A stretch of 64,000 nucleotides of DNA from Candidatus Eiseniibacteriota bacterium (GTDB taxonomy: Bacteria; Eisenbacteria; RBG-16-71-46): positions 64,001-128,000 of the forward strand of contig JBBRLX010000005.1 in NCBI GenBank assembly GCA_038231135.1, given 5' to 3'. The notes below the pieces were generated by a model, which had not been told where the DNA came from, searched no databases, and saw only the letters and a program-made list of their open reading frames with translations. Shown in pieces: positions 1 to 64,000 of the stretch. How positions within the stretch are numbered: position 1 is the first letter of the stretch; each line of letters opens with the position of its first letter. A program made the position numbers and the translations under genes.

Positions 1-5
1 GATCG

Positions 6-896
6 ATGGTGTGGCTGCCCGACCGCACCGCGCTGCTGGGGTTGATGCCGGGCTATCTCGGCGAGCCCCGCAGCTTCGGCCTCAAGGTGGTGAGCATCGT
101 GCCCGGCAACCACGGCACCGAATTCGATTCGCACCAGGGCGTGGTGATGCTGTTCGGCGTCGAGCACGGCGAGCCGCTGGCGGTGATCGACGCCAGCTCG
201 ATCACCGCGATTCGCACCGCCGCCGTGAGCGGCGTGGCAACGCGGACGCTCGCGAACCCGAATGCCGGCAATCTCGCGATCCTCGGCAGCGGAGTCCAGG
301 CGCGGAGCCACCTGGCCGCGATGCTGGCGGTGCGCCCGGTATGGCGGGTGCGGGTATGGAGCCGCAACGCCGAGCATGCGCGCGGGTTCGCCGCGGCCGA
401 GGCCGCGCGCCACGGCATCGCGGTCGAGGTGACCGGTACCGCGGAGGCCGCGGTGCGCGGCGCGGACCTGATCTGCACCGCCACCGCCGCGCGCGAGCCG
501 GTGCTGCACGGCGCGTGGCTCGCGCCGGGGGCCCACGTGAATGCCGTGGGCGCGTGCTTCAAGGACGGACGCGAGCTCGATGGCGCCGCCGTCGCCCACG
601 CGCGGCTCTACGTCGACCGCCGCGAATCGGCGATGGCCGAGGCGGGCGACTTCCTGCTCGCGCGCGCCGAGGGCGCGGTCGGCGACGCGCACATCCTGGG
701 CGAGCTGGGCGACGTGCTGTTGGGCCAGGTGCCCGGGCGCGCGGGTGCGGACGACATCACGTTGTTCGAGTCGCTCGGCATCGCGATCGAGGACCTGGCC
801 GCGGCGCACCACATCCTGCGCCGGGCGAACGAGACCGGCACCGGCCTCGCGGTGGAGCTCGGACCGGGCCGCTCCGTTCACACCGCCCAGCCATGA
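6..896 (+). CDS. Ornithine cyclodeaminase / mu-crystallin family protein (probably 5'-truncated by the window edge)
   Basis: Motifs GLKVVS, ITAIRTAAVS, Rossmann ILGSGVQA, HVNAVGA and FESLGIAIEDLAAA. Its stop overlaps the next ATG (ATGA). Confidence 0.9.
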   Translation: MVWLPDRTALLGLMPGYLGEPRSFGLKVVSIVPGNHGTEFDSHQGVVMLFGVEHGEPLAVIDASSITAIRTAAVSGVATRTLANPNAGNLAILGSGVQARSHLAAMLAVRPVWRVRVWSRNAEHARGFAAAEAARHGIAVEVTGTAEAAVRGADLICTATAAREPVLHGAWLAPGAHVNAVGACFKDGRELDGAAVAHARLYVDRRESAMAEAGDFLLARAEGAVGDAHILGELGDVLLGQVPGRAGADDITLFESLGIAIEDLAAAHHILRRANETGTGLAVELGPGRSVHTAQP

Positions 897-1852
897 CCGC
901 GCCCGGGATCCCGTCGATCGACGTGATCCGCGCCACGCGCGAGCGCATCGCCGGCGCCGTGCTGCGTACGCCGCTCGTGCGCCTGGACTCGGACCGCGAC
1001 GCCGAGATCTGGCTCAAGCTCGAAATGCTGCAGCCGATCGGTTCGTTCAAGCTGCGCGGCGCGACGAACGCGCTCGCCACGGCGCCCGCAGACGCGCTCG
1101 CCCGCGGCGTGTGGACGGCGAGCGCCGGCAACATGGCCCAGGGCGTCGCGTGGCAGGCGCGGCGACTCGGCGTGCCGTGCACGGTCGTGGCACCCGACCA
1201 CGCGCCCCGGATCAAGCTCGCGGCGATCGAGCGGCTCGGCGCGCGGGTGGTCACCGTGCCGTTCGCCGACTGGTGGCGAGCGCTGACCGAGCACGCGCAT
1301 CCGGGCATGGACGGCTGGTTCATCCATCCGGTGAGCGACCCGGCGGTGATCGCCGGCAACGCCACGATCGGGCTCGAGATCGCGGAGGAGCTCGCGGAGT
1401 TCGACACGGTGCTCGTGCCCTATGGCGGCGGCGGCCTGAGCTGCGGCATCGCGGCCGCGCTGCGCGCGGTGCGACCCCGGGCGCGCGTACTGGCGTGCGA
1501 GGTCGAGACCGCGGCGCCGCTCGCGTCCGCGCTCGCGGCCGGGGCGCCCGTGGCGATCGATTACACGCCGAGCTTCGTCGACGGCATCGGCGGCCGTGGT
1601 GTGCTCGCCGAGATGTGGCCGCTCGCCCGCGAGCTGCTCGCCGGCTCGATCGTCGTGTCGCTCGCCCAGATTGCCGATGCGATCCGGCTGCTGGTCGAGC
1701 GCCAGCGCGTGGTCGCCGAAGGCGCGGGCGCCGCGTCGCTCGCCGCGGCGCTCGGCGGCACCGCACCCGGCCGCCGCATCGTGTGCGTGATCTCGGGCGG
1801 CAACCTCGACCCCGGAGTGCTTGCGAAGCTGCTGCAGGGCGTGATGCCCTGA
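893..1852 (+). CDS. PLP-dependent threonine/serine dehydratase family protein (fold type II)
   Basis: KLEMLQPIGSFKLRGA (PLP lysine), SAGN, VPYGGGGL, ISGGN. Start ATG 893 overlaps the upstream stop; the N-terminal half of the 613-aa track ORF is shadow. Confidence 0.9.
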   Translation: MTAPGIPSIDVIRATRERIAGAVLRTPLVRLDSDRDAEIWLKLEMLQPIGSFKLRGATNALATAPADALARGVWTASAGNMAQGVAWQARRLGVPCTVVAPDHAPRIKLAAIERLGARVVTVPFADWWRALTEHAHPGMDGWFIHPVSDPAVIAGNATIGLEIAEELAEFDTVLVPYGGGGLSCGIAAALRAVRPRARVLACEVETAAPLASALAAGAPVAIDYTPSFVDGIGGRGVLAEMWPLARELLAGSIVVSLAQIADAIRLLVERQRVVAEGAGAASLAAALGGTAPGRRIVCVISGGNLDPGVLAKLLQGVMP

Positions 1853-1972
1853 CGGAACGCCGCGCCGCAGGTCACTGGAGGCCTGCAAGCCCGTAGAGTC
1901 TGGTGACGGGCGCGGAACGCCCCAGCCTGCTCGTCGTCGCCGAGGCGACACGACCTCCACCGGAGAGTGCCC

Positions 1973-2647
1973 ATGGCCTACAAGCCCAAGCCCCACCTGC
2001 AATGCGACATGCCCGCCCGTCACCCGCTGCGGGTTCTGGTGCTCAATGGCTCGCTCAAGCACGAGCCCGATGTATCGAACACCGACGAACTCGCGCACGA
2101 GGTGGTGCAGAACATGGGATCGAGCTGCAGCGTGCACAGCGAATTCATTCGGATCGCCGATCGGAGCCTGCCGGTCGGGCTGGGATTCCGGGAGGGCGAC
2201 GCTGACGACTGGCCCGAGATCGTCGCCCAGATCAAGGCCGCGGACATCGTGATCTTCGCGACTCCGGTGTGGTGGGGGGGGCGTTCGAGCCTGATGCAAC
2301 GGGTGATCGAGCGCTTCGACGCGCTCGACGAGGAATACCACGCCTCGGGTCGCAGCGCCCTCTACAACAAGGTCGCGGGCATCGTGGTCACGGGCAGTGA
2401 GGATGGTGCGCTCGCCACGATGGGCTCGATCATGATGGTGCTGACGTGGATGGGGTTCACGCTACCCCCCGAGTGCGCCGCCTACTGGGTCGGCGAGGTG
2501 GGGTTCCCGCCGGCCGGTGACCGCGCCAAGCGGCTGGGCAATGCGGCCACTGCGAACATGGCGCGCAATCTGGCCCGCAATCTCGTTTACTACGCCCAAT
2601 TGCTCAAGGAGCGCCCGCTCGAGACGAAACCGGCCGTCACGACGTAA
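1973..2647 (+). CDS. Flavodoxin-like NAD(P)H-dependent FMN reductase family protein
   Basis: VLVLNGSL, ADIVIFATPVWWG, YNKVAGIVVTGSEDGA. GGAG lies upstream of ATG 1973. Confidence 0.85.
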   Translation: MAYKPKPHLQCDMPARHPLRVLVLNGSLKHEPDVSNTDELAHEVVQNMGSSCSVHSEFIRIADRSLPVGLGFREGDADDWPEIVAQIKAADIVIFATPVWWGGRSSLMQRVIERFDALDEEYHASGRSALYNKVAGIVVTGSEDGALATMGSIMMVLTWMGFTLPPECAAYWVGEVGFPPAGDRAKRLGNAATANMARNLARNLVYYAQLLKERPLETKPAVTT

Positions 2648-2656
2648 CGCAACCGG

Positions 2657-3331
2657 CTACACCGCCCCGAACCGTTTCCGCACCAGGAACGCCAGGTTGT
2701 GGAAGCCGTCGCGCCACTTCTGGAGCTTCACTTCGCCCACGCGTTCGCCGTAGGGAATGTGCGACTCGCCGAACGGTACCCGCAGCCGCAGGGCCTCGAG
2801 CTTGATCTCCTCGCTGAACGCCATGCCGTCCGAGGTCAGCTTCATGCGGGGCAGCAGCGTGCGGCGGAACACCCACATGCCCGACTGGCTGTCGATCAGC
2901 GTACGGAAGAACAGCAGCCGGGTCCCGATCGTGAGCACGCTGTTGCCGAACTGGTTCATGACGCCCATTGCCGCGGGATTCGCGAGCGGAAACCGGCACG
3001 CCGACAGGAATTCCCAGTCCCGATCCACGAGCTCGCCCACCAGCCGCGGAATCTCCTCGGGCGGGTACGAGGCGTCGCCGTCGAGCGTCACCAGCACGTC
3101 GCCGGTCGCGCGCGGCAGCCCCGTCTTGTAGGCCGCGCCATACCCGCGCACCGGGGCCGGCACCACGATGGCCCCCAGGCCGGCCGCCACCCGGGCTGAG
3201 GCGTCCGTGCTGCCGTTGTCCGCGACCACCACCTCGTCGACCCCCGCGGGCATGCGGCCGAGCACCTCCCGAATGCCGTGTTCCTCGTTGAAGCACGGGA
3301 TCACCACACTGACGGTGTGATTGCGGATCAT
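2657..3331 (-). CDS. GT2 glycosyltransferase (DPM1-like polyprenol-phosphate glycosyltransferase)
   Basis: VSVVIPCFNEE, VVADNGSTD, GYGAA, TLDGDASY (DxD), DSQSG, RVGEVKL. Confidence 0.9.
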   Translation of the reverse strand: MIRNHTVSVVIPCFNEEHGIREVLGRMPAGVDEVVVADNGSTDASARVAAGLGAIVVPAPVRGYGAAYKTGLPRATGDVLVTLDGDASYPPEEIPRLVGELVDRDWEFLSACRFPLANPAAMGVMNQFGNSVLTIGTRLLFFRTLIDSQSGMWVFRRTLLPRMKLTSDGMAFSEEIKLEALRLRVPFGESHIPYGERVGEVKLQKWRDGFHNLAFLVRKRFGAV

Positions 3332-3599
3332 GCGGGGGAGTCTCGGAGTGGCGGCCGGAGGATCGTGGACGCGCACACTCTACCAAATCGCGATCGAGCG
3401 CCGTCACCGCGCGTCGACGCCACACGCACCGCCGAACGCCCGCACGCGCGCCGAGTCCGCACACCGTCGCGATCATGATGTTGAAAAATCGCACGCGAAG
3501 GTGCTCAAACCGTATCGATCCGGCGAGGGCTATGGTAATTTGACGTCCGCAAGGTGCGCCCATGTGGCGCATGATGTCCCCCACTCAAGCGCCGGTGCG

Positions 3600-4757
3600 A
3601 TGTCCATGGAAGAACATCCCGTCCGCCTCGTCCTCGTCGATCTGTCGCGCACCGCCGGCGTCGCCCAGCGCTCGCTGTGGGAGCTCGCGACGCGCCTGCC
3701 GCGCGAACACTACTCGGTGCGTGTGTGGCTGTCGGCGGATCCCGCCGCGGAGGGCCTCGCCGAGGCGCTCGAATCGGCCGGGTTCGGAGTCGAGCGCTTC
3801 GACGATCCGGGCCGGCGCTGGGACCTCAAGACCCCGTTCCACCTGTGGCTAAGGCTCCGCCGCGAGCGCCCGCAACTGGTCCACGTGCAGCACACCGAGC
3901 CCGCGTCGCTGCGCATCGCGCGGGCCGCAGAGTCCGACGGCGTGCCGGTCGTGATCACGCAGCACGCCACTGCGCCGGTCACACCCGAAACGGCCCGCGT
4001 CTACCAGAAAGCCGACGTGGTTGTGTCGGTCGTGCGGTCCGGCATCGAGACGCTGGTCACCGAGGCCGGCGTCGGGCGCGAGCGGGTGCGGTGGATTCCC
4101 TACGGCACCAACCCGGCCGACGAGTCGGAGCGCGGCCCCGCGCGGGCCTGCCGGGAGTACCTCGGCGCCCGTCCGCTCAAGCCGCTGTGGGTGTGCCCGC
4201 TGTGGCTCGAACGGCGGCGCGGCCACGAGGTGCTGCTCGAAGCGCTCGCCGAGGTGCGCCGCCGCGACCTCGATTTCACCGCCGCGTTCGGCGCCGACGG
4301 CCCCATGCGCACCGAGCTCGAGCGCCGCGCCGCCCAGCTCGGGATCGGCGACAACATGCGGTTCCTCGAGGTTGGCGAGCACCTGGGCACGCTGCTGTCG
4401 GCGGCGGACGCCGTGGTGTTCCCGATGATCGACGGCCCGCTGCCGCTCACGCTGCTCGACGCCATGGCGCGCGCGAAGCCCGTGGTCGCGAGCGCGATCC
4501 CGCCGGTGGCGGACGTGATCGAGGACGGGGTCGACGGCCGGCTGGTCCCGGCCGGAGCACCGCTCGAGCTTGCGGACGTGCTGGCGTCGTTCCATCACCG
4601 GCCCGACGCCGCGATTCGCATGGGGCGGCAGGCCGAGGCCCGGATGCGCGAGGTATTCGCGTGGGATCGTGTCGTCGACGCCTACGAGACGGCGTACGAC
4701 GAAGTGCTCGGGCTCGCGAGCTTCACGCCGGGCACGAGCGCGAGCTCCCGGGACTGA
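3600..4757 (+). CDS. GT4 (GT-B) glycosyltransferase-like protein with degenerate catalytic motifs
   Basis: GHEVLLEAL, LLSAADAVVFP, LPLTLLDAMARAKPVVAS, VIEDGVDGRLV, FAWDRVVDAYE. Start inferred. Confidence 0.8.
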   Translation: MSMEEHPVRLVLVDLSRTAGVAQRSLWELATRLPREHYSVRVWLSADPAAEGLAEALESAGFGVERFDDPGRRWDLKTPFHLWLRLRRERPQLVHVQHTEPASLRIARAAESDGVPVVITQHATAPVTPETARVYQKADVVVSVVRSGIETLVTEAGVGRERVRWIPYGTNPADESERGPARACREYLGARPLKPLWVCPLWLERRRGHEVLLEALAEVRRRDLDFTAAFGADGPMRTELERRAAQLGIGDNMRFLEVGEHLGTLLSAADAVVFPMIDGPLPLTLLDAMARAKPVVASAIPPVADVIEDGVDGRLVPAGAPLELADVLASFHHRPDAAIRMGRQAEARMREVFAWDRVVDAYETAYDEVLGLASFTPGTSASSRD

Positions 4758-4817
4758 CCGCGTTGGCGCCGCACCCGGCGCTATGCTAGTGCTCCCGATT
4801 CACTCCCGAGGACTTCG

Positions 4818-5876
4818 ATGCCCCAGCGCAACGTACTGGTGCTCGCCGGCGGTCGCGGTGAGCGCTTCTGGCCATGGAGCACCGATGCGCGCCCCAAGCA
4901 GCTGCTGCCGCTCGCGAGCGGCGGGCGCACGCTGCTGGCGGCCACGCTCGAGCGCGCGCTGCGGCTCGCGGCTCCCGATCGCGTGCTGGTGCTGACGTCC
5001 TCGGCGCTGGCGGAGGCCGTGCGCCGCGATTGCGCGCCGTTCGGCGTCCAGGTCGCCGGCGAGCCCATGATGAGGAACACCGCGCCCGCGATCGGCGCGG
5101 CGGCCGAGTGGTTCGCCGCCGCGGGAGGCGACCCGGCGTTCGCCGTGCTGCCGGCCGACCACGCGATCGAGGACCTCGACCGGTTCACCGCCGACATGGA
5201 GCGCGCGTTCGGGGTGGCCGAGCGGGAGCCGGTGCTGGTGACGTTCGGCGTGCGCCCCACCAGTCCCGAGACCGGCTACGGTTACATCGAGGGCGGCGAC
5301 CGGCTCGGCGACCGGCTGTTCCGCGTGGCGCGGTTCACCGAGAAGCCCGATCGCGCGACCGCCGAGGCGTGGCTCGCGGACGGCCGTCACCTGTGGAACA
5401 GCGGCATGTTCGTGTGGCGGAGCTCGGTGTTCCTGGGCGCGCTCCAGGCGTCGCGGCCGGCGCTCGCGAAGCCGCTCGCCGCACTCCGCGCGGGCGGGGA
5501 CATGGCGGCGTTCGAGCGCGGGCTCGCCGCGGTGTTCCCCGCGCTGGAATCGATCTCGGTCGACTACGCCGTGCTCGAGCATGCGCCCAACACGCTCACG
5601 ATCGAGGCGTCGTTCGACTGGGACGACCTGGGCTCGTGGGCCGCGTGGGCCGGCCATCAGCCGCGCGACGGCGACGGCAACGTGACGTTCGGCCGCGCGA
5701 TCGCGATCGACTGCCGCAACTGCATCGTGGTGGGCGAGGGCGGGGTCGCGGCCGCGCTGGGCCTGAGCGACATGGTGGTGGTGCATGTGAACGGCGCGAC
5801 GCTGGCGTGCCGCGTGGACGACAGCGAGCGGGTGCGGCTCGCGAGCGCCGCCGCGCGCGCGGGGAGCGCGGCGTGA
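4818..5876 (+). CDS. manC: Mannose-1-phosphate guanylyltransferase
   Basis: VLAGGRGERFWPWS..PKQLL, EPMMRNTAPA, PADH, PETGYGYI, FTEKP, WNSGMF, SVDYAVLE, WDDLGSW. GAGG SD upstream. Confidence 0.92.
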   Translation: MPQRNVLVLAGGRGERFWPWSTDARPKQLLPLASGGRTLLAATLERALRLAAPDRVLVLTSSALAEAVRRDCAPFGVQVAGEPMMRNTAPAIGAAAEWFAAAGGDPAFAVLPADHAIEDLDRFTADMERAFGVAEREPVLVTFGVRPTSPETGYGYIEGGDRLGDRLFRVARFTEKPDRATAEAWLADGRHLWNSGMFVWRSSVFLGALQASRPALAKPLAALRAGGDMAAFERGLAAVFPALESISVDYAVLEHAPNTLTIEASFDWDDLGSWAAWAGHQPRDGDGNVTFGRAIAIDCRNCIVVGEGGVAAALGLSDMVVVHVNGATLACRVDDSERVRLASAAARAGSAA

Positions 5877-6922
5877 CGCCCGACGCGAGGTTGCGCGCGG
5901 GCATCCGGCTCAGGCTCGAAGCCGGCTGGTTCCGGCGCGGCATCGCACTCGCGGCGCTGGCCGCGCTCGGCGGTTGTGGCGTGCCGCCGATCACGACCGT
6001 CGGGCCGCCGCGGCCGGTGACGGCGCGCGACACCACGATCGTACACACGACGCCGCCCCGGCCGCGCGCGGCCGGCTCGCGGTCGCATGCGCCCGCCGAC
6101 AGCCTGCCGTCGGCCGATGCGCTGGCGGTGCTGTCCACGCTGCCCGAGCCGCTCGCGCCCGGGATGCGCGTGGCGCCGCCCGTTGCGCCGCCCGTCGTCG
6201 CCCCGCCCGTGATCGTCGCGCCGCCGGTCGTAACGACGCCGTCCGATACCGGTGCCACGTCGTCGCGGGGCGCTCCCGGCGCCGCCGCGTCCGACTCCAC
6301 GCGCGCGCCGTCCGACTCCGCGGCCGCGGCCCCGGCCGCCGAGCCCGGCATGACGGCTGACAGCACGATCGCGCCCGCGGATTCCGCGGCGCTCGGCGAC
6401 AGCGCGTCGGTTCCGACCCCGTCTCCCACGCCCATGCTCGGCGAGAATCCGAATCCGCTGCTGCAGGGCGGGCTGCCCGGGGATACGGCGGGTACGGCGC
6501 CGGTCACGCCGGGCGGCGCCGCGTCGAATCCGACGCCCGCGAACATCGCCGCCCCCGGCGGTGACGGCTCGACGACGCCGACCGCCGCAAGCAGTGGCGC
6601 GTCCGCGGCGCCGGCGTGCTGGCGCGTGCAGATCCTGGCCCCGAAGGATCGCGCGACGGCCCAATCGCGGCGCTCGGCGGCCGAATCGCTGCTGCTGACA
6701 CCCATGGTGATCGAGCCGCAGGCGGGACTGTTCAAGATCCGCACGCGCGACTGTTTCGACCACACCGCCGCCGACCTGCTGCGCGATCGCGCCGTGGCGT
6801 CGGGGTTCTCGGGCGCGTTCACGCTGGAGCCGCCGAAGCCCGCCGCACCCGCGAAGCCCGCGGCGCGCAAACCGGCCCATCGCTCGCGGACCCACACCTC
6901 AACGCCGGTCCGGCGGAAGTGA
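5873..6922 (+). CDS. Lipoprotein with long Pro/Ala-rich linker and C-terminal SPOR-like peptidoglycan-binding domain
   Basis: GTG overlaps the manC stop; lipobox ALGGC; C-terminal WRVQILA...LFKIR...A..LRDRAVASGFSGAF. Confidence 0.7.
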   Translation: MTPDARLRAGIRLRLEAGWFRRGIALAALAALGGCGVPPITTVGPPRPVTARDTTIVHTTPPRPRAAGSRSHAPADSLPSADALAVLSTLPEPLAPGMRVAPPVAPPVVAPPVIVAPPVVTTPSDTGATSSRGAPGAAASDSTRAPSDSAAAAPAAEPGMTADSTIAPADSAALGDSASVPTPSPTPMLGENPNPLLQGGLPGDTAGTAPVTPGGAASNPTPANIAAPGGDGSTTPTAASSGASAAPACWRVQILAPKDRATAQSRRSAAESLLLTPMVIEPQAGLFKIRTRDCFDHTAADLLRDRAVASGFSGAFTLEPPKPAAPAKPAARKPAHRSRTHTSTPVRRK

Positions 6923-6932
6923 TCGGAATGCC

Positions 6933-8189
6933 ATGACCGCCCAGCGCTCCCCAGCTTCGAAGCCGACCGCCTCCGCACTCGTGCTGTTCGAGGATTTGCG
7001 CTGGCGCGAGCTGCGGCCGCTCACGGATCTGACGGCGGTGCCCGCGCTGGCGTTCGGTGCCTCGACGCTGGGCGAGCGCTGGCAGGCCGCGACCCGGCTG
7101 CCGTTGCGCGCGGTGGTTGCCCGCCCGGAACTGCCGTCGCCGACGCCGGGGGGCGCCGCAGCCGATTCGGCCGAGGAACTGCTCGTGATCAATGCGGCGG
7201 CACTGCCGGGTCCGTGGCTCGACGCCGTGCTCGGCGCCACCGCGCCCGCGGTGTTCGCCGCCGGCGGAGTCATCGTGGCGGCACGGGTGGCGGCGGCGAC
7301 GATCGCGCCCGCGCTCGCGGGCGCCCAGCCGATGGAGGACACGCTGGCCGCGCTCGTGACTCCCGTGGCCGTCGAGGCGCGCCGCATCGCGCGGCCGTGG
7401 GACGTGATCGCCTGGAACCCCGCAGCGATCGCGGAAGACCTGGCACTACTCGCGCCTGTCCGCGATGGGTCCGTGCATCCGCAGGCGGTGTTGCTCGGTC
7501 CCGAGCGTATCGCGATCGGCCGCGACGCCCGCATCGACCCGCTGGCGGTCCTCGACGCGCGCGAAGGCCCGATCGGGATCGGAGCCGGCGTGCGGGTGCT
7601 CCCGAATACCGTGGTCGTGGGGCCATGTTCCGTCGGGCCGGGCACCCAGTTGCTCGGCGGCTATGTGTCGCGCTCCACGTTCGGTCCCGAATGCCGGATC
7701 GCGGGCGAGGTCGAGGATTGCGTATGGCAGGGCTACGGGAACAAGCGCCATCACGGGTTCGTCGGCCACAGCGTAATCGGCGAGTGGGTCAACCTCGGGG
7801 CGCTCACCACCACGAGCGATCTCAAGAACAACTATGGGACGGTGCGGGTGTGGGTGGACGGTCTCGAGATCGACAGCGGCAGCCCCAAGGTGGGATCGCT
7901 GATCGGCGCCCACGTCAAGACCGGGATCGGCACGCTGCTGCCGACCGGGGCGAGCGTTGGGACCGGGTCCAACCTGTTCGGCGGCGGCCGGTTCGCTCCC
8001 AAGGCGCTGCCGCCGTTCGCGTGGTGGGACGGCGAACGCATCGTGGACCACCAGATCGAGCCGTTCCTGCGCACGGCCCGGATCGCCATGTCGCGGCGGG
8101 GCCGCGAGTTGACCGCGGACGACGAACTCAGGTTGCGCGGCGCCTTCCAGTCGAGCGCCGCCGAGCGCGAGTCCGCCCGCCAGCGCTGA
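6933..8189 (+). CDS. GlmU-related sugar nucleotidyltransferase-like protein with left-handed beta-helix (hexapeptide) domain
   Basis: N-terminal LFED...LRPLT...G..TLGERW; C-terminal LDAREGPI, IAGEVE, NKRHHGFVGHSVIGEWVNLGA.T..SDLKNNY. Confidence 0.8.
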   Translation: MTAQRSPASKPTASALVLFEDLRWRELRPLTDLTAVPALAFGASTLGERWQAATRLPLRAVVARPELPSPTPGGAAADSAEELLVINAAALPGPWLDAVLGATAPAVFAAGGVIVAARVAAATIAPALAGAQPMEDTLAALVTPVAVEARRIARPWDVIAWNPAAIAEDLALLAPVRDGSVHPQAVLLGPERIAIGRDARIDPLAVLDAREGPIGIGAGVRVLPNTVVVGPCSVGPGTQLLGGYVSRSTFGPECRIAGEVEDCVWQGYGNKRHHGFVGHSVIGEWVNLGALTTTSDLKNNYGTVRVWVDGLEIDSGSPKVGSLIGAHVKTGIGTLLPTGASVGTGSNLFGGGRFAPKALPPFAWWDGERIVDHQIEPFLRTARIAMSRRGRELTADDELRLRGAFQSSAAERESARQR

Positions 8190-8210
8190 CTTCCACGCGT
8201 CCGGGCAGGC

Positions 8211-8240
8211 TTGACCCCATCTCCAACCCCTCTCTAGACT
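8211..8240 (+). promoter_or_regulatory. Putative sigma70 promoter for galT-like/glgA
   Basis: TTGACC-N18-TAGACT, about 60 nt before the ATG. Confidence 0.5.
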
Positions 8241-8298
8241 CGATCGGCTTGTGCGGAGGGTATGGTCCGCACGCCGAATATCCCGCACGAGGAGACAC

Positions 8299-9312
8299 AT
8301 GCCCGAGCTCAGGAAGGACCCTGTGGTGGGACGCTGGGTCATCATTTCGACCGAGCGCAGCCGCCGGCCCACCCACTTCACCACCACCACCACCCAGCGT
8401 AACACCTACGCCTGCCCGTTCTGCCCCGGCAGCGAGGACAAGACGCCACCCGAGGTGTACGCCTGGCGTCCCGGCCACGAGGCCCCCAATACGCCGGGCT
8501 GGCAGGTGCGTGTGGTGCCGAACAAGTTCCCGGCCCTGCAGATCGAGGGCGGGCTCGACCGGCGCGGGGAGGGGCTGTACGACAAGATGAACGGGGTCGG
8601 GGCCCACGAAGTCGTGATCGAGGGGCCTGAACACGACAAGGATCTGGCCGATCTGCCGGTGGAACACATCCAGCAGGTGCTGCTGGCCTATCGCGCGCGC
8701 GTGCTGGACCTGCACCGCGACCGCCGGTTCCGCTACGTGCTGATCTTCAAGAACCACGGCGCCCAGGCCGGCGCCACGCTCGAGCACACCCACACCCAGC
8801 TCATCGCCACGCCGATCGTGCCCCGCATCCTGCAGGAGGAGATCGACGGCAGCCGGCGCTACTACGAACTCAAGGAGCGCTGCGTGTTCTGTGACATCGT
8901 GGCGCAGGAGACGGCCGACAATAACGGCCGGCGCGTGGTGTCGATGACCGACCGGTTCGTGGTGCTCGAGCCCTACGCGCCGCGGTTTCCGTTCGAGACC
9001 TGGATCCTGCCGCGCAAGCACGACGATTCGTTCCACAATCTCGAGGACGACGAGGAGTTCCACGACCTGGCCACGGTTCTCAAGGACACGCTCCAGCGCC
9101 TGAATCGCGCGCTCGACCGTCCGCCCTACAACTTCGCCATCCACACGGCGCCGGTCGGCGACACGCCGCTCGAGCACTATCACTGGCATCTGGAGATCAT
9201 GCCCACGCTCACACGCGTCGCCGGGTTCGAGATCGGCTCCGGGTTCTACATAAACCCGACGCCCCCCGAGGACGCCGCCCAGTACCTGCGAGAGATCGCG
9301 GTCGAAGCGTGA
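8299..9312 (+). CDS. galT: GalT-like (HIT superfamily) hexose-1-phosphate nucleotidyltransferase
   Basis: MPELRKDP...WVII...RSRRP, CPFCPG, VPNKFPAL, FKNHG..AGATLEHTHTQ, CVFCD, YHWHLEI, GFEIGSGFYINP. SD GAGGAG. Confidence 0.88.
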   Translation: MPELRKDPVVGRWVIISTERSRRPTHFTTTTTQRNTYACPFCPGSEDKTPPEVYAWRPGHEAPNTPGWQVRVVPNKFPALQIEGGLDRRGEGLYDKMNGVGAHEVVIEGPEHDKDLADLPVEHIQQVLLAYRARVLDLHRDRRFRYVLIFKNHGAQAGATLEHTHTQLIATPIVPRILQEEIDGSRRYYELKERCVFCDIVAQETADNNGRRVVSMTDRFVVLEPYAPRFPFETWILPRKHDDSFHNLEDDEEFHDLATVLKDTLQRLNRALDRPPYNFAIHTAPVGDTPLEHYHWHLEIMPTLTRVAGFEIGSGFYINPTPPEDAAQYLREIAVEA

Positions 9313-9416
9313 GCGGTTAGGCGACCGACGATGATGACGGACCCCTCGAACGTGTCCGAGAGGCGCGGGCGATGCACCGCGCGCCGGAACACGTTCGCAT
9401 GCATGACTGGGCTGCG

Positions 9417-10955
9417 ATGAGCCGGCTCTCGATCGTCCATGTCGCGGGCGAGATGGCGCCGCTCGTCAAGGTCGGCGGCCTCGGCGATGTCGTGGGCGCG
9501 CTGTCGCTGGAGCAGGCGCGCCTCGGCCATCGCGTGACCGTGGTGATCCCCGCGTACCGCACGCTCCGGGCGCCCGCCGGCTGGACGCGGTCGAACCTCG
9601 GCACCACCGACGTGCCTTGGGGCATGGCCAGCGAGCCCGCGCGGTTCGAACTGCTCGAAGCCCCGGCCGGGGCGGGCGCGGGCACGCTGCGGGTGCTGCT
9701 CGTCGGCCACGCCGGGGAGCGGCGGTTCTTCGACCGGCCCGGCGTCTACGACGATCCCGTCACCGGCGAGGGCTATGCCGACAACGCCGAGCGGTTCCTG
9801 TTCTTCAGCCGCGCGGCGATCGACGGACTCAAGCGCCTGGGCGAGCGATTCGACATCCTGCACGCCCACGATCACCAGGCCGCGTGGGCGCCGTGCTTCG
9901 TGCGGACGCATGAGGCGTACGAGCTGGCGTTCGATGGTCTCGCGACCGTGCTCACGATCCACAATCTCGGCTACCAGGGCATCTACGACTCGTGGGTGCT
10001 GGCCGTCGCCGGTTTCGGCGGCGAAGCGTTCTATCCCCAGAGCCCGTTCGAATACTGGGGCCGGGTCAACTACATGAAGGTCGGGCTCGCGTTCGCCGAC
10101 ATGATCTCGACCGTGAGCCCGCGCTACGCGCGCGAGATCCAGACCTCGGGTGAATTCGGCTTCGGCCTCGAAGGCGTGCTCGCCCGGCGGCGCGCCGACC
10201 TGCGTGGGATCCTGAACGGCATCGACATCGACGTCTGGAACCCCGCCACCGATCCGCACCTGACGGCGCACTACGACGCAACCCACCTCGAGAACAAGGC
10301 CCGGGTGCGGGCGGAGCTGGCGGCCGAGTGCGGGTTCCCCGCGAATGGCCTGCCGCTGGTGGGCATCGTGTCGCGGCTCGCGGAGCAGAAGGGCTTCGAT
10401 CTCGTCGAGGAGGCCGAGGCCGATCTGCTCAAGCTCGACGCGCGCTTCGTGGTCCTGGGTTCCGGCGCGCCGCGCTACGTGGAGTTCATCAAGGAGCTGG
10501 CGTCCGCGCATCCCGAGCGCGTGTTCTTCCGCCCCGGCTTCGACGAGTCGTTCGCGCACCGGATCGAAGCCGGGTCCGACATGTTCTTCATGCCGTCACG
10601 CTACGAGCCCTGCGGACTCAACCAGATGTACAGCCTGCGCTACGGCACGGTGCCGGTGGTGCGGGAGACCGGCGGGCTCGCCGACACGGTGGTGGAGTTC
10701 GATCCCTTGACCCGCACTGGCAACGGCTTCCTGTTCCACCGCTTCGACGCCATGGAAATGGTCGCCGCGCTGCGCCGCGCCGTGGCGATCTACCGTCAGC
10801 CCGAGCTGTGGCGCGCGCTGCAGAAGACCGGCATGGCCGAGGACTTCTCGTGGGCCCGCAGCGCCGCGGCGTACGACCAGCTCTACACCGAGGCGCGCGC
10901 GAAGGTGGCGCGCGGCGACGCCCGCACGATGGAGCGGGTGCGGGCGACGATCTAG
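9417..10955 (+). CDS. glgA: Glycogen/starch synthase (GT5)
   Basis: EMAPLVKVGGLGDV (KxGGL), HAHDHQA, TIHNLGYQG, GILNGID, SRLAEQKG, MPSRYEPCGLNQMYSLRYG, TGGLADTV. Confidence 0.95.
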   Translation: MSRLSIVHVAGEMAPLVKVGGLGDVVGALSLEQARLGHRVTVVIPAYRTLRAPAGWTRSNLGTTDVPWGMASEPARFELLEAPAGAGAGTLRVLLVGHAGERRFFDRPGVYDDPVTGEGYADNAERFLFFSRAAIDGLKRLGERFDILHAHDHQAAWAPCFVRTHEAYELAFDGLATVLTIHNLGYQGIYDSWVLAVAGFGGEAFYPQSPFEYWGRVNYMKVGLAFADMISTVSPRYAREIQTSGEFGFGLEGVLARRRADLRGILNGIDIDVWNPATDPHLTAHYDATHLENKARVRAELAAECGFPANGLPLVGIVSRLAEQKGFDLVEEAEADLLKLDARFVVLGSGAPRYVEFIKELASAHPERVFFRPGFDESFAHRIEAGSDMFFMPSRYEPCGLNQMYSLRYGTVPVVRETGGLADTVVEFDPLTRTGNGFLFHRFDAMEMVAALRRAVAIYRQPELWRALQKTGMAEDFSWARSAAAYDQLYTEARAKVARGDARTMERVRATI

Positions 10956-10974
10956 GGGGTCGTTTCCCGCACCT

Positions 10975-11105
10975 TCGCAGTCTCCCCGGCGCCCTGCCGG
11001 TGTCGGCGATGAGCGTCTGCACCACGAACTGGAGGCCCGTCAGGGCCCCGCCCGACGATCCGACGATGATTAGAAGTTCGCCCACTCTTCGAGTTGAGAG
11101 CGCAT
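10975..11105 (-). pseudogene. Frameshifted, truncated remnant of a small conserved membrane protein
   Basis: GGGAGG-N7-ATG, then MRSQLEEWANF[TAA] continuing in another frame as IIVGSSGGALTGLQFVVQTLIAD. One added base gives W.NFYIIVGSS.GALTGLQFVV, an N-terminus I recall from a hypothetical membrane-protein family. Confidence 0.5.
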
Positions 11106-11264
11106 GTCGGATCCTCCCGGTGACCCGCAGGACGCGGGGGTCAGACGCCTGCGCTTCGACGTGACCGCCTGCCCGACAGGAACGCGGCCATCGGGATGGC
11201 GATCGCGATCGCGCTTCCACGGCCCGCTTCAGAGGTCATCTCGCGGCCCTCGAGGGAAGCTTGC

Positions 11265-12482
11265 TCAAGTCCGTGCGGGCACCGCCTCCAGCAGCCCCGC
11301 ATGTAGCGCCCGCACCGCGTCGTCGCACCGGCCCCCGCCGATCCGGAAGATCAGCGCGGTGGGGGTGGTGCGGAGCGCGATGATCGGCACGCCGGCCTTC
11401 TCGAGCGCCGCCTCGGCGCGGGCGGCGTCCATGGCGCCGAGCCCGAGGCCGACAACGGACACGAACGCGGTGCCGTGTTCCACATCGATGCGCCACTCCA
11501 TGCCCGGGCCGCGCAGCTCGCGGAACCGCTTCTGCAGGATCTCGACGTCCGCGCGGCTGCCGATCCACACCAGCGCATGGTGCTGGCCCGCGGTCTGCTC
11601 GTGCGCGATCAGCTCCAGCTCGGGCAGCGCCGCCGCCACCAGCTCGATGATCTCGCGCGCCTCGCCGCGGCCGCCGGCGTTGCCTTCGGCGATCGCGATC
11701 GAGACGTCGTCGCGATGCACGACCGCATCGACGTGGGTGCCTTCCATGTCGTCCTCCTCGATGATCGTGCCGGGCCGGTCGTCGAACGACGACCGTACCA
11801 CGAGCGGCACATGATCCCGCGCGGCGAGATCCACGCAGCGCGCCTGCAGCACGCGGCCGCCGAGATGCGCGAGCGTCGAGCACACCCGGTACCCCAGCCG
11901 CGGAATCGGCCGCGCCCGCGGCACGATGCGCGGATCGGCCGTGCACACCCCCGGCACGTCGGTGTAGATCTCGCAGGTCGCGGGCGCGAGCGCCGACGCC
12001 AGCGCCACGGCGGAGGTGTCCGATCCTCCGCGGCCGAGCGTGGTGATCTCCCTGGTCTCGGGGTTCACGCCCTGGAAGCCGGCGACGATCACCACGCGGC
12101 CGCGGGCGAGCTCGGTGCGGATGCGATCGGGCCGCACCTCGACGATGCGCGCGGCGGTGTGGTGGCCGTCGGTGAGTATGCCGCTCTGGGAGCCGGTGAA
12201 CGAGATCGCCTCGATGCCGAGATCGTGCAGCGCCATCGCGAGCAGCGCCATGGTGACGCGCTCGCCGGTCGACACCAGCATGTCGAGCTCGCGCCGGTCC
12301 GGCGCCTGCGACACCTGGTGCGCGAGCGCGATCAGCGCGTCGGTGGACTGGCCCATGGCCGACACCACGACCACCAGCTCGTGACCGGCGGCGCGGGCGC
12401 GCGCAATGCGGCCGGCCACGGCCAGGATCCGCTCCGGGTCCGCGACCGAGGTGCCGCCGTACTTCTGGACCGTCCTCTGCAT
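11265..12482 (-). CDS. lysC: Aspartate kinase (alpha subunit, with probable internal beta-subunit start)
   Basis: [58 protein letters not shown]; divergent ACT-like C-terminus. Confidence 0.93.
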
Positions 12483-12488
12483 GGCGGA

Positions 12489-12494
12489 GTTATA
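12489..12494 (-). promoter_or_regulatory. Putative -10 box giving a leaderless lysC mRNA
   Basis: TATAAC lies 6 nt upstream of the lysC ATG, and there is no SD sequence. Confidence 0.45.
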
Positions 12495-12613
12495 CGGGAA
12501 GCGGCGGGTATCCTGCACGCGGGCCAGGGGGTGGGGCTCGCAGCCGGCTCGCGCCGGCACCGGCGGGGAGTCGGATCCGGCGGCCCCCGCAGCGTTGGCG
12601 CGGGCCGCCCGCA

Positions 12614-12643
12614 TTGACGCATCCGGCCGGCGCTCGATATAGT
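12614..12643 (+). promoter_or_regulatory. Sigma70 promoter of tRNA-Gly
   Basis: TTGACG-N18-TATAGT, about 20 nt before the tRNA. Confidence 0.7.
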
Positions 12644-12662
12644 CCGCGCCGTTCGTTTTCGA

Positions 12663-12739
12663 GCGGAAGTAGCTCAGCCCGGTAGAGCCCCACCTTGCCA
12701 AGGTGGTTGTCGGGGGTTCAAATCCCCTCTTCCGCTCCA
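12663..12739 (+). tRNA. tRNA-Gly (GCC)
   Basis: Acceptor stem GCGGAAG/CTTCCGC, D-arm AGCTCAG..GGTAGAGC, anticodon arm CCACC-TTGCCAA-GGTGG, T-loop TTCAAAT, encoded CCA. Confidence 0.97.
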
Positions 12740-12861
12740 TTCTTGCCCTTGGGCCGGCCCAGCGCCGGCCCGGCGGTCATTTGCCGGCCTGCCCGTCGCG
12801 CCCAAGCCTCCGGAGAACGACGGCCGGCCCGTCCCAGGCCCGGCCGGGCATGGAGGTTCGC

Positions 12862-13422
12862 GTGAGCCCAGGTTCGGGCGCGTCCGGGCGTCCGGAAGTG
12901 GAACGCGCGATCGCGGTGCTGATCGCCAGTCTCGGCCTCGACACCCGCGCGGAACCCGAGCTGGAGCGCACTCCCGAGCGCGTGGCCGCGCTCTACGCCG
13001 AGATCTTCGCGGGGCTCGATCCCGCGAACGCGCCGGAGCCCGCGGTGTTTCCGCACGCGGGCGGCGACGACACGGTGATCGTGCGCGACCTGCCGTTCCA
13101 TTCGCTGTGCGTGCACCACTTCGTGCCGTTCTTCGGCACCGCGGACATCGCGTACCTGCCCGGCGATCGCATCGTGGGCATCAGCGGGCCCGCGCGCATC
13201 CTGGACCATTTCTCGCGACGCCCGCAGCTGCAGGAGCGGCTGACGCGGCAGATCGCCGATCGCCTCGAGGAGTTGCTCGCGCCCCGCGGGCTGGTGGTGC
13301 GGCTCACCGCGCGGCACCTGTGCATGGAGATGCGGGGCGTGCGCAAGGCCGGCAACGTCGAGACGCTCGTGCGCCGGGGTGCGCTCGCCGAGCCGCAGTG
13401 GGCTCGTGTCCTCGACCCTTGA
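12862..13422 (+). CDS. folE: GTP cyclohydrolase I
   Basis: TPERVA..Y.EIFAG, SLCVHHFVPFFG, RRPQLQERLT.QIA, HLCMEMRGV. GGAGG SD before GTG 12862. Confidence 0.92.
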   Translation: MSPGSGASGRPEVERAIAVLIASLGLDTRAEPELERTPERVAALYAEIFAGLDPANAPEPAVFPHAGGDDTVIVRDLPFHSLCVHHFVPFFGTADIAYLPGDRIVGISGPARILDHFSRRPQLQERLTRQIADRLEELLAPRGLVVRLTARHLCMEMRGVRKAGNVETLVRRGALAEPQWARVLDP

Positions 13423-14392
13423 CGAGCTGCTGATCGTCGGAGCCGGCCCCGCCGGTGTGTCGGCCGCGCTGTGGACGCGCACGTTCGGCCTGTCCGCGAG
13501 CATCGTCGACGCCGCCGCCGAGGTGGGCGGGCAGCTGCGGATCGTGCGGTTCCATCCGGGCGAGCTGCCCGGCATCGCCGCCGGCACCGGTCCCGAGATC
13601 GCCGACACGTGTGCCGCGCAACTCGCGGCGGCGAAGGTGCCGGTGTTCCTGGGCGTCGCGGCCGCAGGCATCGTGGCAACGGCCGGCGGCCTCAGCGTCA
13701 CTTCCGCGAGTGCGCCGCCGCGGCGCGCGCGCGCCGTGCTCATCGCGACGGGGCTGCGCCGGCGTCGGCTCGAAGTGCCGGGGGAACGGGAGCTCGAGGG
13801 GCGCGGTGTGTCGTATTCCGCCCGCGCCGATCGCGAGGACTTCGCCGGGGGTGACGTGGTGGTGGCCGGCGGCGGCGACGGGGCGTACGAGAACGCGCTG
13901 CTGCTGGCCGAGGTCGGTTGCCGGGTGGTGCTCGCGATGCGCGGTGCGCCGCGGGCGCGGCCGGAATTTCAGGACCGCGCGGCGCGCGACGCGCGCATCG
14001 CCGTGCGCGAGCGCACGCGCGTGGTGGCGTTTCGCGGCGCGGGCGGAGTCGCCGGTTCGGGTGGCGGACCCGCCCGCGCCGCGGGAGCGGGACCTGCTGG
14101 CGGTCACGTCCTCGAAGCCGTGGTCCTCGAGCGCGACGGCGTCATCACCACGCTGCCGGCCCGGGGCGTGGTGATCAAAGTCGGCATGGTGCCGAACACG
14201 GACTGGTGCGCGAACCTCGAGCGGGATCGCGACGGCTATCTCGTGACCGACGGCGCCGGCCGCACGAGCCTGGACTTCGTCTGGGCCGCGGGCGATGTGA
14301 CGCGCCCGTGCCGGCTCAGCATCGCGGTCGCGGTCGGTTCGGCCGCGACCGCGATGGCGGACATTCGCGCGCGGCTGCGCGGAGAACCCTGA
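13406..14392 (+). CDS. Thioredoxin-reductase-like FAD/NAD(P) oxidoreductase lacking the CxxC pair
   Basis: IVGAGPAG, GGQL, VLIATG, PGE.ELEGRGVSYSARAD, VAGGGDGAYENA, RTS...WAAGDV. Start uncertain. Confidence 0.85.
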   Translation: MSSTLDELLIVGAGPAGVSAALWTRTFGLSASIVDAAAEVGGQLRIVRFHPGELPGIAAGTGPEIADTCAAQLAAAKVPVFLGVAAAGIVATAGGLSVTSASAPPRRARAVLIATGLRRRRLEVPGERELEGRGVSYSARADREDFAGGDVVVAGGGDGAYENALLLAEVGCRVVLAMRGAPRARPEFQDRAARDARIAVRERTRVVAFRGAGGVAGSGGGPARAAGAGPAGGHVLEAVVLERDGVITTLPARGVVIKVGMVPNTDWCANLERDRDGYLVTDGAGRTSLDFVWAAGDVTRPCRLSIAVAVGSAATAMADIRARLRGEP

Positions 14393-14537
14393 CCGCCAGG
14401 AGCGGCTGCGTTCGATGGCGCTGTGTTCCATGCTCCGACATCGAACGCGGCTGTCATTTCGAGACCGGAAACCGACGAAATGCGGCTCTGTGCGGTCTGC
14501 ACGACGGTTTCCCTGGGATCCGCCCGCCCGCATCGCG

Positions 14538-14740
14538 TATAATCATGAGGCTCGCGGTAGAGGCCTGTGGTCTTCGGACCATGGGCCTCAGCGATTTCAG
14601 CCCGCAATGTTTGCTGTCGCTGCACATTGCGGTGGCTGCCCCCAAGGCCGTACTGGAACCCGTCCGGCGCACCTCCCCCTGCCGTACGCCCGGGCCCGGT
14701 ATCGGCTGCGGGGTTCCTCCAGCGGGACCCCGCAACGCTT
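14538..14740 (+). ncRNA. Candidate structured RNA or leader downstream of a perfect TATAAT
   Basis: 13-bp stem with C(UUCG)G loop and two GU pairs (14560-14589), 9-bp stem (14602-14632), 11-bp terminator-like stem (14707-14734). Confidence 0.35.
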
Positions 14741-14838
14741 TCATCGCCCGCCTAAAGCCCCCCGTGCCCGAGGCCGAAAACCGCCCCAAGGGCTTTCCTT
14801 GTCTGGAAACGCGCCGGCAGCGCGGGGGAACACGTCGA

Positions 14839-15645
14839 ATGGATTCGATCCGATCACGTTGGGGCTGGATTGCGCTCGCCGCGCTCGTGGCTGGTGGCTG
14901 CGCCGCGCCAGGGGCCGTGATTCACGGCAATATCCACCTGCCGCAGGGCGCCGGCATGGCCCGCCCGGCACCGGCGGCCCCGAGACACCCGAGCTCGTCG
15001 AAGTCCACGGTGGCGGCGACGCACGGGCGCACGAAGTCCGCGAACTCCCGGAGCTCCCCGAAGTCCCGGAGCTCGGTGAACCTGAAGACGGTGGCCGCGA
15101 AGTTCGAGCCTCCGCGGCCAGCGGTCGCGGGTTCCGGCGGTGAATCGGTCGGCGACGTGGTGCTGTTCCTCGACCGCATGCCCGCGCCCAGGCCAAAGCC
15201 GCGGTCGCGCGCCGCGGCACCGCCGGGGCATCCGCCGGCGCGGGTGACGATCGACGCGGCGGGCTTCACGCCCCGCGTCCAGGCCGTGACGCGCGGTGAC
15301 ACCGTGTGGTTCGTGAACAAGGACCAGCGATTCCACAACGCGTTCAGCGTGTCCCCGGTGCGGAAGTTCGACCTCGGCATGCTGGCGCCGGGCGCCGCGC
15401 GGCGCGTGATGTTCGACCGCACCGGCGCCGTGCGCGTGTTCTGCAACCTGCATGCGGATTCGTCGTCGTATGTCTACGTGGTGCCGAACGCGCAGTGGAC
15501 GCGGCCCGACGGCCGGGGCGCGTTCGAGCTGCCGCCGCTGCCGCCGGGCAGCTATCAGCTGCGCGCCTGGCATCCACGCTTCGGCGAGCGCCGCTGGACC
15601 GTGCAACTGCCCCGCACCGGCATCGCGCTCGACCTGGGGTTCTGA
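14839..15645 (+). CDS. Lipoprotein with cupredoxin-like and carboxypeptidase-regulatory-like domains
   Basis: Lipobox VAGGC; FTPRVQAV..GDTVWFVNKD...HNAFS, FD.G, G.VRVFCNLH, G.F.L..LPPGSYQLRAWHPR. Confidence 0.75.
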   Translation: MDSIRSRWGWIALAALVAGGCAAPGAVIHGNIHLPQGAGMARPAPAAPRHPSSSKSTVAATHGRTKSANSRSSPKSRSSVNLKTVAAKFEPPRPAVAGSGGESVGDVVLFLDRMPAPRPKPRSRAAAPPGHPPARVTIDAAGFTPRVQAVTRGDTVWFVNKDQRFHNAFSVSPVRKFDLGMLAPGAARRVMFDRTGAVRVFCNLHADSSSYVYVVPNAQWTRPDGRGAFELPPLPPGSYQLRAWHPRFGERRWTVQLPRTGIALDLGF

Positions 15646-17496
15646 GTGCGATTCCCCCTGCGCTGGCGGCTGCTGCTGCTGACCGTGCTGGCCCCGGCGG
15701 TGCTCGCGCTCGGCACGTTTTGGTACCTGAGCGGCTCCGTCACCCGGCAGGTGCGCCAGGACATCGACGATTCACTGACCCGCGCCGCGCTCATGTTCGA
15801 GAAGCAGCTGTCGGAGCGGGTGGACGCGCTCGCGGTGACGGGCCGGGTGATCGCGCGCGATCCGCGATTCTTCTCCGCGGTGGCGCTGCCCGGCGGCGCG
15901 CGCAGCGCCGGTGCGCGCACCACCATGGCCGGTGTCGCGAAGGACTTCCAGCAGCTCACGCATGCGGACGTGTTCGAAGTGCTGGATCACGATGGCCGCG
16001 TGATGGCGTCCGTGGGCGGCGTGTCGACGAGCGCCGAGGGCCGCGCGAAGCTGATCGCGTCCGTCCGTCCGGGCGAGGAGGCGACGGGACTGCTGATCGA
16101 GAGTGGATCCCACTATCAGGTCGCGTGGATCCCGGTGCGGGTCGACGGCTCGCGGGCGGGCTCGCTGCTGATCGGGCTCCAAATCGGGCCCTCGCTGGCA
16201 AACGACCTCCACCTGCTCACGCGCAGCGAGGTGACGTTCGTCGCCAGCGGCGCCTGCACGGGCTCGTCGCTCCCCGACGGACCGGATCGCCAGGCGCTGA
16301 TCGCATCGCTGAACGGGGGGCCCGCGAAATCCGCCGCCGGCAGGGCCGGGGCCCCGGGCGCGGCCCAATGGGTGACGCTGGCGCGCCCGCTGCCCGGCTC
16401 GGTGGCCGGGGACGGGCAGTGGTTCGTGCTGCAGCGTTCGCTGGCCGCGGAGACGGAGTTCCTCCGCCACGCGCAGCAGGGACTGCTCGCGCTGGCGCTG
16501 GTGGCGGTCGCGATCGCGGCGCTGATCGGCGGGCTCACGGCCGAGGGCATCACGCGGCCGCTGATCCAGCTGGTGCGCGGCGCCGAGGCGATGGAGCGCG
16601 GCAACTACGAGGTGCCGATCGACAGCGGCAGCGGCGACGAGATCGGCTATCTCGGCACGCGGTTCACCGAGATGCGGGAGCACGAACGCAACTACATCGG
16701 GAAGCTCGAGAGCGTGACCCGGCTCAAGAGCCGGTTCATCAGCGTGGCGTTCCACGAGCTGGGCACGCCGCTCACGATCATCAAGGGGTGGAACGATCTG
16801 TTCGTCGAAGGCATGCTCGGGGTTCTCACGCCGGACCAGCAGAAGGCGGTGAACGGGACCCGCGAGAGCATCGAGCACATGATGCAGATGACCGAGAACG
16901 CGGAACGCCTCGCCGAGATCGAAGGCGGCCTCGAGTTGTTCCGCGACGAGCACCAGCTCGCGCTGGTGGTGGAGGAGGCGGTGACGCTGGCGTTGCGCGA
17001 CGCCCCCGGGCGCGGGCTCACGATCGAGCGCCACATCGATGCCACGCTGGGGCCCGCGAACGTCGACGGCCAGCAGCTCATGCAGGCGGTCGCGAACCTG
17101 GTGCGCAACGCGATCCGGTTCACGCCCGACGGCGGCAGGGTCGACGTCCGCGCATTCGCCGATCGCGCGGAGTTCGTGATCGAGGTCGAGGACGACGGCG
17201 ACGGTATCGCACCCGAGCTGCAGCAGGAGCTGTTCTCCGGCGCGTACGTGCAGGTGGACGCGATGCACCACCATTCGTCGAAGACGCTCGAGTACGGCTC
17301 GGCGGGGCTCGGCATCGGCCTCGCGATCGCCCGCGGCATCGTCGAGAAGCACGAGGGCAAGATCGTGGTGGAGAGCGCGCCGGGAGCCGGCAGCACGTTT
17401 TCGATCCGGATTCCGCGGCTCACGGTGGTGCGGCTGCCCGCGACTCCCGGAGCCGGCACCGCGGCCGGCGCCGCCCCGACCGCCGCCGCCGCGTAG
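15646..17496 (+). CDS. Membrane sensor histidine kinase (2 TM, periplasmic sensor, HAMP, HisKA, HATPase)
   Basis: HAMP ITRPL..L......M.RGNY...DEIG.L; H-box FHELGTPLT; N-box NLVRNAIRFT; DDGDGI; GLGIGLAI. Confidence 0.92.
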   Translation: MRFPLRWRLLLLTVLAPAVLALGTFWYLSGSVTRQVRQDIDDSLTRAALMFEKQLSERVDALAVTGRVIARDPRFFSAVALPGGARSAGARTTMAGVAKDFQQLTHADVFEVLDHDGRVMASVGGVSTSAEGRAKLIASVRPGEEATGLLIESGSHYQVAWIPVRVDGSRAGSLLIGLQIGPSLANDLHLLTRSEVTFVASGACTGSSLPDGPDRQALIASLNGGPAKSAAGRAGAPGAAQWVTLARPLPGSVAGDGQWFVLQRSLAAETEFLRHAQQGLLALALVAVAIAALIGGLTAEGITRPLIQLVRGAEAMERGNYEVPIDSGSGDEIGYLGTRFTEMREHERNYIGKLESVTRLKSRFISVAFHELGTPLTIIKGWNDLFVEGMLGVLTPDQQKAVNGTRESIEHMMQMTENAERLAEIEGGLELFRDEHQLALVVEEAVTLALRDAPGRGLTIERHIDATLGPANVDGQQLMQAVANLVRNAIRFTPDGGRVDVRAFADRAEFVIEVEDDGDGIAPELQQELFSGAYVQVDAMHHHSSKTLEYGSAGLGIGLAIARGIVEKHEGKIVVESAPGAGSTFSIRIPRLTVVRLPATPGAGTAAGAAPTAAAA

Positions 17497-17526
17497 CCGG
17501 CACGCTCCTGCGGCCGCGCGCCGGGG

Positions 17527-20500
17527 TCAGGGAGTTACGACGAACCTTCGCACCAGACGCCGTCCTGAGGCGTCCAGGCGCGCGAAGTACAGCCCCGCGG
17601 GCACCGCCCCGCGCGACGCGGTGGCGTCCCAGCGAATCGAATAGGCGCCCGCGGCGAACGTGCCGTGCGCGAGCTCGGCGATCTCTCGGCCCTGCACGTC
17701 GATCACATCGAGCCGTACGCGGGTTTCGGCCGGCAGCGAAAAGCCGAACGTGGCGTGGCGGCGGAGCGGGTTCGGCGCCACCGGCGCCAGCGCGAGCGTG
17801 AGCGCGTTCGCTCCGACGGCGGTCGTGCCGCCGATCGCGAACGCGGAGTCGCTGAGATCGGCGGCGGTGTGTCCGGCGGCGTCGTGCGCGACGACTTCGA
17901 GGAACGCGGTCGATGTGGCGGCTCCGCTCACGACCCAGTCGTAGGAGCCCGAGTTCGGCACGCCGAGCGCGATCGTCTGGAACGGCCCGGCCGCGCCGGT
18001 GCGCGACAGCAGCAGGTCGACGGCGGTGACGGCGGCGTTGTCCGTCGCGCTCCAGGTCAGCGCGGCATGCTGGCCGAGCGTCAGCGTCTCGCCGCCCACC
18101 GGCGACACCACCGTGACGGCGGGCGCCACGGTGTCGGCGAACGTCGCTGCGATCACGTGATCGGCGGTCACGGCCGGGAACGTCCAATGGTCGGCCGCCG
18201 GCTGCGCCACGCCATCGACCACGAGCGGACCGCTCGCGAACCCGGCATCGGGCGCGATCGTTACGCCCGCGTCCTGGCCGGCCGCGAGGTGCTGGACGCC
18301 CCCGGGCGTGATCGTGCCGCCGGCGGTCGGCTCGGCCGCGACGAGGAAGCTGTCGGGCTGGCCGGTGACGAATGCGCCGAACGCGCCGAGCCAGGTCGCG
18401 GAGACGCCGGTGGCGCCGTGGCCGAGCACGAGCGCGGGCCACCACTGGGCGCCGTCGTAGCGGCGCACGACGAAGCTGTCGGACACGGCACCCGGGTCGA
18501 GATCGCCGGGTACGAATGTGAACGCGGCGTCGTAGCGGTCGAAACCGGGGCCGTCGGCCGCCAGGTCCCAATGGCGATGGACGTCGCGCGTGGTGTCGAG
18601 CAGCGCGGCCGCCACCGCCGGGTGTTCCGTGCCCCGCGTGGCGGCGGTGACGTCGAACGGCTGTGTGACGTGGGCGAACGTGAGCGCCACCGGTGCTGCG
18701 GTGCCCGCGTCGCCGATCTCGAACGCCGCCGGCACGGCGGAGCCGGTGTCGACGCGTTTGCGCAGTGCGCCGACGACCCAGCCGCCGGTGGCCGCCACGG
18801 TGCCCGGCACGAACAGCGTATCGGCGCCGGCGTCGAGGTTGCCGGCCGCGATCTCGAGGGTACCGCTCACGGTGTGGAGGAGTCCCGGGCCGCCGAGCGT
18901 CACGCCCAGGGGATTCTCGATGCGCAGCGTGGTCCCGGTCGCGGCGAGCGTGGCTCCGGACGCGAAGGACAGCTGCTGGGGCGCCGTGCCCGCGAGCCGC
19001 AGGGTGATCGTTCCGGGGCCGGCCAGCAGCGGCTGCACGGCGGCGGTGCTGGTCGAGACGACGTTGCCGAGCACGGTCAGCGTGCCCGCGCGCGACGCGG
19101 TGCCGGTGATGCCGCCGCCCGACACCGCCGGGTTCACGGGCACGCGCGACAGGTCGCCCGTTACGGTGAGGTTCGTCACGCCGGAATCGCTGAGCACGAT
19201 CGTGCCGCCCGCGGCGCCGGAGCCGGCGGCGCCGCCGAGCGTCAGGCTGCGCAGCGTGAGCGTACCGGTGCCAGGGGTGCCGAACAGCAGCCTGCCGCTC
19301 GAATTCGCGAAGTTCACGATGACGTCGCCCAGCTGCGTGCCGTCGACGGCGATCAGCCTGGAGCCCGCGGCGCCCGCGAACGCGAGCGCGCCGCCGGGAT
19401 CGGACTGCCACGTGCCGTTGACGAGCACGTGCGCCGGTCCCGCGGCCGCGAGCGTGATCCGGTGGCCGCCGTCGGCCAGCGTGACGCCGCCCGCGACACG
19501 CACCGCGCCGTGAGCGAGGTTCGAACCGAAACTGGCGGTGAGCGTGAGGTCGCCGTCGAGGGTCTTGGTGCCCGAACCCGATACCGCGAGCGCCGCCGCC
19601 GGCGGATGATTTGCCGCGCTGACGTTCTGATCGCCCGCGGCGTCGTATTCGACGGTGCTGCCGAGCGCGTACGTCGCGCCGCCGGCGGCCGCGATCACGC
19701 CGCCGAGCCCGGCGGGGTCGTCGATCGCGGTGGCGAGAGTGCCCGTGGACGCGACGGCGAGCGCGCCGCCGCCGCCGATGCCGAACCCGGCGCATTCGAG
19801 CCGGCCGGCCACGTTCAGCGTGCGCCCGGCGCCGACCGCCACGTTGTCCGCCAGCGTGCAGACGGCGCCGGACGCCACGGTCAGGTTCATTTCGATCGGC
19901 GACAGCGACAGCGGCGTGAGCGGCGTGCGGGAGTCGCGGCGGGCGGGCGCCAGCGTGGCGCCGCCGAGCGTGCCCGTGCCGGTCAGCAAGATCGTGAGAC
20001 TGCCGAGGTTCGCGCCGCCGGTGAGGCCGCCATACTCGAAGCTGCCACCCACCGACAGCGTGGTCGGTGTCGCGGCGGTGAGCTCGAGCCGGGCCGTGCC
20101 CGCCACCGTGAGGTCGTGCGCCACCTGGAACGCGCCACCCGCCGCGAGCCGCTTGGGATTCGCCACGCCGCCGTTCTCGCACACGAGGTTCCAGTGCGTG
20201 ACGCCGCCGCCGACCGTCTGCGTGCCGGTGCCGGCCAGCCGCGTCGTGCCGGTTGCGGCAGTGAACGTGCCGGACGTCACCGTGAACGAGCCGTCGAGCA
20301 CCAGCGAACCCGTGCCGAGGTCGATGGCGCCGCCGGCGAGGGTGAACGTACCGTTCGCGACGAGCTGGCCCGGCGCGCCGAGCGACACGGCGCCCCCGGT
20401 CAGCGTGATCGCTCCGTGGGCGGTGAAGCTGCCCCCGGTGATGGCGAGGGTGCCGCCCTGGATCGCGGTCGCGCCGGTCACCGACACGCTGCCGGCGCCG

Positions 20501-23500
20501 AACGTCACGCTGCCGGCCGTCTGCGTGTAGCCCTGACTCACCGCGATCGCCCCGCCGCCCACCGAGAGCAGCGCGTTCGCGCCCACGTCGAGGTTGCGGC
20601 ACGCGAACGCGCCGGTGACGGCGATCGTCGCGGGCGCGGCCGGCGCCAGCAGGACGTCGTCGTTCGGCCCCGGCACGCCATCGGGGCTCCAGTTCGCGGC
20701 GTCGCCCCACAACGTGGTGCCGGCGCCGCCGTCCCACACGATCGTGGGTGGGTCGAAGCCGATGGTGAAGAACGACTGGCCGGGCACCACGTCCTGGGTG
20801 GCTGTGACGGTGCCCGCGGCCGGAACGCCGGTCGTGCTGCCGCCGAGCGACACATAGCTGCCCGCCAGTGTGGCGCTCTGCGCCACGCGCGGGCTCACCA
20901 GATCGGCCACGCCGTCGTCGGATCCGAACGCGATGCCGACGCGCGCGCCGGGGTTGAGGTTCGCGGTGTTGGTCAGCGTCCACGAATGGACGTGATCGAG
21001 CGATTCGAGCGGGGACACCGGCGCGCCGCCGGTGTTGGTCGTCGTCAGCTCGGCGACGACCGTGCGCGACACGCCGCCGGTCGCGACCTGCGCCAGCGTC
21101 ACCGGCCGCAGCTCGCCATCGCGCCCGATCGGGAACGTACGCGTGACGGGGCTCGAGGTGTTGAATTCGATGCCGAGCGGGCCGCTGACGTAGCTGATCG
21201 AGCTGCCGGTCGCCACCGCCGCGGTGTTCGCGAGCGTCACGAGGTTGGACGTCGACGTCACCAGCGTGCCCTGCGACAGCGTCAGCGAGCCTGTGATCGC
21301 GAGCGCGCCGCCGGACAGCGTCACCGCGTGAGGATTGTCGATGCTCAGGTTCGCGACCGTGCGGCCGGCGGGGATCTCGGCCCCGGTGGTGCGCGCCACG
21401 CCCTCGGTGCCGTACACCAGCGTGTAGCCGCCGCTGCCGATGTTGAACGCCGGCGCCACGTCGAACGCGCCACCCGCGATGTTGAGGAACGGGCGGCCGA
21501 TCTGGACGGTGGACGAGCTGCCGCCGCCGCTGCCGAGCGTGATCTTGTAGGCGTGCGTCACGGTGCCGCGCGTCAGGTCCACGCGCCCCGCGACCAGCGT
21601 GGGAATCGTCACCCCCAGCGTGATGCCGGCGGGATTGTCGAATACCAGCCGCTCGATCGGGCCCGTGAGCACGCCGTTGCCCGCGTAGGTCTGCGCCGTG
21701 ACGCCGTCGAACACCAGCCAGCTGCCGGGCAGCGTGCCCAGGATCGCGCCGTCGTTCTGCAACGCGGCGCCCTGCTGCTGGAACGTGAAGCCGTTCAGAT
21801 CGAGCACCGCGCCGAACGGGATCGTGGTGCCGAGGAACGCCTGGGTCACGGGCGAGGCGGCGAAGATCGTCGCGGTCTTGTTGTTCGTCTGGTTGTCGAT
21901 CAGGACGTTGGGCATGGCGCCCGCGATGCGGAAATTGAACCGCGTGGTCGTGGTGCTGCGGCCCAGCATCAGGGTGCCGCCGGTGATCTCGAGCGATTCC
22001 GATGCGACGCGCCAGTCGACCGGCGTGGCCGCGGAGCTGGCCTGGCGCAGCGTGATCGTGCCGCCCGTCATGCGGAACGAGCTGATCGCGTTGCTGAGAT
22101 CGAACGAGCCGAGGTTCGAGCCGCCGTTGCCGGAATTGGCCACCGTGACGGCGCCACCCGACTGGCTCCACGACACCGCGTTCGAGGTCGCAATCCGGCC
22201 CGACACGACCAGCGAACCCGCCAGGATGTCGTAAACAGCACCCGGGCCGGAGCCGAGCGAATTGCCGGAGCCGGTGCCGACGTTCAACGTGCCCTGCGCC
22301 AGCCGCAGGGTGCCGTTCATGGTCGCAGACGCCGCCTGCGCGACGACCGTCAGGTTGGGGTCGTTGAGCCACAGCCCGGACGTCGCGGGCACAACCCACG
22401 CGGGCGCGGCGAACAGCCGGTTGGCGAGCGTGACCGTGCTCGAGATCTCGAGCATGCCGTTCGCCAGCGTGAGAAAGCCGGCGGCGTCGCCGTTCGAGCC
22501 CTGCACGGTGAACGTGCTCGTCAGGAGCTCGAGCACCGAGCCTTGCCCGGAGCCCTTGTCCACCGTGACCGCGCGCACGTCGGTGGTGGCACCCGAGCCG
22601 GAGAATTGGCTGTTGTCGGGGCCGGTGAACGTGATCGCGGCGCCGGCGGTGTTGCTGTTGGTGCTGAAGTCGAGCGTGCCGTTGTTGAGCAGCGTGCCGC
22701 CCAGGGTCAGCTGGTGGGCCACGACGGCGCCCGATGCGGCGGACGCGAACGTGCCGCCGGCGGAGATGGTTACGTTCGAGGTCACGGTCAGCGCGCGGGG
22801 CGTGACGGGCTCGTACAGCAACGTGCCCGCGACGGTGAGCGAGAACGCCGTCGCGCCGGTGTCGATCGTGACGGTGCGCCCGGCGGGGATCGTGACGTTG
22901 TCCGCCGAGGTGGGCACCACGCCGCCCGGCCATGGGGCGTTCACCGTGGTCGAGCTCCAGTTGCCGCTGCCTGCCGCGGTGATCGTGCCCGGGGGCGGGG
23001 TGGCCTGGCTGCCCGTGAGCGGGACCGACGGCGCGGCGGCCTCGTTGGCGGCCGTGATGCGGAAACTGTAGGTGACGCCGGGCGACAGGCCGGTCTGCGC
23101 CAGCGAGTACGTGAAGCCGGCCCCCGGGGTGCTCACCGACGGCACGGTCCCGATCGGCGTGAAGTTGACCCCGTCGCTGGAGCGGTACACGGTGAAGAAC
23201 GTCTCGTTCGTCGAATTGTCGGTCCACTGGACGGTCATGCCCGACTGCGACACCGACGGGAACGTGATCGACACCGGGGCAGCGGGGACGGCGGCGTATT
23301 GCGGCGTGAACGTCACCTGGCTCGCCGTCGCCGGCACCTGGGGCAGTGTGTTGCGTTCGAGGTTGTTGAACGTCGCCGTGTTCGGCGACTGCTGGGCCAG
23401 CAGCTCGGAGGGCAGCGGGGTCATCCCCATCGTGAGCCCGTTGATGCCGCAGCTGTAGGTATAGGCCGGGGCCCCGGGGGTCATGGTGCCGTAGACGAAG

Positions 23501-24066
23501 TCGATGGCGCCCGTCGCCTCATGGAGTCTCACCTGGAAATTGAGGTCGGGACTGGTGTCGAACGGCGTCTCGAGCCCAATCCACTCCACGGTCAGTACGC
23601 GGCTGCCGGGGGCGCCGGTGGTCTGATACTTGACGCTGGACGCCAGCGAGGCGGTGGTGCCCGGATTGCCCTGGGTGCTCAGGTTGTCGTACATCGGAGC
23701 CAGCATCAGCGGGCTGGGAGCGAGGTTCGAGGTGAACGCCGTGTTGCTCGACCCGTAGTCGCTGCTGCCGCCACCCGAGGCGCCCGACGACGACAGATCC
23801 ATGAAGCCGTTCGTCGATGCGCTGAACGAGGTGGACGGCTGGCCCATGTAGTAGAACGTGAATCCGATCGGGGCCGCGATGCTCCGGTTGTCGTCGGTAT
23901 TCGCGCCGTTACGCCATGCCGGCAGGCTAGACCCGGTGGTGGCTATCGAAGCGTAAGTGACACCGGTGGTGCGGGTTACCGGAGCATAGTTCGCGACGCT
24001 CTGGGCGAGTGCGGCGTCGGTTCCGATCACGAGGGCGAGCAGCGCAATGACAGCGGGCCGAATCAT
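17527..24066 (-). CDS. 2179-aa secreted surface protein: FN3 domain, long Gly/Thr-rich beta-solenoid-like region, Ig domains, T9SS/FlgD-like C-terminal domain
   Basis: Signal peptide ending ALA-Q; FN3 VQWTDNSTNETFFTVYRS..GLSPGVTYSFRITAAN; C-terminus LAPVAPNP...RLDVIDVQGR...WD...PAGLYFARL...RFVV. Confidence 0.85.
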   Translation of the reverse strand: MIRPAVIALLALVIGTDAALAQSVANYAPVTRTTGVTYASIATTGSSLPAWRNGANTDDNRSIAAPIGFTFYYMGQPSTSFSASTNGFMDLSSSGASGGGSSDYGSSNTAFTSNLAPSPLMLAPMYDNLSTQGNPGTTASLASSVKYQTTGAPGSRVLTVEWIGLETPFDTSPDLNFQVRLHEATGAIDFVYGTMTPGAPAYTYSCGINGLTMGMTPLPSELLAQQSPNTATFNNLERNTLPQVPATASQVTFTPQYAAVPAAPVSITFPSVSQSGMTVQWTDNSTNETFFTVYRSSDGVNFTPIGTVPSVSTPGAGFTYSLAQTGLSPGVTYSFRITAANEAAAPSVPLTGSQATPPPGTITAAGSGNWSSTTVNAPWPGGVVPTSADNVTIPAGRTVTIDTGATAFSLTVAGTLLYEPVTPRALTVTSNVTISAGGTFASAASGAVVAHQLTLGGTLLNNGTLDFSTNSNTAGAAITFTGPDNSQFSGSGATTDVRAVTVDKGSGQGSVLELLTSTFTVQGSNGDAAGFLTLANGMLEISSTVTLANRLFAAPAWVVPATSGLWLNDPNLTVVAQAASATMNGTLRLAQGTLNVGTGSGNSLGSGPGAVYDILAGSLVVSGRIATSNAVSWSQSGGAVTVANSGNGGSNLGSFDLSNAISSFRMTGGTITLRQASSAATPVDWRVASESLEITGGTLMLGRSTTTTRFNFRIAGAMPNVLIDNQTNNKTATIFAASPVTQAFLGTTIPFGAVLDLNGFTFQQQGAALQNDGAILGTLPGSWLVFDGVTAQTYAGNGVLTGPIERLVFDNPAGITLGVTIPTLVAGRVDLTRGTVTHAYKITLGSGGGSSSTVQIGRPFLNIAGGAFDVAPAFNIGSGGYTLVYGTEGVARTTGAEIPAGRTVANLSIDNPHAVTLSGGALAITGSLTLSQGTLVTSTSNLVTLANTAAVATGSSISYVSGPLGIEFNTSSPVTRTFPIGRDGELRPVTLAQVATGGVSRTVVAELTTTNTGGAPVSPLESLDHVHSWTLTNTANLNPGARVGIAFGSDDGVADLVSPRVAQSATLAGSYVSLGGSTTGVPAAGTVTATQDVVPGQSFFTIGFDPPTIVWDGGAGTTLWGDAANWSPDGVPGPNDDVLLAPAAPATIAVTGAFACRNLDVGANALLSVGGGAIAVSQGYTQTAGSVTFGAGSVSVTGATAIQGGTLAITGGSFTAHGAITLTGGAVSLGAPGQLVANGTFTLAGGAIDLGTGSLVLDGSFTVTSGTFTAATGTTRLAGTGTQTVGGGVTHWNLVCENGGVANPKRLAAGGAFQVAHDLTVAGTARLELTAATPTTLSVGGSFEYGGLTGGANLGSLTILLTGTGTLGGATLAPARRDSRTPLTPLSLSPIEMNLTVASGAVCTLADNVAVGAGRTLNVAGRLECAGFGIGGGGALAVASTGTLATAIDDPAGLGGVIAAAGGATYALGSTVEYDAAGDQNVSAANHPPAAALAVSGSGTKTLDGDLTLTASFGSNLAHGAVRVAGGVTLADGGHRITLAAAGPAHVLVNGTWQSDPGGALAFAGAAGSRLIAVDGTQLGDVIVNFANSSGRLLFGTPGTGTLTLRSLTLGGAAGSGAAGGTIVLSDSGVTNLTVTGDLSRVPVNPAVSGGGITGTASRAGTLTVLGNVVSTSTAAVQPLLAGPGTITLRLAGTAPQQLSFASGATLAATGTTLRIENPLGVTLGGPGLLHTVSGTLEIAAGNLDAGADTLFVPGTVAATGGWVVGALRKRVDTGSAVPAAFEIGDAGTAAPVALTFAHVTQPFDVTAATRGTEHPAVAAALLDTTRDVHRHWDLAADGPGFDRYDAAFTFVPGDLDPGAVSDSFVVRRYDGAQWWPALVLGHGATGVSATWLGAFGAFVTGQPDSFLVAAEPTAGGTITPGGVQHLAAGQDAGVTIAPDAGFASGPLVVDGVAQPAADHWTFPAVTADHVIAATFADTVAPAVTVVSPVGGETLTLGQHAALTWSATDNAAVTAVDLLLSRTGAAGPFQTIALGVPNSGSYDWVVSGAATSTAFLEVVAHDAAGHTAADLSDSAFAIGGTTAVGANALTLALAPVAPNPLRRHATFGFSLPAETRVRLDVIDVQGREIAELAHGTFAAGAYSIRWDATASRGAVPAGLYFARLDASGRRLVRRFVVTP

Positions 24067-24170
24067 TCCGGGGTCCCCTTGGGAAGTTGTGTGCGATGGG
24101 TCGAATCAGGGACGAGCGGAACGGGCGGGTGTGGCAGATGTATCAAACGTTTCGTTCCACCGGTTTGGAC

Positions 24171-24186
24171 TGCAATATGCAAGCCA
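24171..24186 (-). promoter_or_regulatory. Putative sigma54 (-24/-12) promoter of the 2179-aa gene
   Basis: Minus strand TGGCTTGCATATTGCA has exact GG-N10-GC spacing, about 105 nt upstream of the ATG in an AT-rich intergenic region. Confidence 0.6.
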
Positions 24187-24369
24187 TCGTGCAATATTAC
24201 CGTTATCAAACCCCGGAATTCGGGCGCAGTCAGCGTTTCTCCATACACATCCAGCATTTGCGGGCACGCCGCGTCGGGTCTGATCCGGCCGATCACCTGG
24301 CGTCCAAGGTGGGGAATATCCCACATTTCGGGTGTGTAAAAACCCAGTATTTTGTTATGTTGCAATCAG

Positions 24370-24398
24370 TTGACGGCATCGTCGTGACTCGTTACACT
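24370..24398 (+). promoter_or_regulatory. Putative sigma70 promoter of the polysaccharide operon
   Basis: TTGACG-N17-TACACT, 47 nt before ATG 24446, preceded by an AT-rich tract. Confidence 0.65.
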
Positions 24399-24445
24399 TT
24401 TTCGGTTGTTTGTTCTCACCAATCGCAGTCTCGGAGCTCTGACCC

Positions 24446-25648
24446 ATGAGAAGCAGGACATCATGGTCATGGGTGACGTGTCTCGTCGCGGCCGGATGCG
24501 CGGGGGGCGCCTCCCTGGCCCACGCCATCACCTGGGCACCATACCTGAGCCTGGACGGGCGGTATGACGACAACGTATTGCATCGGCCCCAAGGGGCCGA
24601 TGACGTGGTCAGTGTGGCGACCCCGGGACTCAAGATTTTCAACCGCGATCCGATCACGTCCTATGACCTGGACGGCAGCAGCGGTTTCACCTCGTATTCC
24701 AGGACCCACTTGAAGACTTCGCGACGTGACATTGCCACGCTCGACCTGACGCACAACCCGGGCTATTTTGAGAAGCTCGACCTCAACGCGTGGTACCAGC
24801 GTTCGGCGGATCCAATCGACTTCCGCCAGGGCACGGTCACCCAGCGCGGGGACGTCAGCAGCGCCGGCGGGACGGGCGAGTTGTCGTTGTTTCGGGTGGG
24901 GGCGGCGGCGGATGTGCGCCGCTGGGATTACGCCGACGGACAGTTGGCCGATGGCCGGTCGACGAACGTGACGGGCCGGCTGTTTCCGGTGAACACCCGG
25001 AGCACGCGATTCGCGCTCGAAGCGCGGCGGAGTGAATTGGAAGTGGGAGACGGGGTGGCGCTCCAGGCTGGTTACGAGACCGCATCATTCAGGCGGCAGC
25101 ATTCCGACAACTTCTGGTCGGAGCTCGAGGCCGGCCGTGTGGAGGCGCGATTTCGCGACGGCACCCGCAAGGTGCATTCCGCGATCGCCGCGTCGTTCAG
25201 CCGGTCGAGCGGAGGCGCGAGGACGCCGGTCACCCTGTCGGTCCGGGTCGCCGACGACATCGCGACCACCGTCGATGCCGGGCTCACGGGCCGGGGCGCC
25301 GGCCGGTCCCTGGGGCTCCGCTACGAGACGCGACTCGATGCCGACGGTGGTCTCTACCGCGTGCCCACGCTCAGCCGGCGCGGGACGCTCGACGCCAGCG
25401 ACACGCTCGGCGGCCGGCTGGTGATCGACGCGAACGGCAGCTTTGCCCGCATCCGTGCGTTCCACGGGAGCGGGCCGGGAGTCGACCAATGGCGCGCGGA
25501 AGCCGGAATCTCGAAGCCGATCGGCCCGTGGCTCACGGCGCGGGTCGCCTACGACTTCCTGCGCCAGGATGTGCCGCTCCCGGGCAGCGACAGCAAGTTC
25601 GATCGAAGCCGTTACAGCATCGGGTTCACGCTGGCCCCCGCGCAATGA
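24446..25648 (+). CDS. Outer-membrane beta-barrel protein associated with polysaccharide export
   Basis: Signal peptide (AHA); N-terminal PYLSLDGRYDDNV...VATPGL; alternating amphipathic strands; C-terminal FDRSRYSIGFTL; first gene before OPX. Confidence 0.7.
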   Translation: MRSRTSWSWVTCLVAAGCAGGASLAHAITWAPYLSLDGRYDDNVLHRPQGADDVVSVATPGLKIFNRDPITSYDLDGSSGFTSYSRTHLKTSRRDIATLDLTHNPGYFEKLDLNAWYQRSADPIDFRQGTVTQRGDVSSAGGTGELSLFRVGAAADVRRWDYADGQLADGRSTNVTGRLFPVNTRSTRFALEARRSELEVGDGVALQAGYETASFRRQHSDNFWSELEAGRVEARFRDGTRKVHSAIAASFSRSSGGARTPVTLSVRVADDIATTVDAGLTGRGAGRSLGLRYETRLDADGGLYRVPTLSRRGTLDASDTLGGRLVIDANGSFARIRAFHGSGPGVDQWRAEAGISKPIGPWLTARVAYDFLRQDVPLPGSDSKFDRSRYSIGFTLAPAQ

Positions 25649-25730
25649 CGGGCACCGACATGACCGCTCGCATCATCCTCAGGACCGCAGCAACCTCGCC
25701 GCCCGAAGCCGCGACGGAAGGAGCCGTGAA

Positions 25731-27026
25731 GTGATCCAGGCAAGACAGGCAGTCTACGCGGGTGCGCTGGGGCTCTTGGTGCTGCTGGCCGGCTGCGCCG
25801 GTGCCCCCGTGCGCAGGACGAACACGCGTCCCGAGGCGATCATCGTGTCGCCGAAGGACGGTTCGACGGTCATGGCCGGAGAGTCGGTGGCACTGGCCGC
25901 AGACGCGCGCGACCAGCAGGAACCGGCCGCGCGGCTCCAGTACCAGTGGGACGTCGACGCGATCCGGGCGGACCACAGCCGCCGCCGGGTGCTGAGTCTG
26001 CGGGGGATCAAGACCGCGTTCGAGCCGCCCACGACGACCGTGGATCACTACGAAGTGCGGCTGATCGTCACCGATTCCGGCATGCTGCGCGACACCGTGC
26101 ACGTGCGGCTCGCCGCGATCCCGCGGCCGGCGAAGCCGGTGGCGAGCGCGACCGCGTCCCGCAGTGCCACGACTCCCGTCGCACCCCGGATCGGCAATCA
26201 CACCGCGCCGGAGAAGCCGTCGCATACGGCGAAGGCTCCCGTCCGCACCGCGTCCGCCGGTTCGAAGCCAAAGGGGAGCGGCCCCGCGCCGGCAGCCACC
26301 GCCTCCGCGGACGGCGGCCACACCGTCTCGAGCCCGACCGCGCAGCCGTCCCTGGCGGCTCGCAGCGCCACCGCGGTCCAGGTCCCGCCGCCCGCGACCG
26401 TCGACGCCGCGCCGCCGCCGGCGACCACGACCGCGGCCAGCCCGGCATCGAGCCGGGACAGCGGAGCCGCCAAGCCGAATCCGCCCTCGCCGCCGCCGGT
26501 CGCGCCGCAGACGCAGCCGGCTCCGGACGAGGCGTCCTATCCGCTCGGTCCCGGCGACGAAGTCCACGTCGCGATCTATGCCGGCGGCGAGAAGCAGGAG
26601 GATTTTTCCGGGAACGTGGCGCCGTCGGGCACGCTGACGAGCCCGCTGATCGGCGAGATCCCGGTGTCCGGGCTCACCGCATCGGAGGTGTCCAACCGGA
26701 TTCGCGAGATCCTCGCCCGCGACTACTTCGTGAATCCGCAGGTGATGGTGAGCGTCGCGTCGTTCGCCCGCAAGGTGTACGTGTCGGGCGAAGTGCGCAA
26801 TCCCGGTGGCTACTCGGTCGCGACCGGGCTGACGGTGATGAGCGTGTGCACGCTGGCCGGTGGCTTCACCGACTTCGCGTCGCTCAAGAGTGTGAAGCTG
26901 ATCCGCACCGAGAACGGCAGGACGCGGACGATCGATATCGACCTTTCCAAGGTGCGTCGCGGTAAAGCGCCGGACCTGGCCGTCATGGCGGGCGACCGCA
27001 TCGACGTGCCTCACCGCCGCTACTAG
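25731..27026 (+). CDS. OPX/Wza-family polysaccharide export lipoprotein with N-terminal Ig/PKD-like domain, Poly_export domain and one SLBB domain
   Basis: Lipobox LLAGC; YPLGPGDEVHV, G.L..PLIGEI.VSGLT, YFVNPQV.V, VYVSGEVRNPG.Y, LAGGFTDFA, GDRIDVP. Confidence 0.88.
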   Translation: MIQARQAVYAGALGLLVLLAGCAGAPVRRTNTRPEAIIVSPKDGSTVMAGESVALAADARDQQEPAARLQYQWDVDAIRADHSRRRVLSLRGIKTAFEPPTTTVDHYEVRLIVTDSGMLRDTVHVRLAAIPRPAKPVASATASRSATTPVAPRIGNHTAPEKPSHTAKAPVRTASAGSKPKGSGPAPAATASADGGHTVSSPTAQPSLAARSATAVQVPPPATVDAAPPPATTTAASPASSRDSGAAKPNPPSPPPVAPQTQPAPDEASYPLGPGDEVHVAIYAGGEKQEDFSGNVAPSGTLTSPLIGEIPVSGLTASEVSNRIREILARDYFVNPQVMVSVASFARKVYVSGEVRNPGGYSVATGLTVMSVCTLAGGFTDFASLKSVKLIRTENGRTRTIDIDLSKVRRGKAPDLAVMAGDRIDVPHRRY

Positions 27027-27044
27027 AGGGCAATCGAGAGACCC

Positions 27045-28373
27045 ATGGCCAAACCTTCGGAGATGGACCTGAGAGACTACGGCCGCATTCTCGTGCGGCG
27101 GAAGTGGTGGGTGCTGAGTTCGTTGCTGGGGGCGCTGGTGCTCGCGTTCGTGCTGAACACCGTCACGGCGCCGGTGTACCGGGCGACCGTGCGCATCCAG
27201 ATCTCCCGTGAGCCCTCGCGTTCGCTGCTGACCGGCGCGGAGATCGAGAGTCCCAGTGCCCAGTCCGACAACCTCGCGCTGTTCACCGCGGCCGAGCTGA
27301 TCACGAACCGCAAGCTGATGGCGCGCGCCGTGAGCTCGCTGCGGCAGCGCGGCGTGCTGACCGGCGACGAGGGCACGGCCCAGTCCTGGTTGGGGCGGCT
27401 GCTGCGCGGCGTCCCGGCGTCCGCGGGCACGATCGAAGCCAGCGACACCACCGGTACTCCGGTGTCGAACGACGAGGTGGACTGGCTGCTGTCGAACATC
27501 AACGTCGAACCGGTGCGCGACACCCGGCTCGTGAACATTCACGTCGAGCTGTCGAATCCGCGCTCGGCCGAGAAGGTCGCGAACACCGTGGCCGACTTGT
27601 TCGTGCGCTACCAGGCGGAGACGCACTCGGCGGGATCGTCGAGCATGGTGACGTACCTCACGAGCCAGCTCCAGGACGTGCGCGCGAACCTCGCGCAGTC
27701 CGAGCAGGCGTCGGCGTTCGTGAAGGCACGCAGCGACCGGGTCGCGGTCCAGGCGCGTCTCGACCAGCTGCGCCAGGCGCAGGAGTCGCTCGACCTCGAT
27801 CATCTGACCATTCAGACGCCCGCGATCGACGCGTTGCGCAAGCAGCTCGCCGATTCCGAGAGCGAGCTCGCGAAGGCGCGCCAGATCTACAAGGACCGCC
27901 ATCCGCGGCTGGTGGCGCTCGAGACCGAGAACGCGTCGATCCGCAGCAGCATCAGGAACGAGCTGGCGACCGTGATGGCGCAGGTGCGCGGCGAGCTGGT
28001 CACCGCCAGCGCGGCCGAGCGCAGCGTGGCGGGTGTCCCGGCGACGCTCAGCAGCCGCAACCCGGCGACGCTCGAGAGCGACGTCGCGAACAATCGTGAC
28101 CTGTACAACGCGCTGCTCACCAAGCTCAAGGAGGCCGAGATCAGCGGCCAGGCGCACGGCCCGCTGGTCGAGGTCGTGGAGCCGGCGGCCGCGCAGCCCG
28201 ATCCGGTGCGCCCGCGCAAGCTGATGAACTTCATCGTGTGTCTGTTCGCAGGCGGCGTCATCGGCACCGGCCTCGCATTCCTGCGTGAATACCTGCGCCG
28301 CACCATCCGCACGCCGCAGGACGTCGACGAGCACCTCCAGCTGCCCGTTCTGGGCCTCATCCCGAAGGCGTGA
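27045..28373 (+). CDS. Polysaccharide co-polymerase (Wzc/GumC-like membrane part, no kinase domain)
   Basis: [17 protein letters not shown]1, [14 protein letters not shown] coiled coil, VVEPA..P..PVRP, TM2, [21 protein letters not shown]. Confidence 0.88.
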
Positions 28374-28375
28374 CC

Positions 28376-29518
28376 ATGGACACTGCGGCGTTTCAACCCC
28401 TGGCTTCCGCGATGCTGCCGTTCCTGCAGAAGGGCGTCAGCAAGATCATCATCACCAGCAGCGGCCCCGGCGAGGGCAAGTCGACCGTCACCGCGAATCT
28501 CGGCCGCGCACTCGCGCGCTCCGGCCGGCTCAGCGTGCTGCTGGTCGACACCGACCCGTACAAGCCGGCGTTGCACAAGCGGTTCGGCGTCGAGAACCGC
28601 CGCGGCCTCGGCAACCTGCTGAGCGAGATCTACGGAATCGACCTCGCGCGCGAGAATCCCAACCAGTTCGGCATCGGCGACTGGGTCGAGCTGCTCAGGG
28701 CGCAGTCCCGCACGGGCACGCTGCTGATCCGCCAGGCCAACGACGAGTTCCAGATCGTGTTCCACCGCGGCCGCATCACCAGCCTGAGCGGCGGTTCGCG
28801 CGACGAGACCGGCCGCATCGGCCAGCTGCTGGTGCAGGACGGCCGCATCACGAACGAGCAGCGCGACGTCGCGCTCAAGGTGCAGAAGGAGGGCCAGCGC
28901 CGCATCGGCGAGGTGCTGCGCGGCCTCGGCTACGTGGGCAACGCCGATCTCGACGCCGCACTCGAGACGCAGCTCCGCGACTGCCTGCACCGCATCGTCA
29001 CGCTGCAGCGCCCGACGTATCACTTCGCGGAGACCGCGCAGGCCTACCTGCCGAATCCCGCGGCCTGGCAGGGCGACGACGACGGTTCCTCGATCGACAC
29101 GTTCATCAACGGGCGGTTCGGCGAGTACCTCAAGCACCCGTTCCTGTCGAGCCAGATCCCGAGCTACCTGACCGACACGGGCATGGACAACCTCAAGATC
29201 CTCACCACCGGCACGGTGACGTTCGATCTCGCGGACCGGCCGTTCGCGATCCTGGCCGAACGGCTGTCGCGGTCCTACGACGTCATTCTCATGGATTGCG
29301 CCCCGGTCGCGGTCACGAGCCCCACCGGCGCGCTCACCTCGGTCGCACACGGCGTGCTGCTCGTCGTGAAGGCCGAGGGCTACGATCTCCGCATCGTTCA
29401 GCAGGCGAAGGAGCAGCTCACCCGGTCCGGCGCGAATCTGCTGGGCGTGGTGCTGAACCAGGTCGACATCCGCCACGACGAAACGTTGTCCTACTACTAT
29501 GGAGCCTATCGACGCTGA
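28376..29518 (+). CDS. Stand-alone BY-kinase (CpsD/CapB-like) with inserted DUF4388-like/MshEN-like domain
   Basis: Walker [11 protein letters not shown], Walker A' VLLVDTD, Walker [17 protein letters not shown]-terminal tyrosine cluster YYYGAY; large insert between A' and B. Confidence 0.88.
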
Positions 29519-30741
29519 TGGAACGACTGACCGAAAAGCCCGGGGCCGCTCCCAGGATGGTAGCCGGTGAGCCGCCGAAGATCCGCGACACGTTCCTGCC
29601 GTTCGCCCTGCCACTGATCGGCGAGGAGGAGATCGCAGGCGTCGTCATGTGCCTGCGCTCCGGCTGGCTCACCACCGGACAGAAGGTGCGGGAGTTCGAG
29701 CAGGAATTCGCCACGTGGGCGGGCTCGAAACACGCGATCGCGGTCAACTCGGCGACGTCCGGCCTGCACCTGGCGCTCGAAGCGCTGGGCGTGGGACCCG
29801 GCGACGAGGTCATCACCACGCCCATGACGTTCACCGCCACCGCGGCGGTGGTCGAACACCTGGGCGGTGTGCCGGTGCTGGTCGATTGCGAGCCCGACAC
29901 GCTCAACATCGATCCGCGCCTGATCGAGGCGAAGATCACCCCGCGCACCAAGGCGATCATGCCGGTGCACTTCTCCGGGCAGTCCGCCGACATGGACGCG
30001 ATCATGGCGATCGCGCACGAACACGGCATCCGCGTGGTGGAGGACGCGGCGCACGCGATCCCCACGGCGTGGAAGGGACGCCGCATCGGCTCGATCGGCG
30101 ACATCACGGTGTTCAGCTTCTACGCCACGAAGAACCTCACCACCGGCGAGGGCGGCATGATCACGACCGACGACGACGCGCTCGCCGAGCGCATGCGGCT
30201 GATGTGCCTGCACGGCATGAGCCGCGACGCGTGGAAGCGCTACACGCAGGCCGGCGCGTGGTCCTACGAGATCCTCGCGCCGGGCTTCAAGTACAACCTG
30301 ACCGACATCGCCGCGGCGATCGGCATCCCGCAGCTGCGTCACGCGGCCGAGTACCACGCGCGGCGGGCCTCGATCGCGGCGCGCTACGACGCGGCGCTCG
30401 GCAAGCTCGCCGGCGTGCGCATTCCCACCACGCGCGACGCCCAGGAGCACGGCTGGCATCTGTACGTGATGCAGGTGCAGCACGACAAGCTCACGATCGA
30501 CCGGGACGAGTTCATCCAGCAGCTCGTGGCGCTCAACATCGGCGTCTCGGTGCACTTCATCCCGCTCCACCTGCATCCCTACTGGCGTGACCGCTACGGT
30601 TACAAGCCGGAGGACTTCCCCGCGGCCTACGCAGCCTTCCAGCGCATCATCTCGCTGCCGATCTACGCGAAGATGAGCGACCGCGACGTGCAGGATGTGA
30701 TCGACGCAGTCACCTGGATCGCCACCCGCTACCGGAAATGA
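29518..30741 (+). CDS. DegT/DnrJ/EryC1/StrS sugar aminotransferase
   Basis: [70 protein letters not shown] overlap with the kinase. Confidence 0.95.
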
Positions 30742-33149
30742 AACGTCTGTTCGACATCGTCGTCGCGGCGGTGGGAATCCTGTTCCTGTCGCCGGTGATG
30801 GCGGTCGTCGCACTGCTCATCAAGCTCGAAGGCGACGGTCCCGTGCTGTTCCGGCAGCAGCGGGCCGGCCGCCGCATGAAGCCGTTCGACATCCTCAAGT
30901 TCCGCACGATGGTGACGAACGCGCCCGCGCTGGGACCCGGCGTGACGATCGGCAACGACCGCCGCATCACCCGCGCCGGCGGCGTTCTGCGCAAGACCAA
31001 GCTCGACGAGCTGCCGCAGCTGTTCAACGTGCTGCGCGGCGAGATGAGCTTCGTCGGCCCGCGGCCCGAGCTGCCGCGCTACGTCGCGCTGTACCCCGCG
31101 GAGTTCAAGGAAGTGCTGAGCGTGCGGCCCGGCATCACCGACATCGCGTCGATCGTCTACCGTGATGAGTCGGGCATCCTCGCGCGCTCGGCAGACCCCG
31201 AGGCCTACTACGAATCCGTCGTGCTCCCCGACAAGATCCGCATGGCCCGCGAGTACGTGCGCGCGTCGTCGCTGTGGTTCGACGTCAAGCTGATCTTCAC
31301 CACGCTCACGGTCCTGCTGTATCCGCGCCGGACCGCCGAGCGGGTCGTCGACCGCCTCGGCCGCCAGCGGGTGCCGCTCTCGATCGCCGTGCACGCGGCC
31401 GCCGCCGTGCTCGCGAGCGCCCTGGCCTACGCGGTGCGGTTCGACGGCCGCGCGCCGGCGTCCGAATGGCACCGGTTCTCAAGCCTGCTGCCGTGGCTCG
31501 TCGCGGCACGGCTCCTGGGGTTCCTGCCGGCCGGCGTGTACCGCAGCCTGTGGCGCTACTCGGATGCCCGCGACCTCGAGCGCACGGCGCTGGGCGTGGC
31601 GCTGGGCTCCGGCCTGTTCACGCTCGCGCTCCGCGTGATCCCCGGCGGCGCGGGAACCTCGACGGCGGTGCTGGTGCTGGACGCGCTGCTGTGCCTCGCA
31701 CTGCTCGGCGGCGTGCGGTTCGCGCGCCGCATGATGAGCCGGCTGCGCAACGAGGTGCCGCGCACGCGCCGCGCGCTGCTCGTTGCGACCGGCGACGTCG
31801 CCGACCGCGTGCTGGGCGGCATCGCCGGCGACCCGCTGTCGGGCTGCCACGTGATCGGCGTGCTCGAGGACGACGCGTCGCGCACCGGCGCCACCCTGCA
31901 CGGCGTGCCGGTGCTCGGCGCCGCATCCGACCTCGAGGCCATGATCAAGCGCGAGCAGCCCGACGAGATCCTGATCGCGGGCGGCTCGCCGCAGGCGGTG
32001 CGCCAGCTGGTGAAGCTCGCCGCCGCGTTCGAGAAGCCGGTGCGCTCGATCCCCGATCCCAGCCACATGCTGTCGGGCGACGCGTTCGGCCCGCCGCCGT
32101 TCGAGCCCGAGGACCTGCTGTTCCGCGATCCGATCCGCACCGATCCCGCGGGGCTCGCGGCTGCGTACGCCGGCCGCTGCGTGCTGATCACCGGCGCGGG
32201 GGGGTCGATCGGCTCCGAGATCTGCCGCCAGATTGCGCAGCTCGAACCGTCGCGGCTCGTGCTGTTCGAGAAGCACGAGGCCAGTCTGTTCTTCACCGAG
32301 CGCGAGCTGCGCACGCTCGCGCCCCAGCTCGACATCGTCGCCGTGATCGGCGACATCACCGACGCCGAACGCGTGACGCAGGTGATGCACGACACGCGGC
32401 CCGACGTGGTGTTCCACGCGGCCGCGTACAAGCACGTGCCGATGATGGAGCACCATCCGTCCGAGGCCTACAAGACGAACGTGCTCGGCACCCGCGTGGT
32501 GGCCGAGGCCGCGGCGCGTGCCGGCGTGGGCAGCTTCGTGCTGATCTCCACCGACAAGGCCGTCGAGCCGGTCAGCGTCATGGGCCTCACCAAGCGCATC
32601 GCCGAGCTGACGGTGATGGGCCTGAACGGGCCCGGCCAGCCCCGCTACATGGCCGTGCGATTCGGCAACGTGCTCGATTCGAGTGGCAGCGTGGTGCCGC
32701 TGTTCCGCGAGCAGATCGAGAAGGGTGGCCCGATCACCGTGACCCACTCGGAGGTGACCCGGCTGTTCATGACCGTGCCCGAGGCCGTGCAGCTCATCCT
32801 GCACGCCGTGACGCTCGGTACGGGCGGCGAGGTGTTCGTGCTCGACATGGGCAAGCCGGTGCGGATCCTCGACCTGGCGAAGACGCTCGCCCGGCTGCAC
32901 GGGCTCCACCCGGGCCGCGACATCGATATCGTGTTCACCGGGCTCAGGCCCGGCGAGCGGCTGTTCGAGACCCTGTTCAACGAGCACGAGAAGATCTGGA
33001 AGACGCCGCACCCCAAGATCCTGATGGCGGCGAACGGCGCGGGTGGTCCCGACGGGCGCAACGAGCTCGACCGGCTGCTCCAGGTGCTCGACGATCGCAT
33101 CCGCCAGGTCGCCGCGCCGCCGGGGCAGCCCGCGAGCCCGCCGTCATGA
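30738..33149 (+). CDS. Fusion of a monotopic phosphoglycosyl transferase (PglC-like) and a membrane-anchored UDP-GlcNAc 4,6-dehydratase (PglF/CapD/WbpM-like)
   Basis: [38 protein letters not shown]; about 4 TM; then [51 protein letters not shown] in one ORF. Confidence 0.92.
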
Positions 33150-34675
33150 GCGCGCGCCGCGTGACCGCACGCAAGGAGAAGCGCGCCGCCGAGCTGCGCG
33201 CGCTCGAGACCGCCGAAGTTCGCGCCCGGCTCACGGCCGACATCACGGCCGGCCGCGGTGCGCAGGCGGCGGACATGGCCGCGGCCGGCTACGGCGCGGT
33301 CGCGGGGGGTGCGGAGCGCGGCGCGACCGCCGGCGGTCGGAGAGTTCCGCCGTGGGCGCGGTTCGCGCGCAGCGCGCAGGCGCCGGTTGCGGACGTGGGG
33401 TCCGGAGCGTTCGGCGGCCGCCTCGCGTCGGCCATGCTGATCCTCGCCGTCATCCTGGTGCCGCTCGTCCAGCCGATCGGGCCCGGCCAGATCGCGGTGG
33501 GGGACCTGCTCAACGTCCTGGGGATGGCGTTGTTCGGCATCGTGCTGCTGACGCGGCGGCCACGCATCACGCTGCCGCTCATCATGCCGGTGTTCGTGAT
33601 CGCGTTCGCGAGCCTGATCGCCACGCTGAACGCCGCGGCGCCGGGCCAGAGCCTCGTCACCATGGCGCAGGACACCTACCTCTACCTGTGGTTCGTGGTG
33701 CTGGTGAACGTGTTCGCCGACCACGGCGACCTCCGGCGGGTGCGCTGGACCTGGATGGTGGTGTCGGCCGCGATCTCGCTGTATGGCGTGTATGCGCTGA
33801 TGCACACGTATCATTACGGCCTCGGCGCCCTGTTCGGCGCCAAGGGCGAGCGCGCGGCGGGGACGTTCGGCAACGCGAACTTCTTCGCCGACTATCTGGT
33901 GATCAGCTTCTTCGTGATCGCGAGTCTCGGCTCGGAGACCTCGTGGATGATCCGGTTTCCGGCGCTGGGGGCGATCCTGCTCGGACTGATGGCGTCCAAG
34001 TCGCTGGGTGGACTGCTGTCGCTGATCGGCGGCCTCCTGGTCTGGTTCTTCGCACGCTCCGCGACCCGCCGGACCTCGGTGCTGGCGACGGTCGCCGTCG
34101 TCAGCGTGCTGGGTGGCGTGGCGCTGCTCGGCGGCTGGGTGGTGAAGGAGTGGGGCATCGGCCAGAAGGGCCTCAAGGTGATGACGAGCCAGAGCGTCGT
34201 CGGCCGGCTCGACAAGAGCTCCGCGAGCCGCATCCAGATCTGGACCGAGCTGCGCAACCGGTTCGAGCGGCGGCCGCTCGGCATCGGCCCCGGGAACAGC
34301 AGCGAGATCATGCTGTCGGTGTCGAATCGCGAGCGCCGCGGCGGATCGGTGCAGGGCAAGGAGGCGCACAACGACTATGTCGGCTACGCGGTCGAACGCG
34401 GCCCGCTCGCGCTGCTCGCGCTGTTCGCGATGATCGTGATCTCGCTGCAGGTGCTCCAGCAGGGCTGGTCGCGCGTCCGCGACCGGTCGTCGGCGGTGCC
34501 CGGGGCGTGGGTCGCGGCGCTCGCTGCCGGGCTGATCGCGAGCTCGATCCACTCGTTCACGATCGAGAAGCTCCACTTCCGGCACTTCTGGTTCTTTCTG
34601 GCGCTGCTGTTCGCGCTGAGCGCCCGACTTAAGACTCGTCCTCCACCGGCCGCGGAGCCCGTCCGCCCGCGCTGA
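33146..34675 (+). CDS. O-antigen ligase / Wzy-like polymerase family membrane protein
   Basis: About 11-12 hydrophobic segments; RAAGTFGNAN, R..IW, PLGIGPGN, AHNDYV..AVERG. ATGA overlap. Confidence 0.85.
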   Translation: MSARRVTARKEKRAAELRALETAEVRARLTADITAGRGAQAADMAAAGYGAVAGGAERGATAGGRRVPPWARFARSAQAPVADVGSGAFGGRLASAMLILAVILVPLVQPIGPGQIAVGDLLNVLGMALFGIVLLTRRPRITLPLIMPVFVIAFASLIATLNAAAPGQSLVTMAQDTYLYLWFVVLVNVFADHGDLRRVRWTWMVVSAAISLYGVYALMHTYHYGLGALFGAKGERAAGTFGNANFFADYLVISFFVIASLGSETSWMIRFPALGAILLGLMASKSLGGLLSLIGGLLVWFFARSATRRTSVLATVAVVSVLGGVALLGGWVVKEWGIGQKGLKVMTSQSVVGRLDKSSASRIQIWTELRNRFERRPLGIGPGNSSEIMLSVSNRERRGGSVQGKEAHNDYVGYAVERGPLALLALFAMIVISLQVLQQGWSRVRDRSSAVPGAWVAALAAGLIASSIHSFTIEKLHFRHFWFFLALLFALSARLKTRPPPAAEPVRPR

Positions 34676-34964
34676 CGCCCGCGGGGGAGGTCCAAACCCC
34701 AACGGGGCCCGGGGTGACGCCCGGAACGCTCCGCGGACACCCCGGGGGCGGCGGTAACGCTGGCTACGGCGTGCGAAGCCGCCCCGGACTCGAATCGGGC
34801 ATCCCCGGTGCCGGTTTCCCAGGCCCGTGAAACGCTGGCCCGGGATGTGCTGTTGAGTTCTGTACGTCGACGGCTGCCGCGCAAGCGGCTCCCGGGGACA
34901 AGCTGCTGCACGAGCGGCCGATAGCGTGAAAGCCTTGCCTGTGGCGGCCCGCGTTGCGGCTGCG

Positions 34965-34998
34965 GTGTCGTCCGGACAATCGTCGGTCCGGACGACAC
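34965..34998. repeat. Perfect 13-bp inverted repeat in the long intergenic region
   Basis: GTGTCGTCCGGAC-N8-GTCCGGACGACAC. Confidence 0.8.
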
Positions 34999-35349
34999 GG
35001 AGGGCGGTGGGTCGGACGGCCCGCCGTCGGCGAATTCGCTGTGTATTTTGGCGAATTCGGCAGTGAATTTCGCACGATTTCGCGGTTGGAGTCATCGAAC
35101 TCGCAGCATGATTTGTCGGCAGGGGGGTGCTTTGATGCTGCTATACTCTTTGCTCCGTTCCGGGACGCAGGGTCGAGGCCGGCAGGATCCGGGTTCGAGC
35201 GCCGTCGTCCTGGCCCGGGCCCCGATCTGCCGCCTCCCATACGAGTCACCCGACGTCCGCGCCCGCTGCCCGCGGGACCGGTCGACGGTGAGTCCCCGAA
35301 TCCCGGCTTTGTGCCGGGGCACCAACGAACAGAACAGGATCGTCCGCGG

Positions 35350-36537
35350 ATGACCGAGAACCCATCCAGTTCAGCCTCCATGCCCGCCGAAGCCATCCGG
35401 CTCGTGGACATCATCAACCTGAGTTCTTCGGCGAACACGCTGCTCAAGAACCGGGTGCTGTCGATGCGCGCCCGCGGCGTGGACAATCGCATCCTGTGCA
35501 TCGACGGGCCGTACGTGCGGCTGCTGCGCGACCAGGGCATCCCGGTCGCGACCGCGGGCATGCCGCGCAGCATGAATCCGTTCGCCATGCTGACGTCCAC
35601 GTTCGAGATGGCCGCCTACCTCAGGCGCGAGCGCATCGACGTCGTGCACACGCACTGCTCGATGCCCGGCGTCCTGGGCCGCATTGCCGCCAGGCTGGCC
35701 GGCGTGCCGGTGATCATCCACACGATCCACGGGCTCCACGTGCACGACCGCTGGCATCCGGTGCTGCTCAATCTGTTCACGTTCGCCGAGAAGTTCTGTG
35801 GCCGCTTCACCGACATGCTGCTGAGCCAGAACCGCATCGATCTCGAGCTGGCCCGCCGGCTCGCGCTGGTGCCCGCCGGCCGGCTGCGGTTCATCGGCAA
35901 CGGCATCGACATCGATCGCTTCCGCCCGCAGCCGCGCGTCGCTGCGGCTGGGCCGCTCACGATCGTCTGCACCGCAAGGCTCGAGCCGGTGAAGAACCAC
36001 CCGCAGCTGTTCCAGGCCATGAAGCTGCTGACCGAGCGCGGCATTCCGGCCCGCGTCTGGCTCGTGGGCGACGGTCCGCTCAAGCCCGAGTACGTGCGCA
36101 TGTGCGCCGAGCTCGGCATCGCCGACCGGGTCGAGTTCCTGGGGTATCGCGATGACGTGCCGGGGCTGCTCGCCAGGGCCGACGTGTCCGTGCTGACCTC
36201 GGTCAAAGAGGGCATCCCGCGGGCGCTGCTCGAGGCCATGGCCATGGAGCTGCCGGTGATCGGCACCCGCGTGGTCGGCACCGACGAGACCGTGCGTGAC
36301 GGCGAAACCGGCTGGCTCGTCGAGTACGGCGACGCCGAGGCGCTCGCCGAGCGGCTGGCGCGTCTCGCGGCCGATCCCGCGCTGCGCGCACGCCTCGGAC
36401 AACGGGGCCGTCAGGTGGTCGAGGCCGAGTTCAATGAACGCCAGATCGTGGAGTCGCTGGCCGCCATCTACCGCCAGATCCTGAGCACCAAGGGGCTCGG
36501 TGCCTCGATCTCCCAGCCGCACGCGGTGAAGCCGTGA
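35350..36537 (+). CDS. GT4 glycosyltransferase
   Basis: DVVHTH, IIHTIHG, IGNGID, ARLEPVKNH, LVGDGP, TSVKEGIPRALLEAMA (intact EX7E). Start 35350 or 35380. Confidence 0.92.
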   Translation: MTENPSSSASMPAEAIRLVDIINLSSSANTLLKNRVLSMRARGVDNRILCIDGPYVRLLRDQGIPVATAGMPRSMNPFAMLTSTFEMAAYLRRERIDVVHTHCSMPGVLGRIAARLAGVPVIIHTIHGLHVHDRWHPVLLNLFTFAEKFCGRFTDMLLSQNRIDLELARRLALVPAGRLRFIGNGIDIDRFRPQPRVAAAGPLTIVCTARLEPVKNHPQLFQAMKLLTERGIPARVWLVGDGPLKPEYVRMCAELGIADRVEFLGYRDDVPGLLARADVSVLTSVKEGIPRALLEAMAMELPVIGTRVVGTDETVRDGETGWLVEYGDAEALAERLARLAADPALRARLGQRGRQVVEAEFNERQIVESLAAIYRQILSTKGLGASISQPHAVKP

Positions 36538-38099
36538 GCGAGCCGATTTCGGTGCCGAGCATGGGCATCGAGCCCACGGGTGGCTACGAACCCCCGGAGG
36601 GCCCGGTTAAGGCCCTGGCCTCGGGGACTTCGGTGCGCACCGCGGCGCGGATCGGCAAGAACTTCTCGTTCCGGATGGCCGCGCAGATCCTGAGCGCCAT
36701 GATCAACGTCGGCGCCATGGTGCTGCTCGGCAACTACCTGAGCGCCGAGCGCTACGGCGACTACGTGTTCTACTACGCGCTGATCCCGCTGATCGCGAGC
36801 CTCAGCGATCTCGGCACCGGCGTCATGATCACGAAGGAGATCGCGCGCGAGAAGCTGATGGGTCCGCGGTTCTACGGCGACGCCCTGCTGATCAAGGGGG
36901 TGGTCGGGCTCGCGCTGCTCACGATCGTGTCCGTGGCGTCGTGGACCACGCTCGATCACGGTCGCGCGCTGCTCGTGACGCTGGTGTGCGCGACCGCGCT
37001 CATCGACTTCAGCCAGGACGTGTCGGTGTGGATCGTGCGCGCGCACGAGCGGCTCGACGTCGAGGCGGTGCTGCTGCTCGCGAGCCAGGTGGCGTGGATG
37101 GGAGGCATCGCGGTGGGCGCGGCGCTCCACCTGTCGCTGCCGTGGCTGCTGGCGTCCGCGAGCGTCGCGTTCGCGATGCGCACGCTGATCGGCATCTGGA
37201 TCGTGCGGCGCCGGTTCTACCGCCCGGTGTTCCAGCCGGATTACGCCCGGCTCCGGAAGTTCGTGCTGCAGGCGCTGCCGTTCGGCCTCGCGATGTTCAT
37301 CGTGGTGCTGTACGGCCGCATCGGCGTGCTGATGCTGAAGGCGATGGCCGGCAAGGCCGACGTGGCGCTGTTCAACGTCGGCTACATGCTGTCCCAGCCG
37401 CTCGGATTCATCTCGACCGCACTGAGCATGGCGGCGTTCCCGGCGCTCGCCCGCCGCGCCCAGCGCGGCCACGGCGCGATCTCGAGCGCGCTGCGGCGCA
37501 CCACCAAGTACCAGTTCCTCGTGACGCTGCCGATGATGGCGGGCCTGTTCCTGCTGGCCGAGCGCGTGATCCCGCTGCTGTTCCACGGCACCGACTTCGC
37601 GCGCGCCGGGTTCGCGCTCAAGCTCATGAGCCTCGGGCTGGCGTTCATCTTCATGAACCTGATGTCGCGCTACGTGCTGGCGGCGATCGACGCGAACCAG
37701 GTGTATCTCCGGGCGGTGCTGGTCGGGCTGGCGGTGAATGTCGCGATCGGCGTGATGCTGATCCCGCGCTACGGTTTCGCCGGCGCCTGCATCGCCCAGC
37801 TGTCCGGCGAGCTGTCGATCTTCGTGATGTGCCAGAGCGCGCTCACGCGCTACGTGAGCGTGCGCGAGGTGTTCGCCGCGCTGGTGCGGCCCGCGTTGGC
37901 GGCGCTCGGCAGCGGCGCCGTCGTGTGGCTGCTGCGGCATTCCAACCTGGCGCTGGCCGTGGTCGCGGGCGGCGCCACCTACGTCGTGCTGCTGTTCGTG
38001 GTGCGTGCGTTCAACGACGACGAGCTGCGCCTGATGCGCGGCGTGCTCCAGTCGTTCGTCCCCGGTTCGGCCCCCGGCCGTGCCGAACCTCGTTCGTGA
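36534..38099 (+). CDS. wzx: Wzx-like oligosaccharide flippase (MOP family)
   Basis: IGKNF, YLSAERYG.Y, LSDLG....ITKEIAR, VALFNVGY, AAFPALAR, LIPRYGFAGA; about 14 TM. Confidence 0.88.
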   Translation: MSEPISVPSMGIEPTGGYEPPEGPVKALASGTSVRTAARIGKNFSFRMAAQILSAMINVGAMVLLGNYLSAERYGDYVFYYALIPLIASLSDLGTGVMITKEIAREKLMGPRFYGDALLIKGVVGLALLTIVSVASWTTLDHGRALLVTLVCATALIDFSQDVSVWIVRAHERLDVEAVLLLASQVAWMGGIAVGAALHLSLPWLLASASVAFAMRTLIGIWIVRRRFYRPVFQPDYARLRKFVLQALPFGLAMFIVVLYGRIGVLMLKAMAGKADVALFNVGYMLSQPLGFISTALSMAAFPALARRAQRGHGAISSALRRTTKYQFLVTLPMMAGLFLLAERVIPLLFHGTDFARAGFALKLMSLGLAFIFMNLMSRYVLAAIDANQVYLRAVLVGLAVNVAIGVMLIPRYGFAGACIAQLSGELSIFVMCQSALTRYVSVREVFAALVRPALAALGSGAVVWLLRHSNLALAVVAGGATYVVLLFVVRAFNDDELRLMRGVLQSFVPGSAPGRAEPRS

Positions 38100-38113
38100 G
38101 CCAAGGAGCCCGC

Positions 38114-39583
38114 ATGTCCAGCTCGGGAGTGTCGGTGATCGGGAGTCCCCTGTCGGAACGGGCGCGGATGCTGCCCCTGCGCGCGCACGATCCGTCGTCC
38201 AAGCTCGTGTCGCTGTCGCTGGGCATCGAGTCGAACGATTTGATCGACCGCTCGCTGGCCGAGATGGCCGAGTTGCCGTACGTGGACGACATCCTCGCGC
38301 TCCCCGACGTGCACCAGAAGGCGCAGATGGAGATCCCATCCAGCATCGCCGTCACGACCCGAGACGTGATCGTGCCCGAGTTCACCTCGGCCGCGGTCAA
38401 CGACGGCATGGGGGTGGTGGTCACCGACCTCGACGCATCGGCGCTCACGCCCGAGCGGCTGAGGGCGTTCTTCACGCGCGTGAACTCGAATTCCGCGGCG
38501 CATCCGTTCGACGGCAACCGCTACAGCATCTCGGGTGACGAGCTGCGCCGCGTGATCGCGGTGGGCGGCCGGGGCGCGCTCGGCCGCTACGGATTCCCGG
38601 AGTCGGTGCTCGACCGGTTCGAGGACCGCGGCGCGATCTCGGGCGTCGCCGACGTGCGCGCCGAGGACGTCGTGCCGCTGCACCTGCTCACCACGCGATT
38701 CAGCCGCTCCGAGATGGGTCTCAACTTCGGCGGCAACCACTTCCTCGAGGTCCAGGTGGTCGACAAGGTGCTCGATCCCATCGCGTCGACGTGGGGGCTC
38801 CGCGAGGGCCAGGTGGTCGTGATGTACCACCTCGGTCCGGGACCGTTCTCGGGCACGCTGCTGCATCACTATTCGCGCCGCACCAAGCTCAAGTCGCACC
38901 GCGTCCCGATGTTCTTCCTGTCCAAGCTGATGTTCCACTACCTGCAACGCATGGGCCGCACGAATCCCGCGAAGGCGTGGGCGATGCACTTCCGCCAGAA
39001 CCGCTGGACGCCGTTCCCGGTGCGGTCGGAGGAGGGTCAGCTGTTCCGGAAGGCACTCGCCATGGCGCTCAACTTCGGCTACGCCTACCGGCTCGCCACC
39101 GTGCGCGCGATCGTCGACGGACTCACCGAGGCGGTGTCGCCGAACGTACGCGCGGAGCTGCTGTGCGACATCTCGCACAACGGCATCACCGAGGAGACGT
39201 GGGGCGGCCGCCGCGGCTGGATCGCGCGGCACAACGCCTGCCGGCTCGCTCCGGGCGGCCCCGCGATCGTGGCCGGATCGTACGACGTGGCGTCGTATCT
39301 CGGTGTCGGCCTCGACGGCGGCCCCGACGGCCGGCTGCATTCGTACGACCACGGCGCCGGCAACCTGATCGAGCACTTCCGCGACCGCGGCACGCTCGAT
39401 CGCGACGCCGGCACCGTCACCCGGCTCAAGATGACCCGCGGCAAGAACGCGGAAGTCGTGCGCAGCGAGCAGGTGCCGATGCGCTCGGCGATGCCGATCG
39501 ATCTCGTGATGGAATGCCTCGAGCGCAATGGCGTGGTGCGTCCGGCCGTGCGGTTGCGGCCGATCGGCAACTTCAAGAACTGA
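38114..39583 (+). CDS. Divergent RtcB-family protein (RNA ligase fold) inside the polysaccharide operon
   Basis: ALPDVH, VNDGM, GGNHFLEVQVVD, VMYHLG, SEEGQ...A.NFG.A.R, DISHN, AGSYD, DHGAG, RLRPIGNFK. SD AAGGAG. Confidence 0.85.
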   Translation: MSSSGVSVIGSPLSERARMLPLRAHDPSSKLVSLSLGIESNDLIDRSLAEMAELPYVDDILALPDVHQKAQMEIPSSIAVTTRDVIVPEFTSAAVNDGMGVVVTDLDASALTPERLRAFFTRVNSNSAAHPFDGNRYSISGDELRRVIAVGGRGALGRYGFPESVLDRFEDRGAISGVADVRAEDVVPLHLLTTRFSRSEMGLNFGGNHFLEVQVVDKVLDPIASTWGLREGQVVVMYHLGPGPFSGTLLHHYSRRTKLKSHRVPMFFLSKLMFHYLQRMGRTNPAKAWAMHFRQNRWTPFPVRSEEGQLFRKALAMALNFGYAYRLATVRAIVDGLTEAVSPNVRAELLCDISHNGITEETWGGRRGWIARHNACRLAPGGPAIVAGSYDVASYLGVGLDGGPDGRLHSYDHGAGNLIEHFRDRGTLDRDAGTVTRLKMTRGKNAEVVRSEQVPMRSAMPIDLVMECLERNGVVRPAVRLRPIGNFKN

Positions 39584-39599
39584 CCCTAAGGAACCCCCC

Positions 39600-40457
39600 A
39601 TGGCCCTAGAATCCCCACGCGAGCTGCGAGCGCTCTGCCAGGCCGGCAAGGAAGTCGACCCGGGGTGGTACTTCGTGCACCGCCGGCTGTCGATCTACGT
39701 CACGTGGCTGCTGCTGCACACGCGCGTGACGCCGAACCAGGTGACGCTGCTGATGATGGTCACGGGCACCGTGGGCGCGGCGCTGCTGGTGCCGCATGCG
39801 GCCGCGCTCAACGTGTGCGGATTCCTGGTGCTGTACCTGGCATTCCTGCTCGACAAGGTCGACGGTGAGATCGCCCGCTACCGCGGCGTGTCGTCGACGC
39901 GCGGCCTGCTGCTCGACCGACTGCACCATCTGGCGATCGAGCCGCTGGTGTTCCTCGCCGCCGCGTGGCACGACGGGTCCACGTCCGGATCGCTCGGCGC
40001 CTGGAACGCGGGCTGGGCGATCATCGTGCTCGGCAACATCGTGGACGAGCACCAGCACCTGTCGGCCTACATCCTGTTCAAGCACCTGCGCGGCACCCAC
40101 CGACGCCCCGCCCGGGGCCTTAGGGTCCCGCCGCCCGGGCTCGCCGTCGCGCTCCGGCTGATGCGGCCGCTCAAGGCGTTCCGGATGTTCATCATCGCGG
40201 TGCCCGCCCTCGCTGCCGCCTATGTCGCGGAAGCGTGGACCGGGGCGCCGGTCGTGAGGTGGTACCTGTACGCGAGCACCGCCGGGCTCGCCGTGTTCCT
40301 GGCCTTCCAGGCCTATTACTACTTCCAGTTCAAACTCGAAGCGGAAATCGGCGAACAGGCGGAGCTCCTCGCGGACGATGCCGGCGCCGGATCCGCAGCG
40401 AGCGGGACCCCGGAACCCGGGCGCGAGACTGCGCTGCGGGCCGTGTCCCGTGGCTGA
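39600..40457 (+). CDS. CDP-alcohol phosphotransferase family membrane protein
   Basis: RRLSIYVT, VTPNQVT, DKVDGEIARYRG...RGLLLDRLHH. Confidence 0.88.
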   Translation: MALESPRELRALCQAGKEVDPGWYFVHRRLSIYVTWLLLHTRVTPNQVTLLMMVTGTVGAALLVPHAAALNVCGFLVLYLAFLLDKVDGEIARYRGVSSTRGLLLDRLHHLAIEPLVFLAAAWHDGSTSGSLGAWNAGWAIIVLGNIVDEHQHLSAYILFKHLRGTHRRPARGLRVPPPGLAVALRLMRPLKAFRMFIIAVPALAAAYVAEAWTGAPVVRWYLYASTAGLAVFLAFQAYYYFQFKLEAEIGEQAELLADDAGAGSAASGTPEPGRETALRAVSRG

Positions 40458-40491
40458 ACCCCGGTCCCACACCCTCGAGGTCAAAGCCGCA

Positions 40492-43400
40492 ATGATTGCC
40501 CATCCTCCAGCTCTGGCCCGCCTCCGGCGCGGCGACGCGCCGTTCACCCGCAGCCTCACCCGCGTCGCGGCCACGGCGGCGCTTGCGCTCGCATGTGTCG
40601 CAGGCAACGCCGCGGCCACCGGCACATTCTACGTCGACAACGCAAGCGGATCCTGCTCGGACGCGGGTCCCGGCACGCTCGCGAATCCGTACTGCTCGAT
40701 CGCGGCCGCGATCCTCGCGCACAACGGCCCCGGCACCACGATCCTCGTGCGGCCGGGCGTGTATCCCGAGATGGTGACGATCCCGGCCTCGGGCGCCCCG
40801 GGCAGTCCGTTCGTGATCCAGGCCAACGGCGGCACCGTGGTGATCGAGGGCTCGGACGACTTCGGCAATCCGTCGCTGTGGGCGCCGGTCGCCGGCACCG
40901 AGTACGTGGCGGCCTCGGTGATCTGGACGCCGCTGCAGGTGTTCGCCGACGGCCAGCGGCTCACCGCGTCGACGAACGCGCCGGGCACGCTGCCCGTGGG
41001 CACGTTCAACTACATCGCGGGCTCCGGCCTGCACGTGAACCTCGGCACCAACAGCCCCGGCCTGCACGGCGCGCGCGTCGGCCACCGCCTGCACGGCTTC
41101 ACGATGACGGGCAAGTCGTGGGTCACGATCGACGGCTTCGAGGTGACGCACACCGAGGATCGCGGCATCAACGTGGCCGGCATCACCTCGCCCCAGACGT
41201 TCACGTCGAACATCACGCTCAGCAACAATCGTGTCCTGTACGCCAACGGCTACGGCATCCAGGTGTCGATCGGCTCCAACGACCTCATCGCCGGCAACGT
41301 CGTCGGGTTCAGCGCCGACCACGGCATCTACGTCTCGACCGGCTCCACGGCGTGCACGATCCAGGACAACGAGTCGTTCTCGAATGCGCGCCCCACGATC
41401 CGCGCGGCGAACGGCATTCACCTGAACGCCTCGACCAACAACCTGGTCCAGCGCAACCGGCTGCACGACAACCAGGACACCGGCCTCCAGATGAACAGCG
41501 GCGCGAACAACAACGTGTCGCGCGAGAACCAGTCGTGGAACAACGGCGATCACGGGTTCGACCACCTGAGCTCGACCGGCAACCAGCACATCAACGACGT
41601 GGCGTACGGCAACTACAAGGACGGGTTCTCGATCGAAGGCAACTCGCCCAACACCAGCGTCGTGAACTGCATCGCCACCGACAACGGCCTCACCACGAAC
41701 GAATACGACATCTGGGTCGACCCGAACTCGAGCGTCGGTTTCGTCTCGGACTACAACATCTTCTGGAACTCGACGGCGCAGAACCCGTTCAAGTACATCG
41801 CCACGCCGTATGCCACGCTGTCCGCGTATCAGGCGGCGTCCGGCAAGGATTCCAAGACCAAGCAGCAGAATCCGCTGTTCATCTCGCCGGCGAACGGCAA
41901 CTTCCACCTGCTCACCGGCTCACCGGCGGTGGACTGCGCCAACGCCTCGACCCCGAACTGGCTCGCCACGGACGCCGACGGCCGCGCGCGGGTGGACATC
42001 TCGACGGTGTCGAACACCGGTCTCGGCTCGCCGCTGTACTCCGATCGCGGCGCCGACGAGTACTACACCACGCCCGGCAGCGATCATGCGCCGGCCGTCG
42101 CGGGACCCACGACGGCCACGGTCGGCGAGCGCCAGATGCTGGTGGTGAACGTCACCGTGTCGGATGTCGACAACGACCCGATCCACACGCTGACCGCGAA
42201 CCTGGCGGTGCTGCCGTCGCCGAACGACGCGGTGTTCCTCACGAACGCGTCGCACACGGCCGGCACGCTCACCTGGACGCCGACGAACTCCGGCGGCCCC
42301 TACGCCGTGACGTTCACGGCGACGAACGCCAAGAGCGCATCGCGGACCACGTCGGTCACGGTCGTCAATTCGGACCTCGCGCCGGTCGTGAACTCGCCGC
42401 CGTCGGTGACCGCCACCGAGAATTCACCGCTCACCGTGACCGTCACGGCGTCCGACCCTGACAACCAGGCGATCCAGTCGCTGTCCGCGGATCTCGCGGG
42501 CCTGCCGGCGGGCAACAACGCGGTGTTCTCGACGAACGGCTCGAACACCGTGGGCACGCTGACCTGGACGCCGACGTTCTCGGACGCGCCCGGTCCCTAC
42601 ACCGTGACGTTCACCGCTTCGAACGCGCTCACCACGACATCGGTCAGCTCGATCGGCGTGACGAACGTGGACCACCCGCCGGTCGTGGTCGCGCCCGCCA
42701 CCGCGACCGTGGCGGAGAACGGCGCGCTGTCGCTCGACGTGACCGCGTCGGATGCCGATGGCGATGCCATCGACCAGCTGGTCGCGAACGTGGCCGGGCT
42801 GCCCGCGGGCAACAACGCCACGTTCACCGCCAATCCCGGCAACACGTCGGGGACGTTCCACTGGACCCCGACGTTCGACGACGCGCCCGGGCCCTATACC
42901 GTGACGTTCACCGCCGTGAACGCGCTATCGGGATCGGCCCCGACCTCGATCACGGTGACGAACGCCGATCGCCCGCCGACCGTGACGGCGCCGGCGTCGG
43001 TCACGGCCCTGGAGGGCGTCTCCGACACCATCCAGGTCACCGCCGTCGATCTCGACGGCCAGCCGGTCACGTCGTTCACGGCGAACCTCGCAGGCCTGCC
43101 CGCCGGGAACACCGCGGTGTTCACGACGAATCCCGCGAAGAGCCTGGGGCTGCTCGTGTGGACCCCGTCGTTCTCGGACGCGCCCGGCCCCTACGCGGTG
43201 TCGTTCACGGCCGCGAACGCGCTGTCGGGCTCGGCGTCCACGTCGATCGCGGTCACGAACGTCGACCGCGCGCCCGTGATCACGGCGCCCGCCACCGCGA
43301 CCGCGCCCGAGAACGGCGTGTTCTCGCTCGACATCACGGCGGTCGATCCCGACGGACAGCCGGTGACGATCCTGACCGCGAACCTGTCGGGGCTGCCGGC

Positions 43401-46400
43401 CGGCAACAACGCGACGTTCACGCCAAACCCGTCGAAGAGCGCCGGCACGTTCACCTGGACGCCGACGTTCGCCGATGCCCCCGGTCCGTATGCGGTGTCG
43501 TTCACGGCGTCGAACGCGCTCACCGGCACCGCGACCACCTCGATCTCCGTGTCGCATTCCGATCGTGCACCGGTGGTGTCGGCGCCGGGCACCGTGACCG
43601 GCGCCGAGAACGGCGCGATCACCGTGTCGGTCACCGCGTCCGACCCCGACAATCAGTCGATCACGTCGCTGACCGCGAACCTGTCGGGGCTGCCGGCCGG
43701 GAACTCCGCGGTGTTCACGTCCAATCCCGCGCATACCGCGGGCACGCTCACCTGGACGCCCACGTTCGCCGACGGCCGCGTGCCGCCCTACACCGTGTCG
43801 TTCACGGCCACGAACACGCTGAGCGGCAGCGCGACCACGGCGATCACGGTCGCGAACGTCGATCGCGCGCCGGCCATCACGGTGCCGGCGGCCGTGGCCG
43901 GCAGCGAAGGCGTTGCGCTCTCGATCCCCGTCACCGTGGCGGATCCGGACGGGCAGGCGGTCAGCTCCTTGACCGCCGACCTCAGCGGCCTGCCGTTCGG
44001 CAGCAACGCCGCGTTCACCCAGAACCCCAGCCACACGTCGGGCACGCTGACGTGGACACCGACGTTCAACGACGGCCGTCCGGCGTCCTACGGCGTCTCG
44101 TTCACCGCCTCGAACGCGCTCACGGGCAGCGCGTCGACCGCGATCACGATCGCGAACGTGGACCGTGCGCCGGTGGTGACCGCGCCGTCCGTCGTGACGC
44201 GTCCCGAGCACCAGCAGATCGTGCTCCAGGTGACCGCGGCCGATCCCGACGGCCAGCCGATTGGCGCCCTGACCGCCGATCTGTCGAGCCTGCCGCCGGG
44301 CAACGACGCGACGTTCACGTCGAGCGCCGACCACACCACCGGCACGTTCTCGTGGCGTCCCGATTTCGCCAGCGCGGCCAGCTACCCGGTCGTGTTTCTT
44401 GCCTCGAACGCGATCACCGGATCCGCGACGACGACGTTCACGATCCAGAACGCCGATCGCGCACCCGTGGTCGCGGCGCCCGCGTTCGTGAGCGCGAGCG
44501 AGAACGGTCTCGTCACCGTGACCGTGACCGCGTCGGACCCCGATGGCGATTCGATCACGAGCCTGACCGCGAATCTCGCGAACCTGGCGCCCGGCAACGA
44601 TGCCGTGTTCACGAGCAACGCCGCACACACCGGCGGGACGCTGACGTGGACGCCGAACTTCGACGACGGCCGTCCGGCGACGTACGACCTGGTGTTCATC
44701 GCGGCGAACGCGCTGTCGGGTTCGAAGGTCACCGCGATCCAGGTGCAGAACGTCGACCGCCCGCCGGTGGTGACCGTGCCGTCGGTCGTCCACGTCGTGG
44801 AGTCGAACATTATGGTGATGCACATCACCGCGAGCGATCCCGATGGCGATCCGATCGCGGCGCTCACCGCGAACCTCGCCGGATTGCCGCCCGGGAACAA
44901 CGCGACGTTCCAGCAGGGCGACCTGTCGTTCGCGCCGGCGCGCGCGGGCAACGCCGCGCACACCGGGGTCGCAAATTCCGGGACGCCCGTGGTGCAGGCG
45001 GGGTCCAACGCCGGGGCGCCCGGCGGACATCCGGGCCGCAGGGCGGAGACCGGCGACGGCACGCCAGGGCAGGACTTAGGCGGCGGCCAGGGCGCCAGCT
45101 CCGTGACGTACACCCTGATCTGGACGCCGGGATTCGCGGACGCGCCCGGCCCGTATCCGGTGTCGTTCACCGCGTCGAATGCGCTCACCGGCTTCGCCAC
45201 GAGTTCGATCGACGTCGCGAACGACGACCGCCCGCCGGTCGTCACCGCGCCCGCGACGGCGACGGCGGCCGAAGGCGCGACGGTCACCGTCGATGTGACC
45301 GCCGCGGATCCCGACAGCGAGGCGCTCGGCGCGCTCACTGCCGATCTGTCGGGGCTGCCGCCCGGCAACAACGCGGTGTTCACGCCGGCCGCCGACCAGT
45401 TGTCGGGCACGCTGACCTGGACTCCGTCATTCGCGGACGCGCCCGGCCCCTACAAGATCACGTTCATCGGCTCGAACGCGCTGTCGGGTTCCGCGACCAC
45501 CAGCATTGCGGTCGCGAACGTCGACCGTGCGCCGGTCGTGACCGCGCCGGCGTCGGTGACGGCGCCCGAAGCGCAGGTGGTGACCGTGACCGTCACGGTG
45601 GCGGACCCCGATCAGGACGCGATCGCGTCGCTCACCGCCGATCTGTCGTCGCTGCCCCCGGGCAACGACGCGGTGTTCACGCCGGCGGCCGACCGGCTGT
45701 CGGGCACGCTGACCTGGACCCCGGCGTTCGCGGACGCCCCGGGCCCCTACAAGATCACGTTCATCGGTTCGAACGCGCTGGCGGGTTCGGCGTCCACGAG
45801 TCTCACGGTTGCGAACGTCGATCGCGCTCCGGTCGTGACCGCGCCGGCGTCGGCGGCTGCAACCGAAGGGCAGCTGGTGACGGTGACCGTGACCGCCGCG
45901 GATCCCGACCACGACGCGATCACGTCGCTCACCGCGGACCTGTCGGCGCTGCCCGCGGGTAACGACGCGGTGTTCACGCCGGCCGCCGACAACCTGTCGG
46001 GAACGCTCACGTGGACCCCGGGCTTCGACGCGGCGCCCGGGCCGTATTCGGTGATGTTCACCGCGACGAACGCGGCGAGCGGCTCGGCCACGTCGGGCAT
46101 CGCGGTCGCGAACGTCGACCGCGCGCCGATCGTCACGGCTCCGGCGCTCGTGACCGGCGCCGAGATCTCGCTGATCACGATCGCCGTCGCGGCCTCGGAC
46201 CCCGACGGTGATCCGATCGATTCGCTCACCGCGAACCTGTCGGCGCTGCCGGCCCTCAACGACGCCGTGTTCCTCGTCGCCCCCGATCACAAGTCGGCGC
46301 TGTTCACGTGGACCCCGCTGCCGGGAGACTCCACGAACGGGCCGTATGCGGTGTCCTTCACCGCGTGGAACGCGCTGTCGCGCGTCGCCGGCACCGCGAT

Positions 46401-46752
46401 CACCGTGACGAGCCTCCTCGAGCGGCCGGGGGTGGCGAAGCCGCTGGGCGACCGCCTGGCGGACGCCGTGCTGCCCCGGGCCGTTCCGCTCGTGCTCGCA
46501 GTGCAGCCGACGCCAAACCCGATGCACGGCGCGGGGGCGCTCCAGTTGTCGCTGCCGGCCGCCGGCCCCGTGCGGCTCGAGGTGTTCGACGTCACCGGCC
46601 GGCGGGCGGCGATGCTGCTCGACTCGCCGCGCGTCGAGGCCGGCGTCCATCAGGTGCCGCTGGCCCCGCGGCGGCTCGGACCGGGGGCGTATTACTATCG
46701 GCTGCAGGCGGTTTCGGGAGTTCGCACCGGCCGGTTCGTCATTATCGACTAA
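40492..46752 (+). CDS. Giant secreted protein: right-handed beta-helix, 14 Ig/cadherin-like repeats, T9SS/FlgD-like C-terminal domain
   Basis: Signal peptide; FYVDN...GT.ANPY; Asn-rich beta-helix coils; repeats DRAPVVTAP...DPD...LTWTP; C-terminal PNP...LEVFDVTGR...GAYYYRL. Start uncertain (40450 or 40492). Confidence 0.88.
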   Translation: MIAHPPALARLRRGDAPFTRSLTRVAATAALALACVAGNAAATGTFYVDNASGSCSDAGPGTLANPYCSIAAAILAHNGPGTTILVRPGVYPEMVTIPASGAPGSPFVIQANGGTVVIEGSDDFGNPSLWAPVAGTEYVAASVIWTPLQVFADGQRLTASTNAPGTLPVGTFNYIAGSGLHVNLGTNSPGLHGARVGHRLHGFTMTGKSWVTIDGFEVTHTEDRGINVAGITSPQTFTSNITLSNNRVLYANGYGIQVSIGSNDLIAGNVVGFSADHGIYVSTGSTACTIQDNESFSNARPTIRAANGIHLNASTNNLVQRNRLHDNQDTGLQMNSGANNNVSRENQSWNNGDHGFDHLSSTGNQHINDVAYGNYKDGFSIEGNSPNTSVVNCIATDNGLTTNEYDIWVDPNSSVGFVSDYNIFWNSTAQNPFKYIATPYATLSAYQAASGKDSKTKQQNPLFISPANGNFHLLTGSPAVDCANASTPNWLATDADGRARVDISTVSNTGLGSPLYSDRGADEYYTTPGSDHAPAVAGPTTATVGERQMLVVNVTVSDVDNDPIHTLTANLAVLPSPNDAVFLTNASHTAGTLTWTPTNSGGPYAVTFTATNAKSASRTTSVTVVNSDLAPVVNSPPSVTATENSPLTVTVTASDPDNQAIQSLSADLAGLPAGNNAVFSTNGSNTVGTLTWTPTFSDAPGPYTVTFTASNALTTTSVSSIGVTNVDHPPVVVAPATATVAENGALSLDVTASDADGDAIDQLVANVAGLPAGNNATFTANPGNTSGTFHWTPTFDDAPGPYTVTFTAVNALSGSAPTSITVTNADRPPTVTAPASVTALEGVSDTIQVTAVDLDGQPVTSFTANLAGLPAGNTAVFTTNPAKSLGLLVWTPSFSDAPGPYAVSFTAANALSGSASTSIAVTNVDRAPVITAPATATAPENGVFSLDITAVDPDGQPVTILTANLSGLPAGNNATFTPNPSKSAGTFTWTPTFADAPGPYAVSFTASNALTGTATTSISVSHSDRAPVVSAPGTVTGAENGAITVSVTASDPDNQSITSLTANLSGLPAGNSAVFTSNPAHTAGTLTWTPTFADGRVPPYTVSFTATNTLSGSATTAITVANVDRAPAITVPAAVAGSEGVALSIPVTVADPDGQAVSSLTADLSGLPFGSNAAFTQNPSHTSGTLTWTPTFNDGRPASYGVSFTASNALTGSASTAITIANVDRAPVVTAPSVVTRPEHQQIVLQVTAADPDGQPIGALTADLSSLPPGNDATFTSSADHTTGTFSWRPDFASAASYPVVFLASNAITGSATTTFTIQNADRAPVVAAPAFVSASENGLVTVTVTASDPDGDSITSLTANLANLAPGNDAVFTSNAAHTGGTLTWTPNFDDGRPATYDLVFIAANALSGSKVTAIQVQNVDRPPVVTVPSVVHVVESNIMVMHITASDPDGDPIAALTANLAGLPPGNNATFQQGDLSFAPARAGNAAHTGVANSGTPVVQAGSNAGAPGGHPGRRAETGDGTPGQDLGGGQGASSVTYTLIWTPGFADAPGPYPVSFTASNALTGFATSSIDVANDDRPPVVTAPATATAAEGATVTVDVTAADPDSEALGALTADLSGLPPGNNAVFTPAADQLSGTLTWTPSFADAPGPYKITFIGSNALSGSATTSIAVANVDRAPVVTAPASVTAPEAQVVTVTVTVADPDQDAIASLTADLSSLPPGNDAVFTPAADRLSGTLTWTPAFADAPGPYKITFIGSNALAGSASTSLTVANVDRAPVVTAPASAAATEGQLVTVTVTAADPDHDAITSLTADLSALPAGNDAVFTPAADNLSGTLTWTPGFDAAPGPYSVMFTATNAASGSATSGIAVANVDRAPIVTAPALVTGAEISLITIAVAASDPDGDPIDSLTANLSALPALNDAVFLVAPDHKSALFTWTPLPGDSTNGPYAVSFTAWNALSRVAGTAITVTSLLERPGVAKPLGDRLADAVLPRAVPLVLAVQPTPNPMHGAGALQLSLPAAGPVRLEVFDVTGRRAAMLLDSPRVEAGVHQVPLAPRRLGPGAYYYRLQAVSGVRTGRFVIID

Positions 46753-46769
46753 CCGTCCAGCAGCTCGTG

Positions 46770-46795
46770 GCTCCCGTCGCGACGGGAGCGTTTGG
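46770..46795 (+). terminator. Putative terminator hairpin
   Basis: Perfect palindrome GCTCCCGTCGCGACGGGAGC followed by GTTT, 18 nt after the stop. Confidence 0.45.
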
Positions 46796-47026
46796 ACCCG
46801 GACCACGTCCGAACGCTCTCGCCGTCGCCGTTTCCGGCGGTTCTCCTGTCCGCACCGCCGTGCTAGGATCCCATCCGCCCGCCGGCTTGTCCGAGGGCGG
46901 CTCGCCCCAGCCGATCCCGGCGCGAGCTCCCCGACTGCAACGGATCCAGGAGGATCCGAGAGGACGACACCATTGCGCAGGGATTTTGACCATGCCCATC
47001 CCCGGGGCACGACACCCGATGACCCA

Positions 47027-50000
47027 TTGAAAACCGCACGCCGCTCGCGGGCGCGCAGGCACGTTCCCGGCGCCATCGCGCTGCTGGCCCTGGGTCTGTG
47101 CCTGCCGGCCGTGGGGCTCGCCGATACCTTCTACGTCGATGGCGCGAATCCGGGCGCTTCGGATGCAAATCCCGGCACCGAGGCGCAGCCGTTCCGCACC
47201 ATCCAGGCCGCGCTCGATCTCCAGGCGCTGCCGGGCAACACGATCTACGTGAAGCCCGCGATCTATCGCGAGCTGGTCAACCTGCCGCGCTCGGGTGCTA
47301 CCAACAACCCCATCATCATCGAAGGCCTCGGCACCGGCGTGATCGTCGACGGCTCCGACAATTTCGGCACTGCCGCCCAGTGGACGCCGGTGTCGGGCGA
47401 CGTGTACCTCGCGGCCTCGGTGACGTGGAGCCCGCTGCAGGTGTTCGTCAACGGGCAGCGGCTCACGCCGTCCGTCGATGCGCCGGCGTTCATGGCGGCG
47501 AACACGTTCCGCTGGATCAGCGGCGCGGGGCTCTACGTGAACGCCGGCGGCGGCAATCCGGGCCTGCAGCAGACGCTCGTCGGGCGCCGCGCCAACGGGT
47601 TCCGGCTGTCGACCAAGGTCTGGGTCGTGATCCGCAACTTCACCGTCACGCGGTTCGAGGATCGCGGCATCTATCTGTCCAGCGGATCGGATTCCTCCAC
47701 CGTCTACGGCAACACGGTCACGTTCGGCGCGAAGTACGGCATCGCGGTCACGAACTCGGATGGCGTGACCGTCGACGGCAACGTGGTGGGCGATCACCTC
47801 GATCACGGCATCTATCTCGGCAGCGCGACCCATTGCCTGGTGCGGCGCAACGAGTCCTACCGGAACGCGCGGCCCAACCAGCGCGCCGCGAACGGCATCT
47901 ACCTGACGACCTCCACGAACAACCGCATGGAGGGCAACCGGTTGCACGACAATCAGGACACCGGACTCCACTTCCAGGACTCGAGCAACAACCTGTCGAT
48001 CCAGAACCGCTCCTACAACAACGGCGACCACGGGTACGACCACCTCGGGACTTCGGGCGTCGTGCACATCAACGACACGGCTTACGGCAATTTCAAGGAC
48101 GGGTTCTCGATCGAAGGGAATTCACCCGGCAACACGATCTACAACTGCATCGCGATCAACAACGGCCTCACCACCAACGAATTCGACCTGTGGGTGGACC
48201 CGGCCTCGAGCGTGAACTTCACCGGCGACTACAACGTGTTCTGGAACTCCACGAGCCAGGTGCCCGTGAAGTACGTGGCCACCCAGTATTCGACGGTCGC
48301 CGCGTATTCGTCCGTGTCGGGGCAGGACGTGCACTCGCTGCAGGTGAACCCGATGTTCGCCGACCCCGCAAATGGCGATTACCACCTGCTCGGCGGCTCG
48401 CCCGCGATCGACTGCGCGAACTCGTCGGTGCCGAACTGGCCCGTGACCGACGCCGAGGGCACCACCCGCCGCGACGACCCGTCGACGACGAACACCGGTG
48501 TCGGGCCGGTCACCTATGGCGACCGGGGCGCCCTCGAGTTCATCCCTCCGGGCGGCTCGGGCGATCAGGCGCCCGTGATCCTGGCGCCGGTCACCGCGAA
48601 CGGCGCGGAGAGCGGCATCGTCACCGTGAACGTCACCGCGAGCGATCCGGACGGCCAGCTGATCAACAGCCTGACCGCGAGCCTGACCGGCCTGCCCGCG
48701 GGGAGCAACGCCGTGTTCACCACGAATGCCACTCAGACCGCGGGCACGCTGACCTGGACGCCCACGTTCGCCGACGGCCGCGCCGCGCCGTACGTGGTGT
48801 CGTTCACGGCCTCGAACGCGCTGTCCGCAACGGCCTCGACCTCGATCACGGTCGCCAACGTGGACCGCCCGCCCGTGGTCACGACCCAGCACCAGAAGGC
48901 GGGCAGCGAGAACAGTCCAATCACGATCAACGTGACCGCGGTCGATCCCGACCTCGACGCGATCACGTCGCTGACCGCCGACGTGTCGGCGTTGCCGGCG
49001 GGGAACAACGCGGTGTTCACACCCAACGCCAACAAGAACGCGGGCACGTTCATCTGGACTCCGACGTTCGCGGATTCGGGCGGGCCCTGGCGCGTCGTGT
49101 TCGTGGGCTCGAACGCGCTGACCGGACGCGACACGTCGCTGATCACCGTGGCGAACGTCGATCGCGCGCCGGTGGTAACCGCGCCCGCGACGCAGACCAC
49201 GGCTGAGAACTCCACGCTCACATTCAGCATCACCGCGGTCGATCCCGACGGTGATCCGATCTCGAGCCTGACCGCGTCCGGGCTGCCGGCCGGCGCCACG
49301 TTCACGGCGGACCCGGGCAAGGCCAGCGGCACGTTCGCGTGGACGCCGACGTTCAACGACGGCGGCGGTCCCTACAACGTGTCGTTCAGCGCCACGAACG
49401 TGCTCGTGGGCACCAGCGTGACTGCGGTCACCGTCACGAACGTCGATCGCCCGCCGGTCGTCACGGCGCCGGCGCAGGCGGCCGCGACCGAAGGCCAGCC
49501 GCTGTCGGTGGCCGTCACGGCCACCGATCCCGACGGGCAGACGATCCTGTCGCTGACCGCGACCGGCCTGCCGCCCGGCGCGACGTTCACGCCGAACGGT
49601 TCGCGCACCGCGGGCGTGCTCGACTGGACGCCGGGATTCGACGCCGCTCCCGGTCCCGACACCGTGCGGTTCGTGGCGACGAATTCGCTGAGCGGCTCGG
49701 CCGCCACCGCGATCGTGATCGCGAACGTCGACCGTGCGCCGGTGGTCACGGCCGCGACCTCCGTCATGGCGTCGGTGGGGCAGCAGCTCGTGCTGACGAT
49801 CTCGGCCGCGGATCCCGACGGCGAGGCGATCGCCTCGCTCACCGCGAACCTGGCGTCGCTGCCCGCCGGCGACGCCAGCTTCACCCCGAATCCGTCCAAC
49901 ACCGGGGGCACGCTGCGCTGGACGCCGCAGGCGGCCGACGCGGCGGGCGGCCCGTATTCGGTGACGTTCACAGCGCAGAACGCGCGCACGGGCACGGCCT

Positions 50001-53000
50001 CGACCACGATCGCCGTGGACCGCCCGCCGGTCGTAATCGCCCCCGCCACCGCGAACGCCACCGAGAATGCCCTGCTGACGTTCACGGTGACCGCCAGCGA
50101 TCCCGACGGCCAGCCGATCACGGCGCTCACGGCGTCCGGCCTGCCGGCCGGCGCGACATTCGTGCCTGATGGCACCAACACTTCGGGCACGTTCATGTGG
50201 ACGCCGCCGTTCAGCGCGGCCCCCGGGCCCTACGCGATCACGTTCACCGCCCAGAATGGGGTGCCGGGATCGGCGACCACGTCGGTGTCGGTGGCGAACG
50301 TGGACCGGGCGCCGGTCGTGACCGCGCCGGCGACCGCGCAAATCTCCGACGGCAGTCTCGTTACTGTGGCCGTTACGGCGGCGGATCCGGATGGCGACGT
50401 GATCACGGCGCTGACCGCTGACGTGTCGGCGATCCCAGGCGGCAACAAGCCCACGTTCGTCCCCAACGGCACGAACACCGCGGGCATGCTCACCTGGACG
50501 CCGCAGGCGGGCCAGTCGGCGGCCGGCCCGTACACGATCACGTTCACGGCGCAGAATGCGCTCGGCGGGACCGCCACCACGCAGCTCACCGGCGATCGCT
50601 CGCCGATCGTGACGGCGCCCGCGAGCCAGCCCGCCACCGAGAACACGCCGGTCACGTTCACGGTGACGGTCGTGGATCCCGACGGCCAGGCGATCAAGTC
50701 GCTCGCCGCCACCGGGCTGCCCGCCGGCGCGACGTTCACGCCCGACGGCACGAACACCAGCGGCACGTTCGCGTGGACGCCCGGTTTCACCGCGGCGCCG
50801 GGGCCCTACCTGGTGACGTTCACCGCCTCGAACACGCGCTCGGGGTCGGCGACCACGTCGATCCCGGTGACGAACGTGGATCGCGCGCCGGTGGTGGTGG
50901 CGCCCGCCTCGCGGACGTTCGCGGTGGGGGCGCCGTCCAGCTTCACGGTCATGGCCGCGGATTCCGACGGCGACGCGATCGCGTCGCTGACCGCGTCCGG
51001 CCTGCCGCCGGGCGCCACGTTCACCGCGCCCGGTGCGCACACCACCGGCACGTTCACGTGGACGCCCGCGCTCGCCGACGCGCCGGGTCCCTACACGATC
51101 ACGTTCACCGCCGCGAACGCCGCGAGCGGCAGCGCGAGTACCACCGTGACCGTCGACCGGCCGCCGGTGGTGACGGCCCCCCCGACCCAATCGGTGAACG
51201 AGAACGCCCCATTGAGCTTCGGTGTCACCGCGGCCGATCCCGACGGGCAGCCGATCGGCTCGCTCGTGGCGACCGGGCTGCCGCCGGGCGCCACGTTCAC
51301 GCCCAACGGAGCCAACACCGCGGGCACGTTCCAGTGGACGCCGGGGTTCGATGCGGCGCCCGGGCCCTATGTCGTGACGTTCACCGCCGCGAACGGCACG
51401 AGCGGCTCCGCCGGCACCAGCATCGCGGTGCACAACGTGGACCGCGCGCCGCAGCTATTGGTCGCGGGCGCCGTGTCGATCAACGAGTCGCAGCCGCTCT
51501 CGCTGGTCGTGAACGTCGCGGACCCCGACGGCGACGCCGTGAACTCGCTGACCGCGGACCTGTCCGCGCTGCCGGTCGGGAACAACGCACAGTTCACCGT
51601 GAACGCGTCGCGCACGCAGGGAACGCTGACGTGGACGCCGACACCCAACGACGGTCGGGCGGCGCCCTACGTCGTGAGCTTCACCGCGTCGAACGCGCTG
51701 CCCGCCACCTCGTCCACGTCGATCACGGTCGTGGACCAGATCAGCAACCTGTGTCCGAACCCGTCGTTCGAGTCCGGCACCACGAACTGGAACGCCTACG
51801 GCGGCGGCACGTTCACGCGCGTCGCGGGCGGGCAGGAGGGGGCGTTCGCGCTGCAGGTGAAGGGGCCGGCGGGGACCGCGACGTTCGGAGCGAACGATTC
51901 GCCGAACTTCATCTCGAACGCCACCGGCGGCACGCGCTATCGCTACACCGCGTGGGTGCGATCGGTGTCGAACACCGGCCAGGCCCGGCTGCGCATCCGT
52001 GAATACACGCCAACGGGAGTCCAGGCCGGCACCGCGATGTCGGCGCCGCTCACCCTGTCGCCGGCGTGGGACGTGCTCACGCTCGACTACGTGGCCGCCG
52101 GCAGCGGCAACACGCTGGACTTCCAGGTGCTCGACAACATCCCGGTCGCGAGCGCCGAGACCTTCCTGCTCGACAACGTGACGGTGTTCGTCGCGACCAG
52201 TTCGAGCCCGCCCGTCGTCACGGCGCCGGCGACGGTGACCGCGAGCGAGAACGCGCCGCTCACCGTCACCGTCACGGCCGCGGACCCCGACGGCGAGCCC
52301 ATCAACACGCTCACCGCCAATCTCTCCAGCCTCCCCGCCGGCAACAACGCGGTGTTCACGACGAACGGTTCCCACACGGTGGGCACGCTCACCTGGACGC
52401 CCACGTTCTCGGATGCGCCGGGCTCCTACGCGGTCATGTTCACGGCCGCGAACACCCAGTCGTCGAGCACCGGAACGACGATCACCGTTCAGAACGTCGA
52501 TCGGGCGCCGGTCGTGACGGCGCCGGGCGCCCGTGCGGGCGTCGTGGGGCAGCCGATCAGCATAGCGGTGACGGCGGCGGATCCCGACGGCGACGCGATC
52601 GGGACGTTCACGGCCTCGGGCTTGCCGGCGACGGCCACGTTCACTCCGGGTGGCGGCAACACCTCGGGCACGTTCCAGTGGACGCCCGCGGCTGCGGACA
52701 CCGGGACCCGCACGGTCACGTTCACGGCGCAGAACGCGCTGCCGGGCAGCGCGTCCACGGTGATCACTATCGGGACCAGCGATCACCCGCCGGTCGTCGT
52801 GGCGCCGGCATCGAAGACCGTGGCCGAGAACGCGCCGCTGAGCTTCAGCGTGACCGCCTCCGATCCCGACGGGCAGCCGATTGCGTCGCTGACCGCGACC
52901 GGTCTGCCCCCGGGTGCCACGTTCAGCGACGACGCCACGCATACCACGGGCACGTTCGGCTGGACGCCCGGCTTCACCGCGGCGCCGGGTCCCTACAACG

Positions 53001-54211
53001 TCACGTTCACGGCCGCGAACGCGCTGAGCGGCTCGGCGGCCACCAGCATCACGGTGACGAACGTCGATCGCGCGCCGGTGCCCGTCGCGGCGGCTACCGT
53101 CCACGCGATCGCCGGTCAGCCGGTGTCGGTCGGGGTCACCGCCTCCGATCCCGACGGCGACGCGATCGCGTCGCTGACCGCGGCGCTCGGCAACCTGCCG
53201 GCGGGGAACAACGCCGTGTTCACTCCCGGAGCCGCGAACGCCACCGGCACGCTCACCTGGACGCCGGCCGCTGCCGACGTGCGGGCTGCCGCCTACAACG
53301 TAACGTTCACCGCCACGAACGGGCTCAGCGGCACCGCGACCACGGGCATCATCGTGGACTCCGGCGTGCCCACGAACCTGTGCTCGAATCCGGGCTTCGA
53401 GACGAACCTCACGGGCTGGGGACCGAACGGTGGCTCCGTCGTCAGCCGGGTCGCGGGCGGGCAGACGGGCGGTTTCGCGTGCCAGGTGACCGGCCCCGCG
53501 AGCACCGTGCAGTTCGGGCTCAACGACAGTCCCAATATCATGCCGAACACGGCCGCCGGCCGCCGCTACCGCTACACGGTGTCGGTGCGCTCGGCGTCGA
53601 ACACCGGACTGATCCGGCTACGGTTCCGCGAGTACACCAGCTCCGGCGCGCAGGTCGGCGCCACGGTCCAATCGGCGGGGATCACGCTCACGTCTGCCTG
53701 GCAGACCACGACGATGGACTACGTCGCCGTGGGATCGGGGAATACGCTCGACTTCCAGGTGTTCGACTCGCCGCTCGTCGCGGGCGAGACCTACCTCGTG
53801 GACGATGTCTCGGTGACGGCGGTGAGCGGGCTCGTGGCGGCGGGGGAAGAGGGCGTTTTGCCCGCTGGCACCGACGGTCGCTCCCGTGCGCCGGATTCCT
53901 CGAGCGCGATTTTCGAGGCTCGCGGCACGGCAGCGAGGCTGTCGCTCGCGGTGGTTCCCAACCCCGCGCGTGCGAATGCCACGTTGTGGCTGTCGCTACC
54001 GGTGGAGAGTCCGGTTCGCATCGATGTGTTCGACGCGAGCGGGCGCCTGGTGCGGGCACTCGTCGATGATCCGCGTATCTCGCCGGGAGTGCATGAGTTC
54101 GCATTCGACCGACGTGACAACGCAGGATTGATATTGCCCGCGGGAAGTTATTTTTACCGTGTGCGAACCGTGCACGGAAACGTTACGGGACGTTTCGCAA
54201 TCGTTAATTAG
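47027..54211 (+). CDS. Giant secreted protein: beta-helix, 15 Ig-like repeats, two CBM4/9-like domains, T9SS/FlgD-like C-terminal domain
   Basis: Beta-helix paralogous to the previous gene (NRLHDNQDTGL, YGNFKDGFSIEGNSP, NGLTTNEFD.WVDP); CBM-like NLCPNPSFE and NLCSNPGFE..VDDVSV. TTG start inferred from the signal peptide. Confidence 0.88.
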   Translation: MKTARRSRARRHVPGAIALLALGLCLPAVGLADTFYVDGANPGASDANPGTEAQPFRTIQAALDLQALPGNTIYVKPAIYRELVNLPRSGATNNPIIIEGLGTGVIVDGSDNFGTAAQWTPVSGDVYLAASVTWSPLQVFVNGQRLTPSVDAPAFMAANTFRWISGAGLYVNAGGGNPGLQQTLVGRRANGFRLSTKVWVVIRNFTVTRFEDRGIYLSSGSDSSTVYGNTVTFGAKYGIAVTNSDGVTVDGNVVGDHLDHGIYLGSATHCLVRRNESYRNARPNQRAANGIYLTTSTNNRMEGNRLHDNQDTGLHFQDSSNNLSIQNRSYNNGDHGYDHLGTSGVVHINDTAYGNFKDGFSIEGNSPGNTIYNCIAINNGLTTNEFDLWVDPASSVNFTGDYNVFWNSTSQVPVKYVATQYSTVAAYSSVSGQDVHSLQVNPMFADPANGDYHLLGGSPAIDCANSSVPNWPVTDAEGTTRRDDPSTTNTGVGPVTYGDRGALEFIPPGGSGDQAPVILAPVTANGAESGIVTVNVTASDPDGQLINSLTASLTGLPAGSNAVFTTNATQTAGTLTWTPTFADGRAAPYVVSFTASNALSATASTSITVANVDRPPVVTTQHQKAGSENSPITINVTAVDPDLDAITSLTADVSALPAGNNAVFTPNANKNAGTFIWTPTFADSGGPWRVVFVGSNALTGRDTSLITVANVDRAPVVTAPATQTTAENSTLTFSITAVDPDGDPISSLTASGLPAGATFTADPGKASGTFAWTPTFNDGGGPYNVSFSATNVLVGTSVTAVTVTNVDRPPVVTAPAQAAATEGQPLSVAVTATDPDGQTILSLTATGLPPGATFTPNGSRTAGVLDWTPGFDAAPGPDTVRFVATNSLSGSAATAIVIANVDRAPVVTAATSVMASVGQQLVLTISAADPDGEAIASLTANLASLPAGDASFTPNPSNTGGTLRWTPQAADAAGGPYSVTFTAQNARTGTASTTIAVDRPPVVIAPATANATENALLTFTVTASDPDGQPITALTASGLPAGATFVPDGTNTSGTFMWTPPFSAAPGPYAITFTAQNGVPGSATTSVSVANVDRAPVVTAPATAQISDGSLVTVAVTAADPDGDVITALTADVSAIPGGNKPTFVPNGTNTAGMLTWTPQAGQSAAGPYTITFTAQNALGGTATTQLTGDRSPIVTAPASQPATENTPVTFTVTVVDPDGQAIKSLAATGLPAGATFTPDGTNTSGTFAWTPGFTAAPGPYLVTFTASNTRSGSATTSIPVTNVDRAPVVVAPASRTFAVGAPSSFTVMAADSDGDAIASLTASGLPPGATFTAPGAHTTGTFTWTPALADAPGPYTITFTAANAASGSASTTVTVDRPPVVTAPPTQSVNENAPLSFGVTAADPDGQPIGSLVATGLPPGATFTPNGANTAGTFQWTPGFDAAPGPYVVTFTAANGTSGSAGTSIAVHNVDRAPQLLVAGAVSINESQPLSLVVNVADPDGDAVNSLTADLSALPVGNNAQFTVNASRTQGTLTWTPTPNDGRAAPYVVSFTASNALPATSSTSITVVDQISNLCPNPSFESGTTNWNAYGGGTFTRVAGGQEGAFALQVKGPAGTATFGANDSPNFISNATGGTRYRYTAWVRSVSNTGQARLRIREYTPTGVQAGTAMSAPLTLSPAWDVLTLDYVAAGSGNTLDFQVLDNIPVASAETFLLDNVTVFVATSSSPPVVTAPATVTASENAPLTVTVTAADPDGEPINTLTANLSSLPAGNNAVFTTNGSHTVGTLTWTPTFSDAPGSYAVMFTAANTQSSSTGTTITVQNVDRAPVVTAPGARAGVVGQPISIAVTAADPDGDAIGTFTASGLPATATFTPGGGNTSGTFQWTPAAADTGTRTVTFTAQNALPGSASTVITIGTSDHPPVVVAPASKTVAENAPLSFSVTASDPDGQPIASLTATGLPPGATFSDDATHTTGTFGWTPGFTAAPGPYNVTFTAANALSGSAATSITVTNVDRAPVPVAAATVHAIAGQPVSVGVTASDPDGDAIASLTAALGNLPAGNNAVFTPGAANATGTLTWTPAAADVRAAAYNVTFTATNGLSGTATTGIIVDSGVPTNLCSNPGFETNLTGWGPNGGSVVSRVAGGQTGGFACQVTGPASTVQFGLNDSPNIMPNTAAGRRYRYTVSVRSASNTGLIRLRFREYTSSGAQVGATVQSAGITLTSAWQTTTMDYVAVGSGNTLDFQVFDSPLVAGETYLVDDVSVTAVSGLVAAGEEGVLPAGTDGRSRAPDSSSAIFEARGTAARLSLAVVPNPARANATLWLSLPVESPVRIDVFDASGRLVRALVDDPRISPGVHEFAFDRRDNAGLILPAGSYFYRVRTVHGNVTGRFAIVN

Positions 54212-54219
54212 TGGCCCGT

Positions 54220-54240
54220 CGGACTCTTCGAGTCCGTGTT
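54220..54240 (+). terminator. Putative hairpin after the stop codon
   Basis: CGGACTC-TTC-GAGTCCG followed by TGTT. Confidence 0.4.
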
Positions 54241-54415
54241 GCGACGCGTTTGTTCTTGACCCGACGCGTGGCGCAAACGACCATCTCCCGGCACTGCGTT
54301 TTGCGCGTTCATCCCCCCGCGTGTGCGGCCGATCACAACAACTGGACAGATGATCAACGTTCCGTGGCTGATGCTCTTCCCCCCGCCCCGGACCCTAGGG
54401 AAGGTCGGTCCGTTC

Positions 54416-57400
54416 ATGCCGGGATTGCTTCGCCTGGCGGGCGCGCTCGTGCTCGCTGTGACGATCGTAAGTACTGCGGGTGCAGGTACATACTGGGTTG
54501 ACGGGGCCAACCCTCTGGCCTCGAATTCGAATCCGGGCACCCTGCTCGCACCCTACAAGACGATCGACGGCGCCCTGTCCGCCCGCGCGGGATCCGGCAC
54601 CACGATCAACGTGAAGCCCGGAATCTACCGCGAGCAGGTCGAACCGCAGGCAGGAGGCAGCTCGAGCGCCTCCCTGTTGATCCACGCCACCGGCGGCACC
54701 GTAGTGGTCGACGGAGCGGATGACTTCGGCAGGACGTCCGCCTGGGTCCTCTACTCGGGTGACGTGTGGCTGGCCCCGACGGTGACGTGGTCGCCCAAGC
54801 AGGTGTTCCTCGACGGCGGGCGACTCGCCGCATCGACCGCCGCTGTTGCGTCGCTGCCCGTGCGGTCGTTCCGGTACGTTTCGGGCCAGGGGCTCTATGT
54901 GCAGGCGGGCGGCGGCAGCCCGGGCGCGCACGCGCTGCTAGTCGGACGCCGCGCCTACGGGTTCCGCGTGCAGGGCAAACCGTGGATCACGATCGAAGGG
55001 TTCACGGTATCCCACGCCGAGGACAGCGGCATCTACGCGGTGAGCGGAGCGGCGAACGACGTGATGCGCTCGGACACGCTGCTGTACAACGCGCGCTACG
55101 GGGCCTCGGTGTCGACGTCCGAGCACGTGACGATCGGCCCCGGGCTCGCGCTCGGCAACGGCGAGCACGGCGTGCATATCTCGGACGTGTCGAGCGGCAC
55201 GGTGCAGGACTTCGAGTCCGCCTCGAACGGCTTGGCGAGCGGACCCGACGCCGCCGGAATCTGCCTGTACACGGCGGCCAACATCATCGTCCAGCGCTGC
55301 CGGGTCCATCACAACGTCGACGAGGGCATGTTCTACCAGTCGCAATCGAACGCCGTGCAGTCGCTGCAGAATCGCTCGTGGGCGAACGGCGGGGACGGGT
55401 TCTCTCACATCACGTCGAGCGGCACGAAGCACGTCGGCGACGTGTCGTGGGCGAACGGTGGCCGCGGATTCTCGTACCAGGGCTCGACCGGCGCCCAGAT
55501 GTACGACTGCATCGGTGGCGTCGACAAGGGCACGGACCTGTGGGTCGACATCGACTCCCTGGACGGCTTCGGATCCAGCGACAACCTGTGGTGGAACCCG
55601 ACCGCCTCGACGATTGTGACCTGGGGCTACAAGAACTACGGGAGGGTCTCGGACTTCAGCCACTCCACGGGCCTCGAGGCCCGCTCGATCCAGGACGACC
55701 CGTACTTCGTGGACGACCTCGCGGGCGACTTCCGGCTCGCCGAGGGCTCGCCGGCGATCGATTCGGGCAACTCGTCGGTGCTGGGATGGCCCGCGACGGA
55801 CGCGGCGGGGCAGGCGCGCGTCGATGACGCCGGCACCGCCAATTCCGGCCGGGGGCTATCGCTGTTCGCCGATCGCGGCGCGCTCGAATTCGCGCCGGCC
55901 GGCACGCCGCCCGTGGTCCGGCTGGCGCTGTCGCCGGTCGCCGGCCCTCCGCCACTGCTCGTGACCGCCGATGCCTCGGGCACGACGGATCCCGACGGGT
56001 CGATCGTGTCCTACCGGTTCGACCTCGGCGACGGAACACGGACCGCGGCGCAGAGCTCACCCGTAACTTCGCGCTCCTACGGCGAGGGCAACTGGCGCAT
56101 CACGGTTCGCGCCACCGACAACAAGGGCACGGTGTCGGCCCGTAGCGCAGCGGTGCTGGCCACGCTCCCGCCGGTGGCGGCACTGGTCGCGACCGCCAAT
56201 GGCTCCAAGGAACCGCTGCTCGAGACGTTCGACGCCTCGGGCAGCAGCGACGCCGATGGTCGCGCGGCGGCGTATCAGTTCGCCTACGGCGACGGCAGCG
56301 CGTCGTCCGTGCAGGCGTCCCCGTACTCGAGCCATGTCTACAAGATGGGAACGTGGACCGTGACGGTGACCGTCACCGACAACCTCGGCGCCACGTCCAC
56401 CGCCTCCACGATCATCACCGTGAATCCGCCGAACTTAGCGCCCCTGGCACTGCTGCGCCTGATCGCGCCGTACTCGACCGGATTCCGCACGATCCCGACC
56501 AGCGCCTCCAAGGTGTTCCCGGAGGCCGTGGTGTCGAAGCCGGCCTACCTGGTGCCGGCCGTCGACGCCACGTTCGGCACCACGGTGACGCGCATCACGG
56601 GCAATACCGGCACCGCGGTCAATACCGCGCTCGGCCCGGGTAGCTGGAGCATCGACGCCCGGCAGCACTACGCGAAGGACGAGCCGTGGAACTCGGACGG
56701 CACGCTGATCTCGATCGACAACGACGGCGGCTCTCCGACCCGGATCTACCTCGATGCCGAGACCTACAAGGTGCGCCGGGAGATCTGCGGCGAGCACCGG
56801 TTCGGCGACGACCGCTGGCATCCGAGCCTCGCGCACCCGCACGAGCGCATCAGCTGCAGCGGCGACGAGCTGGCGTGGATCGACGTGGTGAGCTGCGTCA
56901 AGACCCGATCGTGGCCGATGCCGTTCCTCGTCAACGGCATCGGCGCTTCCGAAGGCAATCCCAGCGACGACGGCCGGTACGTGGCGCTGTTCGACAACAC
57001 CCGGGTGTTCGTGGTCGACATGGATCCGCAGGCCCCGCTCGCGCTGTATCCCAATTCGCGCATCGGCCCGGCGTTCCCCCTGACGAACTGCGGCCTGTCG
57101 GACTGCAGCGTCGACTGGGTGTCGATTTCCCCATCGGGCAAATACGTCGTGATCAAGTACATCGGCGAGCACATGCGGGTGCTCGACGTCGACCCGGCGA
57201 CGCTGGCGCTCAGCCCGCGCGTGATGCCGGCGTCGTCCCCGCGCTGCTACGGCACCGCGGCGCAGGGTTACGTGTACGACCTCGGCCATCTCGACATGGC
57301 GCGGAATCCGTTCGACAACAACGAGGACGTGATGGTCGGCCAGGAGCACTGTTCGAATCGCGGCCTGGTGTTCAACGGCCAGCTCATGGGCGGCGTCACG

Positions 57401-59068
57401 ATGGTGCGGCTCAAGGACGACAAGGTGACCTCGCTCACCGATCCCACGAACGAGGCGTACGCGCACCACGTGTCGTGCCGCAACCTGCAGCGTCCGGGCT
57501 GGGCCTACGTCACCTACTTCACCGAGCCCGGCAAGCGGTTCAGCAGCGAGATCGTGGCGGTGAAGCTCGACGGCAGCAAGTCGGTGCAGCGGTTCGCCCA
57601 GACCCACACCGACTTCAACGGCTGCTATCGCTGCGAGGCGCACGCTGTGCCGTCGCCCGACGGCCGGCGGGTGATGTGGGCCAGCAACTGGATGCTGTCG
57701 TGCGCGACGTGCGGCACCAAGAGCGACATCAAGGCGTACGTCGCGGATGCCCGCGCGCTGGCGACACCGGACATGCAGCCCATGGCGCCCTATGTCGTGC
57801 AGGCGGACGCGTCGGGCTCGACGGACGCCGACGGGAACGTGGCGTCCTACCGGTTCGACTTCGGCGACGGCGTGACCGCCGGGCCGCAGGCGGCGCCAAC
57901 CGCGCCCCATACCTATCGCGCCGGGCGCTGGACGCTCAAGACGACGATCACCGACAACGACGGCGCGTCGAGCACCAGTGCCATGCAGGTCGCGGTGGCC
58001 GACACCGTGAACCATCGCCCGGTGGCGGCCCTCGTCATGACGCCGCCGGCCGGGCTCGCGCCGCTGGCCGTGGTGGCGGACGCGTCCGGGTCCCGCGATC
58101 TCGAGGGTCCGATCGCGTCCTATCACTTCGACTTCGGCGACGGCACGTCGCTCGACGCCACGACGCCCACCGCGGCCCACCTCTACCCGCCTGGCGGGTG
58201 GCTGGCGAGGGTCATCGTCGTCGACGCGCAAGGGGCGGCCGACACGGCGGAGGCCGAGGTGGTGTCGAGCCCCGCCATTCGCGATTCCACGAGTTCCAAC
58301 CTGGTCGCCAATCCGTCATTCGTGACGGATCTCAGGGGCTGGGCCGGCTACGGCGGCGGCACGCTCACCCGCGAGTCCGGCGGCAGGACCGGTTCCTATG
58401 CGGCGCGCATCCAGGGCCCGCTCACGTATGCGGTGTTCGGGATCAACGACAGCCCGAACTGGGTCATGAAGGTGCCGGCCGCCGGCACGCGCTACCACAT
58501 CTCGGCCTGGGTGCATTCCGCGCTCACGGCGGGGAGATGCCGGCTGCAGGTGCGCGAGTGGCTGAACGGTGTGCAGCAGGGCGACGCCGTGTTCTCACCC
58601 TACGTGCGCCTCGGCACGGCGTGGCAGCAGGTGCTGGTCGACCTGCTCGCGTTCAACGTCGGCAGCACGATTGACGTGCAGGTGCTCGACGAGCCCGTGC
58701 TCGGCAGCGAGGCGTTCTTCGTCGACGACGTGTCGATCGCGCTGACCAAGTCGTCGCCGACGCTCGACTACACCGAGAGCGCCGACCCGGTCTGGTATGC
58801 CCCGCGCATGGCACCGAATCCGATGTTCCGCCGCGGCGAGCTGCAGTTCGTGACGGCCCGGGCGGGCGCGCTCCACGTGGCGGTGTTCGACGTCACCGGC
58901 CGCCGCGTGCGGGTGCTCGCGGACGATCCGTTCGTGTCCGCGGGGGAGCATACGCTGCCGTTCGACGCCCACGACCCGCAGGGGCCGCTGATGCCCGCCG
59001 GGCTGTACTACTACCGGATTGACGGCGCCGACGGACGCACCACCGGGAGATTCGTGCTGGCGCGGTGA
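54416..59068 (+). CDS. Large secreted protein: beta-helix, PKD domains, Cys-rich propeller-like domain, CBM4/9-like domain, T9SS/FlgD-like C-terminal domain
   Basis: YWVDGANP.ASNSNPGT; four PKD-like units (DASGS.D.DG.I.SY.FDFGDG); central domain shared with 60050-61480; NLVANPSF; C-terminal PNP...VFDVTGR...AGLYYYR. Confidence 0.85.
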   Translation: MPGLLRLAGALVLAVTIVSTAGAGTYWVDGANPLASNSNPGTLLAPYKTIDGALSARAGSGTTINVKPGIYREQVEPQAGGSSSASLLIHATGGTVVVDGADDFGRTSAWVLYSGDVWLAPTVTWSPKQVFLDGGRLAASTAAVASLPVRSFRYVSGQGLYVQAGGGSPGAHALLVGRRAYGFRVQGKPWITIEGFTVSHAEDSGIYAVSGAANDVMRSDTLLYNARYGASVSTSEHVTIGPGLALGNGEHGVHISDVSSGTVQDFESASNGLASGPDAAGICLYTAANIIVQRCRVHHNVDEGMFYQSQSNAVQSLQNRSWANGGDGFSHITSSGTKHVGDVSWANGGRGFSYQGSTGAQMYDCIGGVDKGTDLWVDIDSLDGFGSSDNLWWNPTASTIVTWGYKNYGRVSDFSHSTGLEARSIQDDPYFVDDLAGDFRLAEGSPAIDSGNSSVLGWPATDAAGQARVDDAGTANSGRGLSLFADRGALEFAPAGTPPVVRLALSPVAGPPPLLVTADASGTTDPDGSIVSYRFDLGDGTRTAAQSSPVTSRSYGEGNWRITVRATDNKGTVSARSAAVLATLPPVAALVATANGSKEPLLETFDASGSSDADGRAAAYQFAYGDGSASSVQASPYSSHVYKMGTWTVTVTVTDNLGATSTASTIITVNPPNLAPLALLRLIAPYSTGFRTIPTSASKVFPEAVVSKPAYLVPAVDATFGTTVTRITGNTGTAVNTALGPGSWSIDARQHYAKDEPWNSDGTLISIDNDGGSPTRIYLDAETYKVRREICGEHRFGDDRWHPSLAHPHERISCSGDELAWIDVVSCVKTRSWPMPFLVNGIGASEGNPSDDGRYVALFDNTRVFVVDMDPQAPLALYPNSRIGPAFPLTNCGLSDCSVDWVSISPSGKYVVIKYIGEHMRVLDVDPATLALSPRVMPASSPRCYGTAAQGYVYDLGHLDMARNPFDNNEDVMVGQEHCSNRGLVFNGQLMGGVTMVRLKDDKVTSLTDPTNEAYAHHVSCRNLQRPGWAYVTYFTEPGKRFSSEIVAVKLDGSKSVQRFAQTHTDFNGCYRCEAHAVPSPDGRRVMWASNWMLSCATCGTKSDIKAYVADARALATPDMQPMAPYVVQADASGSTDADGNVASYRFDFGDGVTAGPQAAPTAPHTYRAGRWTLKTTITDNDGASSTSAMQVAVADTVNHRPVAALVMTPPAGLAPLAVVADASGSRDLEGPIASYHFDFGDGTSLDATTPTAAHLYPPGGWLARVIVVDAQGAADTAEAEVVSSPAIRDSTSSNLVANPSFVTDLRGWAGYGGGTLTRESGGRTGSYAARIQGPLTYAVFGINDSPNWVMKVPAAGTRYHISAWVHSALTAGRCRLQVREWLNGVQQGDAVFSPYVRLGTAWQQVLVDLLAFNVGSTIDVQVLDEPVLGSEAFFVDDVSIALTKSSPTLDYTESADPVWYAPRMAPNPMFRRGELQFVTARAGALHVAVFDVTGRRVRVLADDPFVSAGEHTLPFDAHDPQGPLMPAGLYYYRIDGADGRTTGRFVLAR

Positions 59069-59103
59069 GACGGACGGTTCCAGCTGGCTCCCACGGGGCC
59101 GGA

Positions 59104-59112
59104 TGGTAGAAT
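59104..59112 (+). promoter_or_regulatory. Possible extended -10 element
   Basis: TG-G-TAGAAT upstream of the P-loop gene. Confidence 0.35.
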
Positions 59113-59236
59113 GGCAGTCACACGACCGGCGGTCCGCTGCCACGGTCCCCAACGCCGGGCGCGGGGCCCTGGTGGCCCCTGATTCCGCCGCCACGTGACG
59201 CACGGCACGTGCAGACCCCTCTCGCGGGCGGATTCC

Positions 59237-60003
59237 ATGCGACGGATCGAATTCACCGGTTGCACCGGCGTCGGCAAGACGCGACTCACGGGCGCTGTCC
59301 GGCGTGAGATGGAACGCCGCGGGGTCGCGGTATGGTCTCCGTTCGAGGTGGCGTTCGGCCGTCGCGCCGGGCGCTGGGTCGCGAAGGACTCGGCGCGCAA
59401 TCTCGCGCTCGACGTCGTTCTGCTGCCGTTGGGAACGGCGTTCTGTCTGCGCCGCCCGCGACTCGCGTGGCTCCTGTTCACCTGCCTGATGCGACACCGG
59501 TCGGATCCCGGCCGGACGCTGGCGAGGGCGCGCGGCGTGCTGGGCAAGCTCGGCACTCACGTGCTGCTGCGGTTGAACGGACGCCGGCAGGTTACGTGCT
59601 CGTCGACGAGGGGCTCGCGCACACACTGCACCACGTGCTCGTGTGGGATCCGGCTCCGTTACGACCGGGCGTGGTGGACCGGTTCGGCGATCTGGTGCCG
59701 CTCGAGGGTCATCTGGTGTTCGTGCGGTCACCGCTCGACACGATTCTCGATCGCACGCGCCGGCGCGCCGACCCGCCGCAGCCGGGGGCCGCCCCCATGG
59801 CGATGGCGGCGTTTGCGGCCCGCGCGATCGATGTGTTCGCCCGGCTCGAGCGGCACGAGCGCGTCGCCGTCCGCAGGCTCGTGGTGCACCCGGCGGAGGG
59901 CGCGAGCGGAATCGAGCACGCGGCAGTGCAACTCGTCGATGTCCTGTGCGTCGCGGAGCCACGGGCCCGCGTCCACGGGGCCTCATCCGCCGCTGGCCGG
60001 TGA
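59237..60003 (+). pseudogene. P-loop kinase-like (nucleotide-kinase-type) gene split by a single frameshift; pseudogene or sequence error
   Basis: Frame A: MRRIEFTGCTGVGKT...VLLRL. Frame B continues ERTPAGYVLVDEG...LVFVRSP...ILDR. One extra G at 59575 joins them. Confidence 0.7.
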
Positions 60004-60049
60004 TCGGCACCGCCGGCGGGCCACGCGGTCACGCCGTGGCGACTCCCGC

Positions 60050-61480
60050 CTACTGGTAGATCTGCAGGTCCGTGATCGCCGACGGCGGGATCGTGTCGCT
60101 GCCGTTCACGAGCGCGCGGGCGTCGGTGATGTAGGGCTTCACGTCGGAGGTGGTGCCGCAGTTCAGACAGCTCCTGCTCCACGTGCTGTCCCACAGGATC
60201 CGGCGGCCGTCGGGCGATGGTACCGCGTGAGCCTCGCCGGTGTAGGCGCCGATGTCGGTGTGCGTGTGGGCGAACCGCTGCACCTGGTGACTGCCGTCCA
60301 TCTTCACGGCCAGGATCTCATCCGTGTACTTGTCGCCGGGATGGTCGTACCGATACCCGACGTAGACCCACCCCGGGCGATCGTAGTTGCGCGCCGAGAC
60401 GTGATGCGGATTGTCCTCGTTCGCCGGATCGGTGAGCGACGTCACCGCGCCGTCCCTGAGCCGCACCATCGCGACACCGCCCATGAGCTGACCGTTCAGG
60501 ACCTTGCCATGGTTTCCGCAGTGTTCCTGGCCCACCAGTACGTCCTCGTTGTTGTCGAACGGATTGAGCGTGAGATCGGCGTGGCCGAGATCGTAGACAT
60601 AGCCCTTCGCGGGGTCGCCGCCCGAGCAGCGCGGCGCGTTCGCCGGCTCCGGCCGGGGCGTGAGCACCAGCGTCGCGGGATCCACGTCGAACACGCGCGG
60701 ATGGTCGCCCATGTAGCTCACGACCGCGTACCTGCCGGACGCCGAGATCGACACCCAGTCCAGCGTGCAGCCGCCGGCGAGGCCGCACTCATTGATGCTC
60801 ACGGCGGGACCGATCCGCGAGTTGGGATACGGCGCGAACGGCGGCTGGGGATCCATGTCGACCACGAACATCCGCGTGTCGTCGGTGAGCAGGGCATAAC
60901 GCCCGTCGTGCGACATGTTGCCCTCGCTGGGGCCGAAGAAGTCCACCGCGAACGGCAGTGTCCAGGTCCGGGTCTTCACGCAGTTCACCACGTCGAACCA
61001 CATCAGCTCCGTGTGGTTCACGTTGATGCGCTCGTGCGGATGGGCGGGACTGGGATGCCAGCGATCGTCGCTGTGGCTGTAGTTCGAGCACTTGGCATAC
61101 TTGGGCTGATACGTCTGGCCATCGAGCACGATGAAGTCGCCGCCGTTGTCGAGGACGAGCAGGCTCTCGTCCGAGTTCCACGGCTGATCCTTGGAGTAAT
61201 GATCCCGCACCACGCTTGCCCAGGTGCCCGGGACGCCGTTGCCGATCGGGGTTCCGGTGTTGCCGCCGACCCGGGTCACCTTGGTGCCGAACGTCGGCTC
61301 GACGGTGGGGGTGAATCCGAGCGGCTTGGCGGTCAGTGGTTCCGCGAGAATCTTCGCGGAATCCGTGACCATGGTCTGGAACCCGGGATAGTTGGTGGCG
61401 TGCGCGGGCGCGGCACACAGCAGCGCCAGCAGCGGGCTCATCGCGATCCGCGCCAGGATCGTGCGCCGGGAGACCGTCAT
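60050..61480 (-). CDS. Secreted stand-alone Cys-rich propeller-like protein, paralog of the central domain of 54416-59068
   Basis: Signal peptide with SRRTIL and AHA; shared motifs HYSKDQPWNSD, DDRWHPS.AHPHERI, NPFDNNEDV.VGQEHC, EAHAVPSPDGRR; C-terminus DTIPPSAITDLQIYQ. Confidence 0.85.
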   Translation of the reverse strand: MTVSRRTILARIAMSPLLALLCAAPAHATNYPGFQTMVTDSAKILAEPLTAKPLGFTPTVEPTFGTKVTRVGGNTGTPIGNGVPGTWASVVRDHYSKDQPWNSDESLLVLDNGGDFIVLDGQTYQPKYAKCSNYSHSDDRWHPSPAHPHERINVNHTELMWFDVVNCVKTRTWTLPFAVDFFGPSEGNMSHDGRYALLTDDTRMFVVDMDPQPPFAPYPNSRIGPAVSINECGLAGGCTLDWVSISASGRYAVVSYMGDHPRVFDVDPATLVLTPRPEPANAPRCSGGDPAKGYVYDLGHADLTLNPFDNNEDVLVGQEHCGNHGKVLNGQLMGGVAMVRLRDGAVTSLTDPANEDNPHHVSARNYDRPGWVYVGYRYDHPGDKYTDEILAVKMDGSHQVQRFAHTHTDIGAYTGEAHAVPSPDGRRILWDSTWSRSCLNCGTTSDVKPYITDARALVNGSDTIPPSAITDLQIYQ

Positions 61481-62793
61481 CGCACCCTCAGGGTCGTCGT
61501 GGTGGCGGGCTTCACGGCGTCCACGACCGAGCCGCCCGCGGACTGAATGACGAAGCTGTCGAGCGCGGTGTTGACCGTGCAGCTCATGTCGTCGTCCGCG
61601 GCGGCGGGGCCGCACAGTTCGGCGCCCTCGATGGTGCCGGCCGTGATGTGCAGGCGCAGCGCCCCGTGGTGGAACGCGCGGAACGCGGTGAACGCCGGGG
61701 GCGGACAGCCGCCGAGCCACTCGCACGCGCTGGTGCCGTCGGTCTCGTGCGACGCGCCGCCTTCGCCGTTCGTGATGTGGACGACGCCGCTCTCCGGGAT
61801 CGTGCGTTCGTAGTTGTGGCTGTGGCCGCACAGGTTGAGCTGGTACTTGGGATGCTTGGCGCCGAGCGCGCCCATGTAGCCGGCGAGCGTGTTGTCGCCG
61901 GGATGATGGCCCGACGAGTACGCGGGGCGATGACCGTACGTCACGATGAACGTGATCTGCGGGTCGGAATCCACCTGCGTCATCAGCGAGTCCGCGCTCT
62001 TCTGCCACGCCGGCCAGGCGCCGCTGAACGGCTCGGGGAACGCGATGAACCGCACGTTGCCGTAGTCGAACCAGTACCAATCCTCGCCGGCGCCGCCGAG
62101 CGCCGGCGCGCCCACGGCGCTGCGCGGGTTCGGAAAATCGAACCGGCCCTTGTAATTCCTGAAGTCGTCCGTGCTCGCGTCCCACTCGTGATTGCCCCAC
62201 CCCGGCATGTACGCCGCGTCGCGGGCCCACGCCATCATGTCGTTGAAGTGCTGGTCCACGTGCGACTGCCCGTGGGCGTTGCCATAGGTGAGGTCGCCCG
62301 CGAGGATCGCGAACTGCGGCTGCTGGCTCGCGATCATGCGCTGCACCGGCCCGATCCAGGTCGGATACGACGTCGAGTCGCCGATGTCGCCCTCGACGCA
62401 GATCACGAAGTCGGACGAGCCGCGCGGAATCATGGTGCGGAACGTGTGGTCCGGGCTGCTGCCGATCTTGTAGTGATAGAGGGTATTCGGCGCGAGGCCT
62501 GTGAGGCGCGCCTCCCAGAATGGTCCCGCGGACGAATACGGCAGCGGGCTGGGTGTCACGGCGGTCGTCGAGCTGCCGTAGGCGGTGGTGGTGCCGTACT
62601 GGATCACGCTCTCGGCGCCGCGCCAGTCGAACGACACCGCGGTGGGGCTGATGAACGTCCAGTGGATCTCGTCGGCGGCCCGGGAGACTGCCGGCGCCAC
62701 GAGGCTGCCGGCCAGCGCGAGCGCGACTGCGCCGGGCTGGAACTTCAGATATCGATGCCATGCCTGGGTATGGACGGCATTGCGGTCGAACAC
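61477..62793 (-). CDS. Secreted purple-acid-phosphatase-like metallophosphoesterase
   Basis: N-terminal FN3-like domain (LTGLAPNTLYHYKIG); all five motifs GDIG, GDLTY, GNHE, YGH, GHSH. GGAG-N6-GTG start inferred. Confidence 0.88.
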   Translation of the reverse strand: MFDRNAVHTQAWHRYLKFQPGAVALALAGSLVAPAVSRAADEIHWTFISPTAVSFDWRGAESVIQYGTTTAYGSSTTAVTPSPLPYSSAGPFWEARLTGLAPNTLYHYKIGSSPDHTFRTMIPRGSSDFVICVEGDIGDSTSYPTWIGPVQRMIASQQPQFAILAGDLTYGNAHGQSHVDQHFNDMMAWARDAAYMPGWGNHEWDASTDDFRNYKGRFDFPNPRSAVGAPALGGAGEDWYWFDYGNVRFIAFPEPFSGAWPAWQKSADSLMTQVDSDPQITFIVTYGHRPAYSSGHHPGDNTLAGYMGALGAKHPKYQLNLCGHSHNYERTIPESGVVHITNGEGGASHETDGTSACEWLGGCPPPAFTAFRAFHHGALRLHITAGTIEGAELCGPAAADDDMSCTVNTALDSFVIQSAGGSVVDAVKPATTTTLRVR

Positions 62794-62900
62794 GGGACGC
62801 TCCGATGAACGGGTAGGCGAGACAGGCGAAGGGGCCACCCGTATTGCAGGTCTGGGGCCTTCCCCTCACCCGGAGCGCCATGGGATGTAATCGCTGTCAC

Positions 62901-62916
62901 CGCAATGCATTTGCCG
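62901..62916 (-). promoter_or_regulatory. Putative sigma54 promoter for the phosphoesterase/propeller operon
   Basis: Minus strand CGGCAAATGCATTGCG with exact GG-N10-GC spacing, about 110 nt upstream of the inferred start. Confidence 0.5.
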
Positions 62917-63225
62917 ATCCGCGCGGGTTCGGAAATCTGGGCCGGGGCCGTGATTCCCGCGCAGTTCGCACGGCTTCCGGTTGCATGGCGCAACGCCCGG
63001 CACCCGGGCTGGGCCCGGTCCTTAGCCTCCGTCCGGCCTCGAGCTCCCGATGCATTTCGAACGGCGCGTCGTTGCAGGCCGCACGATGTTCCGGGCCGTG
63101 CGATCGCCACGGTATTCGAATATCTCCGCGACAATGCGGGCATCGCGCGGCCAATCGAGGCGATTGATTCGCAGGCATTCCTCTTGCCACTCCGGCCGCG
63201 GTCCAGTCCGTCTGGAGGTACCCCG

Positions 63226-63753
63226 ATGCGTTCCAGCCGCCCGATACCCAGCATTGCAGCCCGCCTCGCGCGTGCACGCCCGTGGCGGCCGCTGCTCGTG
63301 CTGTCGCTCGGCTTCGCGGGGAACTCGTACTTCGCAGCGACGGCCCGCGCCCAGGCCACGGCGCTCGATTCGACGGCGACGGTGACGTGGACCGCGCCCG
63401 GCGACGATGGCGTCACGGGGCGCGCATCCCGGTACGAGCTCAGGATGCGCAATGCCGCGATCGCCGGCACCGATACGCTGTCGTGGTGGAACGCGGCCAC
63501 GGGGGTGCCGGGCATGCCGTCACCGGGCGTGGCGGGCACCGTCGATTCCGTGCTCGTGCACGGGCTCGATCCCACCCACTCCTGGTGGTTCGTCCTCAGG
63601 ACGGCCGACGAGGTGCCGAACTGGTCGGGGTTCTCGAACGTGGCCGTGCGGGCCCCGTACGTCGACACCATCCCGCCCGCCGCGATCGTGGATCTCAGGC
63701 TGGCGGCCACGGCGGCGGCGCCCCCCGGCACGGCCCCGGCCCCCGCCCGCTGA
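63226..63753 (+). CDS. Small secreted single-FN3-domain protein with a C-terminal strand-A-like extension
   Basis: SD GGAGGT; signal peptide ending ARA-Q; VTWTAPGDDG, YELR, VHGLDP..SWWFVLRTADEVPNWSGFSN; then DTIPPAAIVDL. Confidence 0.8.
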   Translation: MRSSRPIPSIAARLARARPWRPLLVLSLGFAGNSYFAATARAQATALDSTATVTWTAPGDDGVTGRASRYELRMRNAAIAGTDTLSWWNAATGVPGMPSPGVAGTVDSVLVHGLDPTHSWWFVLRTADEVPNWSGFSNVAVRAPYVDTIPPAAIVDLRLAATAAAPPGTAPAPAR

Positions 63754-63789
63754 CCCTCGGGCGCTCCCGCGCCGCGCAAGTCCCGGCGG

Positions 63790-63819
63790 TTGACATATCC
63801 CCGCCCGGAGCCGGATTCT
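63790..63819 (+). promoter_or_regulatory. Possible sigma70 promoter
   Basis: Perfect TTGACA, N18, weak -10 GATTCT. Confidence 0.35.
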
Positions 63820-63888
63820 AGCGGGCAGCCGCTGCCCATGCGGTGTGCCGTGATGACCGCTGCGACCCCCCGCCAGGCTGGAGTTCGT

Positions 63889-64000
63889 GTGTATGAATCC
63901 GTCGTTGCCGCAGGACCGGGCGCCTGCATCCTGTGCGGCTCGTCCGGTGGGGCCATCGTGCTGCGCGAGCCCCCGTTCGTGGGCCGCGAATGTGACTGCG
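63889..64000 (+). CDS. 5' fragment of a gene with an N-terminal Cys cluster (possibly a zinc-ribbon SAM methyltransferase); runs off the window
   Basis: GGAG-N5-GTG; reads MYESVVAAGPGACILCGS...GRECDC. Product is a guess from the CxxC..CxC pattern. Confidence 0.45.
   Translation, partial: MYESVVAAGPGACILCGSSGGAIVLREPPFVGRECDC

Follow-up and report, generated by a model that had tools for sequence, protein, structure and literature searches.

The RtcB-fold protein encoded at positions 38114..39583 of the window (the whole stretch of DNA that was analysed, 64,000 nucleotides) very probably has a role of some kind in a glycan pathway. Judging from its sequence and its neighbours, there is about an even chance that it is a ping-pong nucleotidyltransferase, which would produce a GDP-polyol donor for the CDP-alcohol phosphotransferase (CDP-AP) encoded next to it, in replacement of a cytidylyltransferase. 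The donor would most likely be GDP-glycerol. The genes and regions concerned are the following:

24446..27026, + strand: outer-membrane beta-barrel (weak BBP2_2 match) and Wza-type export protein, start uncertain
27045-28373, + strand: Wzz/GNVR co-polymerase
28370-29518, + strand: Wzc-type ATPase domain protein
29557..30741, + strand: DegT-family sugar aminotransferase
30738..33149, + strand: initiating phosphoglycosyl transferase fused to a UDP-GlcNAc 4,6-dehydratase-type domain
33146..34675, + strand: Wzy_C (O-antigen ligase/polymerase-type) membrane protein, start uncertain
35380..36537, + strand: GT4 glycosyltransferase, start from our own gene call
36534..38099, + strand: Wzx flippase, in some relatives fused to an RtcB-like domain
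38114..39583, + strand: RtcB-fold protein of the glycan-linked clade, 489 aa (from ORF, Pfam, alignment and model)
38861..39013, + strand: basic/aromatic helical region of this protein, residues 250-300, net charge +11, 8 aromatics
39600..40457, + strand: CDP-AP, 285 aa, predicted partner enzyme
40492-46752, about 47111-54211 and 54350-59068, + strand: three large beta-helix and Ig/PKD-repeat surface proteins, the first of a type fused to CDP-AP in relatives

These genes form one same-strand run, from the beta-barrel and wza genes through wzx, the RtcB-like gene and the CDP-AP gene to the three surface proteins. The RtcB-like ORF begins 14 nt after the end of wzx (38099) and is followed, 16 nt further, by the start of the CDP-AP gene (39600), in agreement with the initial annotation. 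The absence of a cytidylyltransferase from the operon, also put forward there, was borne out: no nucleotidyltransferase was found inside it, the nearest ones lying some 30 kb upstream (ManC, 4818-5876, and NTP_transf_4, 6981-8189) and the next one downstream about 27 kb away, beyond the window end. No promoter-like site was found at the locus, and a single terminator was at chance level. Between the Wzy_C and GT4 genes, a 704-nt gap without called gene (window 34676-35379) gave neither a promoter consensus nor an Rfam match; the sole Rfam match is a tRNA gene at window 12663-12736. Past the window end, the region G000 C5:128003-135802 (L194) encodes a methyltransferase, a GT4-cupin protein, a nucleotidyltransferase, a GH4 protein, a ROK kinase and an epimerase fused to a DHQ-synthase-like domain, and resembles a cluster for a cyclitol or a sugar phosphate.

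The ORF matches the whole Pfam RtcB profile (PF01139) with 156.5 bits, for a cut-off of 27, and is far under all three NCBIfam RtcB equivalog cut-offs (81.9 bits for 407, 65.8 for 1150 and 57.7 for 271.8). Its AlphaFold2 model has a pLDDT of 89, and Foldseek returned 16 matches at E ≤0.001, all RtcB structures (best E 4.5e-27; TM 0.63-0.69 among the matches listed, 17-23% identity in the structural alignments). Neither Pfam nor structure matched the protein to a HIGH or GT-A nucleotidyltransferase fold. It is the sole RtcB match in its own genome (93% complete), where archease and RtcA gave no match, and no Ro or RtcR family member was found among the window genes called and scanned. The lack of these four in the window, noted from the start, holds for the genes scanned, and for archease and RtcA it extends to the genome.

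A protein search gave 316 matches, the best 120 at 57-82% identity; the named ones among those listed all carry RtcB names, and most of the closest relatives that have a name belong to Candidatus Eisenbacteria. When the search was widened, numerous relatives at 24-41% identity came up, in which Cys98 is kept and Asp95 absent, and the nearest cluster in the ESM Atlas has 2056 members. Comparison with RtcB by HMM and phylogeny had been proposed: the first is the PF01139 match above, and for the second a quick tree of 72 hand-picked sequences (63 divergent, only 9 canonical) places the 63 divergent ones on one side of a branch against the 9 canonical ones (SH-aLRT 100). At the sequence level, the clade of the RtcB-like protein stands apart from the canonical RtcBs sampled. 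Sequences labelled as CDP-AP-linked all fall inside one group of 36 (98), and a Cys-to-Asp change marks a group of 13 (94). Just weak RtcB-family matches (23-28% identity) were obtained in a plasmid search, among the 15 records listed out of 22, and a broad profile found no longer fused forms at E 1e-40, which is weak evidence. No description of the clade was found in the literature searched by title and abstract opening; a 2016 survey of RNA repair may mention it. As for decay, which relaxed selection would have betrayed, it was rejected: the dN/dS of the RtcB-like gene (NG86, with dS probably understated at this GC content) is 0.25-0.30 over three pairs, within the 0.17-0.41 of the neighbour genes.

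Residues were mapped by alignment to P. horikoshii (Pho) RtcB and checked against canonical RtcBs from related genomes, and all the kept and remodelled motifs listed in the initial annotation were recovered in these alignments. The protein keeps D65, H67, N208, H209, F210, E212, H239, H355, N356, S394, H413 and K488, which include the counterparts of the Mn1 histidines, His203 and Asn202; that of Asn330 is kept as well. Changed relative to Pho are D95 (A94), C98 (D97), Q194 (E200), R238 (G243) and K351 (H373). Three of the five metal ligands (D95, C98, H203, H234, H329), the histidines, are therefore present, A94 and D97 replacing the other two. Over the 119 aligned sequences of more than 430 aa, query included, the nucleophile pair His404/Asp65 of Pho is kept as H413/D65 without exception, and H67, K69, E73, N96, D97, E200, N208, H209, F210, E212, H239, G243, H355, N356, R372, H373, N374, S394, D412 and K488 are equally invariant; K69 and E73 are new and lie within a 2-residue loop insertion. 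Two of the remodelled positions are less uniform than first described. The Asp-to-Ala change at the metal ligand (position 94) is seen in 102 of the 119 close homologs, but 17 have Asp, and the Asn that ends the HGAGN signature, found in the query and in 38 of the 119, is not fixed (73 His, 4 Ser).

RNA-contact residues are lost as claimed, Arg238, Gln194 and Lys351 being all changed. Among the contacts to the 5′-OH strand, R238 and Q194 have become G243 and E200, N208 is kept, and the R190 equivalent is ambiguous. The claim of a changed guanine pocket stands in part: Pho Tyr451-Lys452 is lost and the PGSMG loop differs (the alignment of Glu446 is ambiguous), but the residues reported to contact guanine in RtcB, Phe204, Glu206, Lys480 and Ser385 (PMC3973293; PMC9745838; PMC8668186), correspond to F210, E212, K488 and S394, each present in 119/119. 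Phe204, Glu206 and Lys480 are those shown to be required for recognising guanine. Because these are kept, GTP is the likelier nucleotide, and within the nucleotidyltransferase reading we favour it slightly. Directly after the lost Arg238 comes an insert particular to this clade, about 25 residues long, basic and aromatic (the region counts 69 residues, versus 43-44 in 8 of the 9 canonical sequences); it is hydrophobic, its amphipathicity is not strong (moment 0.23), and from its composition it possibly binds membrane or lipid-glycan.

Mutants of canonical enzymes help to interpret the losses. Pho D95A is reported to be inactive alone, Archease restoring 3′-phosphate guanylylation and not ligation (PMC3973293); human RTCB D119A shows a weak self-guanylylation and nil ligation (PMC10944509); and mutation of the Arg238 counterpart decreased sealing 200 fold and RNAppG formation 3 fold (PMC8051266). 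Asp95 and Arg238 are thus residues whose mutation blocks sealing more than 3′-phosphate guanylylation. Two outcomes had been envisaged initially, activation of a small phosphate or direct formation of phosphodiester links, and the former fits these results better than the latter. In RtcB, the metal held by Asp95 interacts with the beta and gamma phosphates of GTP (PMC9745838), and since the pyrophosphate site of RtcB has been proposed to overlap its acceptor-phosphate site (PMC3458531), the acceptor pocket may have been reshaped by the loss of Asp95 and the K69/E73 loop. Alternatively, the change of 2 of the 5 metal ligands, all five of which human RTCB needs for ligation (PMC10944509), could indicate that the protein is not a synthase, and acts as a metal-dependent hydrolase or a nucleotide-binding scaffold or regulator of the glycan machinery. 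A basal, His-independent phosphodiesterase activity of RtcB (PMC3458531) and the existence of His-less paralogs (see below) go in this direction. We find it improbable, as the D65-H413 pair in 119/119 would be expected only for covalent nucleotidyl transfer, and the slot replacement described next would have no explanation.

The predicted partner presents the CDP-AP signature D1xxD2G1xxAR...G2xxxD3, in the form D85-K86-x-D88-G89-x-x-A92-R93...G102-x-x-x-D106-x-x-x-H110. The fourth Asp (D4) is replaced by His in 59/59 readable RtcB-linked motifs, from 61 matches, and the residue after D1 is K, R or Q in all 59, where 37 of the 38 relatives checked have Cys. In a tree, the 20 RtcB-linked CDP-APs included group in a single clade, with labels that we assigned ourselves and a support (85/85) below the starred level. 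D4 is the putative catalytic base and is essential in PIP synthase, and the pyrimidine is contacted in this family by PNQVT, G89, A92, R93 and G102 (PMC4634129). All these pyrimidine-contact elements are kept in the partner CDP-AP, which conflicts with a GDP donor, so that either enzyme may have switched base; CTP has to be considered as nucleotide, at a rather low probability. We know of no member of the CDP-AP family that uses GDP, and we infer the function of those devoid of D4.

The N-terminal R-x-x-S segment of the partner resembles soluble-donor, DIPPS-like matches. It bears on a reading in which the same His-NMP chemistry would serve other substrates, either a GalT-like NMP exchange from an NDP-sugar, or the activation of a lipid phosphate, whether phosphatidate or polyprenyl phosphate, for lipid anchoring by CDP-AP. 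GalT/HIT-type histidyl-NMP transferases produce NDP-sugars via covalent His-NMP; their fold is unrelated, with no sequence or structure match to the RtcB-like protein. Loss of Asp95, whose metal engages the beta and gamma phosphates, would fit a donor without gamma phosphate (PMC9745838), and the insert would fit a membrane substrate. However, the R-x-x-S segment points to a soluble donor, and the relatives of this CDP-AP occur together with soluble enzymes of glycerol phosphate, which makes other substrates of this kind quite unlikely.

The idea that the RtcB-like protein replaces a cytidylyltransferase was examined on 89 CDP-AP loci with 1.5-kb flanks. In the 34 loci with His at D4, an RtcB-like gene alone was present in 15, a nucleotidyltransferase alone in 6, neither in range in 13, and both in none. 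A nucleotidyltransferase was present in 14/17 loci with another residue at D4, 10/19 with Asp (one of them, L223, from a genome flagged unpublished) and 0/19 with an unread motif. Of the best 16 actinobacterial relatives without RtcB, whose seeds came from this same group, 15 are accompanied by a glycerol-1-phosphate dehydrogenase-like gene and 13 by a nucleotidyltransferase. Likewise, an annotated Lactiplantibacillus Wzx cluster has tagD immediately before a related CDP-AP, and an annotated Streptomyces locus combines a LicC-type gene, a dehydrogenase and CDP-AP. RtcB-free relatives are mostly beside a cytidylyltransferase-type gene, which provides a control for the replacement idea.

Conversely, a six-frame phmmer search of 123 RtcB-like loci with 15 nucleotidyltransferase seeds gave matches in 5 of them, namely the seeds themselves (L002, L061), RmlA- or ManC-like sequences (L064, L088) and a marginal one on the RtcB-like gene; a weak NTP_transf_5 match in L039 came from Pfam in addition. 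None of the matches in the 123 loci was TagD- or LicC-like, and a dedicated glycerol-1-phosphate dehydrogenase was found in 0/123. A missing neighbour is not unusual, because 19 planctomycete CDP-APs have neither activator within 1.5 kb. A planctomycete CDP-AP subfamily (L258-L263) has His at D4 and the second Gly lost; of its 11 extended regions, 6 contain a carbamoyltransferase in the vicinity and only 2 a nucleotidyltransferase.

We infer that the RtcB-like gene occupies the slot for donor synthesis, with a donor coming from central metabolism. GpsA is present in the genome, and Fe-ADH_2 gave weak matches alone in the genomes that carry the RtcB-like gene (carriers). A dedicated activator located elsewhere was rejected, the nucleotidyltransferase 27 kb downstream having a close ortholog in 1/5 carrier genomes, the same-genus one. 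An inositol link was not retained either: inositol-1-phosphate synthase is present in 18/21 carriers but in 25/25 non-carriers (a control set that includes G015, flagged unpublished), and does not discriminate. Within the nucleotidyltransferase reading, we would give glycerol phosphate an even chance of being the substrate, and consider inositol phosphate unlikely. No small P-loop kinase partner recurs in the 61 CDP-AP loci (motif scan, proteins <420 aa).

Given its position in the slot of a nucleotide activator beside CDP-AP, the RtcB-like protein would likely activate a small phosphate such as glycerol phosphate, for decoration of the polysaccharide, rather than repair RNA. The first two steps of RtcB have the net reaction NTP + R-P -> NDP-R + PPi, which is that of a cytidylyltransferase. 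By analogy of role, the protein would likely work as TagD or IPCT does in feeding CDP-AP, although it belongs to another family. TagD/LicC/IPCT pairs with CDP-AP (or DIPPS) likewise involve a related CDP-AP among glycan genes, with the activator encoded ahead of the transferase; the present pair departs from them by an RtcB-fold activator, a predicted His-NMP ping-pong, a predicted use of GTP and the lack of a dedicated dehydrogenase.

Recruitment to glycan loci, the other prediction of the initial annotation, was checked on 43 genome loci and, for the wider family, on 80 metagenome loci, many on short contigs and with detection by our own seeds, and was not refuted. Glycan genes were found in 108 of these 123 loci: wzx is present in 35, CDP-AP in 32 and some glycan gene in 38 of the 43 genome loci, and the 80 metagenome loci contain CDP-AP in 29, an APH-type kinase in 24, a P-loop protein in 21 and some glycan gene in 70. 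These counts are not independent, because most close loci come from one phylum and are kin. Adjacency of RtcB-like and CDP-AP genes occurs in records titled Eisenbacteria, Nitrospirae, Limnocylindrales, Acidimicrobiia, Pirellulales and others; among the near-identical cases, some could result from misbinning or recent transfer. A CDP-AP that is missing from the downstream side is in many cases retained upstream or on the opposite strand (L005, L007, L009, L011, L018, L032); L036 and L050, with long downstream sequence and no CDP-AP, are clear exceptions. Of 151 genomes sampled from the phylum, 17 carry the RtcB-like gene, and the partner CDP-AP is present in all 17; with a threshold of >200 bits, this CDP-AP is found in 19 of the 151, both extra cases being near contig ends.

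The same genomes bear on the hypothesis of an atypical nucleic-acid ligase or capping enzyme, a mere passenger of glycan loci. The RtcB-like gene is the sole RtcB match in its own genome and in 8/17 of the carrier phylum genomes, and its basic/aromatic surface could bind RNA. Yet a second RtcB (>300 bits) coexists with it in 6/17 carriers, and also in G152, G154 and G155, while 43 of the 151 phylum genomes are devoid of any RtcB match. Together with the change of Arg238 to Gly, of Gln194 to an invariant Glu and of Lys351 to His, and with the frequency of glycan genes in the loci, this renders the passenger hypothesis very improbable.

Several peculiarities were noted among the relatives. In 8/43 loci (L015, L016, L019-L021, L023, L024, L031) and in 10/10 longer homologs found (P0277-P0286), CDP-AP and the beta-helix/Ig surface protein downstream of it form a single in-frame fusion. 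Split RtcB-like genes (L033, L036, L041, G145 C48 + C117) all break between residues 260 and 298, inside the clade-specific insert, which may reflect an assembly error, decay or a real split; L033 and L041 are one assembly, perhaps the same as G145. Tandem RtcB-like pairs precede CDP-AP in metagenome loci L047-L082 (for instance L047:9451-10845 and L058:9326-10723). Their second copy lacks the His nucleophile in 16/16 cases and has Asp65 changed to Asn in 15 (the start of the remaining one was not called), the metal ligands being kept. Finally, a sister branch (L089-L124; P0163, P0269) has no CDP-AP, and an APH-type kinase in 24 loci and a P-loop protein in 21, the latter homologous to a domain fused to the RtcB-like one in P0269; many of its members lack Asn202 and the terminal Lys480. 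The existence of this kinase-linked branch, without CDP-AP and partly without Asn202/Lys480, means that the clade probably catalyses more than one reaction, and its pairing or fusion with kinases indicates a phosphomonoester substrate.

Another reading is that of a direct glycan ligase. The protein would then carry out all three RtcB steps at the membrane and link a phosphomonoester to a hydroxyl group on the lipid-linked repeat unit, and CDP-AP would perform a separate step. N208, whose counterpart N202 anchors the acceptor hydroxyl for sealing (PMC8051266), is kept, the basic/aromatic insert and the wzx fusions fit such a location, and the kinase-linked branch devoid of CDP-AP needs another route of transfer. 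Moreover, the His-less second copies could be sealing-only subunits. A His-mutant RtcB can seal pre-capped ends. Nevertheless, the losses of Asp95 and Arg238 strike sealing hardest, CDP-AP would be left without donor-making enzyme, the non-overlap with cytidylyltransferases would not be explained, and the wzx fusions are weak evidence because other adjacent genes are also fused in these loci. We therefore regard a direct ligase as rather unlikely.

Under the preferred reading, donor synthesis for CDP-AP, His413 would attack the alpha-phosphate of GTP to form His-GMP, as the kept residues suggest. A small housekeeping phosphomonoester, in place of the RNA 3′-phosphate of RtcB step 2, would then capture GMP, and the product would be released, the sealing step being presumably dropped along with the lost residues. 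The His-type CDP-AP would next transfer the polyol phosphate, in line with the chemistry of its family and the operons of its relatives, to the lipid-linked polysaccharide repeat, ahead of export by Wzx. A stop at the capped N-pp-G product has precedents in the DNA3′ppG capping by E. coli RtcB (PMC8051266) and in Myxococcus RtcB3 (PMC10630183); these act on nucleic acid ends, whereas a small molecule is predicted here. Certain points go against donor synthesis. The rescue of D95A needs Archease, absent here, and we have to assume a compensation by D97, K69 or E73; the sealing-step anchor N208 is invariant; the insert and the wzx fusions suggest a membrane-bound substrate; and the His-less second copies are not accounted for.

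In all, canonical RtcB 3′-phosphate/5′-OH RNA ligases (P. horikoshii PH1602, E. coli RtcB, human RTCB) and the present protein have in common the fold, the His nucleophile and its Asp, the three metal His, N202, N330 and the guanine contacts. Unlike them, it lacks Asp95, has Asp for Cys98, is changed at Arg238, Gln194 and Lys351, and possesses the K/E loop insertion and the 25-residue basic insert; it also belongs to a separate clade in a glycan context, with no archease or RtcA, below the NCBIfam cut-offs. It is an RtcB-fold protein that differs from a canonical ligase in metal ligands, RNA contacts and context alike. More broadly, and tentatively, this multi-phylum branch of the RtcB fold could be a new class of histidyl-GMP nucleotidyltransferases making GDP-alcohols, with a co-evolved His-type ‘GDP-alcohol’ phosphotransferase, for teichoic-acid-like phospho-decorated polysaccharides, and with kinase-fed and two-subunit variants.

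The described RtcB activities that we found all concern RNA or DNA ends. If our reading is true, an RNA-repair fold has been reused for envelope synthesis by a widespread clade acting on small metabolites, which would be a natural proof that the capping and sealing steps of RtcB are separable. It would account for CDP-APs without adjacent cytidylyltransferase and may reveal a GDP-alcohol donor, in which case the two proteins would be a categorically new enzyme pair. Many proteins annotated as tRNA-splicing ligase would then need correcting.
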